A DNA stretch of 59,767 nucleotides, counting the filler. It is 4 parts of 4 records of this genome, joined end to end, with 100 filler letters (N's around TTAATTAATTAA, not from the genome) between each part and the next. Parts side by side here need not be neighbours in the genome. Positions count along the whole stretch, not along the records: positions 43,637 to 59,767 come from DRR723986_12520; 3 more parts are not named here. One strand, given 5' to 3'. The position numbers and the translations under genes are program-made. The notes under the pieces are model-generated. The model was given only the letters and a program-made list of their open reading frames with translations, did not search any database and was not told the origin of the DNA. The stretch's first letter is position 1. Each line of letters opens with the position of its first letter. Shown here piece after piece: positions 1-59,767 of the stretch.

Positions 1-2
1 CG

Positions 3-992
3 CCTGCCTATCTGTCCGCCGCAGGGCGCCCCGATGGGCGGTTCATGTTGTGCGGCATCGACCCCGACTTGAACGTCGCATTTGAAGTGCCCCTTCCGGC
101 AAGGGGCCATGCCGCGGCGGCCCATCCGATCCGTCCCGAAGCGGTTGCCTTTGCCAGACGCCCGGGCACCTTTGCCGTTGTGGTTGATTGCAGGACGGGC
201 AAGCAAAAGGCGATACTGCACGCCCCGGCGGGCCGTCACTTTTATGGTCATGGTACGTTTTCCTCGGACGGCAGCCTGCTTTACACAACCGAGAATGACT
301 TTGAGGCAGGTCAGGGCCGGATCGGGGTGTGGGATGCCGACAAGGGCTACAGGCGCGTTGATGAATGGCACAGCGGCGGCATTGGCCCTCACGATATCAA
401 GCGACTATCAGGATCGGAGAGGTTGGTGGTGGCCAACGGCGGCATTGACACACATCCCGCCTCAGGTCGCACCAAGCTGAACATTGCGACGATGCGGCCC
501 AACCTGTCCTACCTTGATCAGGGTGCGGTGACCGAAACCGCAACCTTGCCCCGGGCGTTACACAAAAGCTCCATCAGGCATCTTGCGGTCGCCCCAAGCG
601 GGCAGGTGTTTTTTGCAATGCAGTTGCAAGGGGCCGGCCTGTCTGAAGCATTGGTTGGTGCGCATTGCTCCGGCGGGGAAATCACGCAGTTGCAAGCGGA
701 CGCCGAGGACCTGCGCCATATGCGCGGCTATGTCGGCAGCATCGCTGTCTCTGCGAACGGAGAAACGATAGCGGCCACGTCACCCAAAGGCGGAAGGGTC
801 CAGTTTTACACGGCCTCTTGGATGGGTTGGGTCGATACAGTCAGCATTCACGATGTCTGTGGTGTTGCCCCGTTGAAGGATGGATTTGTTGTCACATCTG
901 GCACGGGCAAGATGCTGGCACTGGCCAGCCGCGAAAAGGCAAAGCACAGGCGCGCGCCTGCCATGTGGGACAATCATTTGATCACTGTCTGA
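3..992 (+). CDS. DUF1513 family beta-propeller protein (5' truncated at window start)
   Basis: Frame is open from nt 3 (PAYLSAAG...). Motifs GRHFYGHG, LYTTEND, GIGPHD, VANGGI.THP and C-terminal WDNHL are typical of DUF1513. Confidence 0.8.
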   Translation, partial: PAYLSAAGRPDGRFMLCGIDPDLNVAFEVPLPARGHAAAAHPIRPEAVAFARRPGTFAVVVDCRTGKQKAILHAPAGRHFYGHGTFSSDGSLLYTTENDFEAGQGRIGVWDADKGYRRVDEWHSGGIGPHDIKRLSGSERLVVANGGIDTHPASGRTKLNIATMRPNLSYLDQGAVTETATLPRALHKSSIRHLAVAPSGQVFFAMQLQGAGLSEALVGAHCSGGEITQLQADAEDLRHMRGYVGSIAVSANGETIAATSPKGGRVQFYTASWMGWVDTVSIHDVCGVAPLKDGFVVTSGTGKMLALASREKAKHRRAPAMWDNHLITV

Positions 993-1194
993 TCGGCATG
1001 ACCAAAATAACCCGCCGAACCTTCTGAGCAGGCCTTGTGCAGGGTGACACGCGCCTGCATTGCGGAACTTCGGATCAGCAGGCGTTCAGGTTGAGAAGGC
1101 AGCGGCAACTTTTCCGGGTATCGCAGCTGTCTCACTGGCATTCACATTCTGTCAAGTTCTGCACCGGATATGCCTTGGCGGGTCATATGCAAGG

Positions 1195-2091
1195 TCACGC
1201 TCTTTGTCTTTTTGTGCGGTTCTTTTCTGCGGCCGCAATGGCGGCTCCGGCAAGAACAAGGGGCAAAGCCAGCAGGAAACTGGAGGAGAGCGGCAACCGG
1301 AAGATCAACAAATCCGCAAGTACAGGCCACATAAGCGCGACATATTCGAAGGGTGCAAGTCGGGACGCCTCTGCATAGCTGAAGGACAAGGTCATTGCGA
1401 TATGCGCGAAGCCTCCGAACAGCCCGGCAAGCACCAGAAGCGAGAGTGTATACATATCCGGCATGGCCCAGCCCATGGGCAGGGTCACTATCCCACCTGC
1501 CATAGAGGCAAGCACAAAATAGAACGCAATTGCGCCGGGGCTTTCGGTGCGGGTCAGGGTGCGGACCATAATCAGTGCAAAGGCCGTCAGGAATGCGGTC
1601 AACAGACCAAGCCCGATCCCGAGTAGCCTGCGTGCGTCCATCACCCCGCCTCCTATGTCGGGCCAGACAAGCACCAATACCCCCGCAAGACCAAGGCCAA
1701 GCCCGAGAACCCGCCATCTGGTCAACCGCTCGGACAAGGCCACCACCGCGATGACCGCGGTAAGCACGGGTGCAAGTTGCGCCAGCAGAACGGCCTCTGC
1801 CAATGGCAAAAGCGCCACCGAAGCGAAGGAGGTAAACATCGCAGCGGCCCCAAAGAACGAGCGCACGAGGTGCCCGAGGGGGCGGGCGGTGCGAAGGCCA
1901 GAGGGAAATTCATGACGCCACGCCAGAAAAACCACCAGGGGGATCAGCGCGAAGAAGGATCGGAAAAACACGATCTGGCCAAGGGGTGAGGTCGCGCTTG
2001 CCGCTTTGACGCAGATGACCATGCCGGTGAACAGCGCCCCGGATAAAAGGCGCAGGGCGATGCCAAGATTTGGTTTGTCAGATTGTGTCAT
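1195..2091 (-). CDS. DMT/EamA family transporter
   Basis: True start MTQSDKPNLG at 2091 overlaps the upstream permease stop (ATGA). About 10 hydrophobic segments; FFRS and ASRLAPFEY motifs. Confidence 0.85.
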   Translation of the reverse strand: MTQSDKPNLGIALRLLSGALFTGMVICVKAASATSPLGQIVFFRSFFALIPLVVFLAWRHEFPSGLRTARPLGHLVRSFFGAAAMFTSFASVALLPLAEAVLLAQLAPVLTAVIAVVALSERLTRWRVLGLGLGLAGVLVLVWPDIGGGVMDARRLLGIGLGLLTAFLTAFALIMVRTLTRTESPGAIAFYFVLASMAGGIVTLPMGWAMPDMYTLSLLVLAGLFGGFAHIAMTLSFSYAEASRLAPFEYVALMWPVLADLLIFRLPLSSSFLLALPLVLAGAAIAAAEKNRTKRQRA

Positions 2092-2882
2092 CCGGTGTCT
2101 TCCTTCGCGGCCAGCGCATCGCGCAGGGCGTCGCCTGCCAGATTGATGGCAAGAACAGAGCTGACCACGGCAAGACCCGGCCAGATCATTTGCAATGGGG
2201 TTGAGCGCATGTGGATCCGCGCATCCAGCAACATCGTGCCCCATTCGGGCAGGGGCGGCTGAACCCCGAACCCCAGAAATCCAAGCGCGGAAATGCCAAG
2301 GATCGCGCGGGCAAACATGCCCGTCCAGACAACGATCAAAGAGGGTAAGAGTGATGGCAGGTAATGCCATCGCGCAATTGCCAGCGGGTTCATCCCCGCA
2401 AGACGGGCTTGCACCACGTACCCTTTTGTTGCCAGCGACAACCCAATACCCCGCGCCACACGGGCGTAGCGCATCCAGCCCGTCACAGCGAGGGCGAAAA
2501 CAAGCGTGCCGGTGCCTGCGCCCAGCACACCTGCGATCACCACGGCTGCGATCAATTCGGGGAATGCAAGAAACGTGTCGGTTCCTCGCATGGCAATCCA
2601 ATCGGCAAACCGCCCGCCTTGGGCCGCAATCAGCCCAACGCAGGTGCCGACCATCAGACCGAGGAAAGAGACGAGAAACGCCAACCCAAGCGACCAGCGT
2701 GCTCCGTGCAGAAGCCTTGAGAGGATATCGCGGCCAAGCGCATCCGTTCCCAAAAGCCATTCACCACTTGGCGGAAGCAGCCGTTTTGGAATGTTGATCG
2801 CCGCCGGATCATGGGGCGCCAGCATGGGCCCTACCACCATGAGCAACAAAAAGATAATGACCAGAACACCAACGCTACGCAT
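2088..2882 (-). CDS. Peptide/nickel ABC transporter permease (DppC/NikC-like)
   Basis: LGTDALGRDILSRL, EAA-loop region YVVQARLAG, LGFLGFGVQPPLPEWG. Confidence 0.9.
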   Translation of the reverse strand: MRSVGVLVIIFLLLMVVGPMLAPHDPAAINIPKRLLPPSGEWLLGTDALGRDILSRLLHGARWSLGLAFLVSFLGLMVGTCVGLIAAQGGRFADWIAMRGTDTFLAFPELIAAVVIAGVLGAGTGTLVFALAVTGWMRYARVARGIGLSLATKGYVVQARLAGMNPLAIARWHYLPSLLPSLIVVWTGMFARAILGISALGFLGFGVQPPLPEWGTMLLDARIHMRSTPLQMIWPGLAVVSSVLAINLAGDALRDALAAKEDTG

Positions 2883-3813
2883 CGCGACCATCCATTCGTG
2901 GATCAAGGATGCGATAGAACAAATCAATGGCAAGGTTCACCGTCACAAAGATCACAGCGGTAAGCAGCACGACAGCCTGCACCTTTGGAAAATCGCGTGC
3001 GTAAATTGCACTTACCAGAAAGCTGCCAAGGCCGGGGCGGGCAAAAATCACCTCAACCACGACCAACCCTTCCAGCAGAAAGGCAAGTTCGAGGCCCAAC
3101 ACTGTGATGACCGGGATGGCCGCATGGGGGGCAACGTGATCACGCGCGATTTTGTGCGGTGCGATGCCGCGCCGGTGAAATGCAGGCAGGAACGCCTGCG
3201 TGCGTGCCTCCAGTATCCCCGACCGGATGATCCGCGTCAGGGAGGCTGCGACACCCAATGCAAGTGTCAGCGCGGGCAGAATGGCATGGATCTCTGTGTC
3301 CGCCCCCATCGCGGGCAGCCAGCCAAGCTGGACCGCGAACAACAGGATCAGCAGCAGCCCAAGCCAGAACGCCGGGATCGCAACCCCGATCGAGGCCAGC
3401 GCCACCGCGCCCCGGTCCATCCAACTGCCGGGCCTGCGCGTCGCGATCAAGGCGAGCGGGACAGAGATTGCGAGGCCAATGGCGAGACTGACCAGCGCAA
3501 GCGGGAACGTATAGGACAGTGCCGTCATCAGATCAGGCCAGACCGCGCGGCCCGTCACCGACGATTGCCCGAAATCACCCGCGAGCAGCGGTGAAAGCCA
3601 TGCCCAGAACGCGGTCCAGAAGCCTGTGTCAAAACCGGCCTCGGCGCGGATGAAATCAAGCACCTCTTTGGAAACAACGGTGCCATAACGCGCCTCTGCA
3701 ATCGACAGCGCCGGATCACCGGGCGCATGCCAGAGCAGCGCAAAGGTGGCCAGCGCCACCCCCGTCAGAACAACAAAGGCCCGCAACAGAAGATCAGCGC
3801 CAATACGGATCAT
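2875..3813 (-). CDS. Peptide/nickel ABC transporter permease (DppB/NikB-like)
   Basis: APGDPA, GDFGQS, IPAFWLG, VEVIFARPGLG, YRILDPR; start MIRIG with ATGA overlap. Confidence 0.9.
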   Translation of the reverse strand: MIRIGADLLLRAFVVLTGVALATFALLWHAPGDPALSIAEARYGTVVSKEVLDFIRAEAGFDTGFWTAFWAWLSPLLAGDFGQSSVTGRAVWPDLMTALSYTFPLALVSLAIGLAISVPLALIATRRPGSWMDRGAVALASIGVAIPAFWLGLLLILLFAVQLGWLPAMGADTEIHAILPALTLALGVAASLTRIIRSGILEARTQAFLPAFHRRGIAPHKIARDHVAPHAAIPVITVLGLELAFLLEGLVVVEVIFARPGLGSFLVSAIYARDFPKVQAVVLLTAVIFVTVNLAIDLFYRILDPRMDGRDA

Positions 3814-4535
3814 GCAACCTGCTCCAACGCGCCAAGCGCAAAGGCAGCATCGCGAAGCCTGCGTCCATAGTCGGTCTGCGGGGCCGTGACAAAGGCCTGT
3901 GCAGGTCCATTTTCCTTGATCCGTCCGGCGCACAGAACCGCGATGTCATCGGCATAGGCGGCGGCATAGCCAAGGTCATGAGTGACAATGAGTGCCGCAA
4001 AACCTTCTCTGGCCTGTAGATCCGCGATCAGCCGTGCAGTGTGCTTTTGCGTAACCGCGTCCAGCGCGGACAGGGGTTCGTCCAACAGCACAAGCGGCGG
4101 GGCGGCGATCAGCGCGCGCAAAATACCGGCGCGTTGGGCTTGGCCGATGGATACCTCGGATGGTCTACGATCCAACAACTCTGGTCGGATTTCCAACCCG
4201 TCGCAGAGCATCCGCAGGCGGTCAGGTTGGATCGGGCGTTTTTGCGCCAGGGCGGGTTCCATGACCGAACGCCGCAGTGTCAAATGTGGATTGAACGCCG
4301 CACGGGGTTCCTGCATCACCAAAGCCGGGCGGCATTGCGGCACGGGTGCGTTGTTCCACTTGATCTGACCGGTGGCGCATCGCACCAGCCCGAGGATCGC
4401 GTTGACGAGTGTGGATTTTCCAGCGCCGCTTTCTCCGACAACCGCCAGTGTGCGCCCAGCACCAAGCGTGAGCGACACGTCCTGCAGGGTCAGCGCCGCT
4501 TCGCGTCTGATCGAGATGGAATTGACGCTCAGCAT
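3810..4535 (-). CDS. ABC transporter ATP-binding protein
   Basis: Walker A GESGAGKS, Walker B LLDEP, H-loop VTHD; signature variant VSIGQ. Confidence 0.9.
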   Translation of the reverse strand: MLSVNSISIRREAALTLQDVSLTLGAGRTLAVVGESGAGKSTLVNAILGLVRCATGQIKWNNAPVPQCRPALVMQEPRAAFNPHLTLRRSVMEPALAQKRPIQPDRLRMLCDGLEIRPELLDRRPSEVSIGQAQRAGILRALIAAPPLVLLDEPLSALDAVTQKHTARLIADLQAREGFAALIVTHDLGYAAAYADDIAVLCAGRIKENGPAQAFVTAPQTDYGRRLRDAAFALGALEQVA

Positions 4536-5212
4536 GGCAATTCCAACCAGTTGCGGTGCGCACAGAGGGCCTTGGCGGCCTCGGTTTGTGGGGCAGCCAA
4601 GAACTGGGCTGTTGGGGCATCCTCAACCACCTGCCCTGCGTCCATGACCATCAGCCGCGAGACCCACCGCGCGGCGAGGCCGAGATCATGGGTGATCAGC
4701 AAAAGCGCAGTTTCCCGGTCTGCCAGATAGGTCTCAAGCAGATCCATGGTGCCTGCCGCGACCACGGGGTCCAGCGCCGACGTCGGCTCATCCATCACCA
4801 ACAAATCGGGAGAGCCGATCAGGGCCAGAGCGATAACAAAGCGTTGCTGCATGCCACGACTCCAGCCCCAAGGGCGTTTGCCCAAGTCTCCCTTGCCAAT
4901 TTGCAGAGCCTCGAAAAGCTCTGAGCGGCGTGCATCATCCGGGGCCAGGCCCAGTGCCTGCTCTGTTTCGCGCCAATGGAATGCCATGGACCGTAGCGGA
5001 TCGAGCGCCTCATCCGGGCTTTGCGGGACATGCGCAACGCTTGTGCCATGGCTGCGCAAGGCGTCGATCAGCGCATGCCCCAGGGTCGATTTCCCAGACC
5101 CGGAAGCGCCAACAAGCCCGACACGTTCGCCGGGCCTGATCTCCACCTGAGTGGGGTATAAAATTGTGCGGCCCGAGCGCTCAGCGCTCAGGCCATATGC
5201 GGTGATTGTCAT
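4529..5212 (-). CDS. ABC transporter ATP-binding protein
   Basis: Walker A GASGSGKS, VMDEPTSALD, ITHD; signature variant WSRGM; start MTITAY with ATGA overlap. Confidence 0.9.
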   Translation of the reverse strand: MTITAYGLSAERSGRTILYPTQVEIRPGERVGLVGASGSGKSTLGHALIDALRSHGTSVAHVPQSPDEALDPLRSMAFHWRETEQALGLAPDDARRSELFEALQIGKGDLGKRPWGWSRGMQQRFVIALALIGSPDLLVMDEPTSALDPVVAAGTMDLLETYLADRETALLLITHDLGLAARWVSRLMVMDAGQVVEDAPTAQFLAAPQTEAAKALCAHRNWLELPC

Positions 5213-6732
5213 TTGGCGAATCGTGTCTCGTGAGTGATCCAATAGGTTTCAGTGGGGTGGACCTGATAACCGGTCAGGCCTGCACGGGCCACAACGGCCT
5301 GACTGACGTGGAACACAGGGATCAGCGGCACGTCTGTGGCAATGATCTGCTGGACCTTGTCGTAGATGGCCTTGCGTTCTGCGGAATCAGAGATCGCACG
5401 CCCACGATCCAGCAGATCGTCCATTGCCGGATTGGCGTAGCGCCCGGCGTTGGATCCGCCTTCACTGTCTACAAGAAACCCCAGAATTGAGCCGGGATCG
5501 CCCTGCGGCAGCATCACCCATGCTTGCAGGAACATATCACCCTCACCGGCCATCAGCGCCTCGTTGCTGGCACCGTATTCACCCACACGAACGCTGGCCG
5601 TGATGCCGATCTGTTGTAGGAATGCCTGGGTGATTTCAGCCGTCGGAGGCAGCGCCGCACGGGAGGAATAGGTCAGGATCTCGATCTCCAGAGGGGCGCC
5701 ATCCAACATCCATTTGCCGCCCTGCTTGATGGCGCCTGCTTCGGCCAGCAGTTCCTCTGCGCGGGCGGGATCATAAATGGCCGGTATATCCGCCGCCCAG
5801 CCTTTGCCTTCGGGATAAATCGTGCCAGCGGCCACGCCGCCGACACCTGATAGGACAGCCTCGACGATGCCGTCGCGGTCAATTGCCAGAGACACGGCCC
5901 GGCGGATCAGCGGGTTCGCAAGCGGACCTGATGCAGTGTTCATGGTATAGAAGTAAAGCCGCGCTGTCGGAGCGGTGAAACCACTTGCCCCGGTTTCCTG
6001 AATGCGCACAAAATCCGTTTCTGGATAGTTGATGACCATATCAACATCGCCCGCCTCAAAGGCCAGAGCTGCGGATGCCGGATCGGGGGAGGCAACGACG
6101 CGGATCTCTTCGAAACCGGGGGTGCCTTGGCGGTAATCTGTGTCTGCCTCGACCCGATAGAATAGATCAGGCACCGCTTCGCGGAAGATATAGGGACCGG
6201 TTGCGTTGATCGGATAGGCGTCCGATGACGCGCCAAGAATGGCCACGCCAGGATCAGACAGGTTCCATTTGAACGCGGCATTCACGCTGTTGGTCTCAAA
6301 CACCACGACCCGGTCGCCATCCGTAGACATGCCCGCCAGATCCAGCACCTTGGCGATACGGGCGTTGTGGGCTGGATCGCCCTCAACCGAAATCGGTGCA
6401 ATCGCGTCAATCACAGCCTGCGCTGAAACGGGGCTGCCATCGTGAAACGTCAGCCCTTCGCGCAATGTGACCCGCCATGTGGTTGGTGCTGTCTGTTCAA
6501 TGCTTTCGGCCAGCCGGGGATAGAGGTTCAGATCATGGTCAATGCCCATCAGGGTTTCAGTCACACCGGTCTGGTTGGACATCCAGCCATTGTAGCCGGC
6601 CCGTGGGTCGGGCACTTCGGCGGAGGGGCCAAAGGTGACGGAAATGGTGAGCGTATCGTCCTGCGCAGCGGCGGGCAGCACGGCACCGACTGCGATAAAC
6701 GCAGCGGCTGCAAAGCGGGTGAAAACTGACAT
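5209..6732 (-). CDS. ABC transporter substrate-binding protein, family 5 (peptide/nickel/metallophore)
   Basis: Signal peptide MSVFTRFAAAAFIAVGAVLPAAAQ; LREGLTFHDGSP, ATGPY, IRRAVSLAIDR motifs. Confidence 0.9.
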   Translation of the reverse strand: MSVFTRFAAAAFIAVGAVLPAAAQDDTLTISVTFGPSAEVPDPRAGYNGWMSNQTGVTETLMGIDHDLNLYPRLAESIEQTAPTTWRVTLREGLTFHDGSPVSAQAVIDAIAPISVEGDPAHNARIAKVLDLAGMSTDGDRVVVFETNSVNAAFKWNLSDPGVAILGASSDAYPINATGPYIFREAVPDLFYRVEADTDYRQGTPGFEEIRVVASPDPASAALAFEAGDVDMVINYPETDFVRIQETGASGFTAPTARLYFYTMNTASGPLANPLIRRAVSLAIDRDGIVEAVLSGVGGVAAGTIYPEGKGWAADIPAIYDPARAEELLAEAGAIKQGGKWMLDGAPLEIEILTYSSRAALPPTAEITQAFLQQIGITASVRVGEYGASNEALMAGEGDMFLQAWVMLPQGDPGSILGFLVDSEGGSNAGRYANPAMDDLLDRGRAISDSAERKAIYDKVQQIIATDVPLIPVFHVSQAVVARAGLTGYQVHPTETYWITHETRFAK

Positions 6733-6742
6733 ATGGGTTCCT

Positions 6743-7015
6743 TTAGGTCTTGGGTGTCGGGGTGTTGGCAATCGCAAAGCGGTCCCGCGCGAGTGTGCGC
6801 GCTTCGGCCTGGGTGAGGGTGGAAAGGGCATCTTCGGCGCTCAGCCCCTGTGCGCGGGCGCGGTCCCAAAGCTTGCGGGCAGAGGTTGTTGACCAGGGCA
6901 GGTTTGCTTGCGCCAGCCATTGGCGCAGTGGTGACGGCAGGGCGTCATAGTTGCGCATTGGATCGGTAGCGCGGCGCTTGCGGGCCAGCGATGTGGTGCC
7001 AAGATTGCGGGTCAT
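6743..7015 (-). CDS. DUF6525-like small protein
   Basis: NLG.TSL..., DPM..YDALP.PLR.WL..A.LPWS pattern; coupled to the upstream gene by ATGA. Confidence 0.65.
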   Translation of the reverse strand: MTRNLGTTSLARKRRATDPMRNYDALPSPLRQWLAQANLPWSTTSARKLWDRARAQGLSAEDALSTLTQAEARTLARDRFAIANTPTPKT

Positions 7016-7650
7016 GCGGCATCCTCAAGGTCGATCACGGGGTCAAGCACCAGCACAAGGCGTGTTTCGCCCGTGCCCTCAATGGGTGGCGAACGATGAA
7101 GAAGGCCCAAGCGCGGCTCCTCCGGCCAGAGCGTGCCGCGCAGCAGGACGGGCGCACCGGTTGCGACGGTAAAGACGCGGGACGGATCATTGCCGTTTGT
7201 TGAAAATCCGTACTGCGTGCCCTGACCGCGATAAGTGCAAATCAGCCGCGCCGTGAGCGCGTCGATATGAAACTTGCGACAGGCATTTGAGCTCACCGGC
7301 TGTAGCCGAAGACGCAGGTAGGGTGGCTGCATCAGTTTCGCGCAGGTATCCGCAAGCGCTGTAATATCCTCAATCAGATGGTCGCGCTCGGGGCATGTCG
7401 GCATGCCTGCGCTGTCACAGAGATCCGTCACAGCGGATTTCACCGCAGCGGGCCGCAGGACAATGCGCCCTGCTGGCAAGGTCTGCGGGTCAAGACTGTC
7501 GATCCAGTTTTGAAATTGCGGCTTTTGTTGCCTGCGCCAGATCGCCGCCGCGCAACCGGGGTTTAAGAACGCCGTCAGACCTTCGGGCTTGTCGGCGACA
7601 ACGATACCGTCTGAGGTGGTGGCCCGCTCTATATGCTGGACAGGGTTCAT
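7012..7650 (-). CDS. DUF1826 family protein (2OG-Fe dioxygenase-like fold, HxD...H)
   Basis: AAIWRR, CRKFHID, RLICTYRG.GTQ, LLHRSPPI, RLVLVLD. Confidence 0.85.
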   Translation of the reverse strand: MNPVQHIERATTSDGIVVADKPEGLTAFLNPGCAAAIWRRQQKPQFQNWIDSLDPQTLPAGRIVLRPAAVKSAVTDLCDSAGMPTCPERDHLIEDITALADTCAKLMQPPYLRLRLQPVSSNACRKFHIDALTARLICTYRGQGTQYGFSTNGNDPSRVFTVATGAPVLLRGTLWPEEPRLGLLHRSPPIEGTGETRLVLVLDPVIDLEDAA

Positions 7651-7721
7651 ACCGCGTCCTCAACCCGGCGCCTGCCCGGAAATCTGGAAAGCACAGTGAC
7701 GGGAAGGCATCTGTCTGACAT
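7647..7721 (-). pseudogene. Internally deleted remnant of a COG0523/ZigA-CobW GTPase metallochaperone
   Basis: 24-codon ORF MSDRCLPVTVLSRFPGRRRVEDAV with a GGAG RBS. It matches the COG0523 N-terminus (LPVTVLSGFLGAGKT), and its stop overlaps the DUF1826 ATG. Confidence 0.7.
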
Positions 7722-7751
7722 AAGAGGCTCCAAAGCTGATCCGTAGATCAC

Positions 7752-7794
7752 GCAACTTACGCAGTTACTTTACTAATGCAACTGCAAAAGTTAC
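7752..7794. promoter_or_regulatory. Two tandem imperfect palindromes GCAACT-N5-AGTTAC, candidate Rrf2 operators
   Basis: GCAACTTACGCAGTTAC (7752-7768) and GCAACTGCAAAAGTTAC (7778-7794) lie between the divergent operon and the Rrf2 gene. Confidence 0.65.
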
Positions 7795-7825
7795 GTTTAT
7801 CTGCCGTTTAGGAGAAAACCCGTAG

Positions 7826-8230
7826 ATGAAGCGCAACTCCCGCCTGTCACTTGCCCTGCACACCCTGAGCCATATGGCAGGGAGCCCTGACCGCTTGCGG
7901 ACCTCTGGCGACATAGCAGAACATGCGGGCACCAACCCCGTGGTTGTCCGCCGTGTCCTTGGAAAGCTGCGAGAGGCAGGTCTTCTCATCTCGGAAAAAG
8001 GCCATGCAGGTGGATGGCGTTTGGCGCGCGGGCCGGAGGACATCACGCTGGCAGATGTCTACCTCGCGCTGGACGAACGGATGGTCGCCACCGAGGAAAT
8101 GAGCGATGCAACGGATTGCTCTGTTGAACAGGCCCTGCAAAAACGTGTGTCCGGCGTCCTTGAAGAGATCGAAGAGAACCTGGTCCAAAGGTTGGCCGAG
8201 ACCTCCATCGCAGAGGTACGCGGAGGCTGA
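7826..8230 (+). CDS. Rrf2 family transcriptional regulator
   Basis: TS..IA, TNPVVVRRVLGKL, G.AGGW.LAR, ITLADVY. Only one Cys, so not the 3-Cys IscR/NsrR type. Confidence 0.9.
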   Translation: MKRNSRLSLALHTLSHMAGSPDRLRTSGDIAEHAGTNPVVVRRVLGKLREAGLLISEKGHAGGWRLARGPEDITLADVYLALDERMVATEEMSDATDCSVEQALQKRVSGVLEEIEENLVQRLAETSIAEVRGG

Positions 8231-8323
8231 CAGAGTGAGCGGATGTAAGAGGCGAGCACGCTGAGATGAGCGACAGCCACCGCCAATGACACCTCGCCCT
8301 TCCGCCTAAGCCAGATCTTTCCT

Positions 8324-9457
8324 CTACAGCCTCTTGCAGATTGTAAAATCGTCACTGCAATAGACTGCCGTTTCAAGACCTCTGGCAAGTTGACCAAGTT
8401 GCCCCGGCTCCCTGAGCAGGGCGGTCGGCGCGGAAGTTGCCCGGCGCAATGCTTGGGTCGCGCTATCACCAACCTGTTCCCGCATCACCGCAATCGCGCG
8501 GGGCATCTCAAGGTCGGCCCCCGCCAAAGTGCCATCCGCCAATGTGAGGCGCTGGTCTTTTCGAAACACGTCCCGACCATTGATCGAAAACGTCTGAATG
8601 GACGATCCGGCCGTTGCCATCGCATCCGTGACCAGAAAGATCCGCTCGGACTCCCCGCTGGCGGCCAAAGCGGCGCGTATGGTGGCGGGATGCACGTGGA
8701 TTCCGTCTGCGATTACTCCGGCATGTACGTCGTCACGCACAAGGGTCGCGCCGACCAATCCGGGTTCGCGGCTTCCCATCTGGCTCATCGCGTTAAACAG
8801 ATGCGTCACGCAGCGCGCACCGGCGTCAAACGCATCCATGCAGGTCGCGAAATCAGCGTCAGTGTGACCAAGCGATACAACGATCCCCGCATCGGACAGC
8901 ACTTTGATCTGGGCGCAGGATGCACTTTCCGGTGCAAGCGTGACCATAACATTGGGCAGCCGGTCCGCCGCGCCAAGCAGGATCGCGAGATCTTCGTCTG
9001 TCATTGTCCGAATAAGATTTGGATCATGGGCGCCCTTGCGGGCAACCGACAGATGCGGCCCCTCAAGGTGAATGCCGACAATGCCATCGACTCCATCTGC
9101 GATGGCCTGTTCGACCGCGTCGATGGCCCTGCGGGTGCGTTCTGCGGTGTCGGTGATCAGGGTGGGAAGTATTGCAGCCGTCCCCGTTGCCCGGTGGGCC
9201 TGCGCAATGATGCGCAATGCCGCGACGGATTGGTCATCATTGAACATCACCCCGCCGCCACCGTTGACCTGCAAGTCCACAAAGCCGGGCATGATGATAC
9301 CGCCCTGAAGCACCTCAGTTGGGCATCCCTGAGGGAGGCTGTCACGGGGGCGCAGGCTCAGCACCTCCCCTTTGCCAACCACCAGAGCGTGATCGACATA
9401 GATGGTGCGGCCATCATGGATTTTTGCGCCAACAAAGGCTTTGGCGATGTCGCTCAT
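8324..9457 (-). CDS. nagA: N-acetylglucosamine-6-phosphate deacetylase
   Basis: PGFVDLQVNG, GIHLEGP, KGAH, THLFNAM, DGIHV, VTDAM, GTLAG. Confidence 0.95.
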   Translation of the reverse strand: MSDIAKAFVGAKIHDGRTIYVDHALVVGKGEVLSLRPRDSLPQGCPTEVLQGGIIMPGFVDLQVNGGGGVMFNDDQSVAALRIIAQAHRATGTAAILPTLITDTAERTRRAIDAVEQAIADGVDGIVGIHLEGPHLSVARKGAHDPNLIRTMTDEDLAILLGAADRLPNVMVTLAPESASCAQIKVLSDAGIVVSLGHTDADFATCMDAFDAGARCVTHLFNAMSQMGSREPGLVGATLVRDDVHAGVIADGIHVHPATIRAALAASGESERIFLVTDAMATAGSSIQTFSINGRDVFRKDQRLTLADGTLAGADLEMPRAIAVMREQVGDSATQALRRATSAPTALLREPGQLGQLARGLETAVYCSDDFTICKRL

Positions 9458-10485
9458 ACCGTTTCAGTCACCTTTTTCAGATGGCGCGGGGTGTCTGGGT
9501 TGATACCACGCGACGCCGCCGTTTGTTCGACCATCGCGTAAAAGCTTGCGATCAAGGCGATAGGATCGGTCAATGCATGGCCGGTCCGAACGGCGGGCAA
9601 TGCGGTCGCCTTTTGCACCTTGTCACTGGTGGCAAAAACGGTGGCACCTTTGGCTGCGATCTCATCCGCGACAGCGGCAAGTGCGGTTTCGGCCTCGTCT
9701 ATCGCGCCCAATGCGATCACCGGAAAGCCACCGTCAACGATAGAGACCGGTCCGTGCAAAACCTCGGCAGAGGAATAGCTTTCGGCGTGAATCTGGCAGG
9801 TTTCCTTGAATTTCAGGGCCGCCTCGTTGGAGATGGCGTTGGTTGTTCCCCGTCCAAGACAAAAGATCGAACCGCGCCCGGACAGGGCCTGCCGGACTTC
9901 GGGCCAGTCGTTTCTTACGGCTTTTTCCAGTGCCGTGGGCAGGTTGCGGATGGCATTGCGCAGCGCGTCATCTTCGGCCCATTCTGCCAGCAACCAAATA
10001 CCTGCAACGGCGGAGTTCACAAAAGTCTTGGTGGCGGCCACGCTGATCTCTGGCCCGGCATGCAGGTTCAATGTGTGATCTGACACCTGCGCCAAGGGGC
10101 TATCGGGGTCGTTGGTCATGGCGATGGACAACGCGCCGCCTTCGCGGGCCATCCTTGCCATCTGCACAATGTCCGGGCTTTTGCCCGACTGCGAGACGGA
10201 CAGGCACACAGCCCCCTCAAGGGCCAGTTTGCGATGATAGATCGAGGCGACCGAGGGTCCGATGGATGCGATGGGCGTGCCCACAAGCAGTTCGGATGCA
10301 TATTTCAGGTAGGTCGCAACATGGTCAGAAGACCCGCGCGCAACACTGACCATAAAGGCCGGTGATCGGGCGCGCATGGCGTCCGCCGCACGGGAAATAT
10401 CAGCGCCGCCATTTTGCAGCAAACGGTCCACAGCGACAGGAATTTCAAGAACTTCACGGCGCATTTGTGATTGGGAGGCAGACAT
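9454..10485 (-). CDS. SIS-domain glucosamine-6-phosphate deaminase (NagB-II/GlmS isomerase-like)
   Basis: ARGSSDH, SQSGKSPD, VAATKTF, EAALKFKE, HGP, PRHLKKVTET. Confidence 0.9.
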   Translation of the reverse strand: MSASQSQMRREVLEIPVAVDRLLQNGGADISRAADAMRARSPAFMVSVARGSSDHVATYLKYASELLVGTPIASIGPSVASIYHRKLALEGAVCLSVSQSGKSPDIVQMARMAREGGALSIAMTNDPDSPLAQVSDHTLNLHAGPEISVAATKTFVNSAVAGIWLLAEWAEDDALRNAIRNLPTALEKAVRNDWPEVRQALSGRGSIFCLGRGTTNAISNEAALKFKETCQIHAESYSSAEVLHGPVSIVDGGFPVIALGAIDEAETALAAVADEIAAKGATVFATSDKVQKATALPAVRTGHALTDPIALIASFYAMVEQTAASRGINPDTPRHLKKVTETV

Positions 10486-10493
10486 CGGACGTC

Positions 10494-11252
10494 CTATTCT
10501 TTTGCAAGTCGAAGCTCGGCTACAAAGTTGTAGGCGTCTCCGCGGTAGATGGATTGGGTGAATTCGACGGTGCGCCCGTCGGCAAGGTACGAGGTTCGCT
10601 CGATGCTGAGACCGGCCATGCCCGGCTCCACTTCGAGAAGTCTGGCGTTATCCTCTTGCAGGTTGATCGCCGAGATTTTCTGCAACGCGCGGACCGGACG
10701 CAGGCCCGTTTCCGCCAGCACTTCATAAAGTGAGGTTTTGACCAAAAGCGGGTTGGGCAACATATCGGTCGACAGGGATGCGCGTTCGATTGCCATGGGT
10801 TTGTTGTCGGCGGTTCTGAGACGCGCAATGCGGGACACCGAAGCATCTGGCGACAACGCGAGGGCAAGCACCTCGTCCGGGGACGGCATGAAAATGCCGC
10901 GCTCAAGCCAGATACTTGAGGATTCCATCCCGCGCCGAGACATGTCTTCGCTAAAGGACGTCAGCCGCGACAGCGATTGTTCAATCTGCGGGGTCGACGA
11001 GGCGACAAACGACCCCGACCCTTGTTTTTGAACGATGACCCCGTCCTCGGCGAGGGCGTGGATGGCCTTGCGGACCGTGACACGGGACAGCTCGGTTATT
11101 GTTGCGATTTCACGTTCCGGCGGCAGAGAGCTGCCCGCTTTGAGCAAACCCTGATCCACACCTTCGCTCAACCGTTGGCGCAACTGCAAATAGCGTGGCC
11201 CACCACCCTGCTGCAGCCAGTTATCTGGCGCGAGAAATTCAGTGATGCTCAC
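10494..11252 (-). CDS. nagQ: GntR/HutC (UTRA) regulator of the amino-sugar cluster, NagQ-like
   Basis: LPPERE, SRVTVRKA, GSGSFV, SFSEDM, YRGD; sits at the head of the nagB-II/nagA operon. Confidence 0.8.
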   Translation of the reverse strand: MSITEFLAPDNWLQQGGGPRYLQLRQRLSEGVDQGLLKAGSSLPPEREIATITELSRVTVRKAIHALAEDGVIVQKQGSGSFVASSTPQIEQSLSRLTSFSEDMSRRGMESSSIWLERGIFMPSPDEVLALALSPDASVSRIARLRTADNKPMAIERASLSTDMLPNPLLVKTSLYEVLAETGLRPVRALQKISAINLQEDNARLLEVEPGMAGLSIERTSYLADGRTVEFTQSIYRGDAYNFVAELRLAKE

Positions 11253-11404
11253 CTCAAGCTCCTTCGCGGTTCAGCAGTAGATGTTTCGACTGGACGACCC
11301 AGCCTTCCAGCGCCCTTACACCCACGCTTCCCAGGCAGGTCAAAGTGGGTGCAGGCGTCGCGCTTCAGGTCAGTCGCAAGTTGTGGCGTAAGATCCAACA
11401 TACG

Positions 11405-11533
11405 ATACCTTTATAATACCTATTTGACAAAAGAAAGACCTATATGCCTATTTCGGTACGATATTCGCTCAAACCCTCCACTTGGATCCCAAGGTTCAAT
11501 TAAATGGTAGACAAAAGGTATCTAAAAGGTATT
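11405..11533. promoter_or_regulatory. Phased GGTA(T) direct repeats, candidate NagQ operators
   Basis: TACC at 11406 and 11417 (minus-strand GGTAT); GGTA at 11506, 11517 and 11528. Within each array the spacing is 11 bp; both lie in the nagQ/murQ divergent region. Confidence 0.6.
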
Positions 11534-11554
11534 AAGTCAGTTAGGGAGATTCGA

Positions 11555-12457
11555 ATGCCGCTGCCAACCACTGAACAACTGCCCCAGACAGGCGCGATTG
11601 ACATGCTTGCACCGCATGTGGCCGCCCAGGCCATTCTGGACGGACAGATGGCAGCACTTGAAGCGGTCGGCCCCGCCCTGCCTGCGCTTGCACATGCGGC
11701 GGAAACGATGGCCGCGGCCATTCGCGCCGGGAATTCGCTTATTTATGTTGCGGCAGGCAGCTCTGGCCTGATGGCGCTGGCCGATGGCTGCGAGCTGCCC
11801 GGAACGTTCGGCATTCCCGCAGCGATGATTCAGATCCATATGGCGGGCGGTGTTCCAACGGATGCCAATATGCCCGGCGATACCGAGGACGACACCCAAG
11901 CAGCCGAAAAGGCTGCCCGCAACGTCAAACCCGGCGATGCGGTCATTGTACTCAGCGCCAGTGGATCAACGCCCTATGCGGTCGCTGCGGCCAAATCGGC
12001 CAAGGCAAGAGGCGGCGCAGTCATCGCCATCGCCAACAACCCGGCGGCACCCCTGTTGAACATCGCTGATTTGCCGATTTGCCTGCAAACGCCGCCCGAG
12101 ACCATTGCCGGATCAACCCGCCTTGGCGCAGGCACGGCGCAAAAGGCAGCGCTGAACATGTTGTCCTCGATGATGGGCATCCGTTTGGGTCATGTCTACC
12201 AAGGCCAGATGGTCAATGTCGTCGCTGACAACGCCAAACTTGTGAAACGCGCGGTCGGTATTGTCATGAACATCACCGGCGTATCTGAGGGCACGGCCAA
12301 GACCGCGTTGCGCGACACCGTTGGAAACACCAAGCAGGCCATTTTGGTGGCCTCCGGCTGTTCCGTTCAAACAGCTCAAGACCTGCTGGCCGCGCATGAC
12401 GGTCAGCTTGGGCGCTGCCTTCAATCCATAACATCAAGCAAAGACGCAACCGTCTAA
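11555..12457 (+). CDS. murQ: N-acetylmuramic acid 6-phosphate etherase (MurQ-like)
   Basis: AGSSG...D..ELPGTFG, EDD, SASGSTPY, PETIAGSTRLGAGTAQK, N.KL..RA; GGGAG RBS. Confidence 0.85.
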   Translation: MPLPTTEQLPQTGAIDMLAPHVAAQAILDGQMAALEAVGPALPALAHAAETMAAAIRAGNSLIYVAAGSSGLMALADGCELPGTFGIPAAMIQIHMAGGVPTDANMPGDTEDDTQAAEKAARNVKPGDAVIVLSASGSTPYAVAAAKSAKARGGAVIAIANNPAAPLLNIADLPICLQTPPETIAGSTRLGAGTAQKAALNMLSSMMGIRLGHVYQGQMVNVVADNAKLVKRAVGIVMNITGVSEGTAKTALRDTVGNTKQAILVASGCSVQTAQDLLAAHDGQLGRCLQSITSSKDATV

Positions 12458-12471
12458 CTAGGGAGAAGACC

Positions 12472-12576
12472 ATGAAAAAATCCACTTTGATCGGTGCCAT
12501 GCTGGCCTCGACGCTTATCGCAGGTGCAGCCTCGGCTGAGGATGTGACGCTGACAATCGAAAGCTGGCGCAACGAC
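12472..12576 (+). CDS. Sugar ABC transporter substrate-binding protein, N-terminus (truncated by contig end)
   Basis: GGGAG RBS, signal peptide MKKSTLIGAMLASTLIAGAASAE, then VTLTIESWRND. Confidence 0.7.
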
Positions 12577-12676
12577 NNNNNNNNNNNNNNNNNNNNNNNN
12601 NNNNNNNNNNNNNNNNNNNNTTAATTAATTAANNNNNNNNNNNNNNNNNNNNNNNNNNNNNNNNNNNNNNNNNNNN
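12577..12676. other. Artificial contig spacer (44N-TTAATTAATTAA-44N)
   Basis: Six-frame stop linker; GC drops abruptly across it. Confidence 0.99.
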
Positions 12677-12678
12677 CA

Positions 12679-13014
12679 GTATTTGCACCAACAAATGATG
12701 CTTTTGCAAGAATAGATAAAGAAGCCTTAGCCAATCTACTAAAACCAGAAAATAAGAAAGCCTTAACAAACATTTTAACTTACCATGTAATTCCTGGGAA
12801 ATTAATGGCTAGTGATGTTGTCGCAGCGTTAAAGAAAGGAAACGGAAAGGTAGAAGTAAAAGCATTAAACGGATCTGTATTAACAGTAATGCAAAAAGAC
12901 GGAAAGATTTGGTTAAAAGACCAAGCAGGAAATTACAGTGAAATCACAGCGACAGATGTAGAAGGAAGCAATGGAGTGATTCATATAATTGATACTCTAG
13001 TAATGCCAGAATAG
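12679..13014 (+). CDS. Fasciclin (FAS1) domain protein, 5' truncated
   Basis: VFAPTNDAF, ILTYHV and SNGVIHIID motifs. Confidence 0.9.
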   Translation, partial: VFAPTNDAFARIDKEALANLLKPENKKALTNILTYHVIPGKLMASDVVAALKKGNGKVEVKALNGSVLTVMQKDGKIWLKDQAGNYSEITATDVEGSNGVIHIIDTLVMPE

Positions 13015-13128
13015 TAAGTTTAGTGTATTAATAGTTTGGTAGCATTACTACAAGCTGTTAATCAATAAATGGTTGATGGTGATTGATTAATAGCACCGCA
13101 ATTTTAGTGGTAAAATTGCTATGAAAAG

Positions 13129-13160
13129 AAAAAGCACTTACATGTTGTAAGTGCTTTTTT
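13129..13160. terminator. Bidirectional intrinsic terminator
   Basis: AAAAAGCACTTACA-TGT-TGTAAGTGCTTTTTT between convergent genes. Confidence 0.85.
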
Positions 13161-13182
13161 ATGTATTTAAAATATAGAAATA

Positions 13183-13836
13183 CTAAGATTTTGTAGCTAC
13201 TAAAGTTACTTTTAGTTCCACATCATCATTAATAAATTTATCTCCTAAATTATCAAAGAATGATTTAGATCCATACTTAACGTTCCATTTGGATCTGTCA
13301 ATAGTAAATGTCTCACTAGTTAGCATCATCATGTCATCTTTCATTTCAGTAGTCACTGGGATACTAATATTATTTGTAGCATCTTTCATTGTTAAGTTAC
13401 CAGAAAGCATCGTTTTACCATCAACAGTTTCAACTCCAGTTACCTCAAATTTTGCAGAAGGATAAGTCTCAACATCAAAAAAGTCTACTCCTTTTAAATG
13501 ACCTGTTAAATCTGCATTTGCTTCTTCTTCGGCAGGTATGTCAGTAACAGTAAGACTCGTCATGTCAATAGCGAAAGTGCCGCTTTCAATGTTTCCGTCG
13601 TTTACATTTACTATGCCTTTTGCAATACTTAAAGTTCCGTTATGAGAGCCTGTAGGTTTAAATCCTTTCCATTCAACCATAGATTTATTGGTATCTGCTT
13701 TGTAAGTTACAGCAGTCGCTTCTGCTACAGCAGCTGCTTCGGCTTCTTTAGTCTCTGCTTCTTTTGCTTTATCTGCACAGCTAGAGAATGAAACTAGAGC
13801 TACAATTGCAAAAAGTCTTAAAAAATTTGTTTTCAT
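13183..13836 (-). CDS. YceI family lipoprotein
   Basis: Lipobox FSSC; WKG.K, H.G, LTGHLK..DFFDV.YP, IDRSKW. Confidence 0.9.
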   Translation of the reverse strand: MKTNFLRLFAIVALVSFSSCADKAKEAETKEAEAAAVAEATAVTYKADTNKSMVEWKGFKPTGSHNGTLSIAKGIVNVNDGNIESGTFAIDMTSLTVTDIPAEEEANADLTGHLKGVDFFDVETYPSAKFEVTGVETVDGKTMLSGNLTMKDATNNISIPVTTEMKDDMMMLTSETFTIDRSKWNVKYGSKSFFDNLGDKFINDDVELKVTLVATKS

Positions 13837-13914
13837 GTCAGTGTTTTTTGTTTATTAATTTAAGTCTGTAAAGTTACACATTAGATGAAGCAAACTATTA
13901 TAAAAAAATGTTAA

Positions 13915-13954
13915 TGACATTTTGACATTTTTACAATAATGGCAGTACTTTTGC
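13915..13954 (+). promoter_or_regulatory. grpE-dnaJ promoter region with TGACA repeats and overlapping promoter consensus elements
   Basis: TGACA-TTT-TGACA-TTT-TTACA; TTTG(13921)-N21-TACTTTTG(13946) Bacteroidetes -33/-7; TGGCA-N6-TTGC with GG-N10-GC spacing. Confidence 0.55.
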
Positions 13955-13990
13955 CTTTTCTAAATCGAAGATTTAAAACTACAACTCAAA

Positions 13991-14545
13991 ATGAGTAAAA
14001 AAGATAAACAGAAAAAAGCTGAAGAACCTCAATTAGAGGATAACATAACAGCTACAGCGGAAGCTGAGATTGAAGGGCAAAAGGAAGAAAAATCTGCAGA
14101 AGAACAACTACAAGATCAGTTGGTAGCAGAAAAGGATAAATTTATGCGCTTGTTTGCCGAATTTGAAAATTATAAAAAGCGAACAACCAAAGAACGTATA
14201 GAGCTATTTAAAACTGCCAGTCAGGGTGTAATGGTTGCAATGTTACCTGTACTAGATGATTTTGAACGTGCCTTAATGCATATTGAAGAAGATAAAGAAG
14301 CTGAGGAATTAAGAAAAGGTGTCTTATTAATATACAATAAGCTTATAAACACCTTAGAACAAAAGGGATTATCTAAGATTGAAGTTAATCAAGGTGATGT
14401 TTTTAATGCAGATGATCACGAAGCTGTGACCCAAATTCCTGCACCTAGTGATGATTTAAAAGGTAAGATAATTGATGTTGTGGAACGTGGATACAAACTA
14501 GGAGATAAGGTAATCCGTTTTCCTAAGGTAGTTATAGGACAATAA
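13991..14545 (+). CDS. grpE: Nucleotide exchange factor GrpE
   Basis: [33 protein letters not shown]. Confidence 0.97.
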
Positions 14546-14573
14546 AAAGTTTTCCGTAATACGGAGTTTAATT

Positions 14574-15689
14574 ATGAAAGAAGATTATTACGATATATTA
14601 GGTGTAAGTAAGAACGCGTCAGATTCTGAAATAAAAAAAGCTTATCGTAAGATGGCTCTAAAGTATCATCCGGATAAAAACCCTGATGATAAAGAGGCAG
14701 AAGAGAAGTTTAAAAAGGCTGCTGAAGCTTATGAGGTTCTAAGTAACGCAGATAAGAAAGCTCGCTATAACCAATTCGGACATCAGGCCTTTGATGGCTC
14801 TGGCGGATTTGGCGGTGGAGGTATGAACATGGACGATATCTTCAGCCAATTTGGTGATATTTTTGGTGGAGCTTTCGGTGGCGGTGGTTTTAGTGGCTTC
14901 GGTGGCGGAGGTAGACAACGTGTTGTTAAAGGAAGTAACTTAAGAATAAGAGTGAAGCTTTCTTTAGAAGAAGTTGCTAATGGTGTTGAGAAGAAAATAA
15001 AGGTAAAGCGTAAAATTCAAGCGCCAGGTACAACTTATAAAACATGTTCTACTTGTAATGGTTCTGGTCAGGTTACTAGAGTAACTAATACCATACTTGG
15101 TAGAATGCAGACTTCTGCACCTTGTCAAACTTGTGGTGGAGCAGGACAAACCATAGATAAAAAACCATCAGATGCAGATGCACAAGGTTTAAAAGTAGCT
15201 GAAGAAACTGTATCAGTAAAAATACCAGCAGGTGTTGTGGATGGTATGCAACTAAAAGTAACTGGTAAAGGGAATGATGCTCCAGGAAATGGAATTGCAG
15301 GAGACTTACTTGTAGCTATTATTGAAGAAGATCATCCTACATTAAAACGAGAAGGAGATAATTTACATTATGACATGTATGTGAGCTTACCTGACGCCGT
15401 TTTAGGAACATCTAAAGAAATAGATACGGTTACTGGAAAAGTAAGAATTAAAATAGAAGCAGGAGTACAGTCTGGTAAAATACTTAGGTTACGAGGAAAA
15501 GGAATTCCTAGTATTAATGGTTATGGTAAAGGGGATTTATTAGTTCATGTAAACGTTTGGACACCAAAGACTTTAAGTAAAAAACAGAAAGAATTTTTTG
15601 AAAGTATGAAAGACGATGAACATTTTGAGCCAAAACCAGAAAGCTCGGATAAATCTTTTTTCGAAAAGGTTAAAGATATGTTCTCATAA
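14574..15689 (+). CDS. dnaJ: Chaperone DnaJ
   Basis: J-domain HPD, G/F-rich region, CxxCxGxG motifs. Confidence 0.97.
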
Positions 15690-15723
15690 ATAACCTTCTG
15701 TTTAATAAAAAATACTATCTTTG

Positions 15724-15815
15724 AATTATCGCTAATGCTAATTAGCGGTAATTTTTCTTTTTCATAGCAATTTTTTCCCATCCTTATCTAACCATAAGGG
15801 TGGGTTTTGTTTTTT
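15724..15815 (+). ncRNA. Candidate small RNA downstream of dnaJ
   Basis: Bacteroidetes -7 element TATCTTTG (15716-15723), 5' hairpin, U-rich single-stranded TTTTTCATAGCAATTTTTT, then a terminator. Confidence 0.4.
15777..15815 (+). terminator. Intrinsic terminator
   Basis: CCCATCCTTAT-CTAACC-ATAAGGGTGGG followed by TTTTGTTTTTT. Confidence 0.8.
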
Positions 15816-15932
15816 ATGACACTTTGTAGAAATTAATGTGAAAACACCATAATTAGTAGTCATTTTATACTATAAAACTCTATAACATTTAATATATTTA
15901 CCTTCTAACCAAACCTAAACATCGAGTTATAT

Positions 15933-16859
15933 ATGAACGACTTGTTAGTTGCTAATTCCGTATCAAAAAACTTCGGAAAATTCAGAGCGCTAAATGAAGT
16001 ATCTATTGCGGTACCTAAGGGAAGCATTTTTGGTTTACTTGGCCCTAATGGTGCAGGTAAAACGACCCTTATTCGTATTATAAATCAAATTACTATGCCA
16101 GATGAAGGCAGCGTCTTTTTAGATGGTGAACCACTAAAACCTGGGCATATTAGAGATATAGGATACTTGCCTGAAGAGCGTGGACTTTATAAGTCAATGA
16201 AAGTAGGTGAGCAGTGTTTATATTTAGCTCAATTAAAAGGATTGACTAAAGCAGAAGCCAAAAGTCGATTAAAATATTGGTTTGAGAAATTAGAGATAGG
16301 TGATTGGTGGAATAAGAAGATTCAAGAATTAAGCAAAGGTCAAGCTCAAAAAATTCAATTTATTGTTACTGTTTTGCACCGACCTAAGCTACTTATTTTT
16401 GATGAGCCATTTTCAGGTTTCGATCCAATTAATGCTAATTTAATCAAAGACGAAATATTACAACTAAGAGATGAAGGAGCTACTGTCATTTTCTCAACAC
16501 ATCGCATGGAGTCTGTAGAAGAATTATGTGATCATATCGCATTGATTCATAAATCTAATAAAGTCTTAGATGGGAAATTAAATGACATTAAACGTCAATA
16601 TAAAACCAATACATTTGAAATTGGTTTGCAGTCTAGCAATAGCGAAGCTGTAATGACTGAAATAAAGAATAATTTTGAGATATTACCTGCTACCTTTAAA
16701 AATTTGCATGATGATATTAAGTTAAATGTAAAGATTAATGAGGATACGTCTCCAAATGACTTATTATCTTTTTTAACATCAAAAGCAGAAGTGCATCATT
16801 TTGTAGAAGTCATACCTTCAGCAAGTGATATTTTTATTCAAACTGTGAAAAATAATTAG
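15933..16859 (+). CDS. ABC-2 type transporter ATP-binding protein
   Basis: GPNGAGKTT, LSKGQAQK, FDEPFSG, STH. Confidence 0.92.
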   Translation: MNDLLVANSVSKNFGKFRALNEVSIAVPKGSIFGLLGPNGAGKTTLIRIINQITMPDEGSVFLDGEPLKPGHIRDIGYLPEERGLYKSMKVGEQCLYLAQLKGLTKAEAKSRLKYWFEKLEIGDWWNKKIQELSKGQAQKIQFIVTVLHRPKLLIFDEPFSGFDPINANLIKDEILQLRDEGATVIFSTHRMESVEELCDHIALIHKSNKVLDGKLNDIKRQYKTNTFEIGLQSSNSEAVMTEIKNNFEILPATFKNLHDDIKLNVKINEDTSPNDLLSFLTSKAEVHHFVEVIPSASDIFIQTVKNN

Positions 16860-16862
16860 AGG

Positions 16863-18176
16863 ATGAATCATCTATCACTCATTATAAAGAGAGAATATCT
16901 TACTAAGGTAAAAAACAAGTCATTTATTATAATGACGTTTTTAAGTCCGTTAATTATGATTGCTTTAATTGCATTGGTTGCTTATTTATCGCAATTAAAT
17001 AATGATAAAAAGCGTACCATTTCAATTTTAGATGAAACGGGATATTTAGAAGATTTATTTCAAAATACAGAGAACACCACATATACGAGCTTAAATGGTC
17101 TTAGTTTTAATGATGCGCTAGAACTGGTGAAAGAAAAAGAAGATTATGGTTTATTGCATATTGCAAGTACCCAAGACTTAGATGAAGTCTCAAAGAATAT
17201 AAAATTTTATTCAGAAGATACACCATCATTAACGATAATTTCCGGTTTAGAACGTAAAATTGAAAAGCGGCTTAGAGAAATGAAGCTTCAAAAAGATGGT
17301 GTGACTTTAGAACAGATTGAGGCCTCAAAAACAAGTATTGACATTGCCCAGGAAAGTTTTGCTGGTGAGAAGACCTCTAAAATAGATAATGTTGTAAAAT
17401 TAGCATTTGGCGGTATTGCTGGTTATTTACTTTTTATGTTCATAATTATATATGGTAATATGATAATGCGTAGTGTCATCGAAGAAAAAACTAGTAGAAT
17501 TATAGAAGTCATAATTTCTTCGGTAAAACCCATTCAATTAATGATGGGTAAAATTATTGGGACATCATTGGCTGGTGTTACACAATTTGCCATCTGGGTT
17601 GTTTTAGGTGGTGTTTTAATGACAATTGTATCAGCGATTATTGGTATTGACTTAGCACAAGCATCAGCACCGCAACAAGAAATTATGAATCAAGCAATAG
17701 AATCTGGTAGATTTCAAAGTGCTGTTGAAGATGGCTTTTTGGCAATAAGAAATTTGCCTATTATTAACCTTGTAATTGCGTTTATTTTGTTTTTTATTGG
17801 AGGCTATTTATTGTATAGTTCTCTTTACGCAGCCATTGGTGCGGCTGTAGATAATGAAACAGATACTCAACAGTTTATGTTACCAATTTTAATGCCGTTA
17901 ATCCTTGCTGTTTATGTTGGTGTATTTACGGTTATTGAAGATCCTCATGGTACAGTTTCTACTGTATTTTCGTTTATACCATTTACGTCGCCAGTTGTAA
18001 TGCTTATGCGAATTCCTTTTGGTGTACCATTGTGGCAACAAGGCTTGTCATTGATTTTATTAATTGGCACATTTATTTTTGCTGTATGGTTTGCGGCAAA
18101 AATCTATAGAGTAGGTATTTTAATGTATGGTAAAAAACCTTCATACAAAGAACTATTTAAATGGTTGAAATATTAG
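16863..18176 (+). CDS. ABC-2 type transporter permease (NatB/YhaP-like)
   Basis: EEKTSRIIEVIISSV, GKIIG, multiple TM segments. Confidence 0.9.
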   Translation: MNHLSLIIKREYLTKVKNKSFIIMTFLSPLIMIALIALVAYLSQLNNDKKRTISILDETGYLEDLFQNTENTTYTSLNGLSFNDALELVKEKEDYGLLHIASTQDLDEVSKNIKFYSEDTPSLTIISGLERKIEKRLREMKLQKDGVTLEQIEASKTSIDIAQESFAGEKTSKIDNVVKLAFGGIAGYLLFMFIIIYGNMIMRSVIEEKTSRIIEVIISSVKPIQLMMGKIIGTSLAGVTQFAIWVVLGGVLMTIVSAIIGIDLAQASAPQQEIMNQAIESGRFQSAVEDGFLAIRNLPIINLVIAFILFFIGGYLLYSSLYAAIGAAVDNETDTQQFMLPILMPLILAVYVGVFTVIEDPHGTVSTVFSFIPFTSPVVMLMRIPFGVPLWQQGLSLILLIGTFIFAVWFAAKIYRVGILMYGKKPSYKELFKWLKY

Positions 18177-18177
18177 T

Positions 18178-19002
18178 ATGACACAACTCAAAGACATACT
18201 TAATTACAGCTTTAATTTCACTAAAGATATTTCTATTACTGTAAAAGGAATTCTTTTTGTTGTCTTAGTTTTAATTTTAACATCAATTGTTTTAAAAATA
18301 ATAAGACGACTAATTACAAGAAATTTGCCAAAGGATGATAGAGCAAAATTTGATACTGTTTTCTCATATGGTCGTTGGATTATTTATCTTGTTTTTCTTT
18401 TAATAACCTTACACGCAATCGGTGTAAATGTCACTGGTATTTTTGCAGCATCAGCTGCGTTATTAATTGGTGTTGGTTTAGCATTACAAACTTTTTTTCA
18501 AGATATCCTTTCAGGTATTTTTATTCTATTAGATCAATCTGTTCATGTTGGAGATATTATTGAATTAGATGGGAAAGTTGGTAGAGTAGAGGAGATAAAA
18601 CTTAGAACAACCAGAGCAGTAACTATTGATAATAAAGTACTTGTAATTCCAAATCATCTATATCTTACAAACTCATTATACAATTGGACTCAAAATGGTA
18701 CTTTTACTCGAGAGAATGTTGAGGTTGGAGTAGCATATGGTAGCGATGTACAATTAGTTAAAAAGTTGTTACTGCAGGCGGCTACGTCGCATCCAGAGGT
18801 CATAGCACATCCTGAACCGCTTGTAGTTTTTACTGATTTTGGTGATAGTGCATTAAATTTTAAACTAATTTTCACGCTAAACGATAGTTTTAAAGCTACC
18901 TTTCCAAAGAGCGATATTAGATTTGAGTTAGACCGATTATTTAGAGAACATAATATTACAATACCTTTTCCTCAACGCGATGTGCACATTATTCAGAAAT
19001 AA
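18178..19002 (+). CDS. Small-conductance mechanosensitive channel (MscS family)
   Basis: GVGLALQ, VGDIIE, IPN, VGVAYGSD, IPFPQRD. Confidence 0.92.
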   Translation: MTQLKDILNYSFNFTKDISITVKGILFVVLVLILTSIVLKIIRRLITRNLPKDDRAKFDTVFSYGRWIIYLVFLLITLHAIGVNVTGIFAASAALLIGVGLALQTFFQDILSGIFILLDQSVHVGDIIELDGKVGRVEEIKLRTTRAVTIDNKVLVIPNHLYLTNSLYNWTQNGTFTRENVEVGVAYGSDVQLVKKLLLQAATSHPEVIAHPEPLVVFTDFGDSALNFKLIFTLNDSFKATFPKSDIRFELDRLFREHNITIPFPQRDVHIIQK

Positions 19003-19010
19003 ATAACAAT

Positions 19011-19902
19011 ATGGTTTTAACCTTTTCAAATTGTAATAACATACTCATTTTATTATTAGTGTGCTCTTTTCAATTTGTAGAAGCTCAATTAACAGATTTA
19101 GCAAGACTAGAATATTCATTTATACCAAGTACACAATGAGAAGATCAGTATACGCGGTTGAGAGCACTTATAAATTAACCAATTAAAATAAAAGATAAAT
19201 ATTACTTTATAGTTGGTGGTGAGTACAACCGAATTATATTAAACCTTGAAGACGATTACCCTTTTAATACCAGTAATTTACAACGGTTACATATTGTAGA
19301 TTTAAATTTGGGTTATACTTTTAAATGTAAAAATAATTGGAGATTAGGAGTTAAAATAAATCCAAGAATAGCCTCTACTTTAACGCAGTCTTTAACTACA
19401 GATGATGTTTTTTATAAATGGTGGCGTTTTTGCTATAAAGGATAGAACAGATGCAACTGATATTAAAAACCCATATCGTTTAATTTTAGGGCTAACATAT
19501 AATACAACTGCTGGTATTCCCTTTCTGTTGCCTTTTGTTAGTTATTACAGGCGCGTTAATGAGAAATGGTCTTTTAGTGCAGGTGTGCCTAAATCTAACT
19601 TAAAATATTTCTTTACTGAAAGCAGTATGCTTCAAATTTTTGCAGGTTTAGACGGTTATTTTGCAAATATTCAAAAACCAATGATTGTAAATGATAAACT
19701 TGTAAATACTATATCACTTTCTTTAGCCGTTGGAGAACTTGGGTACGAATATTGTTTTACAAAGAATTTGGTAGCTTATTCTTATATTGGCTACACCTTT
19801 AGATTAAATAACGTTTTACGAAATGAAAATAGAGATGAAGTCTTTAGATTGAATGAATTAAATGCTTTTTACTTAAGAACAGGATTAAAATTTAAAATAT
19901 AA
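19011..19902 (+). pseudogene. Disrupted outer-membrane beta-barrel protein (DUF6268-like)
   Basis: Signal peptide and AQLTDLARLEYSFIP from ATG 19011; in-frame TGA 19137 and TAA 19176; frameshift near 19405 into ORF 19402-19902, which ends GLKFKI. Confidence 0.75.
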
Positions 19903-19903
19903 T

Positions 19904-21067
19904 ATGTCAAAAATATTAATAATAGAAGACGAAGCCGCAATACGCAGAGTACTGGTAAAAATTCTTTCAGAAGAGAGTGATACTTATCAAGTTGAAGAAG
20001 CAGAAAATGGACTGGCTGGAATAGAAAAAATCAAAAAGGATGATTATGATTTGGTACTTTGTGATATTAAAATGCCAAAAATGGATGGTGTTGAGGTATT
20101 AGAAGCAGTAAAAAAAATGAAACCAGAAACTCCGATGGTAATGATTTCTGGACATGGTGATTTAGATACTGCTGTTAATACAATGCGGTTGGGAGCTTTT
20201 GATTATATCTCAAAACCACCAGATTTAAATCGTCTTTTAAATACTGTACGCATTGCGTTAGATAGAAAGGAACTGGTCGTAGAGAATAAAAGGCTAAAGA
20301 AAAAGGTGAGTAAAAACTACGAGATGATTGGTGAAAGTAATGCCATTGCTCGTATAAAGGATATGATAGACAAAGTTGCATCAACTGATGCCAGAGTATT
20401 AATAACAGGTCCTAATGGTACAGGTAAGGAATTAGTAGCACATTGGTTGCATCAAAAGAGCCAACGCTCAAAAGGGCCAATGATAGAAGTTAATTGTGCT
20501 GCAATACCGTCTGAACTTATAGAAAGTGAATTGTTTGGTCATGTAAAAGGTGCGTTTACATCTGCTAATAAAGACAGAGCTGGTAAATTTGAGGCTGCCA
20601 ATAAAGGCACTATTTTCCTTGATGAAATTGGTGACATGAGTTTGTCTGCTCAAGCTAAAGTATTGCGTGCATTACAAGAAAGTAGAATTCAACGTGTAGG
20701 AAGTGATAAAGATATTAAGGTAGATGTAAGAGTTATTGCAGCAACCAATAAAAACCTTAAAAAAGAAATTGAAGATGGTAAATTTAGAGAAGATTTATAC
20801 CATAGATTGGCGGTGATTCTAATTGAAGTACCAGCGTTAAACGATAGAAGGGAAGACATTCCGTTATTAGTAGATTATTTTGCCAACAAAATTTCTCAAG
20901 AACAAGGGACAGCAAAAAAATCATTCTCAGCAAAAGCCATTAAATTGTTGCAAAACTATGATTGGACTGGTAATATCAGGGAACTACGCAATGTCGTTGA
21001 AAGACTTATTATTTTAGGTGGTAAAGAAGTAAGTGAAACAGATGTAAAGTCATTCGCTTCTAAATAA
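19904..21067 (+). CDS. Sigma-54-interacting response regulator (NtrC/NtrX family)
   Basis: Receiver domain (EDE, DIKMP), GPNGTGKE, GAFTSA, LDEIGD, GNIRELRN; no C-terminal HTH evident. Confidence 0.92.
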   Translation: MSKILIIEDEAAIRRVLVKILSEESDTYQVEEAENGLAGIEKIKKDDYDLVLCDIKMPKMDGVEVLEAVKKMKPETPMVMISGHGDLDTAVNTMRLGAFDYISKPPDLNRLLNTVRIALDRKELVVENKRLKKKVSKNYEMIGESNAIARIKDMIDKVASTDARVLITGPNGTGKELVAHWLHQKSQRSKGPMIEVNCAAIPSELIESELFGHVKGAFTSANKDRAGKFEAANKGTIFLDEIGDMSLSAQAKVLRALQESRIQRVGSDKDIKVDVRVIAATNKNLKKEIEDGKFREDLYHRLAVILIEVPALNDRREDIPLLVDYFANKISQEQGTAKKSFSAKAIKLLQNYDWTGNIRELRNVVERLIILGGKEVSETDVKSFASK

Positions 21068-21077
21068 AAGCAAGATT

Positions 21078-21956
21078 ATGAAAGACATAAATATTGAAGA
21101 CTACAAAATTAAATCTCAGATTAAGATAGAAGACTTACCTACAAGATTAGATTTAGGTGTAGACAAAAAAACTACAGAAAAAGCCTTAAGACATGTAAGT
21201 GAAGATTTAGCAGACATACAAAATACAATGTATGCGCATGGCAAATACAGCGTATTAATGTGTATACAAGGTATGGATACCGCTGGTAAAGACAGTCTCA
21301 TTAGAGAAGTGTTTAAAGAGTTTAATGTTAGAGGTATCGTAGCTCATAGTTTTAAAAAACCAACAGATTTAGAACTAAAACACGATTATTTGTGGAGACA
21401 TTATATTGCTTTGCCTGCGCGAGGAAAATTCGGAATATTCAACAGAACACATTACGAAAATGTATTGGTAACACGTGTGCATCCTAATTATCTGCTATAT
21501 GAGAATATGCCAGATATTAATAGTGTAGATGATATAACTGAAGCGTTTTGGGAAAGACGATTTGAAGAGATAAATAATTTTGAAAAACATATAGCAGATA
21601 ATGGAACTATTGTATTTAAGTTCTTTTTAAATCTGTCTAAAGATGAACAGAAAAATAGATTATTAAGACGTCTAAATAAACCAAATAAGAACTGGAAGTT
21701 TTCTTCTGATGATTTAGATGAGCGTAAGCTTTGGGACGAATACCAAAAATGCTATGAAGACGCATTAAATAAAACGTCTAAAGCACATGCACCTTGGTTT
21801 AATATACCAGCTGATGATAAACCTACCGCAAGATATTTAGTGGCGAGGATTTTATACGACACGTTAAAGACATATACAGATATAAAAGAACCAGAGTTAC
21901 CAGCTAAAGAAAAGGCTAATATTAATCTCTATAAACAACAACTTGAAAATGAATAA
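21078..21956 (+). CDS. ppk2: Polyphosphate kinase 2 family (polyP:nucleotide phosphotransferase)
   Basis: QGMDTAGKDS, FKKP, HDYLWR, FNRTHYE, WKFS..D, IPADDK. Confidence 0.92.
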   Translation: MKDINIEDYKIKSQIKIEDLPTRLDLGVDKKTTEKALRHVSEDLADIQNTMYAHGKYSVLMCIQGMDTAGKDSLIREVFKEFNVRGIVAHSFKKPTDLELKHDYLWRHYIALPARGKFGIFNRTHYENVLVTRVHPNYLLYENMPDINSVDDITEAFWERRFEEINNFEKHIADNGTIVFKFFLNLSKDEQKNRLLRRLNKPNKNWKFSSDDLDERKLWDEYQKCYEDALNKTSKAHAPWFNIPADDKPTARYLVARILYDTLKTYTDIKEPELPAKEKANINLYKQQLENE

Positions 21957-23370
21957 ATATCTTTCTTCCATAATAAGTCTAAGTCTTATTGCTGTTTTAA
22001 CATTGTCTTGGGATGCTAATGCACAATCAGATGAAGATGTATTAAGTACTGTTTACAAAACTTCATTAACAAATGGTAAAAGTTATCATTGGTTAGACTA
22101 TTTGTCTAATACCATTGGAGGACGCTTGTCCGGTTCTACTAACGCTGAATTAGCTGTAGAATATACAAAAGCAGAGTTAGAAAAATTGGGATTAGATAAA
22201 GTATGGTTGCAGACTGTGATGGTTCCAAAATGGGTTAGAGGAGGCAAGGAGAAAGCTTATTTTAAAACCGCAGGTACACTAAATAATGTCAATATTTGTG
22301 CATTAGGTGGTTCTGTTGCAACACCAAATGGAGGGTTGAAAGCAAAAGTCATAGAAGTAGCAACTTATCAAGACTTACAAGCCTTAGGGACAGAAAATAT
22401 AAAAGGTAAAATAGTCTTTATTAATAGATCATGGGCGCAAGAATTGGTGAATACCTTTCAGGCTTATGGAGGTTGTGCTGCAGAGCGTTATCGTGGTGCT
22501 GCAGAGGCTGCTAAATATGGTGCAGTTGGTACAATAGTACGTTCCTTAAGTTCTAGACAAGATGATTATCCACACACTGGTAGTATGGGCTATGGAGATT
22601 TACCAGTAGAACAAAGAATACCATCAGCAGCAATCAGTACTAATGATGCTGTAAAGCTAAGTGAGGCATTGAAAGCAGATAATAATCTAGAATTTTACTT
22701 TGAAATGAGTTGCCAACAATTTGATGATGTACAGTCTTATAATGTTATTGGTGAAATTACAGGTAGCGAGTTTCCAAATGAATATATCATTGTTGGTGGT
22801 CATTTAGACTCATGGGATTTAGGTGATGGTGCTCACGATGATGGTGCTGGAGTAGTGCAGTCTATGGATGTTTTACGATTATTAGTAGAAAGTGGAATAA
22901 AACCAAAACGCAGTATTAGAGTTGTTTTGTTTATGAATGAAGAGAATGGCTTACGCGGAGGTAGAAAATATGCAGAAGAAGCTAAGGCAAAAAATGAGAA
23001 ACACATATTTGCTTTAGAAAGTGATGCTGGCGGTTTTACACCTAGAGGCTTTAGTTTTGATTGCAGTGATATAATGTTCTCTAAAGTCGAAGCATGGAGA
23101 CCATTATTTAAACCGTATTTAATCCATTATTTCGAAAAGGGAGGAAGTGGAGCAGATATAGGGCCTTTAAAGAATGATGATATTGTTTTGGCTGGTTTAA
23201 GACCAGATTCACAACGTTATTTTGATCATCATCATGCTGCAAATGACACTTTTGAGCATGTTAATAAACGCGAACTAGAATTAGGCGCTGCTACCATGAC
23301 ATCGCTTGTCTTTCTTATAGATAAGTATGGAACTGAAACAATTACCAATGAGGTGAAAATTAAAGATTAA
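21949..23370 (+). CDS. M28 family metallopeptidase (carboxypeptidase Q-like)
   Basis: GGHLDSWD, GAHDDG, NEENGL, ESD, HH..NDTF; signal peptide. Confidence 0.9.
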   Translation: MNKYLSSIISLSLIAVLTLSWDANAQSDEDVLSTVYKTSLTNGKSYHWLDYLSNTIGGRLSGSTNAELAVEYTKAELEKLGLDKVWLQTVMVPKWVRGGKEKAYFKTAGTLNNVNICALGGSVATPNGGLKAKVIEVATYQDLQALGTENIKGKIVFINRSWAQELVNTFQAYGGCAAERYRGAAEAAKYGAVGTIVRSLSSRQDDYPHTGSMGYGDLPVEQRIPSAAISTNDAVKLSEALKADNNLEFYFEMSCQQFDDVQSYNVIGEITGSEFPNEYIIVGGHLDSWDLGDGAHDDGAGVVQSMDVLRLLVESGIKPKRSIRVVLFMNEENGLRGGRKYAEEAKAKNEKHIFALESDAGGFTPRGFSFDCSDIMFSKVEAWRPLFKPYLIHYFEKGGSGADIGPLKNDDIVLAGLRPDSQRYFDHHHAANDTFEHVNKRELELGAATMTSLVFLIDKYGTETITNEVKIKD

Positions 23371-23417
23371 ACCATGAGATTAAATAAGGTTTCTTCATTT
23401 TAATTTTTCCTTTTTTA

Positions 23418-24482
23418 TTGCATTGCGAAAAGGAAAAGAGGATAACCATAGACGAGGTGCTTACCAAGTATGAAGAGAAAGTAAATTCTATTGATAAGCT
23501 GTCGTATAATATCAGACGTGTAGATACTTTTGCACAAGGTGGAACAGTTTGGGATAATAAAGGATTTGCACACTTAGAGAAGCGAACTGAGGATTCTATT
23601 TTTGGATTTTCATTTTATGGTAAAAGAGATGATATTCCTGTTATTAGTATCTATGATCAAGGTAAAACATTTACGTTAGACCAAGAGGTAATGGAGTATG
23701 AGTTAGGTAAAGGACGGTTTTATTATATGGGAAGTCCTGGTGGCCAGATGATATCAACGTCATTTTTTAGTTTAGATGATGATTATGAGTCTCGAGAATT
23801 GGTGGAATCTGGTGAAAAGTATGTCATAAAGTATACCTTTCCAGATGATACAACCTATTTAGTGACTAATCGCGTTAAAATGGTAGAATTAAATGCAGAA
23901 TTTATTCCTGTAAAGATTAAAAGTTCATCTGTTATGCAAGGTGAAAAATCTACTACAGATTTAATGATTTCAGATATTAAAATAAATGAAGGCACAGCTA
24001 GTACAATTAAAGATTACAAAGATCAAATTAAAGATTATACGTTACTAAAAGAAGAAGAAGATGTGCCAACGAGTTTATTAGGAAAGAAACTACCAATTTC
24101 AACCTTAACAGATTTAAGAACTGGGAAAAAAGTTGAAATAGATAATTCTAAGATTGTTTTAGTGGATTTCTGGGAAGTTTGGTGTGTTTGGTGTATCAAA
24201 GCATTTCCAGGTGTAGAAGCACTTGAAAAGACCTATGCTAGGGATTTAGTAGTTTACGGCATTTCTACCGAAGATAAAGAAAAGGCAATCCAACTTCTAA
24301 ACAAAAAGAAGGTCACATTTGGTAACTATTTTGAGGATAGCTCTATTCACGAAACCTTTGAGGTAAATTCCTTACCTAAATACTATTTGGTAGATAGAAA
24401 TGGCATTATTGTCAATGAGTATTTTGGATTCAGTGATGACATAGAAAACGATATTAAAGCTTTAATAAATGAATCTAAATAA
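23418..24482 (+). CDS. TlpA/thioredoxin-like disulfide reductase (probable lipoprotein; 5' end appears frameshifted)
   Basis: C-terminal DFWEVWCVWC and LPKY; the upstream in-frame hydrophobic stretch ending FLLHC has no in-frame ATG ahead of it. Confidence 0.75.
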   Translation: MHCEKEKRITIDEVLTKYEEKVNSIDKLSYNIRRVDTFAQGGTVWDNKGFAHLEKRTEDSIFGFSFYGKRDDIPVISIYDQGKTFTLDQEVMEYELGKGRFYYMGSPGGQMISTSFFSLDDDYESRELVESGEKYVIKYTFPDDTTYLVTNRVKMVELNAEFIPVKIKSSSVMQGEKSTTDLMISDIKINEGTASTIKDYKDQIKDYTLLKEEEDVPTSLLGKKLPISTLTDLRTGKKVEIDNSKIVLVDFWEVWCVWCIKAFPGVEALEKTYARDLVVYGISTEDKEKAIQLLNKKKVTFGNYFEDSSIHETFEVNSLPKYYLVDRNGIIVNEYFGFSDDIENDIKALINESK

Positions 24483-25053
24483 ATCTAAAATTTCCGTTTT
24501 TGTTATTCTATTAATTCTCACTACTGGTGCAGTAGTGGCCCAAGAAAAAGAAGAACTGCCATATTATGAAGTTCCTGACTATCCTGAAAAATTCACAGCT
24601 GGTACTATGGCTGCCAGAATGGTAGATGCTTTAGGTTTTCGATTTTATTGGGCGACAGATAGCTTAACAGCTAAGGATTTAGCCTATAAAGCTAATGAAG
24701 AAGGCAGATCAACAGAAGAGACAATTAAACATATTTACGATTTATCTAAGATCATCGTAAATTCTACTTTAATGGAATCAAACTCAAGAGAGGATGAGAA
24801 TTTGACTTATGATGAACTGAGGTCAAAAACATTAATTAACTTAAAAACTGCTGCGGATATCTTGAGAACAAGTGAAGATATATCGCAATATAAAATCATC
24901 TTTGGAGATCGAGAGATACCTTTTTGGAATCAGGTTAATGGTCCGATTGCGGATGCCATATGGCATTCTGGACAAATTGTAATATATAGACGTACAACAG
25001 GAAATCCAATTAATCCAAAAGTGAATCATTTCTCTGGTAAGGTTAGAGAATAG
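24469..25053 (+). CDS. Secreted DinB-like hypothetical protein
   Basis: Signal peptide; IKHI and DAIWHSGQI.YRR pattern of the DinB superfamily. Confidence 0.6.
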   Translation: MNLNKSKISVFVILLILTTGAVVAQEKEELPYYEVPDYPEKFTAGTMAARMVDALGFRFYWATDSLTAKDLAYKANEEGRSTEETIKHIYDLSKIIVNSTLMESNSREDENLTYDELRSKTLINLKTAADILRTSEDISQYKIIFGDREIPFWNQVNGPIADAIWHSGQIVIYRRTTGNPINPKVNHFSGKVRE

Positions 25054-25054
25054 C

Positions 25055-25864
25055 TTAGTGTCTTCTTAGATAATATCTGCCTTTTTTGAGTTTTTTTGAT
25101 TTCTGATTAATAAATTTAAATGGTACAGAAATACCACCAGCCTTAAAAACTACAAAATGTAAATGAGGTATTGTGGTAAAACCAGTCATTCCTGAAATGG
25201 CTATTGGTTCACTTACTTCTACTTTGTCACCAACGTCTACAAGAGCACCTTCAAAATCTAAATGGACATAATGTGCCATACTTCCATCCTCATGCAGTAT
25301 AATAATTTTGTTGCCTTTATCTACACATTTCATGGTTCTACAATGTTCGTTGGAATCTTGTTTAATAAACATTACTAAACCTGATCTTGCAGCAGTAATT
25401 GTATCGCCAATTTGATTTCCAATATCTAAGGCATAGCGAGAATGCGGCTTATTGTGCGAAAATTTGCCACCAAATGATTGAATGATCTTATATTTTTTTC
25501 CTCTTGGATAAGGTAATGTATATCTGTATGTTAAATCGATATCACTCTTAGGATCGCCAAAAGTTCCTTTTAAGGAAATATAATTTTTAGAATTAATTTT
25601 CGCAGTGTCTTTTACTTTGTCTAATGGCAGTATAATGGCATTTTTTAAAGTATCTCCTTGTTGTAAAACACCATATGGGTTCACTCTTATAAATGATTTA
25701 GTTGAATCTAATGCTGTAAGTTTTAATTCAACCGGAGCATAAAACGGATTAATGAAATCTACATATACTGAGTCGTTTTCTATGGTCTTGTAATGTTTTA
25801 ACTTTTGAGCATTAATTTGTTGAAAGAAACAACTCAGAATTAATAATACAAAGATTCTTTTCAT
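25055..25864 (-). CDS. M23 family metallopeptidase
   Basis: YALD, AAR.G, YVHL, SGMTGFTTIPHLHF (HxH). Confidence 0.88.
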   Translation of the reverse strand: MKRIFVLLILSCFFQQINAQKLKHYKTIENDSVYVDFINPFYAPVELKLTALDSTKSFIRVNPYGVLQQGDTLKNAIILPLDKVKDTAKINSKNYISLKGTFGDPKSDIDLTYRYTLPYPRGKKYKIIQSFGGKFSHNKPHSRYALDIGNQIGDTITAARSGLVMFIKQDSNEHCRTMKCVDKGNKIIILHEDGSMAHYVHLDFEGALVDVGDKVEVSEPIAISGMTGFTTIPHLHFVVFKAGGISVPFKFINQKSKKLKKGRYYLRRH

Positions 25865-25927
25865 ATAGATAAGGAGTCAGTTTTATTTAAAGTGTTACAT
25901 TAGTAAAGATAAAAAATCTAGAAAATA

Positions 25928-26305
25928 ATGCCTGGCGTATTAAAGCAAATTCATCCTGTGTTACTTGTGAAAAATGTAGTTGCTGTAGTAAAATATTATG
26001 TTGAGAAATTAGGCTTTAAATTGGCTTTTACCGATACTACTGATGCACACGGCTATGCTGGTGTTAAAAGAGATGATATAGAAATACACTTGCAGTGGCG
26101 CGATGAAAAGGAATGGATTATTGGATTAGACAGACCTATGTTAAGAATATATGTAGACAACATTGGCGAGTTATTTGACGAATACAAATCAAAAAAAGTA
26201 TTTCATAATAATACCTCACTAAAAAAGACTCCTTGGGGAACTGAGGAATTTGCATTTTATGATTTGTATGGTAATGGTTTAACTTTTTATAGAGACCTAT
26301 TATAA
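25928..26305 (+). CDS. VOC/glyoxalase/bleomycin-resistance family protein
   Basis: YVEKLGF, TPWGTEEFAFYDLYGNGL. Confidence 0.85.
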   Translation: MPGVLKQIHPVLLVKNVVAVVKYYVEKLGFKLAFTDTTDAHGYAGVKRDDIEIHLQWRDEKEWIIGLDRPMLRIYVDNIGELFDEYKSKKVFHNNTSLKKTPWGTEEFAFYDLYGNGLTFYRDLL

Positions 26306-26329
26306 TTAAATTTGCAATCTTTGTTTAGT

Positions 26330-27940
26330 ATGTCTTTTAAGAAATTTAATTTAATAGCATTCGCCTTATGTTTTTGTTCAGCGTTAGTTGCACAAAATAC
26401 AAAAGAGTTATTCTGTAACGTATTAGATGCAGAAGCAAAGTATCCAGTAGCCTATGCTACAGTTAGATTTGAGGGTGTACAGAACGGTGTCATTGCAGAT
26501 GAAGATGGTGGTTTTAGATTACCTATAGCTTATAAAACGGAAAATAAGGCCGTAGTGATATCATCCATTGGTTATGAGACCTTAAGATTAGAAGCAAATA
26601 CACTAAATGAAAATGAAATAAATGTCATTTATTTAAAACCTAGGATTGAAGAGTTAGGTGAAGTTTTAATTACAGCAAAAACTAGCACAGGTAGTACACG
26701 CGTAGAGCCTGTTGAGACCATTGTAAGAAACGCCATTGGAAGAATACCTGCAAATTATCCTTATACACCTCATTCTTATATCAGTTATTACAGAGACTAT
26801 CAAGTAGTAAATAATAATTACTATAATTTAAACGAAGCAGTAATAGAGAATTTTGACGCAGGCTTTAATACAGATAAGTATGAAAACAGTAATAACAAAT
26901 CAGCACTGTATACTTATGATTTAAATACTGAATTTTATCAGGATAAGGAATTACTAAATTCAATTTATGGGAAATCTAAATTATTAGACAGATATAATTC
27001 TGCCAGATTAGGTACAAATATTCAGAATGAATTAGAGATTTTAAATATCCATAATCCTATCAGAAATTTTAATAAATCTAGTTTTTCATTCATTTATGTT
27101 TTCAAGGATAATTTTGTTGAAAATCACGATTTTAAGTTAATTAAGGTGGTGTATGCTGATGATATTCCATTATATGAGATAAGATTTGTTTCAAAAGGGT
27201 CAGAAGGTGTTAAATATATTGGGCAAGGCACTATTTATATTGCCAAGGCAAACTATGCTATTCACAAATTAGAATATAGAATGTTAGATAAAGGTAGAAA
27301 TTCTAATCGTGGAAACCCTTTTGGTAATAGTGCAAGTAAGATAACTACCAATAGGAAAACAACATTATTCGAGGTTAATATTGAATATAAAGCTATTGGC
27401 GACAAAATGTACTTAAATTACATGACCTTCAATAATAGATTTATTATTAGAGAACCCGACCCGTTTAAAGTAGAAGATTTCTATTTCAATGCTAAGAATA
27501 AGAAGTTTTATCTCACATTTAATAAACCTATTGATGCAAAATCAATAAAACGAAAAAGTAATTTTAGACTGAGATATGATGATACAAAACTAATTATCAA
27601 TTCTATTGAACTTGAAGATGAAAAAACCTTGAAAATAGACGTTATTGGTTGGTCTGCAGGAACAGGAGTTGATACAGAAAGTATTAATTCAGAAAATTTT
27701 AGTTATAAATTAAAACGCGTAAAAGATATCTCAGGTGCATTTATAAATAAAGAGTCTAAACTTATTGGTTATCAGTTTAGAGAACTTTTTACACAAGAGG
27801 TTTTTAACACCAAACAGCCAGAAGATGATTTAATCTATCTGTACAAAACTGAGCCACTTTTCTCTTCAAGAATAAACGAAACAAAATTAGACTTAGATGA
27901 ATATTGGATTAATACACCATTAAAACAAACTAAAGGTTAG
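26330..27940 (+). CDS. Carboxypeptidase-regulatory-like domain outer-envelope protein
   Basis: Signal peptide; PVAYATV, G.IADEDGGF, ISSIGY, LGEVLI. Confidence 0.75.
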   Translation: MSFKKFNLIAFALCFCSALVAQNTKELFCNVLDAEAKYPVAYATVRFEGVQNGVIADEDGGFRLPIAYKTENKAVVISSIGYETLRLEANTLNENEINVIYLKPRIEELGEVLITAKTSTGSTRVEPVETIVRNAIGRIPANYPYTPHSYISYYRDYQVVNNNYYNLNEAVIENFDAGFNTDKYENSNNKSALYTYDLNTEFYQDKELLNSIYGKSKLLDRYNSARLGTNIQNELEILNIHNPIRNFNKSSFSFIYVFKDNFVENHDFKLIKVVYADDIPLYEIRFVSKGSEGVKYIGQGTIYIAKANYAIHKLEYRMLDKGRNSNRGNPFGNSASKITTNRKTTLFEVNIEYKAIGDKMYLNYMTFNNRFIIREPDPFKVEDFYFNAKNKKFYLTFNKPIDAKSIKRKSNFRLRYDDTKLIINSIELEDEKTLKIDVIGWSAGTGVDTESINSENFSYKLKRVKDISGAFINKESKLIGYQFRELFTQEVFNTKQPEDDLIYLYKTEPLFSSRINETKLDLDEYWINTPLKQTKG

Positions 27941-28662
27941 TTAGTTTTAAACTTATCATCAATTCTGCTTATAAGTTCTACAGCACCATCTTTATGTGCT
28001 TTTACAAAAGCACTATGGTTTTTACTTGCAAGAATTAAATTAGAACCTACTCTGTTTTTATAATCAATAGAATCACCAAAATAAGCTTTCATTTCTTCAG
28101 TAAATCTTCCTTTCATCCAGTCTATAAACCAAGGTTTAGTTCTGTAGTGATCTAAATTTTTTAAAGTTTCTTGTTTAACAAAATCATTGCTTTGTTCTAA
28201 TATAGTTGATAAAGATTTGTAAAACTGCACTATAGAAATTTGAAGTGAATCATTTGTCTCAAAATCGTATTCATTAAAGTTTTTCAACATATTATAGTCC
28301 TAATCTTGCATAGTAAAGGGTTGGTATATTGTTGTGAGACTTCTGCATAAGTCACATTCTTCGATAGTACTCCTATTATATTCGTAATTGATTACCTTTT
28401 CACTATACTTATTTATAGAATCGTAAAATTGAATAATCCGTGAGGCAACAATAGTATCTGTCACAAGATCTTTTCTCACCGTTTTTATAATGCTCATTAA
28501 CTGTTCATCTTGCTTTCGATTTTCATTCCAATTATTTATATATAATGCTAGTAAAATACCTATCATCACCAAAACTATTTCGCCTATTGCATAAAATAGA
28601 TAGCTGGTCATTTTATTAGATGAGAGCAAGTTTCTCCTGATTTTTTTAAAAATATTTATCAT
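27937..28662 (-). pseudogene. DUF6090-like protein split by one in-frame stop
   Basis: ORFs 28300-28662 and 27937-28290 share a frame, separated by TAG at 28300-28302; YAIGEIVLVMIGILLAL.INNWNE signature. Confidence 0.75.
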
Positions 28663-28665
28663 TAC

Positions 28666-28785
28666 TTATTCGGTTTCTTCATCTTTTTCTTCGCGTTTCA
28701 TTTGAATAAAACGCGTTACAAGTCGCACACCTAATCTTGCGAAAAGGATAACTGCAATAACCATAACAATATCAAATCCTGACAT
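28666..28785 (-). CDS. Small single-pass membrane protein (39 aa)
   Basis: MSGFDIVMVIAVILFARLGVRLVTRFIQMKREEKDEETE; stop lies 3 nt before the DUF6090 ATG. Confidence 0.55.
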   Translation of the reverse strand: MSGFDIVMVIAVILFARLGVRLVTRFIQMKREEKDEETE

Positions 28786-28956
28786 AATTTCTTTTCAAGT
28801 ATAACTATAGGTAAGCTAATCTATTTTGAAGTTACACTCTAAATGAATATTTATGCTTGATCTATGTGTTAATAAATTAAAGGTATAAAAAAGCGTGGTT
28901 ATTTACCACGCCTTATTAGTTATGAATTTTATACAAATAAGAATTATAGAAAATCG

Positions 28957-29688
28957 TTACTCAGATTTAGACATAGAGTCACTTTTATCATACATATAAG
29001 ACCAAGAGCCATCAACTGCTTCCATAAACTTTTTACGCATCTCAGCTGTTTTTTCTGCTCCATGAGCATTTTCATAGATTTTCCAGACACCGTCCATATC
29101 CTTGTCAAGGTCGCCATATTTATCAAAAGGCCAAGCAACCATATAGTCGGCAGAATCTTCAGATCCACCTGCAACAGAATACCAATAGGCACGTTCGTCA
29201 CCTTCTGCTTTTTTTACTTCTGCAGTAACTACTTTTATAACTTCCATAAAATCGGCTGAATTACTTACTCTAAAATAGGTTACCCAGACTTTGTCCTTTT
29301 GTTCATTGGTATCTTTACTTATATCTGGCATAGATTCAGTGACCATATAATCCATACTTTCCATGTGTGGTAATATGTCCTCTGGGAAATGGCTTATGCA
29401 TTTGTCCCTTGCTTCATCACTTTCATTATCCATTTCTGCCCAATTTTCCATAGTATCTGTCACGGCATATACAGAATTTGAGCCTTGTACGCGTCTCCAA
29501 AAATTCCATTTACCCTCACCATTATTTTCGGCATAGCATTTTTTATATTTGTTAACACCTTCTGCGAACTGAGCCTCATGACCCATTTTTACAGTAATGT
29601 GAGTAACATTAATAATGTTACTAGAATCATCGTCTTGCCCCATTAAAAAAAATGGTACAATAAGTAATAGAAAACATAATTTTCTCAT
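28957..29688 (-). CDS. Secreted hypothetical protein with two internally similar alpha/beta (NIPSNAP-like) halves
   Basis: Signal peptide; repeated pattern (VT..V...F.E ... W...G...Y ... W/Y..MD/LD). Confidence 0.55.
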   Translation of the reverse strand: MRKLCFLLLIVPFFLMGQDDDSSNIINVTHITVKMGHEAQFAEGVNKYKKCYAENNGEGKWNFWRRVQGSNSVYAVTDTMENWAEMDNESDEARDKCISHFPEDILPHMESMDYMVTESMPDISKDTNEQKDKVWVTYFRVSNSADFMEVIKVVTAEVKKAEGDERAYWYSVAGGSEDSADYMVAWPFDKYGDLDKDMDGVWKIYENAHGAEKTAEMRKKFMEAVDGSWSYMYDKSDSMSKSE

Positions 29689-29924
29689 AATAAAAATTGA
29701 TTTAGTTGATTAATTAATAGCCAACCAAAACATAAAAACTTATAGTTTGAATTATAAATTCCTTGAAGATTAGTTCACGTTGAGTTAGGGTCGTAAACGG
29801 AGTATAATTCTTATTAAAACGCTGAAAAACAAGCGTGTATAGATGTTAAATGTAGTGAATTTTATTTAAAAATTTTATTAGCGCTAAACATTATCCATAA
29901 ACTCATTAATTTTTTTAAGAAATA

Positions 29925-31139
29925 TTAGATTGTAATCAATACCTGATTACGTAAAATGTCATCAATAGTTTCACGCTTTCTGATGAGATGAGTTTTGCCT
30001 TTGTAGACTAATACTTCTGCAGGTCTGTAACGCGAATTATAGTTACTTGCCATTGTAAAACAATAAGCGCCTGCATTTTTAAAGCATAGAATATCACCTT
30101 CATTTATTTCATTAATTCGTCGATTATTGGCAAAGGTGTCAGTTTCGCATATGTAGCCAACTACGGAGTAAAAACGTTCTCTACCTTTAGGATTTGAAAT
30201 ATTTATTATCTCATGCTGTGAGCCATACAGCATTGGTCTTATGAGGTGATTAAACCCTGAGTCTATTTGAGCAAAAACAGTAGAAGTGGTTTGTTTTACA
30301 ACATTAACATTTGCTAAAAACACACCAGCCTCACTAACCAGAAATTTTCCTGGTTCAAATGCGAGAGTTAATTCTTTGCCATAATCTTTACAAAATTGAT
30401 TAAAGCGTTTAGAAAGTTTTGTCCCTAATTCTTCAATATTAGTTTCAATGTCACCTGTTTTGTAGGGTACTTTAAACCCAGAACCAAAATCAATGAATTC
30501 TAAGTTCTTAAAATTAGTAGCAGTTTCAAATAAAATTTCACTTGCGTAAAGAAAAACATCAATGTCTAATATATCACTACCGGTGTGCATATGAATACCA
30601 TTAATATTCATTTTGGTATTCTCAACGATTCGAAGTAATAAAGGAATTTGATGAATTGAGATTCCAAATTTACTGTCTATATGACCAACAGAAATATTGG
30701 TGTTACCGCCAGCCATTACATGTGGATTAATTCTAATACACACAGGAATATTTGGGTGTTTAGATCCGAATTGTTCTAAAATTGAAAGGTTGTCTATATT
30801 GATTTGTACACCAAGTTCAGCCACTGTTTCAATCTCTTGTAATGATACACCATTTGGTGTATAAATGATGTCCTCTGGTTTAAATCCAGCCCTTAAACCT
30901 AGTTGAACTTCTTGAATGGAAACTGTATCTAATCCAGATTCTAAGGAGTTAAATAACTTTAAAATAGAGAGATTAGAGAGCGCTTTTACAGCGTAATTTA
31001 TTTTAAGATTCTTTACATTATTAAAAACTTTTGTGAGTCTATTGTATTGTGTTACAATTTTGTCACCATCATACACATACACTGGACTGCCAAAATCTTT
31101 GGTAATTTGTAATAAACTTTTATTTGTCATAGCATTCAT
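29925..31139 (-). CDS. lysA: Diaminopimelate decarboxylase
   Basis: YAVKA (PLP lysine), SKFG, HMHTGS, EPGK, GYICETD, AGAY, SNYNSR. Confidence 0.95.
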   Translation of the reverse strand: MNAMTNKSLLQITKDFGSPVYVYDGDKIVTQYNRLTKVFNNVKNLKINYAVKALSNLSILKLFNSLESGLDTVSIQEVQLGLRAGFKPEDIIYTPNGVSLQEIETVAELGVQINIDNLSILEQFGSKHPNIPVCIRINPHVMAGGNTNISVGHIDSKFGISIHQIPLLLRIVENTKMNINGIHMHTGSDILDIDVFLYASEILFETATNFKNLEFIDFGSGFKVPYKTGDIETNIEELGTKLSKRFNQFCKDYGKELTLAFEPGKFLVSEAGVFLANVNVVKQTTSTVFAQIDSGFNHLIRPMLYGSQHEIINISNPKGRERFYSVVGYICETDTFANNRRINEINEGDILCFKNAGAYCFTMASNYNSRYRPAEVLVYKGKTHLIRKRETIDDILRNQVLITI

Positions 31140-31234
31140 ATTAAAGTTGGCAAACTTAGGTTTTCATTAAAGCTTAATTAATTATTTTATTCATTTTTTA
31201 CTAATTTTACACATTATGTTAAATAATTAACAAA

Positions 31235-31897
31235 ATGAAAACAGTAGCTACTTGCGTTGAAGCAATAGTTTTACGGCAACCGTTCTTAGAAGATGCCTTG
31301 TCTAAAGAAATAATCAATTATTCAGCTTTGGCTGAGCATTTACAGCAACAAGTGTCAGATCAATTGGGTAGGCCTGTTAAGACAGGTTCTATAATGATGG
31401 CATTAAGAAGGTATAAAGACAAGTTAAAAATTAGTCGACCATTTTATAAGATGGAGACATTATTACATCAATTGGGAGATATAACCTTAAGGTCTAATTT
31501 AAGTGATTTTACCTTTAGAAATTCAGAATCACTTATACACAGTCAGGCAGATATATTAAACAAAATAAAAGACAAAAGCCATATATTTTACACATTTACA
31601 AGAGGTATTTTAGAGAGTAATATCATTATATCAAGTAGTGAAAAACAGGATGTTTTAGATAGTTTTAAATCTGAGAGGTGTTTAGAAATAAAAGAAAATC
31701 TCTCGGCAATAAGTCTCATATTACCAAAGAATAATACTAAAGTTGTTGGTCTTTATTACCAAATACTAAAAAGATTGGCAATGCAAAATGTGTCCTTGTA
31801 TGAAGTTATATCAACAACAAACGAGTTTACTATTGTAGTTGAGGACAATGTTGTAGATAATGCATTTTCAATTATAAAAAACCTAAACAAGAATTAA
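31235..31897 (+). CDS. ACT-domain protein (aspartate-kinase regulatory-domain-like, no kinase domain)
   Basis: N-terminal INYSALA helix region; C-terminal GLYYQILKRLA...EVISTTNEFTI ACT-like fold. Confidence 0.7.
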   Translation: MKTVATCVEAIVLRQPFLEDALSKEIINYSALAEHLQQQVSDQLGRPVKTGSIMMALRRYKDKLKISRPFYKMETLLHQLGDITLRSNLSDFTFRNSESLIHSQADILNKIKDKSHIFYTFTRGILESNIIISSSEKQDVLDSFKSERCLEIKENLSAISLILPKNNTKVVGLYYQILKRLAMQNVSLYEVISTTNEFTIVVEDNVVDNAFSIIKNLNKN

Positions 31898-31998
31898 TTC
31901 TAATGATCAATTGTTGTTATAAAAAATCACAAGGAAAAATATTGGTTTAAAGTGAGCGTATCCTTATTTTTGCACTCGAAATAAATTTCAGACTACAG

Positions 31999-33189
31999 AT
32001 GAATTTACACGAGTATCAAGGAAAAGAATTATTAAGCAGTTTTGGAGTACGTATTCAACGCGGTATAGTTGCTCAAAGTGCTGATGAGGCTGTTGAAGCG
32101 GCAAAAAAACTAACTGAAGAGACTGGTACAGGTTGGCACGTCATTAAAGCACAGGTTCACGCAGGTGGACGTGGAAAAGGTGGTGGAGTTAAGCTGGCTA
32201 AAAATCTGGATGAGGTAAAAGAAATTGCAGGTAACATTATAGGTATGGATCTGGTGACACCTCAAACTTCTGCTGAAGGTAAGCGTGTGCATCAGGTGCT
32301 TGTAGCTGAAGATGTATATTACCCTGGAGATAACGAGCCAGAAGAATATTATATGTCAGTGCTATTAAATAGAGGTACAGGTAAAAATATGATTATGTAT
32401 TCTACTGAAGGTGGTATGGATATCGAAACAGTTGCCGAAGAAACACCACATTTGATTTTTACTGAAGAAGTTGATCCTGCTTTAGGACTTTTAGGTTTTC
32501 AAGCACGTCGTGTTGCTTTTAACTTAGGGTTGTCTGGTACTGCATTTAAAGAGATGACAAAGTTCGTTTCTGCCTTATATACAGCATATGCAAAATCCGA
32601 TGCATCTTTATTTGAAATTAATCCTATTTTAAAAACAAGTGACGATAAAATAATGGCAGTAGATTCTAAGGTGACTTTAGATGATAATGCATTATACAGA
32701 CATAAAGATTTAGCTGAAATGCGTGATTTGCGTGAAGAAAATCCTATTGAAGTTGAAGCTGGTGCCTTAGGTTTAAATTATGTAGATTTAGATGGTAACG
32801 TTGGTTGTATGGTTAATGGAGCAGGTTTAGCGATGGCAACTATGGACTTAATTAAGCAAGCAGGTGGTGAACCAGCAAACTTCTTAGATGTTGGTGGAAC
32901 TGCTGATGCTGCAAGAGTAGAGGCAGCCTTTCAAATAATATTAAAAGACCCAGCAGTAAAAGCTATCTTAATAAACATCTTTGGTGGTATTGTACGTTGT
33001 GATAGAGTGGCACAAGGTGTCATTGATGCTTATAAAAACATGGGTAATATAAATGTACCAATTATTGTACGTTTACAAGGTACAAATGCAGACATCGCAA
33101 AAGAGTTAATTGATAATTCTGGGCTCGATGTACTAAGTGCAACAGAATTCCAAGAAGCTGCTGATAAGGTACAAGCAGTGTTGTCTTAA
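31999..33189 (+). CDS. sucC: Succinyl-CoA synthetase beta subunit
   Basis: MNLHEYQGK, KAQVHAGGRGKGGG, GCMVNGAGLAM, NIFGGIVRCD. Confidence 0.98.
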   Translation: MNLHEYQGKELLSSFGVRIQRGIVAQSADEAVEAAKKLTEETGTGWHVIKAQVHAGGRGKGGGVKLAKNLDEVKEIAGNIIGMDLVTPQTSAEGKRVHQVLVAEDVYYPGDNEPEEYYMSVLLNRGTGKNMIMYSTEGGMDIETVAEETPHLIFTEEVDPALGLLGFQARRVAFNLGLSGTAFKEMTKFVSALYTAYAKSDASLFEINPILKTSDDKIMAVDSKVTLDDNALYRHKDLAEMRDLREENPIEVEAGALGLNYVDLDGNVGCMVNGAGLAMATMDLIKQAGGEPANFLDVGGTADAARVEAAFQIILKDPAVKAILINIFGGIVRCDRVAQGVIDAYKNMGNINVPIIVRLQGTNADIAKELIDNSGLDVLSATEFQEAADKVQAVLS

Positions 33190-33213
33190 TTAACAATACT
33201 TATAATAATATTT

Positions 33214-33243
33214 AAATGCGTCTTTTTTATAGACGCATTTTTT
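33214..33243 (+). terminator. Intrinsic terminator after sucC
   Basis: AAATGCGTCT-loop-AGACGCATTT TTT. Confidence 0.8.
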
Positions 33244-33348
33244 GTATATGTTAATTATCTGCTAATCAACGTTAAACAGTGTTAACAAGTGTAACCATTT
33301 ATAATTTTAGTAGTCTATTAAGTATCAATCTTATAAAAACGAAAAATT

Positions 33349-33690
33349 ATGAAAACACTAAAAATGTTTGTACTAGCCGTAGCCTTTACGTTTAGCACTG
33401 TACTTTCAGCAAGTACAAATCCGATCGAAAAAGCTGAGCCAACTACTGTAACTGAAGCCGTTGGTGACTTATTGAAAAACCCAGACTTTCAACTGACTAA
33501 AAACGTAGATGCTGTTGTTGATTTAATCATTAATGAAAATGATGAAATGGTGGTGGTTTCTGTAACAACAGATAGTAAAGCAGTAGAAACCTATATTAAA
33601 AACCGTTTAAACTATAAAAAGTTGTCAAAGGATGCAATCGGTTTAAACAGATCATTTAAGATACCTATTAAGTTGGTAGAAACCAATTAG
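33349..33690 (+). CDS. Secreted hypothetical protein
   Basis: Signal peptide MKTLKMFVLAVAFTF; IK.RLNY motif common in small Flavobacteriaceae proteins. Confidence 0.7.
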   Translation: MKTLKMFVLAVAFTFSTVLSASTNPIEKAEPTTVTEAVGDLLKNPDFQLTKNVDAVVDLIINENDEMVVVSVTTDSKAVETYIKNRLNYKKLSKDAIGLNRSFKIPIKLVETN

Positions 33691-33711
33691 GTTTTACCAC
33701 AAATAATAACT

Positions 33712-33742
33712 AAAAAGAGCAGCAATTTTGTTGCTCTTTTTT
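33712..33742. terminator. Bidirectional intrinsic terminator
   Basis: AAAAAGAGCAGC-AATTTT-GTTGCTCTTTTT between convergent genes. Confidence 0.8.
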
Positions 33743-34443
33743 TATAAATGTAACCCACATTCTGTTTTAGGGTTATTATTCCATCTACCACTTCGATCTT
33801 CACCAGGTATGGTGCAATATTTACAACCAATAGAATGATAACCTTGTGCAACTAAAGGATGAAAAGGTAAATTATGAGTTTTAATATAATTATCTCTTTC
33901 TTCCTTAGTTATATCTAGCAATGGATAAAATTTTAAAATATTTCCACGTTTTTCAAAAATATCTAAACTAGCACGATGGTCACTTTGCCATTCCATTAAG
34001 CCAGACATCCAAATCTTATAATTTTGCTTAATCGCATCTAAGGGTCTTACCTTATTAATAGAACAGCAGAAGTCCGGATTCTTTTTCCACGTTTGGTCCT
34101 TAGTCGTAAACTCATGTTCCTCTTTAATTGCAGAAATAGAGTTGACATTAAGATTATATTTTTCTTCAAGTACAGATTTATAGTCTAACGTATCCTCAAA
34201 ATGATACCCTGTATCAATGAAAAAGACCTCTTGTTTCGTATTTACATCTGATACTATTTTAAGTAAAAAAGCAGAAGTCGCAGCAAAAGAACTCGTAAGC
34301 ATTACGTCAGCGATATTAAAATCTATATAGAGTTGCTTGATGCGCCCCGTTGGCCTTAAGGGCTTATACTTCTTATTTAATTTTAATACTTCCTCAGTGC
34401 TAAAGTTATGTAGAGGCTTTATGTTAGATGTAGTTTCAAACAT
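33742..34443 (-). CDS. cysH: (Phospho)adenylyl-sulfate reductase
   Basis: FIDTGYHF, CC..NKV, GY.SIGC..C, SGRW, KTECGLH. Confidence 0.92.
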   Translation of the reverse strand: MFETTSNIKPLHNFSTEEVLKLNKKYKPLRPTGRIKQLYIDFNIADVMLTSSFAATSAFLLKIVSDVNTKQEVFFIDTGYHFEDTLDYKSVLEEKYNLNVNSISAIKEEHEFTTKDQTWKKNPDFCCSINKVRPLDAIKQNYKIWMSGLMEWQSDHRASLDIFEKRGNILKFYPLLDITKEERDNYIKTHNLPFHPLVAQGYHSIGCKYCTIPGEDRSGRWNNNPKTECGLHL

Positions 34444-34527
34444 GGGATATTGTTTTCCAAAGGCGGTAAGTTATTAGCTTATCTGTTAAGGAAAAAATAA
34501 AAGATTCATTTTTACGAAGTTGATAAT

Positions 34528-34770
34528 TTAGTCCTTCTTTTTTTGCGGTTTTGGCATTGGACCTCTAAGATGAATGATTAATCCGTTAAGGAAATTTCTT
34601 AAGATTTGATCTCCGCACTCCATATACTTAGGATGATCTTCTCTTCTAAAAAAAGCATTAAGTTCACTCTTTGAGATTCTAAAGTCAACTAGGGCTAATA
34701 TTTTTACAATATCATCGTCTCTTAATTTATGTGCTACTCTTAGTTTTTTAAATATATCGTTATTTGTCAT
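34528..34770 (-). CDS. DUF1456 family protein
   Basis: MTNNDI.KKLR, CGDQILRNFLNGLI. Confidence 0.85.
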   Translation of the reverse strand: MTNNDIFKKLRVAHKLRDDDIVKILALVDFRISKSELNAFFRREDHPKYMECGDQILRNFLNGLIIHLRGPMPKPQKKKD

Positions 34771-35584
34771 TTTCTAAATCGTTTTTTGTAAACCATTGGT
34801 AGGCTGAGCCAAAGTGTTGGGCCCAAAAGGCCTCATTATGCTGTCCACCTTCAATAATTTGTATATTAAGTTGGTTTTTATTTAATCCTTTAGAATTTAA
34901 TAAGGATGTCATTTCTTTTAATTTTGGTACCGTAGTTTCATCTTCATCTGTTCCCGCTAAAAAGAAAAACTTAACGTTTTTATCTAGATCTATGTTTTTT
35001 ACTAAATCATAAATTTCTGGAATAATCCAAAATGCAGGTGAGAATACCCCAGCCTTGCCGAAAGTTTCAGGATATTTAATAACAGCATAGAATGACATTA
35101 AACCACCTAATGAAGAACCAAAAATAGTTGTATCATTAGCACCCTTGAGTGCTTTAAAAGTGACATCAATATGTGGCTTAAGTGTGTTCTTAATAAAACT
35201 TAGATAAGAATCTCCTTGTCCACCGCCATATTTTTCATGACTATAAGGAGTCAATTCATCTATACGTTTTTCATTTCCATGCTCAATACCAACGATAATA
35301 CTTTCATTGTCACTTAATGTATCCATATACTCATCAATTTTCCATTCTACAGCATATGATGTATTTGTATCAAACAAATTTTGAGCATCGTGCATATATA
35401 TTACAGGATAGCGTTTTTCAGAATGTTGATAATTTTTAGGTACATAAACCCATATTTTTTTCACTGTATCTAACTGTGGAGCTTCAATTAAAAATGTTGT
35501 AACCTGTTTAGAAGCAGTGCTTTGAGCCTGATTTTTAGCTAAAAATAATAGAGAAAAAAATAGAAGAATATGCTTAAATCTCAT
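34760..35584 (-). CDS. Alpha/beta hydrolase (putative esterase)
   Basis: YPVIYMHDAQNLFD, GSSLGG nucleophile, HNE..W. Confidence 0.88.
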   Translation of the reverse strand: MRFKHILLFFSLLFLAKNQAQSTASKQVTTFLIEAPQLDTVKKIWVYVPKNYQHSEKRYPVIYMHDAQNLFDTNTSYAVEWKIDEYMDTLSDNESIIVGIEHGNEKRIDELTPYSHEKYGGGQGDSYLSFIKNTLKPHIDVTFKALKGANDTTIFGSSLGGLMSFYAVIKYPETFGKAGVFSPAFWIIPEIYDLVKNIDLDKNVKFFFLAGTDEDETTVPKLKEMTSLLNSKGLNKNQLNIQIIEGGQHNEAFWAQHFGSAYQWFTKNDLENDK

Positions 35585-35725
35585 GCTATGATTGGCGTTT
35601 TTAAATGATAAACGTTTAAAAATCCCGACTAAGTACAATTAAGTTTTCGACAAGATACATTATATCAACGACAATAAAATAATACACCTTATTAACTTTA
35701 CATTATAATTAATTCCCTTATAGAC

Positions 35726-36127
35726 ATGATCAACCGTGCTGAAAAATTGAGCCTATTATCTGAGATGATAGCATTTGCTCAAACAGATGAAAGTATTAAA
35801 GCCATTGAATATAACTTTTTACTTAGTATTGCAAAACAACTAGATATATCTAAGGAAGATTTTGAATATCTCTTTAGACATCCTGTAACCTATGTGCATT
35901 TAAAAACGCATAGTGAACGTATTGTTCAGTTTCACAGACTAGTTTTACTAATGAATTTAGATCATAAAATCTCACCCAAACAATTAGTGAAAATCCATAA
36001 TTTTGGATTACGCATGGGTTTAAGTCATGAGTCTATTAATAGAGTTTTAGATTTAATGGAGAGTTTTCCTAATAAAATTGTTCCTCCAGACTTTCTAATA
36101 GATATTTTTAAAGTTCAGTACAACTAA
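35726..36127 (+). CDS. TerB-family protein
   Basis: MIAFA..D, E..FL..IA..L, ERIVQFHRLVLLMN.D. Confidence 0.7.
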   Translation: MINRAEKLSLLSEMIAFAQTDESIKAIEYNFLLSIAKQLDISKEDFEYLFRHPVTYVHLKTHSERIVQFHRLVLLMNLDHKISPKQLVKIHNFGLRMGLSHESINRVLDLMESFPNKIVPPDFLIDIFKVQYN

Positions 36128-36128
36128 A

Positions 36129-37164
36129 CTACTTAACCTTTAATTGTTCAAGTTTAGTTTGATAAGCTGTAATTTCATCTCTGAATTTTGCAGCTTCCAT
36201 AAAATCTAGGGCTTTAGCAGCTTGTTCCATTTGCTTGCGCTTCTCTCTAATTTTTTTCTCAAGCTGGCTTTTAGTTAAGTATTCACTTTCTGGTTCAGCA
36301 GCTAGTTTTGCTTCTAATTCTGTTCGGTATGTACTTACAGAGTTTTTCGCAAGCGCACTATCCAAACTCTTATTTAATGCTTTTGGAGTGATATTATTGG
36401 CAGTGTTATAGGCAATCTGTTTCTCGCGGCGATAATTAGTTTCGTCAATAGTTTTCTGCATACTATTGGTAATCTTATCTGCATACATAATTGCTTTACC
36501 ATTAAGATTTCTTGCGGCTCTACCAACGGTTTGAGTTAATGAACGGTTAGATCTTAAAAAGCCTTCTTTATCAGCATCTAAAATAGCTACTAATGATACT
36601 TCTGGTAAATCTAAACCTTCACGTAGGAGATTTACACCAACCAAAACATCGAATATGCCTTTTCGTAAGTCTTGCATTATTTCTACACGCTCTAAGGTAT
36701 CTACATCACTATGAATATATCTACAACGAATAGAAATTCTGGTTAGATACTTTACTAATTCTTCTGCCATTCTTTTTGTAAGAGTGGTTACAAGAGTACG
36801 TTCATCTTTTTCTACACGCTCCTGAATTTCTTCAATAAGATCATCAATTTGATTTAGGCTTGGTCGTACCTCAATGATTGGATCTAACAGGCCAGTAGGT
36901 CTAATCACTTGTTCTACATAGACTCCATCGGTCTTCTGCATTTCATAATCTGCAGGAGTTGCACTTACATAGATCACTTGGTTTTGAAGAGCTTCAAACT
37001 CTTCAAACTTTAAAGGTCTGTTATCCATTGCAGCTGGTAATCTAAAACCATATTCAACTAGATTCTCTTTTCTACTACGGTCACCACCATACATAGCATG
37101 CACTTGTGAAATTGTTACATGGCTTTCATCTACTACCATTAAATAATCATCTGGAAAATAATCC
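36129..37164 (-). CDS. uvrB: Excinuclease ABC subunit B, C-terminal part (5' truncated)
   Basis: [44 protein letters not shown] coiled coil. Confidence 0.97.
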
Positions 37165-37264
37165 NNNNNNNNNNNNNNNNNNNNNNNNNNNNNNNNNNNN
37201 NNNNNNNNTTAATTAATTAANNNNNNNNNNNNNNNNNNNNNNNNNNNNNNNNNNNNNNNNNNNN
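37165..37264. other. Artificial contig spacer
   Basis: 44N-TTAATTAATTAA-44N; GC jumps across it. Confidence 0.99.
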
Positions 37265-37265
37265 G

Positions 37266-38201
37266 ATGGGCACCGGCGAGGCCGAGGGCGAAGATCGCGC
37301 CATTCAGGCCGCCGAGAAAGCCATCGCCAACCCGCTGCTGGACGAGATCAGCCTGAAAGGCGCCAAAGGCGTGTTGATCAACATCACCGGCGGCCACGAT
37401 CTGACCTTGTTTGAACTCGACGAGGCGGCAAACCGCATCCGCGAAGAGGTGGACCCAGACGCAAATATCATCGTCGGCTCGACCCTGGATACGGAAATGG
37501 AAGGCTTTATGCGCGTCAGCGTCGTGGCCACCGGCATTGATGCCAACGAGGCGCATAACGACATGCCCTTGCCGCGCCGCAAGATGTCTGAGCCGCTGAC
37601 CCAAACCGTTTCGGCGCAGCGCGAACCGGCACCCGTAGCGCCCCAGCAGCCTGCCGTTGCAGCCCAGCAACCCGCCGAGCCCAGCTTGTTCGAGCAGATG
37701 GATGTGCAGCGCACCGCGGCCCAAGAGCAGATGGAAGATATTTTCGAGGCCGAGGCCGAGGCCCCAGCCCAGCCCGCGATCGATGACGTGCCCCCGCCCG
37801 CCTATCGCCCGCAGGTCGCGCAATTCGAGCCGCGCCCGGTTGATGCCTATGATGATGAAGACGAGGCCGCAGCCTATATGCCGCCGCGCGCCCCTGCGCC
37901 CGGCACCCCCAGCCCCGCCACGATGGAGCGGTTGCAGGCCGCCGTGGGCCGGGTGCAAGGCGGCGCTGAACAGCCCCAGCAGCCGCGCCCCATGGCCGCC
38001 AAACCCGAGCCCGAGCGCTCGCGCTTTGGGATCAATTCGCTGATCAACCGCATGACTGGCAACGCCGCCCCCGAGGCGCCCGCGGCCCGTCACCAGCCCC
38101 CCATGCGCGGCCAGCAGGCCAACGCCCTGCCGCGTGACGAAGCGGATGCCGACCAAGACCGCATCGAAATTCCTGCGTTTTTGCGCCGCCAGGCCAATTA
38201 A
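37266..38201 (+). CDS. ftsZ: Cell division protein FtsZ, C-terminal part (5' truncated)
   Basis: [25 protein letters not shown], long P/Q/A linker, C-terminal [10 protein letters not shown]. Confidence 0.97.
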
Positions 38202-38224
38202 CGCGATCAACTTTCTGGTCAAAC

Positions 38225-38251
38225 GGGGCTGCAGAAATGCGGCCCCTTTTT
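38225..38251 (+). terminator. Intrinsic terminator after ftsZ
   Basis: GGGGCTGCA-GAAA-TGCGGCCCC TTTTT. Confidence 0.8.
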
Positions 38252-38410
38252 AATTTTTTCAAAGGGTTATGCCATTTCAGGCCGGGCGCTGGCAAAACCC
38301 TGCCCATCCTGATTGCAGATGTTTCAACACGTTACAAAGAGTGAGTTGAGCCATCGAAAGTGAATAAGTAACACCTTTGATAGCGGGGCCACAGCCCCTT
38401 GGGGAATAGT

Positions 38411-39331
38411 TTGCAAAGCACCGTAAAGAATTCGGTCACGTTTATTGGGGTTGGTCTGCATTCCGGCCAACCTGCGCGCATGGTCGTATGCCCTGCAGCG
38501 CCTGACCACGGAATCATATTTCAACGCCTGGATCTGGCCGGTGGCCCGGCGCTGCTGCCGGCGCGCTTTGATGCGGTCACGCAATCGCCGCTATGCACCT
38601 TGTTGCGCAATGGCGATGGCGCCAGCGTTTCCACGATCGAACATATCATGGCCGCGCTTGTGGGGTGCGGCGTGCACAATGCGCTGGTGCAGTTGGATGG
38701 GCCCGAAGTGCCCATCATGGATGGCAGTGCTGTGCAATTCGTGCGCGATATTTTGCAAACGGGCCTGCAAACCCAGCCTGCGGCCCTGCGCGCCATCAAG
38801 GTGCAAAAACGCATCGAGGTGCGCCGCGGCGATGCCTGGGCGCGGCTAGACCCGGCCGATACGCTAGAGATCGATTTCAGCATTGATTTCGACGATGCCG
38901 CCATCGGCGTGCAGCGCAAGGTGTTGAACATGGCCAATGGCTCGTTCGTGCGCGAATTGTGCGACAGCCGCACATTTTGCCGCAAGGCCGATGTGGATAC
39001 GATGCGCGCCAATGGCCTGGCCCTGGGCGGCACGCTGGAAAACGCTGTGGTGGTTGATGGCGACGCGGTGCTAAGCCCCGGTGGCTTGCGCCACGCAGAC
39101 GAGGCCGTGCGCCACAAAATGCTGGATGCCTTGGGCGATCTGGCCCTGGCGGGGGCGCCTTTGCTGGCGCGCTATACCGGCCATCGCGCGGGGCATGCGC
39201 TGACCAATGATCTGCTGCATGCGCTTTTTGACACCCCTGATGCGTGGTGCTTTGTGGGCTGCGATAGTGATATTGCCGGCCGCTTGCCGGGCGCTGGCGT
39301 GCATCTGGGCGAACTGTCGGCGGTGGCCTAA
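38411..39331 (+). CDS. lpxC: UDP-3-O-acyl-GlcNAc deacetylase
   Basis: GVGLHSG, TIEHIMAAL, EVPIMDGS, RHKMLDALGDL, GH; probable TTG start. Confidence 0.96.
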   Translation: MQSTVKNSVTFIGVGLHSGQPARMVVCPAAPDHGIIFQRLDLAGGPALLPARFDAVTQSPLCTLLRNGDGASVSTIEHIMAALVGCGVHNALVQLDGPEVPIMDGSAVQFVRDILQTGLQTQPAALRAIKVQKRIEVRRGDAWARLDPADTLEIDFSIDFDDAAIGVQRKVLNMANGSFVRELCDSRTFCRKADVDTMRANGLALGGTLENAVVVDGDAVLSPGGLRHADEAVRHKMLDALGDLALAGAPLLARYTGHRAGHALTNDLLHALFDTPDAWCFVGCDSDIAGRLPGAGVHLGELSAVA

Positions 39332-39451
39332 AACCGCTTGGTGCCAGATTTTGTGCGTAAGGCGTTTTGCACCGGAATTTTCTGTGCTAGGACCGATGCA
39401 AATTGCAGTGTGATGACTGCTGATTTGAGGCAAAGGAAAGCGAGTTCGGGC

Positions 39452-40300
39452 ATGGCCGTCGGGGGATCACGTGTGAAAAATATCATGCTTGTTCTGGCTG
39501 TTGCGGGGCTATCAGCCTGCAGCACAGCCGAACGCGTGCGCAGTGGCGACATTCCGATTGACACATTTTCGGCCAAGCAAATCTTCGAGCGCGGCGAATT
39601 CGAGTTGCAACGCAACGACGAAAAGCAAGCCAGCTTTTATTTCTCCGAGGTCGAGCGCCTGTATCCCTATTCCGATTGGGCCAAACGCGGGCTGATCATG
39701 CAGGCCTATGCCAATCACAAGGCAAAGAACTATCTGGAAAGCCGCTCGGCGGCCAAGCGTTTCCTTGATTTCTACCCAGCCGATGAAGATGCCGCTTACG
39801 CGCAATATCTGCTGGCGCTTAGCTATTATGACCAGATCGATGATGTGGGGCGCGACCAAAAGCTGACATTTGAGGCCCTGCAAGAGCTGCGCACCGTGAT
39901 CGAGCGCTACCCCGAAAGCGATTATGCGCGTTCGGCGATTTTGAAATTCGATCTGGCCTTCGATCATCTGGCGGCCAAGGAAATGGAAGTGGGCCGCTAT
40001 TATTTGCGCCGCGGCCATTACACTGCGGCGATCAACCGGTTCCGCACCGTGGTGGAAGATTTCCAAACCACCACCCATACCGCCGAGGCGCTGCACCGCT
40101 TGGTCGAGGCCTATCTGTCGCTGGGCCTTGCGGGCGAGGCGCAAACAGCGGGCGCCATTCTGGGCCACAATTTCAGGGCCACCAGCTGGTATGAAGACAG
40201 CTACAAGCTGCTCAATGGGCGCGGGCTGGAACTAGAGGCGGTGGGCGATGGGTGGCTGTCGCAGATCTATCGTCAGACGATCCAGGGCAAGTGGCTATAA
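39452..40300 (+). CDS. bamD: Outer membrane assembly lipoprotein BamD
   Basis: Lipobox LSAC; YPYS, RDQ, LAAKEMEVGRYY, AAINRF. Confidence 0.95.
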   Translation: MAVGGSRVKNIMLVLAVAGLSACSTAERVRSGDIPIDTFSAKQIFERGEFELQRNDEKQASFYFSEVERLYPYSDWAKRGLIMQAYANHKAKNYLESRSAAKRFLDFYPADEDAAYAQYLLALSYYDQIDDVGRDQKLTFEALQELRTVIERYPESDYARSAILKFDLAFDHLAAKEMEVGRYYLRRGHYTAAINRFRTVVEDFQTTTHTAEALHRLVEAYLSLGLAGEAQTAGAILGHNFRATSWYEDSYKLLNGRGLELEAVGDGWLSQIYRQTIQGKWL

Positions 40301-40335
40301 CGGCAGCGTTTGGCCGATAATCTTGCGGGGGCCAG

Positions 40336-41985
40336 ATGCTGCTTGGGTTAGAAATACGTGATATTCTCATCATCGACCGGTTGGAACTGGCGTTTCAACC
40401 GGGCTTGAATGTGCTGACGGGTGAAACCGGGGCGGGAAAATCCATTTTGCTGGATAGTCTGGGCTTTGTGCTGGGCTGGCGCGGGCGGGCTGAATTGGTG
40501 CGCAAAGGGGCAGCCCAGGGCGAGGTGCTGGCCGAATTTGATTTGCCCGCAGATCACCCGGCGCGCGCAGTGTTGCGCGAGGCGGGCTTGCCGGAAGACG
40601 ACAGTTTGTTGCTGCGCCGGGTCAACACTGTGGATGGGCGCAAAACCGCTTGGGTGAACGACCGCCGCTGCTCGGGCGAGGTGCTGCGGCAATTGTCGGA
40701 AACTTTGGTGGAACTGCATGGCCAGCACGACGACCGCGGGCTGCTTGATGCACGCGGGCACCGGCGCCTGCTGGATACGTTTGGCCAGCTTGATCCCCTG
40801 GTTGATGCCACGCGCCACCAGTGGCGGGCGTTGCGGCAGGCGCAAACGGCCCTAGAGGCTGCGCAAACCGCCCTGGCCCAAGTGGCCGCAGAAGAAGAAT
40901 TTTTGCGCCATGCGGTGGCCGAGCTGGATAAGCTGGCCCCGCAACCCGGCGAGGAAGAGGCGCTGGACAGCCGCCGCCGCCTGATGCAATCGGCCGCGCG
41001 TATCCGCGAGGATATCACCCGCGCCCATGCCGCATTGGCCAGCGATGGTGCCGAGGCGGCGATGGGCAATGCGCTGCGCTGGGTCGAAGGTGTGGCCGAG
41101 CGGGCGGGCGATGTGCTAACCCCCCCGATCGATGCGCTGGGCCGCGCTTTGGGCGAGGTGGCGGATGCCATCGCGGGGCTCGAGGCGGCTTTGGACCAGC
41201 TGGCCTTTAATGCGCATGAATTAGAAGAGGTGGAAGAGCGGCTTTTTGCCATTCGTGGGCTGGCGCGCAAGCATCAGATCGCCCCCGAAGACCTGCCCGC
41301 CTTTGCCGAAGATCTGCGCGCCCGGCTGGCCCGGCTTGATGCCGGCGCGGGCGATTTGGCCGCGCTGCGCCAGGCCGCGGCCCAGGCCCAAGCCAGCTAT
41401 GATACAGCTGCGCAGGCACTGAGCGCGGCGCGCGCCGCGGCGGCCTTGCGTTTGGATCAGGCGGTGATGGCCGAATTGGCGCCGCTGCGCATGGAACGGG
41501 CGGTGTTTGAAACCCAAATCACCCCGGCCGATCCCGGCCCCGAGGGGCGCGATATGGTGGCGTTTTCCGTGGCCACAAACCCCGGCGCCCCGGCTGGCGC
41601 CTTGGGCAAGATCGCCTCGGGCGGGGAATTGAGCCGCTTTATGCTGGCGCTTAAGGTCTGTTTGGTGGGCGAGCAATCCAGCGCCACGATGATTTTTGAT
41701 GAAATCGACCGCGGTGTGGGTGGCGCCACCGCCGATGCAGTGGGCCGCCGTTTGGCGGCGCTGGCCGAGGGCGGGCAGGTGCTGGTGGTAACCCATTCAC
41801 CGCAGGTGGCGGCCTTGGGTGCGCATCATTGGCGGGTGGAAAAGCGGGTTGTGGATGATCAAACCCTGTCCACCATAACGCCATTGGCCGATCAGGCGCG
41901 TATCGACGAAATCGCGCGCATGGTGTCAGGCGATACTATCACCAACGAGGCCCGCGCCGCGGCCCGTGCGCTGCTGCAATTTTAG
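40336..41985 (+). CDS. recN: DNA repair protein RecN
   Basis: TGETGAGKS, HGQHD, ASGGELSR, FDEID.GVGG, VTHSPQVAA. Confidence 0.97.
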   Translation: MLLGLEIRDILIIDRLELAFQPGLNVLTGETGAGKSILLDSLGFVLGWRGRAELVRKGAAQGEVLAEFDLPADHPARAVLREAGLPEDDSLLLRRVNTVDGRKTAWVNDRRCSGEVLRQLSETLVELHGQHDDRGLLDARGHRRLLDTFGQLDPLVDATRHQWRALRQAQTALEAAQTALAQVAAEEEFLRHAVAELDKLAPQPGEEEALDSRRRLMQSAARIREDITRAHAALASDGAEAAMGNALRWVEGVAERAGDVLTPPIDALGRALGEVADAIAGLEAALDQLAFNAHELEEVEERLFAIRGLARKHQIAPEDLPAFAEDLRARLARLDAGAGDLAALRQAAAQAQASYDTAAQALSAARAAAALRLDQAVMAELAPLRMERAVFETQITPADPGPEGRDMVAFSVATNPGAPAGALGKIASGGELSRFMLALKVCLVGEQSSATMIFDEIDRGVGGATADAVGRRLAALAEGGQVLVVTHSPQVAALGAHHWRVEKRVVDDQTLSTITPLADQARIDEIARMVSGDTITNEARAAARALLQF

Positions 41986-42024
41986 CCGCATCTGGCCCCT
42001 GTGCCGCTTTTATGGGGCCAGCTG

Positions 42025-42267
42025 TTATGGGGCCAGCGCATCAAAGATGGGCTTGTTCAGGCAAAATTCGGGCACGCTGTGGCTGTCTTGATCGGCCAAT
42101 GCGGTTTCACAGGCGCCCACATTGCGGCAATGGGTGCACAGCATCACCGCCTCGCGCAGCTTGGTGGCGCCCAAGCGCCCATTCAGAATGTTTCGCCCCA
42201 CATCAATGCCGGCTTTGTCGACCATGGCATGGACCAGATCGGCGTGCTTTTCCATTTTTCCAAACAT
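42025..42267 (-). CDS. DUF6455-like small Cys-rich protein
   Basis: C..C....C...L...P.FC.N pattern; AAGGTGA-like RBS. Confidence 0.7.
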   Translation of the reverse strand: MFGKMEKHADLVHAMVDKAGIDVGRNILNGRLGATKLREAVMLCTHCRNVGACETALADQDSHSVPEFCLNKPIFDALAP

Positions 42268-42421
42268 CGCTCTTCACCTTTCCCTTTCGTTTGTCACCGC
42301 TAGTTTGCACCGCAAGCAGCTTTGCGCCTTGACCTTGATCAAGTGCATTGTTGAAACGGGGCTAGACAGTGGGGCCGCAGCGGTTAGTCTTTGGCCCGAA
42401 GCGACGCGAGGGGATAACGCG

Positions 42422-43536
42422 ATGGAAAAGTTTGGCAAAAGTCAGTCTGTAAAGCGGGTCGAGGATATTCGGTTTCTTACCGGACAGGGCCAATATGTAG
42501 ATGATATTGCCCCGGTTGATGCGCTGGTGGGCTATGTTGTCCGCTCGCCCATGGCGCATGGCACGATCAGCATGCTTGATGTCTCCGAGGCACGCCAGGC
42601 ACCCGGTGTGCACTTGGTGCTGACAGCGGATGATCTGCACGCCAATGGCGTGACCGAGGGCATGGTGGCCACGGTGGTGAAAAACACCGATGGCACCGAT
42701 GGTGCCGCCCCCCGCCGCCCGCTGCTGGCCGAGGGGCGCGTGCGCTTTGTGGGCGAACCTGTGGCAATGATTTTCGCCGAAACAGCCGAACAAGCCCGCG
42801 ATGCGGCCGAGCTGGTCGTGCTGGATATCGACGAGCTGCCCGCCAAGCTGGATCTGGCCCCGGGCGGCGCCACCTTGCACGATGAGGCGCCGGAAAACCG
42901 CGCGTTTGATTGGTCGATGGGCGATAAGGCGGTGTGCGATGCGGCCTTTGCGGGGGCCGCCCATGTTGTGCGCCTGCGCGTCGAAGACAACCGCGTGATC
43001 GTAAACGCGATGGAGCCGCGCGGCTGTTTTGCAGAATTTGATGGCACCCGCCTGCATCTGTCGGTGAACGGGCAGGGGGTGTGGGGGCCCAAGGGGCAGC
43101 TTTCGAAAATTCTGGGCCTGGCCGAAGAAAACGTGCGCGTCACCAACCCCGATGTGGGCGGCGGTTTTGGCATGAAGGCCATGACTTATCCGGAATATTT
43201 CCTGTGTGCGCATGCGGCCATGCAGCTGGGGCGCGCGGTGCGCTGGATGTCGGATCGCACCGAAGCCATGCTCAGCGATAACGCCGGCCGCGATTTGTGG
43301 CATGATGTGGCATTGGCCTTTGATGGCAGCAAAAAGATTGTTGGCTACAGCGTGCATACCAAATGCAACCTTGGCGCTTATAACAGCCAATTCGGCCAGC
43401 CCATTCAAACCCAGCTCTTTAGCCGGGTTCTGACCGGTGTCTACGATGTGCAGGCCACCTATTTGCAGGTCGAGGGCTATTACACCAACACAACCCAGGT
43501 TGATGCCTATCGCGGCGCAGGCCGGCCCGAGGCGAT
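42422..43536 (+). CDS. Xanthine dehydrogenase/CoxL-like molybdopterin-binding subunit (3' truncated)
   Basis: RVEDIRFLTG.G.YVDD, RSP.AH, DVGGGFGMK, AYRGAGRPEA. Confidence 0.92.
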
Positions 43537-43636
43537 NNNNNNNNNNNNNNNNNNNNNNNNNNNNNNNNNNNNNNNNNNNNTTAATTAATTAANNNNNNNN
43601 NNNNNNNNNNNNNNNNNNNNNNNNNNNNNNNNNNNN
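43537..43636. other. Artificial contig spacer
   Basis: 44N-TTAATTAATTAA-44N. Confidence 0.99.
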
Positions 43637-43637
43637 C

Positions 43638-43928
43638 GACGCCTTGCGATCCGAGAAAAGAGAGCTGGATCAAACCGTCGCGGATGCGCGCATTGCGGCT
43701 GCCCGAGAGGCAGCACGGGCCGGAACCCTAAGCGGCAGGTCTGATGCGATTGCGGCTGATATCGCGGCGAGCGAGGACAGGCTTGCGCAGCTGAAGCGCG
43801 ATATCGAAGAAACTCAAAAGAAACAGGATCTTGAACGCCAGGAACCTGAGGCCGGAACCGATCTGCCATCGCCGCCCCCTTCTGCGGACGCCGCAATCGA
43901 TCCTGCCGACATTCAGAACCAAGAGTGA
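43638..43928 (+). CDS. C-terminal fragment of a coiled-coil protein (5' truncated)
   Basis: Heptad-like charged helix (ELDQTVADARI...LAQLKRDIEETQKK) and a Pro-rich tail; stops 10 nt before the next ATG. Confidence 0.65.
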   Translation, partial: DALRSEKRELDQTVADARIAAAREAARAGTLSGRSDAIAADIAASEDRLAQLKRDIEETQKKQDLERQEPEAGTDLPSPPPSADAAIDPADIQNQE

Positions 43929-43938
43929 GTGACCATCA

Positions 43939-46191
43939 ATGTTGTCCAATCTGACCGCGATCGTGCTCGTGACGGCCTCTGCACTGGCTTTGCTCTCGAT
44001 CGTCCAATTGCTGCTGGCCGCCCGGAACGATCGCGTTGCGACGGCGGCGGGACCGATTGAGGATCTCGCCGTCTACGAACGGCGATTGCAGGAGAAGAAG
44101 GACGCGGTTGCGGATATCGAGAACGAACTCGAGCTGCGCCGAAAGGCTCTGGGGGACGTCGCCGGTATGCAGGCGGAGGTCGATGCCCTTGTGCGGCAGC
44201 GCGAAACCTTGCTCGCCGAACACGCGACGCTGGAGGAGCGCAAGGCAGAAGTGCTGGCCGTTCGGTCCGATATGGAAGCAGCCCAGATAGAGCGGCAGTC
44301 GCTCGAAGCCGAGTTGATCGAAAAGCGCGAAGAATACCTCGCGGTCAAGGACCGCCTGGAAAAGGCGGAACGGCTCGTGCATCAGATTTCTGCCCTTTCT
44401 GCCGAGAAGGCGGAATTGGATCGCGCCATCGATGACCTGCGCGATGAGGTGCGCCGCCTGCAGGATGCGGAGAAACGCGTGGCGGACCTGTCGCAGCGGG
44501 CGCTCGATCTGGAAGCCGACTTGGCGCGCAAGGCAGGGGCGCTTGCATCACGCGAGAGCGATCTGGCGGAGGTGAGCGAGCGCCTTTCGGCAGAGCGGTC
44601 ACGGATTGCCGAAAGCAGTGCCGCGCTTTCGCAGGTGCAGGCAGAGAAGGCCGCCGAAGATCAATCCCTGGCGCGATTGAAAAGCGAGGCGATCGAGGCG
44701 CAGGAACGCTGTGATGCCCTGCGAGCGGCAGTCGGTGCACGCGAAGCCGATGTTCGTCGCCTGGATACGCAGATTCAGGAGCGGAATGGCAAGGTCACGT
44801 CTCTGGCTGCCGACATCGAGGCCCAGAAAGCGCTCAAGGTCGATCTCGAGGATGAGCTGACATCCTTGCGCATCGAAGTCGCCTCCGCCGAAGAGGCCTT
44901 TGCGGAACGGAACGGCGAACTGGATGCGATGGCAGATCGCCGGGTTCGGATGGAGGCCAAGCTTGCAAACTTGCAAGCGGCCATCGAACAGAGCCAGGGG
45001 GCCGCGGCGGGCGGTGGCACATCGACCGTCGATCCGTTGAAGGAACTGAAGGAGCGCCCGCCGGTCATCGTGCAGTTGGAGAACCTCGACGCACCGGGGC
45101 AGATCTACGAAGGCGAGGCGATCCACAACGTGGAAAAACGCCTGCAAGCCTTCGGACTGGATTACCATCCGCGTGTGATCCGGGCCTTCCATACGGCCAT
45201 GAAGGTCAACGAGAGCACGCAGATGGCGGTGCTCGCCGGGATTTCCGGCACGGGCAAGAGCCAGCTGCCCCGGCAATACGCCAGCGCCATGGGGATCGGG
45301 TTCCTCCAGGTGCCGGTGCAGCCGCGATGGGACAGCCCGCAGGACCTCATGGGCTTCTACAACTACATCGAGGGCAAGTTCCGCCCGACCGACATGGCGC
45401 GTGCTCTCTGGGCGCTGGACGGGCACAACAACGTGGACGCAGTCGAAGACCGGATGATGATGGTGCTGCTCGACGAGATGAACCTCGCGCGGGTCGAATA
45501 CTACTTCTCCGATTTCCTCAGCCGCTTGGAAAGCCGACCGTCGCGGGATCGAACGGACGACAAGGGGCTGCGCAAGGACGCGGAGATCGAGCTCGAAATC
45601 CCGAAGCTTGCGCAGCCGCCGCGCATCTTCCCGGGATACAACCTGCTGTTTGCTGGCACGATGAACGAGGATGAAAGCACGCAATCGCTGTCGGACAAGG
45701 TCGTGGACCGCGCCAACATCCTGCGGTTTGCAGCGCCGAAGAAGATCCAGGCGGGGGCACGGCAAGGCGATGTTCCGGAGGTGCGTGCCCTGTCGCAGGG
45801 CAAATGGCAGTCTTGGGTGAAGCCGGTCTCGTCGGTCGCGGGCAACGAGATGGTGACCGCCAGCGTGGAACGCATGGTGGACTTGATGCGCAGCTTCGGC
45901 AGGCCTTTCGGTCACCGCCTTGGCCGTGCGATCATGGATTACGTCGCGAATTATCCCGAGGCCGACGGTGTGGACCGCATCCGCGCAGGCCTGGCCGATC
46001 AGGTCGAAATGCGCCTTCTGCCCAAGCTGCGCGGGGTCGAGGTCGATGACATGGAGCATGTCTTTGGCGAGTTGACGGCTTTTGTCGAGAATGACCTGGG
46101 TGACGCGGTCCTGGCAGATGCCATTCGGGCGTCGAAGGATGCGGCAGAGGCTTCGACCGGGCAGTTCGTCTGGAACGGGGTGACGCGCTGA
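43939..46191 (+). CDS. Membrane-anchored coiled-coil McrB-like AAA+ GTPase (NxD type)
   Basis: N-terminal hydrophobic helix, about 310 aa coiled coil, Walker A GISGTGKS, VQPRWDSPQDLMGFYN, Walker B LLDEMNLARVEYYFSDFLS, GTMNEDE, LSDKVVDRA. Confidence 0.85.
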   Translation: MLSNLTAIVLVTASALALLSIVQLLLAARNDRVATAAGPIEDLAVYERRLQEKKDAVADIENELELRRKALGDVAGMQAEVDALVRQRETLLAEHATLEERKAEVLAVRSDMEAAQIERQSLEAELIEKREEYLAVKDRLEKAERLVHQISALSAEKAELDRAIDDLRDEVRRLQDAEKRVADLSQRALDLEADLARKAGALASRESDLAEVSERLSAERSRIAESSAALSQVQAEKAAEDQSLARLKSEAIEAQERCDALRAAVGAREADVRRLDTQIQERNGKVTSLAADIEAQKALKVDLEDELTSLRIEVASAEEAFAERNGELDAMADRRVRMEAKLANLQAAIEQSQGAAAGGGTSTVDPLKELKERPPVIVQLENLDAPGQIYEGEAIHNVEKRLQAFGLDYHPRVIRAFHTAMKVNESTQMAVLAGISGTGKSQLPRQYASAMGIGFLQVPVQPRWDSPQDLMGFYNYIEGKFRPTDMARALWALDGHNNVDAVEDRMMMVLLDEMNLARVEYYFSDFLSRLESRPSRDRTDDKGLRKDAEIELEIPKLAQPPRIFPGYNLLFAGTMNEDESTQSLSDKVVDRANILRFAAPKKIQAGARQGDVPEVRALSQGKWQSWVKPVSSVAGNEMVTASVERMVDLMRSFGRPFGHRLGRAIMDYVANYPEADGVDRIRAGLADQVEMRLLPKLRGVEVDDMEHVFGELTAFVENDLGDAVLADAIRASKDAAEASTGQFVWNGVTR

Positions 46192-47702
46192 TGCCGCGAT
46201 TGCCGCGTCCCTGGTCCGGACAGTTCGGGGACGATGCCGCCGCCTTCGGGCCCGGTGACTGCCTCCTGAGCGAGGGAGATCTGCCCGGGCGCGAGGAAAA
46301 GGTCCTGCTCATGCCGGGGGAGGTCCGAGGCGTGAACCGGGCGCTGTGGTTGCACCCCTATCCTCGCAAGGGCGCGGCAGGTTCGCCAGAGCGGTCGGGC
46401 TTTCCGATCCGACCGAAGATCGGGACGGAGCCGCAGAACGGCGAGGATACGCTGCCCTTCGATACCCTGCGCCGGATGAACGAAGTCATGGCGCGTCTAC
46501 AGGAACTCGAAGAGGCGCTGGACGATCCGGCGAATGTCTGGTCGCGCCTGCGCGCGGCATGGAAGCGTGCCGAGAACGAGGAAGACCCGCGCATGGCCGA
46601 AATCGTGCGGCAGGCGCGCGACCTCGGCCCGGTGGCGCGCGATCTGGAAAAGCGGATCAGGCGGGTGCTGCGCAGGCAACGTGAGATGACGCCGTTGGAC
46701 CGTGTTCAAGAGATGGACCGCGCCTCGATGGTTTGGCTGAGCCGCCAGCCGGGACGTGGAATTGCCGAACGCGCGGGTGCAAGTCAGCGCATCCTGGCGA
46801 CGGTGCGGCGAGAGAATTTCGATACGCTGGAAAACCGCGTCCTGCGGGCATGGCTGGGGCTGGCAGAGGCGGTGGCGCGCGAATGGCTGCGCGAGCACGC
46901 GCGGGCGCGAGAAAGCGCTCGGTTCCGATCTGTCGAGGCGCTGCGGAAACTGTGCCGACGGATGAACGACGAACTGGACCAGCTGGGGGTCAATGTCGCA
47001 CAGCCGGGGATCACGCCGAACTACGTCCTTATGCAGGACCGCGGCTATCGGCGCATATACGACGCATGGCAACGCCTGTTGAAGCGCGACCAAGCTCTGG
47101 ATCAACTTTGGGCATGGCAGGCCCAGTCTTGGACGGATTTCGCGGTTCTCGCGATCGTCCTTGCGCTGGACGACTTGCCGGACGTCGAATTGATCGCGCA
47201 ATCGCCGATGCTGTGGAACTCGGAAGCCCGCGCCGGGCGCTGGTTCGACCAGGATCGACCCTTGGCCATCTTCTGGCTAAAACGCATCGGGCGTGTCGTC
47301 GAAGTTATGGCGCGACCGGAACAGCCCGGCACCATGCTGACCCTGGCGCGCGCGCATGTCGCGTTGCGGATATCTGATCCTGCCGGGGTCGAGATGGATC
47401 AGCGAATTCCGGTCTGGACGCCCCATGCGATGCTGCCTTTGGACATGGGGACGATTGCGCGTGACGCGATGGGCTGCCTTGCCCAGTTGCAGATCGCAAA
47501 ACGTCAATTGAGCGCGATGGACACGATTCACAGCGGTTTGGTTCTTGCGCCGACCCATGGCGATTCAGTGGCTGTGCGCAAATCCGATGGCCCGCTGACA
47601 GTCGATGCCATCAGCCTCGGCGCATCGGGCGAGGCGCTGGGGCAGGGCATCGCGTCGCTCAAGGCCTATGCCGAAAGCCAGTTCTCGGAGGTGCACGGAT
47701 GA
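46191..47702 (+). CDS. DUF2357 McrC-like protein, nuclease motif apparently degenerate
   Basis: DTLENRVL and PNYVLMQDRGYRRIY DUF2357 motifs; TGATG overlap with the GTPase; no PD...D/ExK seen. Confidence 0.75.
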   Translation: MPRLPRPWSGQFGDDAAAFGPGDCLLSEGDLPGREEKVLLMPGEVRGVNRALWLHPYPRKGAAGSPERSGFPIRPKIGTEPQNGEDTLPFDTLRRMNEVMARLQELEEALDDPANVWSRLRAAWKRAENEEDPRMAEIVRQARDLGPVARDLEKRIRRVLRRQREMTPLDRVQEMDRASMVWLSRQPGRGIAERAGASQRILATVRRENFDTLENRVLRAWLGLAEAVAREWLREHARARESARFRSVEALRKLCRRMNDELDQLGVNVAQPGITPNYVLMQDRGYRRIYDAWQRLLKRDQALDQLWAWQAQSWTDFAVLAIVLALDDLPDVELIAQSPMLWNSEARAGRWFDQDRPLAIFWLKRIGRVVEVMARPEQPGTMLTLARAHVALRISDPAGVEMDQRIPVWTPHAMLPLDMGTIARDAMGCLAQLQIAKRQLSAMDTIHSGLVLAPTHGDSVAVRKSDGPLTVDAISLGASGEALGQGIASLKAYAESQFSEVHG

Positions 47703-50029
47703 GCTTTACGAAGCTGTGCGGCTACGATGTGAACGGGTACCGCGACCTGGCCGCGCGAAACTGGGAAATCTCCGCCGACGGCGAAGAGCGCCAGAACATC
47801 CAGATCACGCACGGCGGGTTGCTGTCGTCTGTGGTGCGGGCCGGTACAGGGCCCGACATGCGCTGGATCGGCGGTGCGCAGGCAGCGCTTGCTCCGCACG
47901 GGCGCGGCGATGGCTGGGGAGAGATCGGCAAGGCAGGGCGCCGGTCCTTGACCCGCTGCCTGTTGACCGGAAGGAATGACGACGTGGAAGCGCTCGGCGC
48001 TGCCTTTTCCGGCTTGGTCACGGGTGCGCGGTATAACGTGATGGCCGTCGATGACGTCGGACGCGATGTCGAGGCCCAGCAGGAACGGGTCCTGCGTGCA
48101 GCGCAGAAGGCTCACCTGTCCAATCCGCTGCTCGTCTGGCGCAGCGTCCTTGCGGTTCTGTACCACGTTTCCCTTGGAACGCTTGCAGAGGGGCGGCGCG
48201 TGGGCATCATCAGCCATTGCGAAGACGGGCTCGCCGTACAACAGATGCGCATCCTGTCCCGTGACGGCGTGTTGGCGCCAGAGCGAAACCGACCCGCACG
48301 ATTGGTGCCCTCGGCCGCCGGGCTTGGTGAGCTTGTGATGGCGGCGCGCCACGTCATGCTGGGCGGCGAAAGGATATCGCAGGGCAATGCCCATCGTCCC
48401 CAGGCCAGAATGGTCGGGACGCTTGCCTTGGGGGAGCCGGTTTCGGCAGAACTGCTGCGGAACAACCGTGGCCGCTGGGATCTGATCGAGCCTATGACCA
48501 TGACGCTGCCAGTCCGCGATTTCGAGCGCGAAGACTTGGCCAGCCTGAGGGATTGTGACGTCGTGCTCTTCGAAACCGTCGCAACCGGTGTCGTCGCGGA
48601 CACGGTGGCCGGTTGGTGTGCCGCGATGCTGGCTCGTGACGTAGCGCGGTTGCCGCAGGAGGCCGTTGCACGCGGTGCGCTCGAAGCGGCGCGACGCATC
48701 CAGAGGCGCGAACCCGTCTACTTCGACTTCCTGCCGCAGATTTCGACCATCGTTCAGACGGGCAGCAAGGCTGGCAATTACGACTTGATCCGTGCGGGCG
48801 ATACGGTCGAGGCAGGCCGCCTCTATCGCAGTCCGGAACCGGCGCAGATGGCCATCCCGGCGCGGCAGAACGCAATATCGGTCTACCTGCGCAAGGAGAT
48901 GATTGCCCAACCGCGCCGCGCCACGGTCGAGATCGGCGCCCCCTTGCAGGCCGCCGCGCCGGTGGACTTGCTCGTCGAGCAAAAGCCGGTCTCCGGCCGG
49001 GCCCGCATCCTGATGGAAGCGCGGTCCATAGGACGGCAATTTACCGTCGATTGGGACGAGGCCGAAGTCGTCGACACGGATTGGGACACCCTGATCGCGT
49101 CGCTCGAAGCGCCCCGACCTTCGGTCCCCGACAGGCTGGTTCTCGGGGCGGCGCTGGATGCCTGGCAGACCGGGATGACCGAACTTCTGGAGGAGAACGC
49201 GGACCGGAGCGATGTGGACTGGACGGCTCTCGCCCAGAAGATGCGATCGGGGGTCAATCAGAGCTATTGCGTGTCGAGCGATGGCGAACTGCCACCCGGC
49301 CTGTCGCGCCTCGACATCGAACGCCTGGACAGGCTGACGGAGCGTGCCCTCGTAGAGACCGAGGAGCGCGTCGCCGGGCGCAGGCGGGGCGACAACGATG
49401 CGCTGGCGTTTCTGACCTGGCAGTTCCGCCGCTGTCCAAGGCAGTTGCTCCCGATGTTGATGGACTGCCTGACTGGAAACGGGGACCATCCGTTCGTCTG
49501 GAGGCCGATGAACTGGGTCCTGATCTATCAGGGCTTGGCCCGCATCGTTTCCGATCCTGACGACGAGGCGCGTTTGCTCCGTCACATCCTGCAGTCGCCA
49601 ATCGGTGAATCCGAATGGCGTACGAAAACCGCCTGCATCGCCATGGTCCTTTCGCGCTCGGAAACGGCGCCGCATTCATTGGTGCGCGAGGATATCGACG
49701 TGCTGGCGCGTCGTGCGATCTTCGAATTCGGCGAGGTGGTTGGAGATGGATATACCCGTTTCCTCTACGCACGTTTCCTGTTGGGCGGGCTGCTGCGGTG
49801 GAGAGCCGTCGATCCCTATGCCTTGGTTCCGGGCTACGACCCGCTTGGCGAGCGCCTTGTTCACTCGATCGAGGCCATCCTCGCGGACTTCGACCTACGG
49901 GCCAGAAGGCACCGAGAAGTGGCAACTGCAGAACGGCGGCTTCGACCGACCTTCGAGGGCCTCCTGTCGGAACTCAAGGGGGACGGCGGCAGCCCGGATC
50001 TGCTGTTGAACATCTACCAAAGCAGTTGA
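47699..50029 (+). CDS. Divergent Hsp70/actin-fold protein with extra C-terminal helical domain
   Basis: CGYDVNG, RAAQKA..SNPLLVWRSVLAVL, EAVARGALEAA and YFDFLP..STI...LIRAG appear in Hsp70 order; ATGA overlap. Confidence 0.65.
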   Translation: MSFTKLCGYDVNGYRDLAARNWEISADGEERQNIQITHGGLLSSVVRAGTGPDMRWIGGAQAALAPHGRGDGWGEIGKAGRRSLTRCLLTGRNDDVEALGAAFSGLVTGARYNVMAVDDVGRDVEAQQERVLRAAQKAHLSNPLLVWRSVLAVLYHVSLGTLAEGRRVGIISHCEDGLAVQQMRILSRDGVLAPERNRPARLVPSAAGLGELVMAARHVMLGGERISQGNAHRPQARMVGTLALGEPVSAELLRNNRGRWDLIEPMTMTLPVRDFEREDLASLRDCDVVLFETVATGVVADTVAGWCAAMLARDVARLPQEAVARGALEAARRIQRREPVYFDFLPQISTIVQTGSKAGNYDLIRAGDTVEAGRLYRSPEPAQMAIPARQNAISVYLRKEMIAQPRRATVEIGAPLQAAAPVDLLVEQKPVSGRARILMEARSIGRQFTVDWDEAEVVDTDWDTLIASLEAPRPSVPDRLVLGAALDAWQTGMTELLEENADRSDVDWTALAQKMRSGVNQSYCVSSDGELPPGLSRLDIERLDRLTERALVETEERVAGRRRGDNDALAFLTWQFRRCPRQLLPMLMDCLTGNGDHPFVWRPMNWVLIYQGLARIVSDPDDEARLLRHILQSPIGESEWRTKTACIAMVLSRSETAPHSLVREDIDVLARRAIFEFGEVVGDGYTRFLYARFLLGGLLRWRAVDPYALVPGYDPLGERLVHSIEAILADFDLRARRHREVATAERRLRPTFEGLLSELKGDGGSPDLLLNIYQSS

Positions 50030-50489
50030 CGGCAGAACGGGTAGGTCCGCTCCGATACCCAGCATTCGAGAGCCCGAGCCCCTGCATCGTTCGTGAAGCA
50101 GAAATTGGGTTATGGACCTGAAAGAAGCGCGCAGCCATCCGACACTTCTTCCGGGATAGGTGCGCTGTCTCGGGTCGAACTCTGCCCATTGATCGCGCTC
50201 CTCGAGCACGCCGAGGGGATTTTCCTTCTCAGGGCGCCGCGGCCGGGATCGTTGCGAAGCCCGGGCCTTTGTCCCGGCCTCGTCGGCGCCGAATATCCAG
50301 CCTTCGTCGCGGGCGGTCATGGTTTCGGAGCCTGGCGCGGGTGGCATGACGGTCGCGTCGAGCAGGCGGGACCTTCTGCAGTGAGCTGCCCCAGCAGGGA
50401 TTGGAAGATGCGCAGCCTTTCGAGACTGACCTCGGGCGTCTCTTCGCCTGAGCCGTCGATGCCGATCTGGCGGTGGGGGCGTGGCGGGC

Positions 50490-53400
50490 TCATGGGGAGA
50501 TGCCAGCGATGGCGGGCCATTCCGGCAATGCCGCCAGCGCGTTGACGAGGCGCATCTGCTCGACCGTTTCGCAGCGGGTGTCGGGTAGGCGGGGGCTGGA
50601 AAAGACCAGTGCCAAGGCCTTGGCGCGCGACACCGCGACGTTCAGGCGGTTGCGCGACAGGAGGAACTCGAGGCCACGCGGGATATCCTCGGCGCTCGAT
50701 GCGGTCATCGAGACGAGGCAGACCGGGGCCTCCTGGCCCTGGAACTTGTCGACCGTGCCGACACGGACGCTCGCGGGCAGCGCGTCGCGCAGGGCGTTGA
50801 CCTGGGCGTTGTAGGGCGCAACGACGATGATGTCCTGTTCGCGCAGCGGGCGGGCGGGGCCGTCGTGCCATTGCCCTGCAAGCAAGCGCGCGACGGCGGC
50901 GAGTATGGCTTCGGTTTCCTCCGGCGCGGTCTGGGCATTGCCGGTGTGCGGGACTTCGACGCGGAAGGCGCCGGCCACGGGCAGACCGGGCGCGGTGATC
51001 CTGCGGGCGGCGGCGGTGTCATGGGCGGTGAGCTGGCCGTCGTAGAACCGATCCGAGACATAGGCACAGACATCGGGATGCATTCGGCGCGAGACGGGCA
51101 GGAAGATCCCGCGATCCGGTGCGACCGTGATGGCCTCGCCGAGCAGCCATTCGAGGCAGCTGAGGTTCGCCGGGTCGGGATGCGCGCCCTGTATCACCTG
51201 GGGCAGCTGGTTCGGGTCGCCGACGAGCACGATGTTATGGGCACAGCGCGCCATGGCGATGAGGTTGGCGAGACTGACCTGACCGGCCTCGTCCACCACC
51301 AGCGTATCGAACGCGGTTTCGAATTCGGGCCGGGAAAACAGGAACGCCGTTCCGCCGACGATATCGGAGGTAAACAGCTCGTCGTCCTGGTTGGTCTCGG
51401 CCACAGTGACGGGGCAGTCCTCGGGGTAACCGTGGTCGCGCCCGGTCTTGTGCACCATCGTCACCGTGTCGTCGATCTCCAGCGCGGCGACGCAACCCAT
51501 CATCAGGTTGCGCACGGCCTCATGGCTGTTGGAACTGACGGCAACGCGGCGCCCCTGGCGGACAAGGGCGAGGATCGCGCGCGCGGTGACATGCGTCTTG
51601 CCGGTGCCGGGTGGGCCTTGAATGGGCAGCACTGTGGCATCCATGGCAAGCACGGCGTCGCGCACGGCGGTCACAGGATCGTCGCGGGGGATGTCCTGCA
51701 GTGCCGTGCCGGTCAGGCGTGGCGGGGTCCGCGACAGCAGGTCGGTGATAGCGCGGTTGGCCTTTGTGCCGCATTGGTCGGCGATCACGGAGCGCAGGCT
51801 TTCGGCGATGACCGTGGTATTCAGCGGCCAGTCCGGCCCAAGATTCAGCCGGTCCGCCAGAAGGTCCGCCTTGGCCGCGCCGATCTTCAGCGTCAGGCGA
51901 CGGGCTCGGCGGTCCAGCGCGGTCAGGCTTGCCTTGGCGGGCGCGCCGTCCGGATCGGAGATCGTGACTTGGGCGCCTTCGCGGAGCTTCGTCTCTTGCT
52001 GCGGGTAGGTGTAATCGCGTTCGAAGGACCGTTTGACCGGGCGCGACGGGCCAAGCGCCGTCAGAAGGCCAAGCGCGTCAAGGTCGTCGAGCAGGTCCTC
52101 GCCTTCCTTCGCTGCCGTGTCGAAGACGGCCCATTGCGCCGGTTTTTGTTCGCGGGCGTGAAACAGCCCGAGGTCGGTCAGCATCGCGGCATCCGAGTGG
52201 CCCCCGGTCAACGCTTCCAACGCTCGGCGGTTCGGGTCGGGCAGTTCAGGCTCGGGTGCGGGCGTCCGCGGGCCGGTATATGTCCGCGGCGTGATCGTCA
52301 TCAACCAGTCGCGCAGCTCCTGTGTCGAGATGCAGTCGATGCGGTTGTACTCCTCGATCTCGTCCAGGATGGCTTGCTCGCCGCTTTCCAGCCAGCGTTC
52401 ATAGGCGACGATGGAGCCGCCCGCCGTCGTCACCTCGCCGTCGCGGGTGCGACCGTAGAAGGCCTCCATCGACTTGATGGAATAGTTCGGTTCCGACGCG
52501 ATCAACCCGCCGCGCACCACGGCATAGAGGTCGACGAAGCGCCCTTCGCGCAGGCAGAGATCGATGAATTCCTCTCCCACGCCGTATTTCGTGGTCAGCC
52601 GTTTCAGGGCGGTGATCTCGTAGGGCGCGTAGTGGTAGATATGCGCCATGGGACGCGCGTCGCGCGCTGCGCGGAAGCTATCCAGAAGGCGTTCCAGCGC
52701 GCGTTTCTCGGCGGCGTGGTCATGCGCCCAGAGAGCGGTGAAACCATCGGCGGACCACAGCCCGTGCAGATATTCGAGGCCGCCGGGCACATGCGGATCG
52801 CCCTCGATGTCGTAGAAGATGTCGCCCGGGTCCGGCTCCGGCAAGAGGTCGAAGCCACGCCCGGGTTCGGGGTCGCGCAACTCAAAGGACGGCATGCCGG
52901 TCCGTCGTGCAGTCTGCAGGCGAGCCTGTGTCGTCAGCCGGGCCAGCGTCGGCGCGGCGATGCGACGGACCGCTGCGGTGTTCGTCGCCAGTGCCGCCAT
53001 GGTGGTGATGCCCTGCGCCTCCAGCTTGGCCACCTGGCCCCGGGTGATGCCCGCGACGCGGTAGAGACTGTCCTCGGCCGCCCACTGGCGCTGGCAGTGA
53101 TCCGACCAACGGCAAAGCGAACAATCGGCGCAGGGCGCCGGGCGGGTCTGTTCCGGGGCGTCGAGGAAGGATTCCAGTCGCTTGCGGGCGCGCCGGGCAT
53201 AGGCGGTGTAATCGGCAAGGCGCAGGGAGGCACGCTCTCCGCTGCCGAGTTCGACATGGGCGCGTTCGGGCGGGGCGCCCTGCACGTCGGCCAACAGGTC
53301 CGAGTAGAGCACCAGTTGTAGCACGTGCTTCGGCGAGACGCGGCGCTTCAGCTTCGTGTCCGTGACCTCATAGCTGAAGGGGCCGAGGTTCGACGGCGTC

Positions 53401-53750
53401 TCGACCCGTTCGAGGAAATCCGACCAACCGCCCCAACGCCCCTGCGCCAGCGCGCCTTGGAAGACGACGGCGGGACCTTTCGCAAGGACAGAGCGCGTGT
53501 CCTGCGCGTTTTCCCAAAGGTCGCCGCGCTCGATCTCGACTACGTCGCCCGTGGCCTTCAACTCGGCGAGGTGAGCCGCCTCATGGGCATCGCCCTGTTT
53601 CTGCAACAGGGCGGTGTCGTCAGAGGCGGCATTCGGCACCAGGTTTGCACCGTTCAGGTAATCGAGGTCCAGCCGCGTGGCATGGGCGCAGCCCATGAAA
53701 CGCATGAGGTCGGTCGCGGACAAGAGTAGCGTGTCACCGTGGCGCTTCAT
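50490..53750 (-). CDS. TM0106-family RecB/Cas4-like nuclease + RNase H-like domain + SF1 (DNA2/UPF1-like) helicase fusion
   Basis: SDFL...DTKL, Q...Y, C..C..C.W...C, FYDIEG, QGPPGTGKT, VDEAGQ, GDPNQL, TVDKFQGQE, RLNVAVSRA. Confidence 0.9.
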   Translation of the reverse strand: MKRHGDTLLLSATDLMRFMGCAHATRLDLDYLNGANLVPNAASDDTALLQKQGDAHEAAHLAELKATGDVVEIERGDLWENAQDTRSVLAKGPAVVFQGALAQGRWGGWSDFLERVETPSNLGPFSYEVTDTKLKRRVSPKHVLQLVLYSDLLADVQGAPPERAHVELGSGERASLRLADYTAYARRARKRLESFLDAPEQTRPAPCADCSLCRWSDHCQRQWAAEDSLYRVAGITRGQVAKLEAQGITTMAALATNTAAVRRIAAPTLARLTTQARLQTARRTGMPSFELRDPEPGRGFDLLPEPDPGDIFYDIEGDPHVPGGLEYLHGLWSADGFTALWAHDHAAEKRALERLLDSFRAARDARPMAHIYHYAPYEITALKRLTTKYGVGEEFIDLCLREGRFVDLYAVVRGGLIASEPNYSIKSMEAFYGRTRDGEVTTAGGSIVAYERWLESGEQAILDEIEEYNRIDCISTQELRDWLMTITPRTYTGPRTPAPEPELPDPNRRALEALTGGHSDAAMLTDLGLFHAREQKPAQWAVFDTAAKEGEDLLDDLDALGLLTALGPSRPVKRSFERDYTYPQQETKLREGAQVTISDPDGAPAKASLTALDRRARRLTLKIGAAKADLLADRLNLGPDWPLNTTVIAESLRSVIADQCGTKANRAITDLLSRTPPRLTGTALQDIPRDDPVTAVRDAVLAMDATVLPIQGPPGTGKTHVTARAILALVRQGRRVAVSSNSHEAVRNLMMGCVAALEIDDTVTMVHKTGRDHGYPEDCPVTVAETNQDDELFTSDIVGGTAFLFSRPEFETAFDTLVVDEAGQVSLANLIAMARCAHNIVLVGDPNQLPQVIQGAHPDPANLSCLEWLLGEAITVAPDRGIFLPVSRRMHPDVCAYVSDRFYDGQLTAHDTAAARRITAPGLPVAGAFRVEVPHTGNAQTAPEETEAILAAVARLLAGQWHDGPARPLREQDIIVVAPYNAQVNALRDALPASVRVGTVDKFQGQEAPVCLVSMTASSAEDIPRGLEFLLSRNRLNVAVSRAKALALVFSSPRLPDTRCETVEQMRLVNALAALPEWPAIAGISP

Positions 53751-53764
53751 GGGGGCCTTTTGGG

Positions 53765-54148
53765 TCAGGCGGCGTCGAGCGCGTCGAGGATCTTGTCCAA
53801 TTGCGCGAGGGACGCGAGATTGATGCAGACAAGGTCACCCTGGGCAAGCTGCAGCATTGGCTTCATGGCGGAATGGCGTCCGAACTTGGCTGCAGGGTCG
53901 CGATTTGCGGCGGACCGCTTGTAATCGAAGTCCTGCGACAAAAGGCCGGCGACCCGCTCCTCCAACAACCAGAGGTTCGGCGGGCTCAGATCATCCTTCT
54001 GGAACATGATCTCGGTCGTCTTTCCCGAGGCGCCCTTGAAGACATAGCGGCAGGCCTTCGATCCCTGGTGCCGCGCGGGATGTTCCTGGCAAACGGCATT
54101 CAAACGTTGGATGATGGCGGATTTCAGCTCGGCGCGGGGCGTGGGCAT
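53765..54148 (-). CDS. Hypothetical protein (127 aa), first gene of the TM0106 operon
   Basis: ATG 54148 after the purine-rich AGAAAGAA; ends 14 nt upstream of the TM0106 start; GRHSAMK motif. Confidence 0.65.
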   Translation of the reverse strand: MPTPRAELKSAIIQRLNAVCQEHPARHQGSKACRYVFKGASGKTTEIMFQKDDLSPPNLWLLEERVAGLLSQDFDYKRSAANRDPAAKFGRHSAMKPMLQLAQGDLVCINLASLAQLDKILDALDAA

Positions 54149-54201
54149 CTGGTTCTTTCTTTGTGACGGGCACCGACTCGCGTGTCGGCCTCTCGATTGA
54201 T

Positions 54202-54232
54202 TAACTACGTTGCAACCAGGACAAAAGCTGTC
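54202..54232 (-). promoter_or_regulatory. Candidate WYL-regulator site and promoter (copy 1)
   Basis: Minus strand GACAGCTTTTGTC-CTGG-TTGC-AACG-TAGTTA. Confidence 0.55.
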
Positions 54233-54244
54233 ATGCATGTCGCC

Positions 54245-55213
54245 ATGTCCTACGATAAAGCCGCTGAATTGCTGAGACTCGCCCGCCTGTGCGCCGCATC
54301 GCGGCAGGGGATCACCTTTGCGCAGGTGGCCGAGGAGTTCGGCATGAGCCAGCGCAATGCAAAACGCATGGTGGATCGGCTGTGCGACCTGTTCGAGGTC
54401 GAGCGGCTGGAGGATGCAGAGCGGCGCGCGCGGTTTCGCATCCGCGAGGCACGCGAGATGGCGCTTCCCGAGAAGCCTGACATCACACTCGAGGCACTGA
54501 AACTGGCGCTCCGCGGATTGGAGGAGGGCTCGGCCCATGCGGTGGCGCTTGCGGACCTGCGCAACGCGGTGCTGGCACGGTTGGAACCCAACCGTGCGCG
54601 CAAGGCGGAATTGGATGCCGAAACGGTGTTGCAGGCATACGGCCACGTCGCCAGCCCCGGGCCACGCGTGCGCATTGCGCCAGACGTGATCGAGAGCATC
54701 GGCGAGGCTTTGCGCGGACCGTTCCAGTTGCGGATCGCCTACGGGGACAAACCGCCGCGCGTGGTGGAACCCTACGGCATCCTGCGCGGCGTGCGCGGCT
54801 ACCTGGTGGCGAAACAGCGCGAGAAGGGGGAGTTGCCGATCAAGTTCCGGCTGGACCTGATCCGCGAGGCGGAGGTCCTGAACGAGAGCTTCCTGCTCGA
54901 CGAGGGTTTCGACATTGCGGATTTCGCGGCCGAGGGTTTTGGCGTCTGGCACGATCCGAAGGAATCGAAGGAGGTCGTCTGGCGGTTTGTTCCCGAGGTC
55001 GCGGAGCGCGCGGCGGAGTTCGTCTTTCATCCCGGCCAGAGCACGGAGAAGCTGGAGGATGGCAGTTTGCTGGTGCGTTTCACCGCCTCGGGTTGGACCG
55101 AGATGACATGGTATCTGTACAAGTGGGGCGACAAGGTCGAAGTGCTGGAGCCGCCGGAATTGCGCGCGAAGGTCGCAGGTTACCAACGCTCCGACTTCGA
55201 AGCGCTGCCCTGA
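54245..55213 (+). CDS. WYL-domain transcriptional regulator (HTH-WYL-WCX)
   Basis: N-terminal HTH (VAEEFGMSQRNAKR), R.VEPYGI..YLVA, FRLDLI, WCX FHPGQ...WGDKVEVLEPPELR. Confidence 0.9.
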   Translation: MSYDKAAELLRLARLCAASRQGITFAQVAEEFGMSQRNAKRMVDRLCDLFEVERLEDAERRARFRIREAREMALPEKPDITLEALKLALRGLEEGSAHAVALADLRNAVLARLEPNRARKAELDAETVLQAYGHVASPGPRVRIAPDVIESIGEALRGPFQLRIAYGDKPPRVVEPYGILRGVRGYLVAKQREKGELPIKFRLDLIREAEVLNESFLLDEGFDIADFAAEGFGVWHDPKESKEVVWRFVPEVAERAAEFVFHPGQSTEKLEDGSLLVRFTASGWTEMTWYLYKWGDKVEVLEPPELRAKVAGYQRSDFEALP

Positions 55214-56454
55214 GACACGGCCGAAAGGACGTGATCGGCGAGCGTCTGGGCGGCAGCGCGCGGGTCTTGCATCGGGACTTCCAACAGGGTGACGGGGTGG
55301 CCCTCGGAGGTATGCAGGCGGTCGATGCGGTGGTCCGGAGTGTCGGTGGGGTAGATCAGCATGACGCTATCCGCAGCCCATGCCGAGCGGTAGGCGAGCA
55401 TCTGGTAGACGTCGGATTGCGCCACGCCGCGTTTCGGGTCGGACGGGCCTTCGAGGCGTTTCCATTTCGTATCGAGGATGTGCACTTCGGCATCGCGCCT
55501 GAGGACGATGTCCGGGTACATGGCGAAGACCCCTGCGCCGTCTCGCCTCAGGGCATATTTGCCGCCAGCTTGGAGGGTGACCGTCCATCCCAAGGGCGAC
55601 AGGCGGCGCTGAAGGATCAGGCCGACCCAGGCCTCGAACAGCAAGTTCATGCGGAACAAGAGCGCGATGCCCTCGGTCCGGCCGGTCGACGTGGTCTGGA
55701 AGTGCCGGTCGAGGAAGAGTTTCGCGCGGCGGCACAGCGGCGCGAAGCGCTTGGTCTGGCGGTCGAAAGCCGGCAATTTCACCGGCCCGCGTGGCAGGGG
55801 CGATGCGCCGTCGAGATGCATCAGCGCTTCGGACAGCGCACGGCGGCTGCTATCGCGGCGGCTGAGGCGCAACAGCAGCACGGAGGCGGCGCGTAGCAGG
55901 CGGTTGACCGGCGTATCGGGCAACCGCTCGTCGAAGCGGCAGGCGAGCCTGTCCTGCCGTCCGGCGCGCAGCGAAAACTGCCGCACCACGTCGAGCGATC
56001 CACGCAGCGCCTTCAGGTCGTCGTTTTGCGCGTAATACTGCTGCGGGGTGCCGCGGCGCAGCTGCTCCAGCAAGTCGGCGGCAAAGCGTGAAATCAGCAG
56101 CTCGAGCAGGTCGAGGCGCTGCGCATCCATGGCGGAGAGGTCGAGGGACGACAGGTCGAACCCCTCGACCATGGACAACATGTGGATCAGCCCGGCGCGC
56201 GTCGCGCCGTTGTCGCGGTCGACCTTGGGCAGGATCTCGAGGTGCGTCGCCCCAGAGGCCAGCACGCCCACGACCTGCTGGGCGCGCAGCCGCTTGCGCC
56301 CGTCGAGGAGGATCTTCTCGCCGTCCTCCGTCGCGGTCTTCAGCCCGAGCGCGGGGGCGGCGCGGTCGGCCAGATCCAGCAGCGCGTCGGCCTGCGGACG
56401 GGTCAGCGCATCGCCAAGGTCGACGTATCCCCATTCCCGGACGGTCAGCGTCAC
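55180..56454 (-). CDS. mcrC: McrC family restriction nuclease subunit
   Basis: LEILPK, D.P.NRLL, LF.MN.LFE, YPDIV...ILDTKWK, SDVYQMLAY; GTGA overlap with mcrB. Confidence 0.9.
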   Translation of the reverse strand: MTLTVREWGYVDLGDALTRPQADALLDLADRAAPALGLKTATEDGEKILLDGRKRLRAQQVVGVLASGATHLEILPKVDRDNGATRAGLIHMLSMVEGFDLSSLDLSAMDAQRLDLLELLISRFAADLLEQLRRGTPQQYYAQNDDLKALRGSLDVVRQFSLRAGRQDRLACRFDERLPDTPVNRLLRAASVLLLRLSRRDSSRRALSEALMHLDGASPLPRGPVKLPAFDRQTKRFAPLCRRAKLFLDRHFQTTSTGRTEGIALLFRMNLLFEAWVGLILQRRLSPLGWTVTLQAGGKYALRRDGAGVFAMYPDIVLRRDAEVHILDTKWKRLEGPSDPKRGVAQSDVYQMLAYRSAWAADSVMLIYPTDTPDHRIDRLHTSEGHPVTLLEVPMQDPRAAAQTLADHVLSAVSQGSASKSERW

Positions 56455-58916
56455 GCTTGCAGGCCTGCGTAGGCCTCGGCAGGGAATTCGGTGCGGACCG
56501 TGTAGCGGATGCGGGTTTCATCGGCGTCCATACCGGGCGGCACGGGCAGCGGATCGCAGGCGATGAATCCTTGTTTGGCGCCGCCAAGGCAGGCCACGAC
56601 GCGGGACCAGTCCTCGTGAAAGTACTCCGCCAGAAGCGGCAGCACCTTTCGGCGCATGACGGCGTCGATGTCGGCGCGGCTCTGGCATCCCATGAAGAAG
56701 GCATGCCCGATCAAGTGATCGCGGTCGGCGAGGTATTCGATGCGCGCGTTGAGGAGGCTCAGCAGGGTCGAGAGGTCGATCCCGTCGATGGTGCCCAGCA
56801 GGGCGGGGCGCGGCGGCATCTCGACGAAATGGAAGCGGCGGCGCAGCGCGGTGTCCAAGAGCGCGATGGAACGGTCGGCGGTGTTCATCGTGTCGAGGAT
56901 GTGCAGGTTGGCGGGCAGGGTGAAATCATCGCCGGAATAGGGCAGTCGGACCGAGACGGCATTGGCGCGCCCGCCGCGTTTGTCCTCCTCGAGCAGGGTG
57001 ATGAGCTCGCCGAAGACCTTGGAGATGTTGGCGCGGTTGATCTCGTCGATGACGAGGACGAAGGGGCGCTCGGACGGCCCCCGGCGCGGCGCGATGAAGG
57101 CGGCGATGGCGTCGAGCTTCAGCTCGTCGTGCTTCAGCCGATGCAGGGAGGGCATGACGAATGCCCCGTTGGTGATCTGTGTCCTGGGCAGGGCCTCGCC
57201 ATGCCACAGCCAATCTACGCGGCGACCCTGCGGGTAGCCGTTGTCGCGCTCGACGAACTCGTAATCGCCGGTGATGCGTCCTATGGCCCGAAAGGATGAG
57301 TTGCCCTGCGAGATGACGACCATGTCACCCTTGTTCATCTCGTTGCGGAAACGGTGGATGAAATTGGCGTGGGACGACAGCTTTTCAGCGTTCGGGAAGC
57401 GGTTCTGGAGCTCGGACACGATCTCTGGTTTCGACGCAAATCGCGGATCGCTCCAATCGTGATCCATGCCCCAGCCCAGTAGGACCAGACCTTCCTCGAT
57501 GCAGTCCTCGTAGATGTGAGCGTCGCTGCTTTTCGATGCTTCACCAAGGCTCATCTTCCAGAAGCTGGTCTTCCCGAGCGCCTGCACGGTGCCCGCATCC
57601 GCGGGGGCGTCGGGGACGGAGGTGGCCAGCGACGCGATCTCGCGCAGGGCGCCATGGCGCGGGACGAGGCGGAAGCCTGCCTCGCCGTCGCCGCCTTCGG
57701 GGCGCAGGCCTTCGACGAATTCCTCGTAGCTGTAGCTTTGATGAAAGGTGACGAAGCCGATGCGACCCTGCTCGTGCAGCGTGCTGTAGCGGTCGCGCAG
57801 GGCTTCGGGGGACAGCGCCTCGGCGGCAGCGCGTCCGTCGCAGATCGCCACGGCTTCGCGGAAGGTGGCATAGGTCTTGCCGGTGCCGGGGGGGCCGTAG
57901 AGGATCGTGTTCAGGGTCTGCATGGATGTGTCCTTCACGGCGGTGACGGCAGTTGCAGGGGGTTGTTCGGGCGGCGTGTCGGGAAAGGCGGGCGCTGTGC
58001 CTGCCGTAACGAACAGCAGGCTTTGTACGTCGACCATGTCGCGCGGCGGATAGCCCGCATCGGTCAGCGACTGCGCCCAAAGCCGGGCGAGGCGCAGTTC
58101 CTGCGAGTAAGCCTCGGCGGCGGGCAGGCTGGGCAGGGGGGTAGCAAAGCTCTGGTACCAGGTGGTCTTCAGGATCTCGGCCTTGAAGAAGATCGCGTCG
58201 GTCGGGTTGCAAAGGAACAAGAGGTACTCAGCCACCTGCCGCGCCGTGTCTCGCGAGGCGTCGGGCGTCAGTGCCAGCCAGTCGTCCGCGAATGTCGCCA
58301 GCGCCGCCGGGTGCTCCGTCGGGCGGTCGCGCGTCTCCAGAAGCGCGGCGAATACGCGACCGTGGGCGGCGCGGTTTTCCGAGGGGGAAAACAGGTCCTT
58401 CAGCCGCCAGTTTAGCAGGTTGGTGGCCCGGGCCGCCTCGGCCACGGCGTCGAGCACGGCCTCGTCGTGCCGTGCCTGACCCAATGCGCGCCGCAGGGCA
58501 TCCCCGGCGGCGCGTTTGAAGTCGCGCTCCTCCTCGTCGAAACCCGCGTGGCCGAACCCGGTCCAGCCCGGGAATTTCTGCCGAACCTGCGCCAGTTTTC
58601 GACGCAAGGCAGCCTGTAGAGGGTCTTCGAAGAGCGCGGTGATCAGCACGAGGTCCGCTTCGCGGCGCAGGTCCAGCGAGGGAGGCAGCGTTTCGGGAAG
58701 GCGCGCGGACAGAGCTGCATCCGGGGTCAGCCGTTGTCGCGTCGTCATGCCGAAGTGCCATGCGAGGCTGTCGCCCGACGCGGTGGCAAGGGTCAGTCGG
58801 TCCCCCTCGCGGCCACGCGGCGAGACGCCATAGGCGGCCAATGCCTCGGCCATGGCGTGGCGCAGAGGCGTCATCCCATCCTCGGGGAAGGCCGTGCGCG
58901 CGTCGTGCCAGTCCAT
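56451..58916 (-). CDS. mcrB: McrB family GTPase with inserted EVE/PUA-like domain
   Basis: GPPGTGKT, FHQSYSYEEFVEG, IDEINRANISKVFGELITLLE, MNTADRS, ALRRRF. Confidence 0.9.
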   Translation of the reverse strand: MDWHDARTAFPEDGMTPLRHAMAEALAAYGVSPRGREGDRLTLATASGDSLAWHFGMTTRQRLTPDAALSARLPETLPPSLDLRREADLVLITALFEDPLQAALRRKLAQVRQKFPGWTGFGHAGFDEEERDFKRAAGDALRRALGQARHDEAVLDAVAEAARATNLLNWRLKDLFSPSENRAAHGRVFAALLETRDRPTEHPAALATFADDWLALTPDASRDTARQVAEYLLFLCNPTDAIFFKAEILKTTWYQSFATPLPSLPAAEAYSQELRLARLWAQSLTDAGYPPRDMVDVQSLLFVTAGTAPAFPDTPPEQPPATAVTAVKDTSMQTLNTILYGPPGTGKTYATFREAVAICDGRAAAEALSPEALRDRYSTLHEQGRIGFVTFHQSYSYEEFVEGLRPEGGDGEAGFRLVPRHGALREIASLATSVPDAPADAGTVQALGKTSFWKMSLGEASKSSDAHIYEDCIEEGLVLLGWGMDHDWSDPRFASKPEIVSELQNRFPNAEKLSSHANFIHRFRNEMNKGDMVVISQGNSSFRAIGRITGDYEFVERDNGYPQGRRVDWLWHGEALPRTQITNGAFVMPSLHRLKHDELKLDAIAAFIAPRRGPSERPFVLVIDEINRANISKVFGELITLLEEDKRGGRANAVSVRLPYSGDDFTLPANLHILDTMNTADRSIALLDTALRRRFHFVEMPPRPALLGTIDGIDLSTLLSLLNARIEYLADRDHLIGHAFFMGCQSRADIDAVMRRKVLPLLAEYFHEDWSRVVACLGGAKQGFIACDPLPVPPGMDADETRIRYTVRTEFPAEAYAGLQA

Positions 58917-58925
58917 CCTGTCTCC

Positions 58926-59642
58926 TTACCCGGCCAATGCCAGCACGTCTTCGCCCTGCCAGACCGCCCAGGCAACCGGATTCATCACCTCCGGCGACAG
59001 GAAGGTTCGGGCGTTGAAGGTGGGGATGTGGCGGTGCGCCTCGCTGCGGTAGGTCAGCGGCCAATGGGGCCCCACTTCGGAGGTCTTCTGCTGTCCGGCC
59101 CAGAGGCCGCTGTAGGTGGCGACGCGGTAGGCGCGGGCATCGTGGGCCACCAGGTCTGCCTCCGTCTGGGACCGAAGCAGCGCCTGCGCCTCGGCGTCGA
59201 TCTGGGCCAGCAGCCCGTCGAGCGCGCAGTCCGAGCGCTGCACCAGCCGCTCCACCGCATGCCAGCAGAATGTGACGCGGCTCATGGCGAAGTCGCCGCG
59301 TCCCTTGTGCCGCCGCATCGTGACGCGGGTATAGACCAACAGCGGCTCGCAGAAGGTCTCGCCCGCCTCGCCCACCAGCGTCACCATCCGGCGGGTGCGC
59401 AGCACACAGGCCAGCCCATCCTTCCAGCCGCCCACATGCACCACGCCTGGCAGCCGCAGCGCCCGCGCGGCAATTCGCTGGCGGTTTGTGCGGTTGGCGG
59501 TGAGGGGGGAGAGGGCCTCGATCAGGGGACACATGGCCCCGTCGTCCTCTCCCGCCGCCTCGAAGGCCTGGCGGGCAATGCCACGGGCCAGCGACTGGCG
59601 GATGTGATGCGGAGCGGCGCGATGCAGGCTGGCGACGGACAT
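58926..59642 (-). CDS. Hypothetical protein leading the mcrBC operon
   Basis: AAGGAG RBS; ends 9 nt before mcrB; HAVERLVQR motif. Confidence 0.7.
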   Translation of the reverse strand: MSVASLHRAAPHHIRQSLARGIARQAFEAAGEDDGAMCPLIEALSPLTANRTNRQRIAARALRLPGVVHVGGWKDGLACVLRTRRMVTLVGEAGETFCEPLLVYTRVTMRRHKGRGDFAMSRVTFCWHAVERLVQRSDCALDGLLAQIDAEAQALLRSQTEADLVAHDARAYRVATYSGLWAGQQKTSEVGPHWPLTYRSEAHRHIPTFNARTFLSPEVMNPVAWAVWQGEDVLALAG

Positions 59643-59672
59643 GGCAGAATCTCCTTCAGGGGTACGAAGAAA

Positions 59673-59703
59673 AGGTTAATCCGCAAGGGTGTCAAAACCT
59701 GTC
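59673..59703 (-). promoter_or_regulatory. Candidate WYL-regulator site and promoter (copy 2)
   Basis: Minus strand GACAGGTTTTGAC-ACCC-TTGC-GGAT-TAACCT. Confidence 0.55.
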
Positions 59704-59767
59704 CCCGTTGCGCATGGCCGTGAAATTCCCCACGGGCCCAAGGGCTTCGGGGCCTGGTCACGGCGGG

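Follow-up and report, generated by a model that had tools for sequence, protein, structure and literature searches.

The operon at positions 43638-50029 of the window, i.e. the whole stretch of DNA that was analysed (59,767 nucleotides, filler included), corresponds with a probability of about 0.87 to the 3' four-fifths of a Type III-B CoCoNuT cassette (cnuH-cnuA-cnuB-cnuC-cnuD) that was cut by a contig end and that would serve in nucleic-acid restriction. In the main text of Bell, Sahakyan, Makarova, Wolf and Koonin (eLife 2024, PMC11090510), CoCoNuTs are described as the McrBC-derived, NxD-type branch of the Type IV restriction systems. The system is already catalogued there and hence is not new. 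Because this main text gives no III-B anchors, our clade was equated with III-B by gene content and taxonomy and not by shared accessions.

Gene order and conservation of the cassette

Four open reading frames were found, all on the + strand (Table 1; the first was called at 43644-43928). They are coupled exactly as the first-pass annotation had described: by a 10-nt gap between cnuA and cnuB, a TGATG overlap between cnuB and cnuC and an ATGA overlap between cnuC and cnuD. For comparison, 64 related genome loci of other species were taken out of a collection of 185,579 species; as the scan used no more than six peptide patterns, 64 is a minimum. Their titles name mainly Rhodobacterales/Paracoccaceae, Rhizobiaceae and Hoeflea, alongside a few MAGs with the labels Gammaproteobacteria, Lamprobacter or Thermoanaerobaculia. 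Since the four window reading frames are conserved at 35-64% identity across these 64 loci, they are real genes and not chance frames.

Table 1. Features of the operon and its surroundings, in positions of the window
Feature	Position	Strand	Description
Artificial contig linker	43537-43636	.	44 N, TTAATTAATTAA, 44 N; the previous contig ends and the contig of the operon starts
cnuA, 3' end	43638-43928	+	Last 96 codons; coiled-coil protein, then acidic, proline-rich tail; 5' end lost
cnuB	43939-46191	+	Membrane-anchored coiled-coil McrB-like GTPase, 750 aa, intact; PADLOC PDC-M26A, E 4e-39
CnuB N-terminal transmembrane helix, residues 6-28	43954-44022	+	Kyte-Doolittle 19-residue maximum 2.52
CnuB coiled-coil stalk, about residues 39-356 (about 320 residues)	44053-45006	+	Only coiled-coil families match
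CnuB Walker A, GISGTGKS, residues 434-441	45238-45261	+	G, S, G, T, G and K at least 90% conserved (alignment A3)
CnuB Walker B / McrB signature, LLDEMN, residues 510-515	45466-45483	+	Alignment A3
CnuB GTMNED, residues 573-578	45655-45672	+	NxD variant of the McrB NxxD motif
cnuC	46191-47702	+	McrC homologue, 503 aa, intact; DUF2357 E 7.7e-9, passes the Pfam cut-off
cnuD	47699-50029	+	776 aa, intact; Hsp70-like NBD/SBD about 1-470, all-helical C-terminal repeats about 486-775
Canonical McrBC pair	55180-58916	-	Same window

The gene order is strictly kept among the relatives. cnuC lies immediately 3' of cnuB in 64/64 loci and cnuD is present in 61, the three misses (L002, L003 and L015) ending inside or just past cnuC; wherever the contig continues, cnuB, cnuC and cnuD are always adjacent. 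A cnuH homologue was detected upstream in 58 of the 64 loci, and the six misses have at most 1,344 nt upstream of cnuB. With enough upstream DNA, an SF1 helicase-Vsr-like nuclease and a coiled-coil protein thus precede cnuB in every case (58/58). The recovery of upstream genes from homologous loci, which had been proposed together with the suspicion that upstream components might be missing, yielded both CnuH and CnuA. Complete cassettes among the relatives include that of Rhodobacter capsulatus (L011).

In L001 and L011, the helicase-nuclease comes first and the coiled-coil CnuA second. Their CnuH proteins (1,054-1,057 aa) combine AAA_11/AAA_12 (SF1, UPF1/DNA2-like) with a C-terminal MTES_1575/DUF559 domain of Vsr-like nuclease fold, and their CnuA proteins (554-657 aa) match coiled-coil families only. 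In the case of the window, the cnuA fragment lies directly upstream of cnuB, as cnuA does in related loci, and the C-terminal tail of related CnuA proteins is likewise rich in P/E/D/T. Because the similarity of the fragment to the CnuA of L001 was not significant (E 0.028), its assignment is based on position and composition.

The contig end upstream of the operon

The window consists of four contigs glued together by N44-TTAATTAATTAA-N44 linkers, which a scan of the window located at 12577-12676, 37165-37264 and 43537-43636. The 12-mer itself occurs three times in the window, compared with 0.01 occurrences expected by chance. The operon begins one base past a linker, and the reading frame of cnuA is already open at the contig's very first base (43638). 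The upstream cut-off of the operon is an assembly contig end, not a biological truncation; the earlier statement that the operon is cut off upstream is corrected in this sense. cnuH and most of cnuA are missing because the contig starts inside cnuA. Separately, the record in the window is a mixture of contigs from at least two organisms, which matters for reading neighbouring findings.

This contig end bears directly on the other reading of the locus, a nuclease-less, membrane-tethered CnuA-CnuB-CnuC-CnuD variant acting as a sensor or remodelling machine. Positions 43638-50029 indeed encode no nuclease with an intact motif. Furthermore, because the window's other three contigs hold no cnuH homologue (the sole match was a different, 30%-identical helicase at 50523-51647), the strain may truly have lost cnuH. 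We nevertheless regard such a variant as very improbable, as its apparent 5' end is an assembly linker instead of a gene boundary, and as the helicase-nuclease gene lies directly upstream of cnuA in all 58 loci with enough upstream DNA. Under the preferred reading as a Type III-B cassette, the nuclease that is missing here would be encoded by the unassembled cnuH. Neither the claim of an undescribed system nor that of a system without a nuclease is supported, the latter being a contig-end artefact.

CnuB, CnuC and CnuD

In the CnuB stalk, residues 45-356 matched Rod_CreS, ATG16, SMC and Rad50, and E/K/R/D/Q/A/L make up 76% of the stalk residues, with a single proline. Regarding the GTPase domain, AAA_5 matches 41 of 46 family members and the NCBI names of homologues include 'McrB family protein'. 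The N and D of the NxD motif are invariant in alignment A3 (46 sequences), and GTMN[E/D/Q]D is found in 142 of 149 cluster representatives. Together with the cassette genes, this agrees with the earlier placement in the NxD/CoCoNuT branch. When CnuB was aligned by hhalign with the window's own canonical McrB, LLDEMN paired with VIDEIN and GTMNED with MNTAD. This profile alignment was weak (probability 12%, E 0.0024); BLASTP between the two proteins gave no match, and sequence searches with the GTPase domain gave no link to solved McrB structures.

In the case of CnuC, the structural model (pLDDT 88) had its best fold matches in the McrC chains 6hz4_M, 6ut7_G and 6ut6_G. It shows a small N-terminal beta-strand domain (residues 1-85), the DUF2357 helical bundle and a C-terminal PD-(D/E)xK-like fold without the lysine, and it contains no long coiled coil. 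The acidic residues of this fold are kept (D/E355 in 52 of 54 sequences, E371 in 54 of 54), and position 373, the site of the catalytic lysine, is occupied by Q, M, H, L or R and never by K in the same 54 sequences. The loss of the catalytic lysine from the DUF2357 protein agrees with the first-pass annotation, which saw no intact nuclease.

CnuD gave zero matches in Pfam, NCBIfam and PADLOC; the PADLOC search, one of the checks proposed earlier, recognised CnuB (Table 1). The CnuD model (pLDDT 91) matched full-length DnaK (4b9q_A) with an E of 7.4e-15 and a probability of 1.0, and further full-length chains matching it were BiP and Hsp110. The previous description as a degenerate Hsp70-fold protein next to a DUF2357 protein is confirmed.

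Genomic surroundings

The flanks of the cassette are variable and rich in defence and mobile elements, which is in line with the enrichment in defence islands that was to be checked. Each flanking family is shared by at most 7 of 65 loci. Those seen most often are T5orf172/DUF4041, IS66 and other transposases, the type I restriction-modification genes HsdR/M/S, WYL regulators, HNH and integrase; neither signal peptidase nor a TerY-like family is among the ten commonest. The neighbours of the operon in the window include an RNase_H_2-SF1 helicase and the McrC/McrB pair of canonical type.

The variation of the flanks between genomes, and their wealth of restriction-modification, transposase and integrase genes, argue against a housekeeping, membrane-associated machine of Rhodobacterales/Rhizobiales, serving for example chromosome or envelope maintenance instead of immunity. 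Such a role might be suggested by the 70-75% identity of the GTPase domain across many genera, and some sources call homologues 'chromosome segregation ATPase-like protein'. However, the cassette was found in only 64 species loci (a lower bound, from six peptide patterns) within the 185,579-species collection, and it includes an McrC homologue and a Vsr-like nuclease, so that we give this explanation hardly any weight.

Transmembrane helices and their predicted orientation

The membrane anchor that the first-pass annotation had seen on the GTPase is a conserved feature: 116 of 121 homologues keep the N-terminal hydrophobic helix of CnuB and, among full-length cluster representatives, 128 of 133 do so. 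CnuA likewise carries an N-terminal transmembrane helix in 54 of 64 loci. These single N-terminal helices of CnuB and CnuA are an under-described feature of the subtype, as neither the main text of Bell et al. (PMC11090510) nor its figure-legend abbreviations mention membrane anchors for III-B.

The charges flanking the helices differ between the two proteins. In CnuB, K/R residues are nearly absent ahead of the helix and about two follow it, with more after than before in 92 of 93 distinct sequences; this predicts an N-out/C-in orientation and hence a cytoplasmic stalk and GTPase. CnuA has a conserved R/K-rich N-terminal tail (mean 3.2 K/R) and an acidic C-flank, and of 50 sequences, 37 have more K/R on the N side, 4 have more on the C side and 9 have the same number on both. 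The predicted orientation is therefore N-in/C-out, which would place the coiled coil of 400-600 residues and the acidic, proline-rich tail in the periplasm.

A speculative and rather doubtful extension of these predictions is that Type III-B CoCoNuT spans the envelope with two oppositely oriented single-pass subunits. CnuA might then detect DNA injection, or damage that a phage does to the envelope, and pass the signal via the paired membrane helices to CnuB-CnuC-CnuD and CnuH, a Zorya-like logic on an McrBC chassis. CnuA length does not correlate with CnuB length (Spearman -0.11), which speaks neither for nor against this idea.

Comparison with known systems

The first-pass annotation had presented the operon as an undescribed system, a claim it would give up if the complete locus matched a described subtype gene for gene. 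Compared with the main text of Bell et al. (PMC11090510), the complete relatives do match published Type III-B CoCoNuT in this way, in both gene set and order. In published III-B, CnuH joins a UPF1/DNA2-like SF1 helicase to a Vsr-like PD-(D/E)xK nuclease, and CnuA is a protein of its own that consists purely of coiled coil; the relatives have the same SF1 helicase-Vsr-like nuclease and coiled-coil-only CnuA. An NxD McrB-like GTPase with a long N-terminal coiled coil is common to both, as are a DUF2357 McrC homologue (CnuC) with inactivated PD-(D/E)xK and a separately encoded CnuD, there described as Hsp70 NBD/SBD plus HEAT-like repeats and here Hsp70-like with helical repeats. The published subtype occurs mainly in Alphaproteobacteria, as do our loci; as described, it carries no TerY-P module. 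The differences are that the window copy lacks cnuH and most of cnuA, solely through the contig end, and that conserved transmembrane helices were found here which that main text leaves unmentioned.

Canonical McrBC, represented by the pair in the same window, was considered and rejected. Both share an AAA_5-type GTPase with an McrC-fold partner, and their Walker B/DExN and MNxD regions align. However, the GTPase described here has NxD instead of NxxD, a transmembrane helix and coiled coil replace the N-terminal DNA-reader domain, the McrC catalytic lysine is lost, and Hsp70-like, helicase-nuclease and coiled-coil subunits are added.

CoCoPALM is the other NxD clade, which the main text of PMC11090510 names without analysing it; it is described there with an FtsB-like transmembrane and coiled-coil domain on the GTPase, an McrC homologue that also bears a coiled coil, and associated pilus assembly factors of the signal-peptidase family. 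Although CnuB resembles CoCoPALM GTPases in having an N-terminal transmembrane helix and, after it, a coiled coil, we dismiss membership as extremely improbable, since the conserved neighbours are CnuH, CnuA, CnuC and CnuD instead of peptidase-like genes (see also the flanking families above), the modelled McrC homologue is without a long coiled coil, and a Pfam search of CnuB returned no FtsB/DivIC-type domain.

Zorya type I is a functional analogy only, with zero homology. According to Hu et al. (Nature 2024, PMC11946911), its ZorAB works as a 5:2 motor that is driven by ions and includes a peptidoglycan-binding domain. The likeness consists of an inner-membrane complex, a very long cytoplasmic coiled-coil tail and nucleic-acid-binding and nuclease effectors; the system described here has an McrB-type GTPase as its motor and single helices as anchors. 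Zorya type I thereby sets a precedent for passing on, through a coiled coil, what is sensed near the envelope.

Proposed mechanism and significance

The defence activity and all mechanistic steps are what we infer from established McrBC biology and from Bell et al.; the literature searched contained no experimental test of any Type III-B CoCoNuT. CnuB would assemble into a GTP-driven AAA+ ring that its N-terminal helix and stalk tether to the inner membrane. The DUF2357 domain of CnuC would plug into this ring and stimulate GTP hydrolysis, without cutting. CnuD, with its degenerate Hsp70 and helical repeats, may bind the target or signal, RNA binding by CnuD being a proposal in the main text of Bell et al. 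(PMC11090510). CnuA would act as a second membrane-anchored coiled-coil scaffold, and the putative cutting effector is CnuH, which unites SF1 helicase and Vsr-like endonuclease in one protein. As a net outcome, invading phage or plasmid nucleic acid would be restricted near the membrane.

As an incomplete copy of a subtype already in the literature, the locus itself has small discovery value, and its odd features, the missing nuclease and the truncated first gene, are due to assembly. The complete cassettes of the relatives, some in hosts that can be grown in culture and are not pathogenic, e.g. Rhodobacter capsulatus, are good material for a first experiment on III-B. The conserved anchors on both coiled-coil subunits give the published RNA-targeting model a spatial dimension.

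An incomplete copy of a described subtype

Comparison of the cassette with the published systems shows that the locus is an incomplete copy of a subtype already described, Type III-B CoCoNuT. In the main text of Bell et al. 2024 (PMC11090510), III-B consists of CnuH, in which a helicase is directly fused to a Vsr-like nuclease; CnuA, a separate gene product made up of coiled coil only; CnuB, a coiled coil with an NxD McrB-like GTPase; CnuC, DUF2357 with an inactivated PD-(D/E)xK domain; and CnuD, which has its own gene and joins an Hsp70-like NBD/SBD to HEAT-like repeats. The same text places III-B chiefly in Alphaproteobacteria and in no case together with TerY-P. The cassette described here is the same gene for gene. 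The first-pass annotation had placed the operon in the CoCoNuT branch, which is right, and had proposed an undescribed system, which this match contradicts. A literature search on the Cnu gene names turned up nothing relevant beyond Bell et al. and the preprint of that article, and no papers were found for the PADLOC candidate PDC-M26.

In the window itself, the four open reading frames proposed earlier are all present, as are their tight junctions: a 10-nt gap before the second gene, a one-base TGATG overlap and a four-base ATGA overlap. The first reading frame lies exactly where the 3' end of the relatives' coiled-coil gene (cnuA) would fall, and its tail is acidic and proline-rich, as in the counterpart CnuA proteins. 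By BLASTP, the similarity of this fragment to CnuA of L001, one of the related loci from other species, was not significant (E 0.028), and tblastn of CnuA from L001 and L011 (Rhodobacter capsulatus) against the window gave no match. For CnuH of the same two loci, the sole tblastn match in the window was a different SF1 helicase (50523-51647, 26-33% identical). About 170 nt past the cnuD stop, a hairpin with a T-run resembles a terminator (50198-50218), weak evidence at one found versus 0.4 expected in shuffles.

Features of the window, with positions along the joined stretch
Feature	Position	Strand	Remark
Artificial linkers N44-TTAATTAATTAA-N44	12577-12676, 37165-37264, 43537-43636		three identical copies in the window
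First ORF (cnuA 3' end)	43644-43928	+	
Second ORF (cnuB)	43939-46191	+	750 aa
Third ORF (cnuC)	46191-47702	+	503 aa
Fourth ORF (cnuD)	47699-50029	+	776 aa
RNase_H_2 + SF1 helicase protein	50490-53750	-	1,086 aa; PADLOC MkoA-like helicase region
473-aa protein	53765-55186	-	
Canonical McrC	55180-56454	-	PF10117, E 4e-64
AAA_5 McrB, canonical pair partner	56451-58916	-	

The operon had also been described as cut off upstream. Its 5' side is indeed truncated, and the cause is an assembly edge, not biology. Upstream of the first reading frame lies a linker of 44 N, TTAATTAATTAA and 44 N; the finding starts one base past it, and the frame is open from that very base, at the contig start. The 12-mer of the linker is present in three copies versus 0.01 expected by chance, and the three identical linkers therefore mark the window as four artificially joined contigs. 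Across these linkers, gene neighbourhoods carry no meaning. The stretch 38399-43536 on the neighbouring contig, with lpxC, bamD (YfiO), a RecN-like SMC_N ATPase and a molybdopterin oxidoreductase gene interrupted by the contig end, is unrelated to the finding. The contig at 12677-37164 has about 30-35% GC, versus 58-67% in the other three contigs, and its genes are chromosomal housekeeping ones (DnaJ, an ABC-2 transporter, a sigma-54 response regulator, a LysA-type decarboxylase, SucC and UvrB), which makes it a fragment of the chromosome of another, low-GC organism. The record is a mixture of at least two genomes.

Related loci and genomic context

Related loci were collected in a scan of one genome per species, the criterion being that a relative of the 750-aa CnuB is encoded. 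This was the case at 64 loci, most of them in Rhodobacterales/Paracoccaceae, Rhizobiaceae and Hoeflea, with a few MAGs under other labels. The DUF2357 gene (cnuC) follows directly 3' of cnuB in all 64, and the Hsp70-like gene (cnuD) comes next in 61, the three misses stopping at a contig edge. In 58 of the 64 loci, the DNA upstream of cnuB encodes a homologue of a protein roughly 1,055 aa long (CnuH); the other six loci extend no more than 1,344 nt upstream. In L001 and L011, this protein combines AAA_11/AAA_12 (SF1, UPF1/DNA2-like helicase) with a C-terminal MTES_1575/DUF559 domain (Vsr-like endonuclease fold). The gene that separates it from the McrB-like one encodes 554-657 aa with matches to coiled-coil families only. 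With this helicase-nuclease gene upstream in the relatives, the earlier view of a nuclease-less system is wrong. Some relatives look damaged: L038 has a partial CnuC/CnuD match, cnuA is interrupted in L019 and L036, and the CnuB match in L062 is shortened. Such damaged cassettes fit the turnover expected of defence genes.

The genes flanking the cassette vary from locus to locus, and no flank family is common to more than 7 of 65 loci. The ten commonest are DUF4041/T5orf172, IS66, another DDE transposase, HsdR, HsdM, HsdS, a WYL regulator, an HNH protein, an integrase and one family without a Pfam match. In the window, the minus-strand genes at 50490-58916 converge on the CoCoNuT cassette, and homologues of the canonical McrC and McrB flank the cassette in two other loci. 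The defence-island enrichment on which the first-pass annotation had made its proposal depend is borne out, as the flanks and the neighbouring McrBC amount to a defence-island setting. Membership in CoCoPALM, against which the conserved neighbours speak, and a housekeeping role for the cassette, against which the variable flanks speak, were considered and rejected.

Domains of CnuB, CnuC and CnuD

In the case of CnuB, a hydrophobic N-terminal helix of 23 residues (6-28; Kyte-Doolittle maximum 2.52) is followed by about 320 residues that match coiled-coil families only (crescentin, ATG16, SMC, Rad50) and by a C-terminal P-loop domain with GISGTGKS, LLDEMN and GTMNED. For the GTPase domain, 8,169 representative relatives reach E 0.001 or better, and 41 of 46 sampled family members match AAA_5, Pfam's family for GTPases of the McrB type. 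Neither the N nor the D of NxD varies within the family alignment, and GTMN[E/D/Q]D was found in 142/149 representatives. CnuB falls into two length classes, one of about 660-675 aa and a longer one of about 743-750 aa that includes the window copy. BLASTP of CnuB against the canonical McrB of the window gave nothing; a profile alignment of the two, weak at a probability of 12% and E 0.0024, pairs LLDEMN with VIDEIN and MNED with MNTAD, so that the one-residue deletion becomes directly visible. Among PDB sequences, the single sequence retrieved P-loop kinases only (phmmer/hmmsearch), myosin and SMC coiled coils dominated the matches of the full-length profile, and a domain-only profile of 6 sequences found only shikimate kinase and Lon (E 0.026 or weaker); no solved McrB structure was reached from CnuB by these sequence searches.

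CnuC matches DUF2357 above the Pfam threshold. Its AlphaFold2 model, built from 54 sequences (pLDDT 88), comes closest among PDB folds to McrC chains, those in 6hz4, 6ut7 and 6ut6, with E values from 5.8e-7 to 7.2e-5. The C-terminal domain retains its acidic positions, D/E355 in 52/54 and E371 in 54/54 sequences, but none of the 54 has lysine at the catalytic position, which is occupied by Q, M, H, L or R. This loss agrees with the "inactivated" state given in the main text of Bell et al. 2024 (PMC11090510), and the domain is presumably inactive. CnuD gave no match in Pfam, NCBIfam or PADLOC. Its model (pLDDT 91) matches full-length DnaK, BiP and Hsp110 chains (best E 7.4e-15); the Hsp70-like part is followed by a C-terminal domain, some 290 residues long, that is helical throughout.

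Membrane anchors and predicted topology

A membrane anchor on the GTPase, claimed earlier from the window copy, is real and clade-wide. Among 121 close CnuB homologues, 116 have the hydrophobic helix at the N-terminus, and the remaining five are short sequences (420-510 aa); the helix also occurs in 128/133 full-length representatives down to about 45% identity. CnuA also carries an N-terminal helix, in 54 of the 64 loci; among the ten misses, six are truncated by a contig start (L003, L008, L017, L052, L055, L061) and four look mis-parsed or disrupted (L019, L036, L058, L063). In the main text of Bell et al. 2024 (PMC11090510), "transmembrane" occurs six times and is never tied to III-B, and the figure-legend abbreviations there hold no TM entry for III-B. 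The anchor is thus under-described in that main text; the supplements may mention it.

For topology, K+R were counted in the 15 residues on each side of the helix. CnuB has 0.04 on the N side versus 1.95 on the C side, the C side being higher in 92 of 93 distinct sequences, which predicts N-out/C-in, as needed for a cytoplasmic GTPase. CnuA has 3.24 on the N side versus 2.20 on the C side, where the flank is acidic; among 50 sequences the N side is higher in 37, the C side in 4, and 9 are equal. These charges predict N-in/C-out. That the two proteins truly have opposite topologies, with a periplasmic CnuA coiled coil, seems rather unlikely to us, the deduction coming solely from the positive-inside rule. 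Side-by-side pairing was tested by length co-variation: CnuA after the helix (392-650 aa) is far more variable than CnuB, and the two lengths do not co-vary over 48 loci (Spearman -0.11, p 0.46, a few rows being distorted by frameshifted copies), a result that does not decide the topology reading.

Possible mechanism

By analogy with solved McrBC and following the main text of Bell et al. (PMC11090510), we infer a mechanism for III-B in which CnuB would assemble at the inner membrane into a ring driven by GTP, and CnuC would activate this ring without cutting. CnuD would bind the trigger, proposed in that text to be RNA; CnuH would unwind and cut, and CnuA may act as a second membrane-anchored scaffold. 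The contacts between subunits are presumed. A functional precedent is Zorya (Hu et al., Nature 2024, PMC11946911), in which a membrane complex signals invasion to nuclease effectors by way of a coiled coil about 70 nm long. Altogether, only the anchors and the opposite topologies predicted from the charges merit further pursuit; if CnuA is indeed N-in/C-out, its coiled coil would sit in the periplasm.

Follow-up and report, generated by a model that had tools for sequence, protein, structure and literature searches.

The open reading frame at positions 43939..46191 very probably encodes the McrB-type GTPase, CnuB, of a coiled-coil nuclease tandem (CoCoNuT) of Type III-B, a predicted anti-phage system that was described from sequence by Bell, Sahakyan, Makarova, Wolf, and Koonin (Bell et al., eLife 2024, PMC11090510). 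The protein is a typical member of this published family and not a one-off McrB variant, and the copy in the window (the whole stretch of 59,767 nucleotides that was analysed) is a typical, 5'-truncated CoCoNuT in a defence island. According to the description of Type III-B systems in that paper, they occur mainly in Alphaproteobacteria and include CnuHE, which combines a UPF1-like SF1 helicase and a Vsr-like PD-(D/E)xK nuclease in one fusion protein, CnuC, which has an N-terminal Ig-like beta-sandwich and has kept a PD-(D/E)xK fold that is catalytically inactivated, and a separate CnuD, in which an Hsp70-like NBD/SBD is joined by a HEAT-like helical domain.

The features of the locus are listed in Table 1. 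The contig junction (N44-TTAATTAATTAA-N44) occurs at 43537-43636, 300 bp upstream of cnuB, and the contig end cuts cnuA down to its last ~94 codons; since the contig starts inside cnuA, cnuHE is missing from the window. More specifically, no cnuHE was found when CnuHE and CnuA of the related locus L002 were searched against the window by tblastn. The only match was an unrelated helicase encoded on the minus strand, with 30% identity over 308 aa. The remaining genes are tightly packed: the cnuA stop codon lies 10 nt before the cnuB ATG, and cnuB, cnuC, and cnuD are linked through overlapping stop and start codons (1 nt, TGATG, between cnuB and cnuC, and 4 nt, ATGA, between cnuC and cnuD). The same contig also carries a canonical NxxD McrBC pair, 6 kb away on the opposite strand, and a RecB-like nuclease-helicase.

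Table 1 Position of the cnu genes and of the CnuB regions in the window.
Feature	Position	Strand	Remarks or basis
cnuA 3' end	43638..43928	+	open frame from contig start to stop at 43928
cnuB	43939..46191	+	750 aa; anchored coiled-coil NxD McrB-like GTPase (predicted)
cnuB residues 1-28, uncharged hydrophobic helix	43939..44022	+	KD19 2.52, no charge, conservation
cnuB residues 40-356, heptad coiled-coil stalk	44056..45006	+	heptad statistics, AlphaFold2
cnuB residues 354-367, Gly/Ala-rich flexible linker (GAAAGGG...)	44998..45039	+	motif, pLDDT
cnuB residues ~388-750, AAA+ NTPase domain, McrB/MoxR kind	45100..46188	+	motifs, fold matches
cnuB Walker A	45238-45261	+	motif
cnuB Walker B	45466-45483	+	motif
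cnuB N-E-D-E (NxD signature)	45664-45675	+	motif
cnuC, McrC-like, DUF2357	46191..47702	+	503 aa; Pfam
cnuD, Hsp70-like NBD/SBD and C-terminal helical-repeat domain	47699..50029	+	776 aa; AlphaFold2, Foldseek

The C-terminal half of CnuB shows the motifs of an AAA+ NTPase, with a Walker A (GISGTGKS) at residue 434, a Walker B (LLDEMN) at residue 510, and the sequence G-T-M-N-E-D-E at residues 573-579. The NEDE starting at residue 576 follows the NxD and not the NxxD pattern, which is found as N-T-A-D in the canonical McrB of the same contig. N576 and D578 are invariant among 43 CnuB homologous sequences, and 146 of the 150 CnuB cluster representatives listed have the NxD motif. The AlphaFold2 model is mostly confident in this region (pLDDT 85-97 over residues ~370-750), and its best fold matches in VIA-align include 2r44 (Z 15.7) and RavA (Z 15.0). 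The model also aligns with E. coli McrB (6hz4_A, Z 11.6, rmsd 2.9 over 178 residues) and with the McrB structures 7vsr (Z 11.1) and 6ut5 (Z 9.8), McrB occupying ranks 21, 22, and 26 of this comparison. McrB is absent from the top 50 Foldseek matches of the full model, in which the chains listed are generic AAA+ ones (dynein, MCM, Lon, RavA). At the sequence level, phmmer with the NTPase domain against the PDB gave four irrelevant matches at E<=10 and no link to a solved McrB, the full-length profile matched only coiled-coil proteins of the PDB, such as myosin, and Pfam AAA_5 stayed below threshold (16.5 bits vs 22). Since MoxR/RavA and MCM chains outscore McrB as fold matches (Z 15.7-13 vs 11.6), the McrB assignment relies on the NxD signature, on a partner with DUF2357, and on the published census.

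The region preceding this domain, residues 1-357 (43939-45010), had been read in an earlier note as a transmembrane helix and a ~310-aa coiled coil in place of the McrB specificity domain, followed by a GAAAGGG linker and the GTPase. This layout of a hydrophobic helix, stalk, linker, and NTPase holds. The AlphaFold2 model, built on a 43-sequence alignment, is helical at residues 4-36 and, after an interruption at G38-P39, continues as a single helix over residues 40-356; together with the heptads, it leaves no globular reader before the NTPase. The stalk helix, of roughly 317 residues, contains no proline, and LIVMFA residues occupy its heptad a/d positions with a frequency of 0.722, compared to 0.629 +/- 0.021 (maximum 0.694) in 200 shuffles. 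The period-7 hydrophobicity power is 67.9 vs 11.3 +/- 10.8, a value reached by 1 of 500 shuffles. The pLDDT of the stalk is only 50-72, low values being usual for a lone coiled-coil strand. GAAAGGG begins at residue 354, within a segment of pLDDT <50 (residues 354-362) that is non-helical at residues 357-367, and the predicted GTPase follows. Compared to the common 672-aa form, the stalk carries a 77-residue insertion (alignment A1), and it would measure ~47 nm if straight.

The N-terminal residues of the 750-aa protein are MLSNLTAIVLVTASALALLSIVQLLLAA. Residues 1-28 include no charged residue, and their best 19-residue Kyte-Doolittle mean is 2.52, above the threshold of 1.6 of Kyte and Doolittle; the maximum reached anywhere in the other six proteins of the contig is only 1.81. 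According to the earlier note, the membrane reading would fall if this segment were not conserved, and we observe that it is conserved: the N-terminal 19-mer scores at least 2.34 in all of the 120 best CnuB homologues (range 2.3-3.5), and a hydrophobic N-terminus is kept in 70/70 related loci with a full-length cnuB and in 128 of the 134 representatives of 50%-identity clusters that seem to be full-length (among 150 listed). In the homologues, the median length of the stretch free of charges is 26 residues (range 21-31), enough to span a membrane and more than in the core of a typical signal peptide. These features suggest that the helix is a single-pass membrane anchor, with the N-terminus out and the C-terminus in.

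It is quite improbable that the segment is instead a cleaved export signal or a cytoplasmic core bundling the stalks of a soluble protein. Such a reading would fit the charge bias around the helix, which is weak when flanks of 10 residues are compared (-0.44 vs +0.74) and disappears with flanks of 15. It is opposed by the membrane-spanning length and by a hydrophobicity far above threshold in all of the best homologues, by the lack of positively charged residues before the stretch (mean K+R of 0.08 in the N-flank), by the absence of a small residue at -3, the stretch ending in L-A-A/R (judged by eye), and by the need of the GTPase for cytoplasmic GTP.

The two genes downstream are those of an McrC-like and an Hsp70-like protein. 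CnuC matches Pfam DUF2357 (PF09823, E 7.7e-09, 35.6 bits vs a cut-off of 23.3). Past position 300, W307 and G349 are the only invariant residues (alignment A4, 18 homologues), and no invariant Asp, Glu, or Lys occurs in the C-terminal ~200 residues of these 18 sequences. The C-terminal half, devoid of a conserved nuclease motif, would be a degenerate nuclease. CnuD has no match in Pfam, NCBIfam, or PADLOC. Its AlphaFold2 model (mean pLDDT 89.6) has an Hsp70-like fold: the Foldseek matches listed (ranks 1-50) are all Hsp70-superfamily chains or complexes containing one, the best being DnaK (4b9q_A, E 6.6e-15), and residues ~486-775 are modelled as all-helical.

The same operon is found in relatives. 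The CnuB family includes 1655 proteins at E<=1e-3 among 8000 candidates scored and 952 clusters at E<=1e-30 in the representative library, and 84 stretches were confirmed in a scan of 185,579 species, with one genome per species. Most related loci belong to Rhodobacterales and Rhizobiales. In 80 of them, the operon reads CnuHE (helicase-Vsr nuclease), CnuA, CnuB, CnuC, and CnuD. CnuC is present in 80/80, CnuD in 77/80 (the three other loci end before the gene), and a helicase with a Vsr-like domain in 74/80 (in the six others, less than 1 kb is available upstream). The helicase of the relatives matches AAA_11, AAA_12, MTES_1575, and DUF559. An integrase adjoins the operon in one related locus, L012.

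Membership of CnuB in the CoCoPALM branch, and not in CoCoNuT, is very improbable. In CoCoPALM, the GTPase of a large NxD clade is fused to an FtsB-homologous TM and coiled-coil domain (PMC11090510), and the N-terminus of CnuB likewise consists of a hydrophobic helix and a coiled coil, even if the HHpred E-value for the FtsB homology of the NxD-clade GTPase is only 1.2 (PMC11090510, supplementary file 1). Nevertheless, the operon is the Type III-B set, with a helicase-Vsr protein, CnuA, and an Hsp70-like CnuD, and no signal-peptidase or pilus Pfam family is matched by any protein encoded in the operons of the window, L002, and L012. CnuB matches no FtsB/DivIC Pfam family at E<=0.01, and CnuC has no coiled-coil-type match in Pfam. 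Finally, it is extremely unlikely that CnuB is a housekeeping membrane-tethered coiled-coil ATPase that acts in cell division or in segregating chromosomes or plasmids, as might be proposed from homologues named 'chromosome segregation ATPase-like protein' and from sub-threshold NCBIfam matches to SMC and Rad50, given that these matches are confined to the coiled coil and far below their cut-offs (45.6 vs 567 bits), that the operon includes a DUF2357 McrC-like partner and a helicase-nuclease fusion, that the locus adjoins canonical McrBC and another nuclease-helicase and is flanked by the integrase in L012, and that only 84 stretches among 185,579 species argue against a core gene. The signal peptide, CoCoPALM, and SMC-like housekeeping readings were accordingly rejected.

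The earlier note had also suggested a pairing of CnuB with the coiled-coil protein encoded upstream. Such a protein does exist in the relatives: 70 related loci have a coiled-coil ORF of 380-1067 aa in the cnuA position, assigned by synteny, with only coiled-coil-type sub-threshold matches and no other recognisable domain, and these proteins likewise start with a hydrophobic helix. In the window, the suggestion meets only the 94-codon 3' fragment, which matched none of the 80 related loci in tblastn. We observe in the relatives, as a new element of this analysis, that CnuA too carries a predicted anchor, whose charge bias is reversed compared to that of CnuB. The N-terminal tail of CnuA is conserved and positively charged (motif like LTSSNxTxRKSR), the net charge drops from +2.6 ahead of the anchor to about -1 behind it, and the N-flank is the more positive one in 59-60 of 61 distinct loci from Pseudomonadota and Verrucomicrobiota. 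Anchor orientation is governed by the positive-inside and charge-difference rules, which would place the post-anchor part of CnuA, 350-1030 residues that evolve fast, in the periplasm. The charge bias thus predicts opposite membrane topologies for CnuA and CnuB. No co-variation is seen between the post-anchor lengths of the two proteins (Spearman 0.05, p = 0.70, n = 61), which speaks against full-length in-register pairing. A complex prediction for residues 1-220 of both L002 proteins, run twice without alignments or controls, gave a score of 0.00, which counts neither for nor against a pairing.

The anti-phage function of the system is predicted, the experimental demonstration being confined to a Type II CoCoNuT, which protected P. 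aeruginosa against PP7 and LeviOr01, two RNA phages, and the DNA phage MPK7 (bioRxiv 10.64898/2026.04.06.716636); our literature search for experimental tests of any Type III-B system found none. The earlier note had proposed a hexameric motor on a long stalk, which may sense phage injection. In the mechanism that we propose, the CnuB helix would be a single-pass inner-membrane anchor with a short N-terminus outside, the stalk and the GTPase domain being cytoplasmic. McrB-like rings of this domain would engage CnuC, CnuD might bind the substrate, and unwinding and cutting would fall to CnuHE. Through their anchors, CnuA and CnuB would keep the entire machine at the inner membrane, the entry site of phage nucleic acid. 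More tentatively, the two inner-membrane proteins with their opposite topologies could form a periplasmic 'tripwire' that signals an envelope breach via anchor-anchor contacts to the GTPase and thereby switches on CnuHE, a possibility to which we give a minor probability.

The window itself is an ordinary result, in a large and mostly untested branch of McrBC-derived immunity. The conserved predicted anchors on two of the five proteins suggest that the machine works at the inner membrane, and, if the opposite topology is true, periplasmic events would be linked to a cytoplasmic GTPase-nuclease. The published model, which, in the text consulted, centres on RNA targeting (PMC11090510), does not include such a link; the word 'transmembrane' occurs in six places of the main text, none of them on CnuB or CnuA of Type III-B.

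Compared by text description, no architectural difference was found between this system and the Type III-B CoCoNuT (PMC11090510): both have an NxD GTPase with a long N-terminal coiled coil, an McrC homologue that has DUF2357 but lacks a conserved nuclease motif, a separate Hsp70-like CnuD with helical repeats, and a separate coiled-coil CnuA, and the relatives of the window copy, mostly Alphaproteobacteria, have the fusion of an SF1 helicase and a Vsr-like nuclease. CoCoPALM systems, announced for later publication, share an NxD McrB-like GTPase preceded by a TM helix (a predicted one in CnuB) and a coiled coil and are described as differing in their signal-peptidase/pilus-assembly links and in the coiled coils of their McrC homologue, neither of which is seen here (PMC11090510). 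The McrBC systems of E. coli and Thermococcus (Type IV restriction; 6hz4, 7vsr, 6ut5) share the AAA+ fold, the Walker A and B motifs, and the adjacent McrC-type gene, whereas CnuB has an NxD instead of an NxxD signature, a predicted anchor and stalk in place of the DNA-reader domain, and a CnuC partner without a conserved PD-(D/E)xK motif. ShdA of Shield carries, by description, an RmuC-like nuclease and not an McrB-like GTPase (PMC11090510). A likeness in the way of working is that of Zorya, whose ZorAB is an inner-membrane complex with an alpha-helical coiled-coil tail of ~70 nm reaching into the cytoplasm, through which soluble nuclease effectors are informed of phage invasion (Hu et al., Nature 2024, PMC11946911). 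A Zor family was not among the PADLOC results, and the resemblance is one of working and not of homology: as described, Zorya has an ion-driven 5:2 motor (PMC11946911), whereas CnuB would have a cytoplasmic GTPase motor at the end of its stalk. If the tripwire reading of CnuA and CnuB is true, the system would be an McrBC-derived counterpart of the Zorya logic.

The first 28 residues of CnuB (MLSNLTAIVLVTASALALLSIVQLLLAA) include no charged residue and reach a best 19-residue Kyte-Doolittle mean (KD19) of 2.52, and none of the six remaining proteins of the cnuB contig exceeds 1.81 anywhere. Residues 40-356 are proline-free. In the best register of the coiled coil, LIVMFA residues occupy 0.722 of the a/d positions, above all 200 shuffles (0.629 ± 0.021, maximum 0.694), and the period-7 hydrophobicity power of 67.9, compared with 11.3 ± 10.8, was matched by only 1 of 500 shuffles. 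The AlphaFold2 model, built on a 43-sequence alignment of CnuB homologues (A2), shows a helix at 4-36, a break at G38-P39, a single helix at 40-356 with pLDDT 50-72, a low-confidence linker at 354-362, and then a confident alpha/beta domain through residue 750. The motifs GAAAGGG, Walker A (GISGTGKS), Walker B (LLDEMN), and N-E-D-E start at residues 354, 434, 510, and 576, respectively. Heptad statistics and model thus agree with the earlier note, which had described an McrB whose specificity domain is replaced by a transmembrane helix and a coiled coil of ~310 residues: a hydrophobic helix is followed by a long heptad coiled coil, the GAAAGGG linker, and the NTPase domain. If straight, the 317-residue helix would measure about 47 nm, calculated at ~0.15 nm per residue.

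We also observe that stalk residues ~252-328 (window ~44692-44922) are an insertion of 77 residues (exactly 11 heptads) that the common 672-residue form lacks in a second alignment of homologues (A1). This insertion is common to CnuB and the homologous proteins P0002 and P0004, and P0016 has one of 70 residues, or 10 heptads, in the same place. The sole patch of the stalk with pLDDT below 50, residues 260-264, falls inside the insertion.

The hydrophobic N-terminus is conserved. A homologue search scored 8000 candidates, 1655 of them at E ≤ 1e-3. The best 120 share 48-77% identity with CnuB, are mostly 672 residues long, and, if named at all, go by "McrB family protein" or "chromosome segregation ATPase-like protein"; in every one of the 120, an N-terminal 19-mer reaches a Kyte-Doolittle mean of at least 2.34. 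Searching a representative library of 1.84 billion proteins with the NTPase domain (residues 380-750) gave 8169 matches at E ≤ 1e-3, of which 952 reach E ≤ 1e-30. Among the best 150 representatives, 146 carry the NxD[D/E] motif and 134 look full-length, judged by an initial Met and over 250 residues ahead of Walker A. An anchor, defined as a KD19 of at least 1.6 within the first 70 residues, was found in 128 of these 134; three of the other six score 1.41-1.55 and three start inside the coiled coil. The condition that the earlier note named as refuting its reading, a hydrophobic segment that is not conserved, therefore does not hold.

Family searches alone say little about CnuB itself. Pfam gave only sub-threshold matches (AAA_5, scoring 16.5 bits where the cut-off is 22, and coiled-coil families), NCBIfam only SMC and Rad50 coiled-coil matches far below threshold, and PADLOC the candidate family PDC-M26A (E 4e-39, residues 237-534). 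Sequence searches of solved structures with CnuB did not reach McrB, and Foldseek with the whole model gave only generic AAA+ chains among the matches listed. In fold comparison of the NTPase domain, MoxR/RavA-type and MCM AAA+ proteins are closest (Z 15.7-13). E. coli McrB reaches Z 11.6 (178 residues at rmsd 2.9) and 11.1, and Thermococcus McrB 9.8. It is therefore not fold rank that supports the McrB assignment but the published census together with the NxD motif and the DUF2357 partner. The canonical McrB on the same contig (821 aa, AAA_5, Walker A GPPGTGKT) serves as an internal control, with the signature N-T-A-D (NxxD) where CnuB has N-E-D, so this genome carries both kinds side by side.

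Features of the cnuB contig and spacers between the contigs
Feature	Coordinates	Strand	Length	Annotation
Spacers N44-TTAATTAATTAA-N44 (three)	12577-12676, 37165-37264, 43537-43636			between contigs
cnuA, 3' fragment	43644..43928		94 codons	upstream of cnuB
cnuB	43939..46191	+	750 aa	
cnuC	46191..47702		503 aa	DUF2357 (McrC N-terminal domain)
cnuD	47699..50029		776 aa	overlaps cnuC by ATGA
Hairpin with T-rich tail	50198-50218	+		terminator-like
RecB-like nuclease/RNase H-like/SF1 helicase	50490..53750	-	1086 aa	TIGR03491 (TM0106 family) 252.9 bits; RNase_H_2; AAA_11/AAA_12
ORF	53765-55186	-	473 aa	between nuclease-helicase and canonical McrC
Canonical McrBC pair	55180..58916	-		McrC PF10117, E 4e-64

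The genes cnuB, cnuC, and cnuD are translationally coupled: the stop codon of cnuB shares its final base with the start of cnuC (TGATG). In an 18-sequence alignment of CnuC, all invariant residues lie within the DUF2357 part except W307 and G349, and no invariant Asp, Glu, or Lys occurs past residue 300, a pattern that fits the "inactivated PD-(D/E)xK" described for this protein in PMC11090510. CnuD has no family match in Pfam, NCBIfam, or PADLOC. Its AlphaFold2 model (mean pLDDT 89.6) shows an Hsp70 fold: Foldseek ranks 1-50 are all Hsp70-superfamily chains or complexes containing one, the best being DnaK (4b9q_A, E 6.6e-15), and the C-terminal domain of the model is all-helical. Downstream of cnuD, ~170 nt separate the stop codon from the hairpin. 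Shuffles give an expectation of 0.4 ± 0.7 such hairpins against the single one observed, which is weak evidence for a terminator.

We compared 80 related loci taken from reference genomes; most belong to Rhodobacterales or Rhizobiales and a few to Gammaproteobacteria or Verrucomicrobiota. The CnuC of the window finds a match in all 80 and its CnuD in 72; with CnuD queries from loci L002 and L071 the latter count rises to 77, and the remaining three loci end ahead of the gene. An SF1 helicase of 1057-1091 aa (AAA_11 and AAA_12), with a C-terminal MTES_1575/DUF559 Vsr-like nuclease, is encoded upstream; the gene is present in 74 of the 80 loci, and the sequence of the other six extends less than 1 kb upstream. 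In gene order, five Verrucomicrobiota loci (L071-L075) differ: here the helicase follows cnuD instead of preceding cnuA. These five, from Akkermansia or Verrucomicrobiales MAGs, form a distant clade (32-36% identity) with the order A-B-C-D-helicase and keep both the CnuA and CnuB anchors. Between helicase and cnuB lies a coiled-coil ORF, cnuA, of 380-1067 aa in the 70 loci counted complete. At L008 (10001-12249) and L025 (10001-12022), a pair of ORFs (246-248 and 413-436 aa) takes the place of an unbroken cnuB homologue, pointing to a frameshift, a pseudogene, or an assembly error.

CnuA likewise has a hydrophobic helix at its start, with a conserved basic motif ahead of it, as in LTESNKTYRKSSRNT-AIAAVLGVVAICASGYLVFAV-NSLDQKYG of L002. 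At loci with full-length genes for both proteins, a hydrophobic segment is present in 70 of 70 CnuB and 65 of 70 CnuA sequences; of the five CnuA sequences without it, two have scores of 1.54 and 1.59, and three come from over-extended or disrupted ORF calls. Over 61 distinct pairs, the median uncharged stretch is 25 residues in CnuA and 26 in CnuB. The mean net charge of the 10-residue flanks in CnuA is +2.64 before the stretch and -0.95 after it, being higher on the N-terminal side in 59 pairs, equal in 2, and lower in none (higher in 60 of 61 with 15-residue flanks). CnuB has the opposite bias, -0.44 before and +0.74 after, with the N-terminal flank lower in 45 pairs, equal in 14, and higher in 2; the bias is absent from these pairs with 15-residue flanks. 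Of the 128 anchored representatives of CnuB, 113 have the lower charge on the N-terminal flank and 2 the higher, with 13 showing no difference. By the positive-inside rule, the charges flanking a membrane helix indicate its topology. Charge counts alone therefore predict N-out/C-in for CnuB, as its GTPase requires, and N-in/C-out for CnuA, which would place the coiled coil of CnuA in the periplasm. This opposite bias is the single new, testable point of the present analysis.

Beyond the anchor, the length of CnuA shows no correlation with that of CnuB (Spearman 0.05, p = 0.70, n = 61), which speaks against a heterodimeric coiled coil of the two proteins that is in register over its full length. 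Mean column identity is 19% in CnuA versus 55% in CnuB, indicating from the alignments that CnuA evolves much faster.

The window consists of four contigs rather than a single molecule; features spanning the spacers are artefacts and the genes adjoining them are truncated. The gene cnuB lies on the last contig (43637-59767). Of the upstream coiled-coil protein that the earlier note had invoked as a possible partner, only a 3' fragment is present in the window because the contig starts 300 bp before cnuB. Contig 12677-37164 has a GC content of 0.30-0.38, against 0.57-0.67 in the others, and encodes DnaJ, an ABC-2 permease, a peptidase M28, a CarboxypepD_reg-domain protein, a diaminopimelate/ornithine-type decarboxylase, and a succinyl-CoA synthetase beta subunit, all housekeeping genes. 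It probably derives from a different source organism than the other contigs, i.e. from a mixed bin or assembly.

The cnuB operon stands in a defence-island context, with the nuclease-helicase and the canonical McrBC pair on its contig and an integrase at L012. The nuclease-helicase, MkoA-like according to PADLOC (1.5e-48), is convergent with cnuD. At L009, L016, and L034, a gene 60% identical to it is found upstream of the operon at a distance of a few kb, so the nuclease-helicase may be a recurrent neighbour. The 473-aa ORF has no Pfam or PADLOC match. At L012, a phage-integrase-family gene (3832-5052) lies immediately upstream of cnuHE, consistent with carriage on a mobile island.

We propose that the N-terminal helix of CnuB would tether the protein to the inner membrane and that its stalk would place an McrB-like GTPase ring as far as tens of nanometres from it. 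CnuC would engage this ring as McrC does in E. coli (mechanism summarized in section 7 of PMC11090510), CnuD might bind the substrate, and CnuHE might unwind and cut it, the target being RNA or DNA. The functional reading of the earlier note, a putative hexamer on a stalk that may pair with CnuA and sense injection, is plausible.

The five-gene set of the related loci matches the description of Type III-B CoCoNuTs in the census of Bell et al. (PMC11090510), which reports them mainly from Alphaproteobacteria and lists an NxD GTPase with an N-terminal coiled coil (CnuB), DUF2357 with an inactivated nuclease (CnuC), a separate Hsp70-like/HEAT protein (CnuD), a separate coiled-coil protein (CnuA), and a helicase fused to a Vsr-like nuclease (CnuHE). 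The operon of the window is a typical copy, truncated at its 5' end, of a computationally defined system already in print. The anchoring of CnuA and CnuB appears under-described in the text of that paper: of the six mentions of "transmembrane" in the main text, none relates to III-B CnuB or CnuA, their subjects being FtsB-like CoCoPALM GTPases, EssC, a 4-TM protein, and ShdA, and supplementary file 1 gives a coiled coil as the only domain of III-B CnuB. Our literature search found no further paper on membrane anchors in these two proteins. The same census argues for RNA as the CoCoNuT target. In the sources consulted, experimental anti-phage activity is shown only for Type II, whose seven-gene Obs locus is reported to protect P. 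aeruginosa from PP7 and LeviOr01, which are RNA phages, and from the DNA phage MPK7 (bioRxiv 10.64898/2026.04.06.716636). The closest analogy, functional alone and without homology, is Zorya as described in PMC11946911, a membrane complex whose long cytoplasmic coiled-coil tail relays an invasion signal to nucleases.

Follow-up and report, generated by a model that had tools for sequence, protein, structure and literature searches.

A single WYL-domain regulator related to the Caulobacter crescentus activator DriD would switch on both defence operons of the bacterial locus described here, one encoding a nuclease-helicase and the other McrBC, in response to single-stranded DNA (ssDNA); we place the probability of this reading at roughly 60%. 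The window, meaning the whole stretch of 59,767 nt that was analysed, consists of four contigs joined by linkers, and positions 43,637–59,767 come from DRR723986_12520. The features on which the argument depends are as follows.

50490–53750, minus strand: nuclease-helicase, 1086 aa (TM0106-type RecB-like nuclease, RNase_H_2, SF1 helicase)
53765–54148, minus strand: p127, first gene after operator copy 1; its L001 homologue shows 58% identity
54202–54207, minus strand: -10-like hexamer TAGTTA of the putative p127/nuclease-helicase promoter, beginning 8 nt past operator copy 1
54206–54211, plus strand: candidate -10, TACGTT, of a predicted promoter of the WYL gene itself; its TA is common to the opposite -10
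54216–54236, minus strand: operator copy 1, GCATGACAGCTTTTGTCCTGG; core G4, C6, G14 and C16 intact; 10.4 bits
54245–55213, plus strand: HTH-WYL-WCX regulator, 322 aa (Pfam WCX 9.7e-16, WYL 3.4e-6, Pfam HTH)
55180–56454, minus strand: McrC, 424 aa (Pfam McrBC 4.3e-64)
56451–58916, minus strand: McrB-like AAA+ GTPase subunit, 821 aa (AAA_5 1.2e-12; NF008457 McrB 1.2e-31, below the curated cut-off)
58926–59642, minus strand: p238, first gene of the mcrBC operon, with its start ATG at 59642
59673–59678, minus strand: -10 hexamer TAACCT (TAnnnT) of the putative p238-mcrBC promoter, 8 nt past operator copy 2
59687–59707, minus strand: operator copy 2, CGGGGACAGGTTTTGACACCC; right half equal to the consensus; 15.7 bits

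N-terminally, the nuclease-helicase has a TM0106-type RecB-like nuclease with RNase_H_2; its C-terminal part is a UPF1/IGHMBP2-like SF1 helicase. The McrB-like AAA+ GTPase gene is followed by the gene for McrC (DUF2357/PD-(D/E)xK), which is the arrangement of McrBC type IV restriction, with the NCBIfam scores of both proteins below their equivalog cut-offs. These two genes overlap by 4 nt, and the McrC and WYL genes overlap by 34 nt at their 3' ends. Neither p127 nor p238 matched a Pfam, PADLOC or NCBIfam family, and the atlas returned only unnamed clusters for them. A relation of p127 to the ~90-aa first gene of other loci was not detectable (E 1.4). For p238 only three homologues were found; its AlphaFold model, built from a 5-row alignment, reached a pLDDT of 60.5, and no PDB fold match to this model was found at E ≤ 0.001.

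The initial annotation started from two aligned minus-strand elements at the head of these operons, GACAGCTTTTGTC-CTGG-TTGC-AACG-TAGTTA at 54232–54202 (copy 1) and GACAGGTTTTGAC-ACCC-TTGC-GGAT-TAACCT at 59703–59673 (copy 2). Both are present there, with 13-mers identical at 11/13 positions and with TTGC and TA at the same offsets, and copy 1 does lie 12 nt upstream of the WYL ATG, the codon at 54245 being the homology-supported start of the HTH-WYL-WCX gene. Judged inside the window alone, the resemblance of the two copies is marginal. Between the upstream regions of the two operons, 96 and 125 nt long, 25 of 500 mononucleotide shuffles (~5%) gave an 11/13 match. The 31-nt alignment as a whole is not above chance, 225 of the 500 shuffles reaching its 17/31, and the degenerate 13-mer with up to two mismatches matched the window eight times against 4.06 expected.

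This doubt about the pair was removed by comparison with related loci. The set comprised 80 loci, of which 77 had enough upstream sequence and three lay too near a contig end. Motif discovery at homologous loci and conservation with the WYL gene, the checks proposed initially, recovered the same element in 76 of the 77, where it abuts the start of the WYL gene; L004 has no such site. These primary sites lie 6–22 nt from the WYL ATG, their core bases G4, C6, G14 and C16 and the TA are invariant (66/66 unique primary sites), and inverted-repeat symmetry is perfect in L022, L051, L057, L070 and L074. Since the WYL proteins of the loci are 48–65% identical to that of the window, the loci are not near-identical copies of one element. 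At least 598 relatives were confirmed among 185,579 species genomes, and no earlier description of this WYL family was found in the literature searched.

The comparison also redefined the motif. The GACA-N5-TGTC-type palindrome first proposed was not borne out: the 13-mer of copy 2 is not palindromic, and the true unit is a 21-bp pseudo-palindrome, gggTGWCA-N5-TGWCAccc (GGGTGWC-N7-GWCACCC), followed by 8 nt and then the invariant TA. Copy 1 occupies the position homologous to that of the site found in 76/77 loci and is the poorer of the two copies, its degenerate right flank reading TGTCCTGG in place of the family TGWCACCC (CACCC to CCTGG). Downstream of the copy-2 -10 stands GAAGGAG (59656–59650), followed by the p238 ATG. 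The TTGC, weakly conserved (0.4–0.7 bits per position), was rejected as a -35 since it lies 4 nt from the TA; -35 positions at a spacing of 16–18 nt matched TTGACA at a mean of only 0.45–2.08 of 6.

Sixty unique sites from other genomes, and none from the window, went into a 36-nt weight matrix. Over all 59,767 bases and both strands it gave only two matches of at least 3 bits, at 59707–59672 (15.7 bits) and 54236–54201 (10.4 bits). When 20 shuffles of 38001–59767 were scored, 19 remained below 5 bits and one reached 10.6; that a shuffle can equal copy 1, which scores below every other primary site and may be decaying, counts against the activator reading. The hope that the motif would mark the promoter of the NxD operon was disappointed: no third site of ≥3 bits precedes the operon at 43939, which is cut by the contig end. 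The window being four joined contigs, the "missing" promoter lies off the contig. A 13-mer with one mismatch at 46074–46086 was rejected as a site; it is within a gene and fails the matrix. The similarity of the ORF fragment at 43638–43928 to a coiled-coil protein of L076 was not significant (E 0.036). A sigma-70 consensus scan of 43000–59767 returned no promoter-like site, a result that is uninformative for such non-canonical promoters. An Rfam scan of the same interval (E ≤ 1) returned one sub-threshold chance match only, and the conserved leader is hence no known RNA.

Two or more sites of ≥11 bits were present in 29 of the 80 loci. Of the 30 extra sites, 24 precede the nuclease-helicase gene or its replacement and share its strand; one stands ahead of the L001 homologue of p238, two precede a Metallophos + AAA_27 pair and three are doubtful. 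A full-length nuclease-helicase homologue is divergent from the WYL gene in 60/80 loci, and in 24 loci mcrBC follows it on the same strand, whereas in the window and in L001, the closest relative and the only locus with the window's architecture, mcrBC has shifted to the other side and has an operator copy of its own. In L001 this second site (10344–10309; 19.5 bits) lies before the p238-mcrBC operon. In L018, mcrBC lies beyond the WYL gene and no site of ≥4 bits was found, an observation that counts against the activator reading.

The promoter-side features differ between site classes. TGTCGA occurs in 56/66 primary sites vs 1/27 secondary sites, and A25 in 62/66 vs 6/27; on the WYL strand the family reads TCGACA-17 nt-TAnnnT, which may be the promoter of the WYL gene itself, and the -35 of the window at the spacing for this promoter is weak. 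In most effector-strand -10 hexamers, T is missing from position 6 (TATTGA, TAGGAA), which counts against the activator reading. Among secondary sites, A30 is kept in 26/28 and the TA in only 15 of 27 unique sites; the latter figure weighs against activation. In primary sites, the -10 of the WYL gene itself could suffice to account for the invariant TA, which likewise counts against this reading.

Protein comparison indicated that the regulator is a full-length homologue of DriD, not of BrxR or CapW. The DriD structures 9pfq and 8tp8, its best solved relatives, match residues 1–308 of 322 at E 1.5e-38, and the domain order (wHTH, three-helix bundle, WYL and WCX in one chain) is that of the DriD type (about 320–330 aa). 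Against the PDB, the family profile gave 2.9e-89 for DriD, 3e-15 for PafBC, 0.004 for CapW and 0.006 for BrxR, the last two confined to the WYL domain, and no canonically spaced -35 precedes the TA. The TTGACA inside the operator leaves a repressor mechanism possible, though not BrxR/CapW membership. According to the DriD report, Arg37 and Arg41 read G2 and the partner of C4, and Glu40 reads position 1, a C (PMC10853764). Arg37 is kept in 29/30 family members and Arg41 in 30/30, both also in the window; in place of Glu40, 24/30 members have Gln, and the window protein has Lys, its operator carrying T at position 1. Most residues of the predicted ssDNA pocket are kept in the family (Y166 30/30, R172 29/30, R184 29/30, Y186 30/30, R202 29/30, an aromatic at 235 in 29/30): the equivalents of DriD Y168, R178, R189, Y192 and R207 are kept in 29–30/30, W206 is replaced by F and Y240 is aromatic in 29/30, while the window protein lacks S172, R204 and R288. 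Among the DriD contacts to RNA polymerase that were compared (beta subunit and alpha-CTD; G18, A20, R120–R122, P125, E128), a small residue at 18 (28/30), R/K at R122 (28/30) and E/D at E128 (30/30) are kept, and A20 (Arg in 21/30), R120 (Ala in 20/30) and P125 (Ala in 24/30) are lost; such partial retention counts against activation, and the DriD paper states that A20 requires a small side chain.

Protein and site co-vary, the most divergent recognition helices going with low-scoring sites. The helices are most divergent in the window (SQRNAKRMV) and L001 (VKRTALRMV) compared with SHRTAQRMT; the two window sites score 10.4 and 15.7 bits and those of L001 23.8 and 19.5 bits, against a median of 45.8 for the 76 primary sites, among which only those of L022 (18.1) and L051 (23.2) fall below the primary site of L001.

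DriD, a homodimer with wHTH-3HB-WYL-WCX architecture, is an activator that responds to ssDNA (PMC10853764, PMC13004042). The regulator described here shares with it equal length and domain order, full-length similarity and Arg37/Arg41. In both cases the operator is a 21-bp pseudo-palindrome whose core reads xGxC-N7-GxCx and whose centre is AT-rich; it is located near the regulator start codon in a bidirectional region and covers the -35 position, its distance to the -10 being fixed and a good -35 absent. We derived the DriD spacing from oligo sequences given in the Methods of the DriD paper: the authors' 'optimised -35' oligo has TTGACA at site positions 6–11, which implies a -10 at 29–34, where the family TA lies. 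The two differ in sequence (~36% identity, estimated by eye), in the outer operator base (T/A here vs C/G) with residue 40 (Gln/Lys vs Glu), in the loss here of several polymerase contacts (A20 to Arg), and in their targets, a linked nuclease-helicase and mcrBC under predicted activation here vs the chromosome-wide damage regulon of DriD.

DdaA of Moraxellaceae, a global WYL activator of DNA-damage and anti-phage genes that replaces SOS and whose sites precede restriction-modification, CRISPR-Cas and Zorya genes (PMC12392091), provides a precedent for WYL activation of defence. Compared by motif, its CGWCA-N5-TGWCG differs from TGWCA-N5-TGWCA here in the outermost base only, the DriD site being CGAC-N7-GTCG. 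Unlike this global regulator, the one described here is physically linked to its cargo and has between one and three sites at each locus. The promoter motif of mycobacterial PafBC, tTGTCRgtg-8 nt-TannnT (PMC5656591), agrees in pattern and spacing with the promoter-proximal half-site of the present family, TTGWCAccc-8 nt-TAnnnn, and PafBC too senses ssDNA via its WYL domain (PMC13004042). However, PafBC is a heterodimer that uses a single half-site at -26 and binds only together with RNA polymerase (PMC13004042), and its similarity to our regulator is confined to WYL-WCX (E 3e-15). PafBC-style sigma adaptation was set aside as the exact mechanism in view of the two-sided operator and the single-gene DriD homologue, the spacing alone being common.

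Because of the DriD homology, the kept base-reading arginines, the DriD-like core and the -10 distance seen in DriD and PafBC promoters, an activator is the best reading of this regulator. A homodimer of the DriD family would bind the 21-bp gggTGWC-N7-GWCAccc via its two winged-helix domains, copy 1 in the 96-nt divergent region serving p127 and the nuclease-helicase and copy 2 serving p238-mcrB-mcrC. Both operators cover the place of a -35 and end 8 nt ahead of the -10; since no usable -35 exists at normal spacing, RNA polymerase is probably recruited by the bound regulator, as with DriD and PafBC. The likely trigger is ssDNA from DNA damage or phage replication, which would enter the WYL/WCX pocket, convert the regulator to its DNA-binding form and turn both operons on together. 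The initial proposal that one regulator switches on both operons is supported in part, namely as regards the motif travelling with the WYL gene, the second site before p238-mcrBC in L001, the DriD homology and the site-to-(-10) geometry, which is that of known WYL activators; that the protein binds DNA, activates instead of repressing and responds to ssDNA is what we infer. Its suggestion of autoregulation gains nothing from the DriD precedent, where the site beside driD activates the divergent operon only and driD expression is unchanged (PMC13004042).

The same protein could instead act at the same two sites as a repressor like BrxR or CapW, occluding a promoter that uses the operator TTGACA as its -35 until ssDNA releases it. 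We consider this unlikely, even though TTGACA/TTGTCA stands at positions 12–17 (right half plus T12; mean 5.62 of 6) and T12 is conserved in 55/60 sites although the palindrome does not need it. A weak xAxxxT does lie 18 nt downstream in many nuclease-helicase-proximal sites (A37 22/28, T41 21/28), but four independent secondary promoters with unrelated downstream genes are not -10-like at positions 36–41 (TTCTTC, AGGTTA, GGTCTC, AGGCGG) and read TAnnnT or TAnnnC at 29–34 (TAACCT, TACCTT, TAGACT, TACATC); furthermore, tTGTCR-...-8 nt-TannnT is the motif of PafBC-activated promoters. BrxR and CapW, repressors of BREX and CBASS, resemble the present system in HTH-WYL-WCX architecture, position next to defence genes and palindromic operators, and PMC13004042 describes the defence-associated WYL regulators characterised so far as repressors, CapW being released from DNA by ssDNA (PMC11662680). 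Against this stand the remote relation to them (E 0.004–0.006, compared with 2.9e-89 to the activator DriD, whose DNA binding is turned on by ssDNA) and their different gene order and promoter layout.

Control might alternatively be limited to copy 2, copy 1 being a decayed remnant and the nuclease-helicase operon having escaped control or being transcribed only by read-through or from a basal promoter. At 10.4 bits, copy 1 falls below the minimum of 18.1 among the other 76 primary sites, its right flank CACCC is replaced by CCTGG and one of 20 shuffles scored similarly. We nevertheless regard this as improbable: copy 1 sits in the exact homologous position and keeps G4, C6, G14 and C16, the bases that DriD's arginines read, with the TA at its fixed distance, and the divergent recognition helix of the window means that the family-wide matrix may under-score its true preference. 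A chance resemblance, or a generic shared promoter with no dedicated regulator, would suit the 5% of shuffles reaching 11/13 and the unremarkable 31-nt alignment within the window; it is hardly credible given a site in 76/77 loci with an invariant core, inverted-repeat symmetry and recurring second copies, and a matrix with no further match in 59.8 kb.

More tentatively, and still only as a possibility, a portable cassette may be made up of the WYL gene, the operator and the two promoters placed back to back; it would bring toxic DNA-cutting defence genes under ssDNA-inducible activation. Besides the nuclease-helicase and McrBC, its cargo includes a CoCoNuT-like system, an SbcCD-like pair and others. 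The divergent -10s, sharing one TA, would let polymerase load one way at a time, giving a regulator-or-effector switch, and the operator would be copied along when the operon splits, as in the window and L001. If this were true, type IV restriction would have its first example of local WYL control of the activator type.

The regulation of defence islands is poorly known, and the single-system WYL regulators studied so far are repressors. Here, a large and clean family presents a probably activating DriD-like WYL regulator hard-wired to a nuclease-helicase and often to McrBC. Sequence alone reveals its operator and promoter layout and allows precise predictions on bases, transcript starts and signal, and the pairing of operator T with Gln/Lys at residue 40, vs C with Glu in DriD, offers a natural specificity variant for DNA reading by WYL proteins. 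If the activator reading is true, type IV restriction would be inducible by damage or infection and not constitutive.

Both elements and the regulator gene lie entirely within contig 4 (43638–59767), whose left end falls inside an ORF (43638–43928) and whose right end is 60 nt upstream of copy 2. The genes of this contig that concern us are the following.

54245–55213, plus strand: HTH-WYL-WCX regulator, start fixed by homology
53765–54148, minus strand: p127, first gene of the operon divergent from the regulator; no family
50490–53750, minus strand: nuclease-helicase of 1086 aa, with a TM0106-type RecB-like nuclease (TIGR03491, 6e-75), RNase_H_2 and a UPF1/IGHMBP2-like SF1 helicase
58926–59642, minus strand: p238, first gene of the operon converging on the regulator 3' end; no family
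56451–58916, minus strand: McrB-like AAA+ protein, same operon as p238
55180–56454, minus strand: McrC (Pfam McrBC, 4.3e-64), its operon converging on the regulator 3' end
43939–50029, plus strand: second McrBC-like set with coiled coils, further left in the contig

The linkers at 12578–12677, 37165–37265 and 43537–43637 each consist of an N-run, TTAATTAATTAA and another N-run; four contigs are joined, and the window is not one molecule. The joins cut genes (the C-terminal half of UvrB, the C-terminal half of FtsZ and an aldehyde-oxidase/xanthine-dehydrogenase fragment). Contig 2 (12678–37164) has 30–35% G+C and carries the housekeeping genes grpE, dnaJ and sucC, PPK2 and a sigma-54 activator, whereas the remaining contigs have 58–67% G+C. 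Contig 2 looks like DNA of a different organism, and the contig set may be a mixed bin.

The initial annotation aligned the two elements upstream of the minus-strand operons, and its coordinates, the 11/13 identities, the equal offsets of TTGC and TA and the 12 nt between the end of copy 1 and the WYL ATG were all exact. However, of 500 shuffles, 25 gave the upstream regions a match as good as 11/13 and 225 a 31-nt alignment as good as 17/31, so the element pair alone is weak evidence. We therefore turn to the family of related loci. The alignment of 30 regulator homologues was used to scan species genomes, where at least 600 stretches matched and 598 of them were confirmed; the best 80 of these at least 598 relatives, from Rhodobacterales, Rhizobiales, Sphingomonadales and Caulobacterales, were analysed with 10-kb flanks. 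Motif search upstream of the homologous genes, which had been proposed as a check, found the element adjoining the WYL start in 76 of the 77 loci whose upstream sequence measured 160 nt or more, L004 being the only exception; L011, L023 and L024 were left out owing to a contig end too near.

Read along the effector strand, the element is gggTGWCA-N5-TGWCAccc followed after 8 nt by TA, and the operator drawn earlier is hence corrected to a DriD-like one of 21 bp. G4, C6, G14, C16 and the TA are each present in 66/66 unique primary sites (those adjoining the WYL start), and the loci of Rhizobium type have a perfect inverted repeat of 8+8 bases. A 36-nt matrix made from 60 unique sites of related loci, with the window left out, matched the window at 3 bits or more in two places and no others: 59707–59672 (15.7 bits) and 54236–54201 (10.4 bits), both on the minus strand. 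Of 20 control shuffles of the G+C-rich part, 19 gave no match as high as 5 bits, and the other gave one of 10.6. These scores make copy 2 a good family site. In copy 1 the core and spacing are intact but the right flank is degenerate, and none of the 76 other primary sites scores as low (minimum 18.1, median 45.8). The expectation of a further copy at the 43939 operon was not borne out, there being no other site of at least 3 bits within the window and the promoter of that operon lying off the contig. One candidate there, GACGGCTTTTGTC at 46074–46086 (plus strand), differs by one mismatch from the 13-mer aligned initially; it lies within the 43939–46191 gene, 105 nt before the next gene, the family matrix gives it less than 3 bits, and the resemblance is probably due to chance.

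Among the best 80 of at least 598 relatives, 29 loci contain two or more sites of at least 11 bits, giving 30 extra (secondary) sites. In 24 cases the secondary site shares the strand of the primary site and follows it by 190–500 nt; a conserved gene of ~90 aa separates the two, and the nuclease-helicase or its replacement comes next. One further site precedes the p238 homologue of L001, the sole locus among the 80 with the architecture of the window; two precede a Metallophos + AAA_27 (SbcCD-like) pair (L013 and L053); and the remaining three, of which one faces a LysR gene, one sits ~335 nt ahead of a CBASS operon and one is on the other strand, are doubtful. Counter to this pattern, the far-side mcrBC of L018 has no site scoring 4 bits or more. 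The small protein of ~87–97 aa (MSGRVIRIERxSSR...KHHAEHATYV...SLRIVR; no family) is the first product after the WYL-proximal promoter in long-gap loci, lying between operator copies in L003, L007, L009, L030, L034, L054, L060, L062, L065 and others, and is unrelated to p127. A conserved leader, CTGCAA...GAGRCGATTCC...GGGTTGCG, occurs ahead of the nuclease-helicase gene at both primary and secondary promoters, ~15–50 nt downstream of the -10 (e.g. L009 9470–9430); the window's version matched no Rfam family.

The closest solved structures to the regulator are those of DriD (9pfq and 8tp8, E 1.5e-38, residues 1–308), and the family profile scores DriD at 2.9e-89, PafBC at 3e-15, CapW at 0.004 and BrxR at 0.006. 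According to PMC10853764 and PMC13004042, DriD is a homodimeric activator in which ssDNA in the WYL/WCX pocket turns on DNA binding; its site is ATACGAC-N7-GTCGTAT, with the conserved G2, C4, G12 and C14 read by Arg37 and Arg41, and Glu40 touching C1 (PMC10853764). Residue numbers were assigned by eye from the alignment to DriD, and all residues that the DriD papers name served to check them. The base-reading arginines are conserved (R37 in 29/30 and R41 in 30/30 homologues), and the operator core here is the xGxC-N7-GxCx of DriD; at position 40, 24/30 homologues have Gln and the window protein has Lys, the matching operator base being T. DdaA, a WYL protein that activates damage and anti-phage genes in Moraxellaceae, binds CGWCA-N5-TGWCG (PMC12392091), from which our site differs in the outermost base only. 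Five of the DriD ssDNA-contact residues are identical in 29–30 of 30 family members, two are conservatively replaced and three are not kept in the window; ssDNA sensing is plausible from these alignments. The RNA polymerase contacts of DriD are partly kept (A20 is replaced by Arg in 21/30), hence the details of recruitment may differ.

TTGC is not a -35. With a -10 that begins at the TA (site positions 29–34), the -35 hexamer at a spacing of 16–18 nt has on average only 0.45–2.08 of 6 bases in common with TTGACA. The DriD 'optimised -35' oligo (PMC10853764/PMC13004042) has TTGACA at site positions 6–11, from which a -10 at 29–34 is deduced, the same place as the TA here. Likewise, the promoter-proximal half, TTGWCAccc-8 nt-TAnnnn, resembles the PafBC-dependent motif tTGTCRgtg-8 nt-TannnT (PMC5656591). 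Secondary promoters with unrelated downstream genes read TAACCT (window copy 2), TACCTT (L001), TAGACT (L053) and TACATC (L013) at positions 29–34, and A30 occurs in 26/28 secondary sites.

The layout is therefore that of two experimentally characterised WYL activators, which is our main reason for preferring activation. Repression by the WYL protein from the same sites survives as an alternative, since the right half of the operator together with T12 makes a near-perfect TTGACA. Chance resemblance of the two elements is excluded, and decay of copy 1, with its low score and degenerate flank, is possible. The core of the initial annotation holds: one WYL regulator, probably of the activator type, and two defence operons.

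Primary sites are conserved beyond the operator: A25 is found in 62/66 primary versus 6/27 secondary sites, and TGTCGA at positions 48–53 in 56/66 versus 1/27. On the WYL strand these features read TCGACA-17 nt-TAnnnT, from which we infer that the WYL gene has a sigma-70-type promoter of good quality, which would account for the extra conservation; in the window its -35 at 17-nt spacing is weak. The predicted WYL -10 and the effector -10 share the TA, and the WYL start would fall inside the operator, suggesting that the two promoters are mutually exclusive. An occupied operator could in principle dampen WYL transcription. Nevertheless, the autoregulation proposed initially is doubtful on the precedent of the bidirectional driD promoter, where DriD activates the divergent operon only and its own expression is unchanged (PMC13004042). 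The 3' ends of the WYL gene and mcrC overlap by 34 nt (55180–55213; L001 is similar in appearance). Once induced, mcrBC transcription would therefore enter the regulator gene in antisense, which may act as a feedback.

In 60 of the best 80 of at least 598 loci, a divergent, full-length nuclease-helicase gene accompanies the WYL gene; of the other 20, eight have a partial or other match, six none and six too little sequence to tell. McrBC occurs in 28 of the same 80: in 24 it immediately follows the nuclease-helicase in the same direction, in two it comes directly after the WYL-proximal promoter, and in two (L001, L018) it lies beyond the WYL gene, which is also its place in the window. Where an intact nuclease-helicase is missing, other defence-like cargo follows the WYL-proximal promoter, for example a giant sacsin-domain protein, a restriction endonuclease domain, methyltransferase + PLD-helicase, DUF6602 + STAND-like ATPase, an SNF2 helicase, McrBC or, in L076, a helicase-Vsr, a coiled-coil protein and homologues of the window's 43939–50029 genes. 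Upstream of WYL in L017, L039, L041 and L053, only the first 140–390 residues of the nuclease-helicase remain, followed in this group by McrBC, a restriction endonuclease domain or methyltransferase + PLD-helicase. Such partial genes with different cargo suggest exchange by recombination inside the nuclease-helicase gene.

The plus-strand operon at 43638–50029 comprises a cut coiled-coil ORF (43638–43928), a 750-aa coiled-coil + AAA_5 protein, a 503-aa DUF2357 protein and a 776-aa protein without family. It resembles the CoCoNuT class (eLife 2024), of which it is a candidate member. Its L076 homologues (45–60% identity) stand downstream of a putatively WYL-controlled promoter, after the helicase-Vsr fusion and the coiled-coil protein.

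Our literature search found no paper describing this regulator-cargo family. Its kind is already known from the DriD- and DdaA-type activators, and DdaA already ties WYL activation to anti-phage genes.
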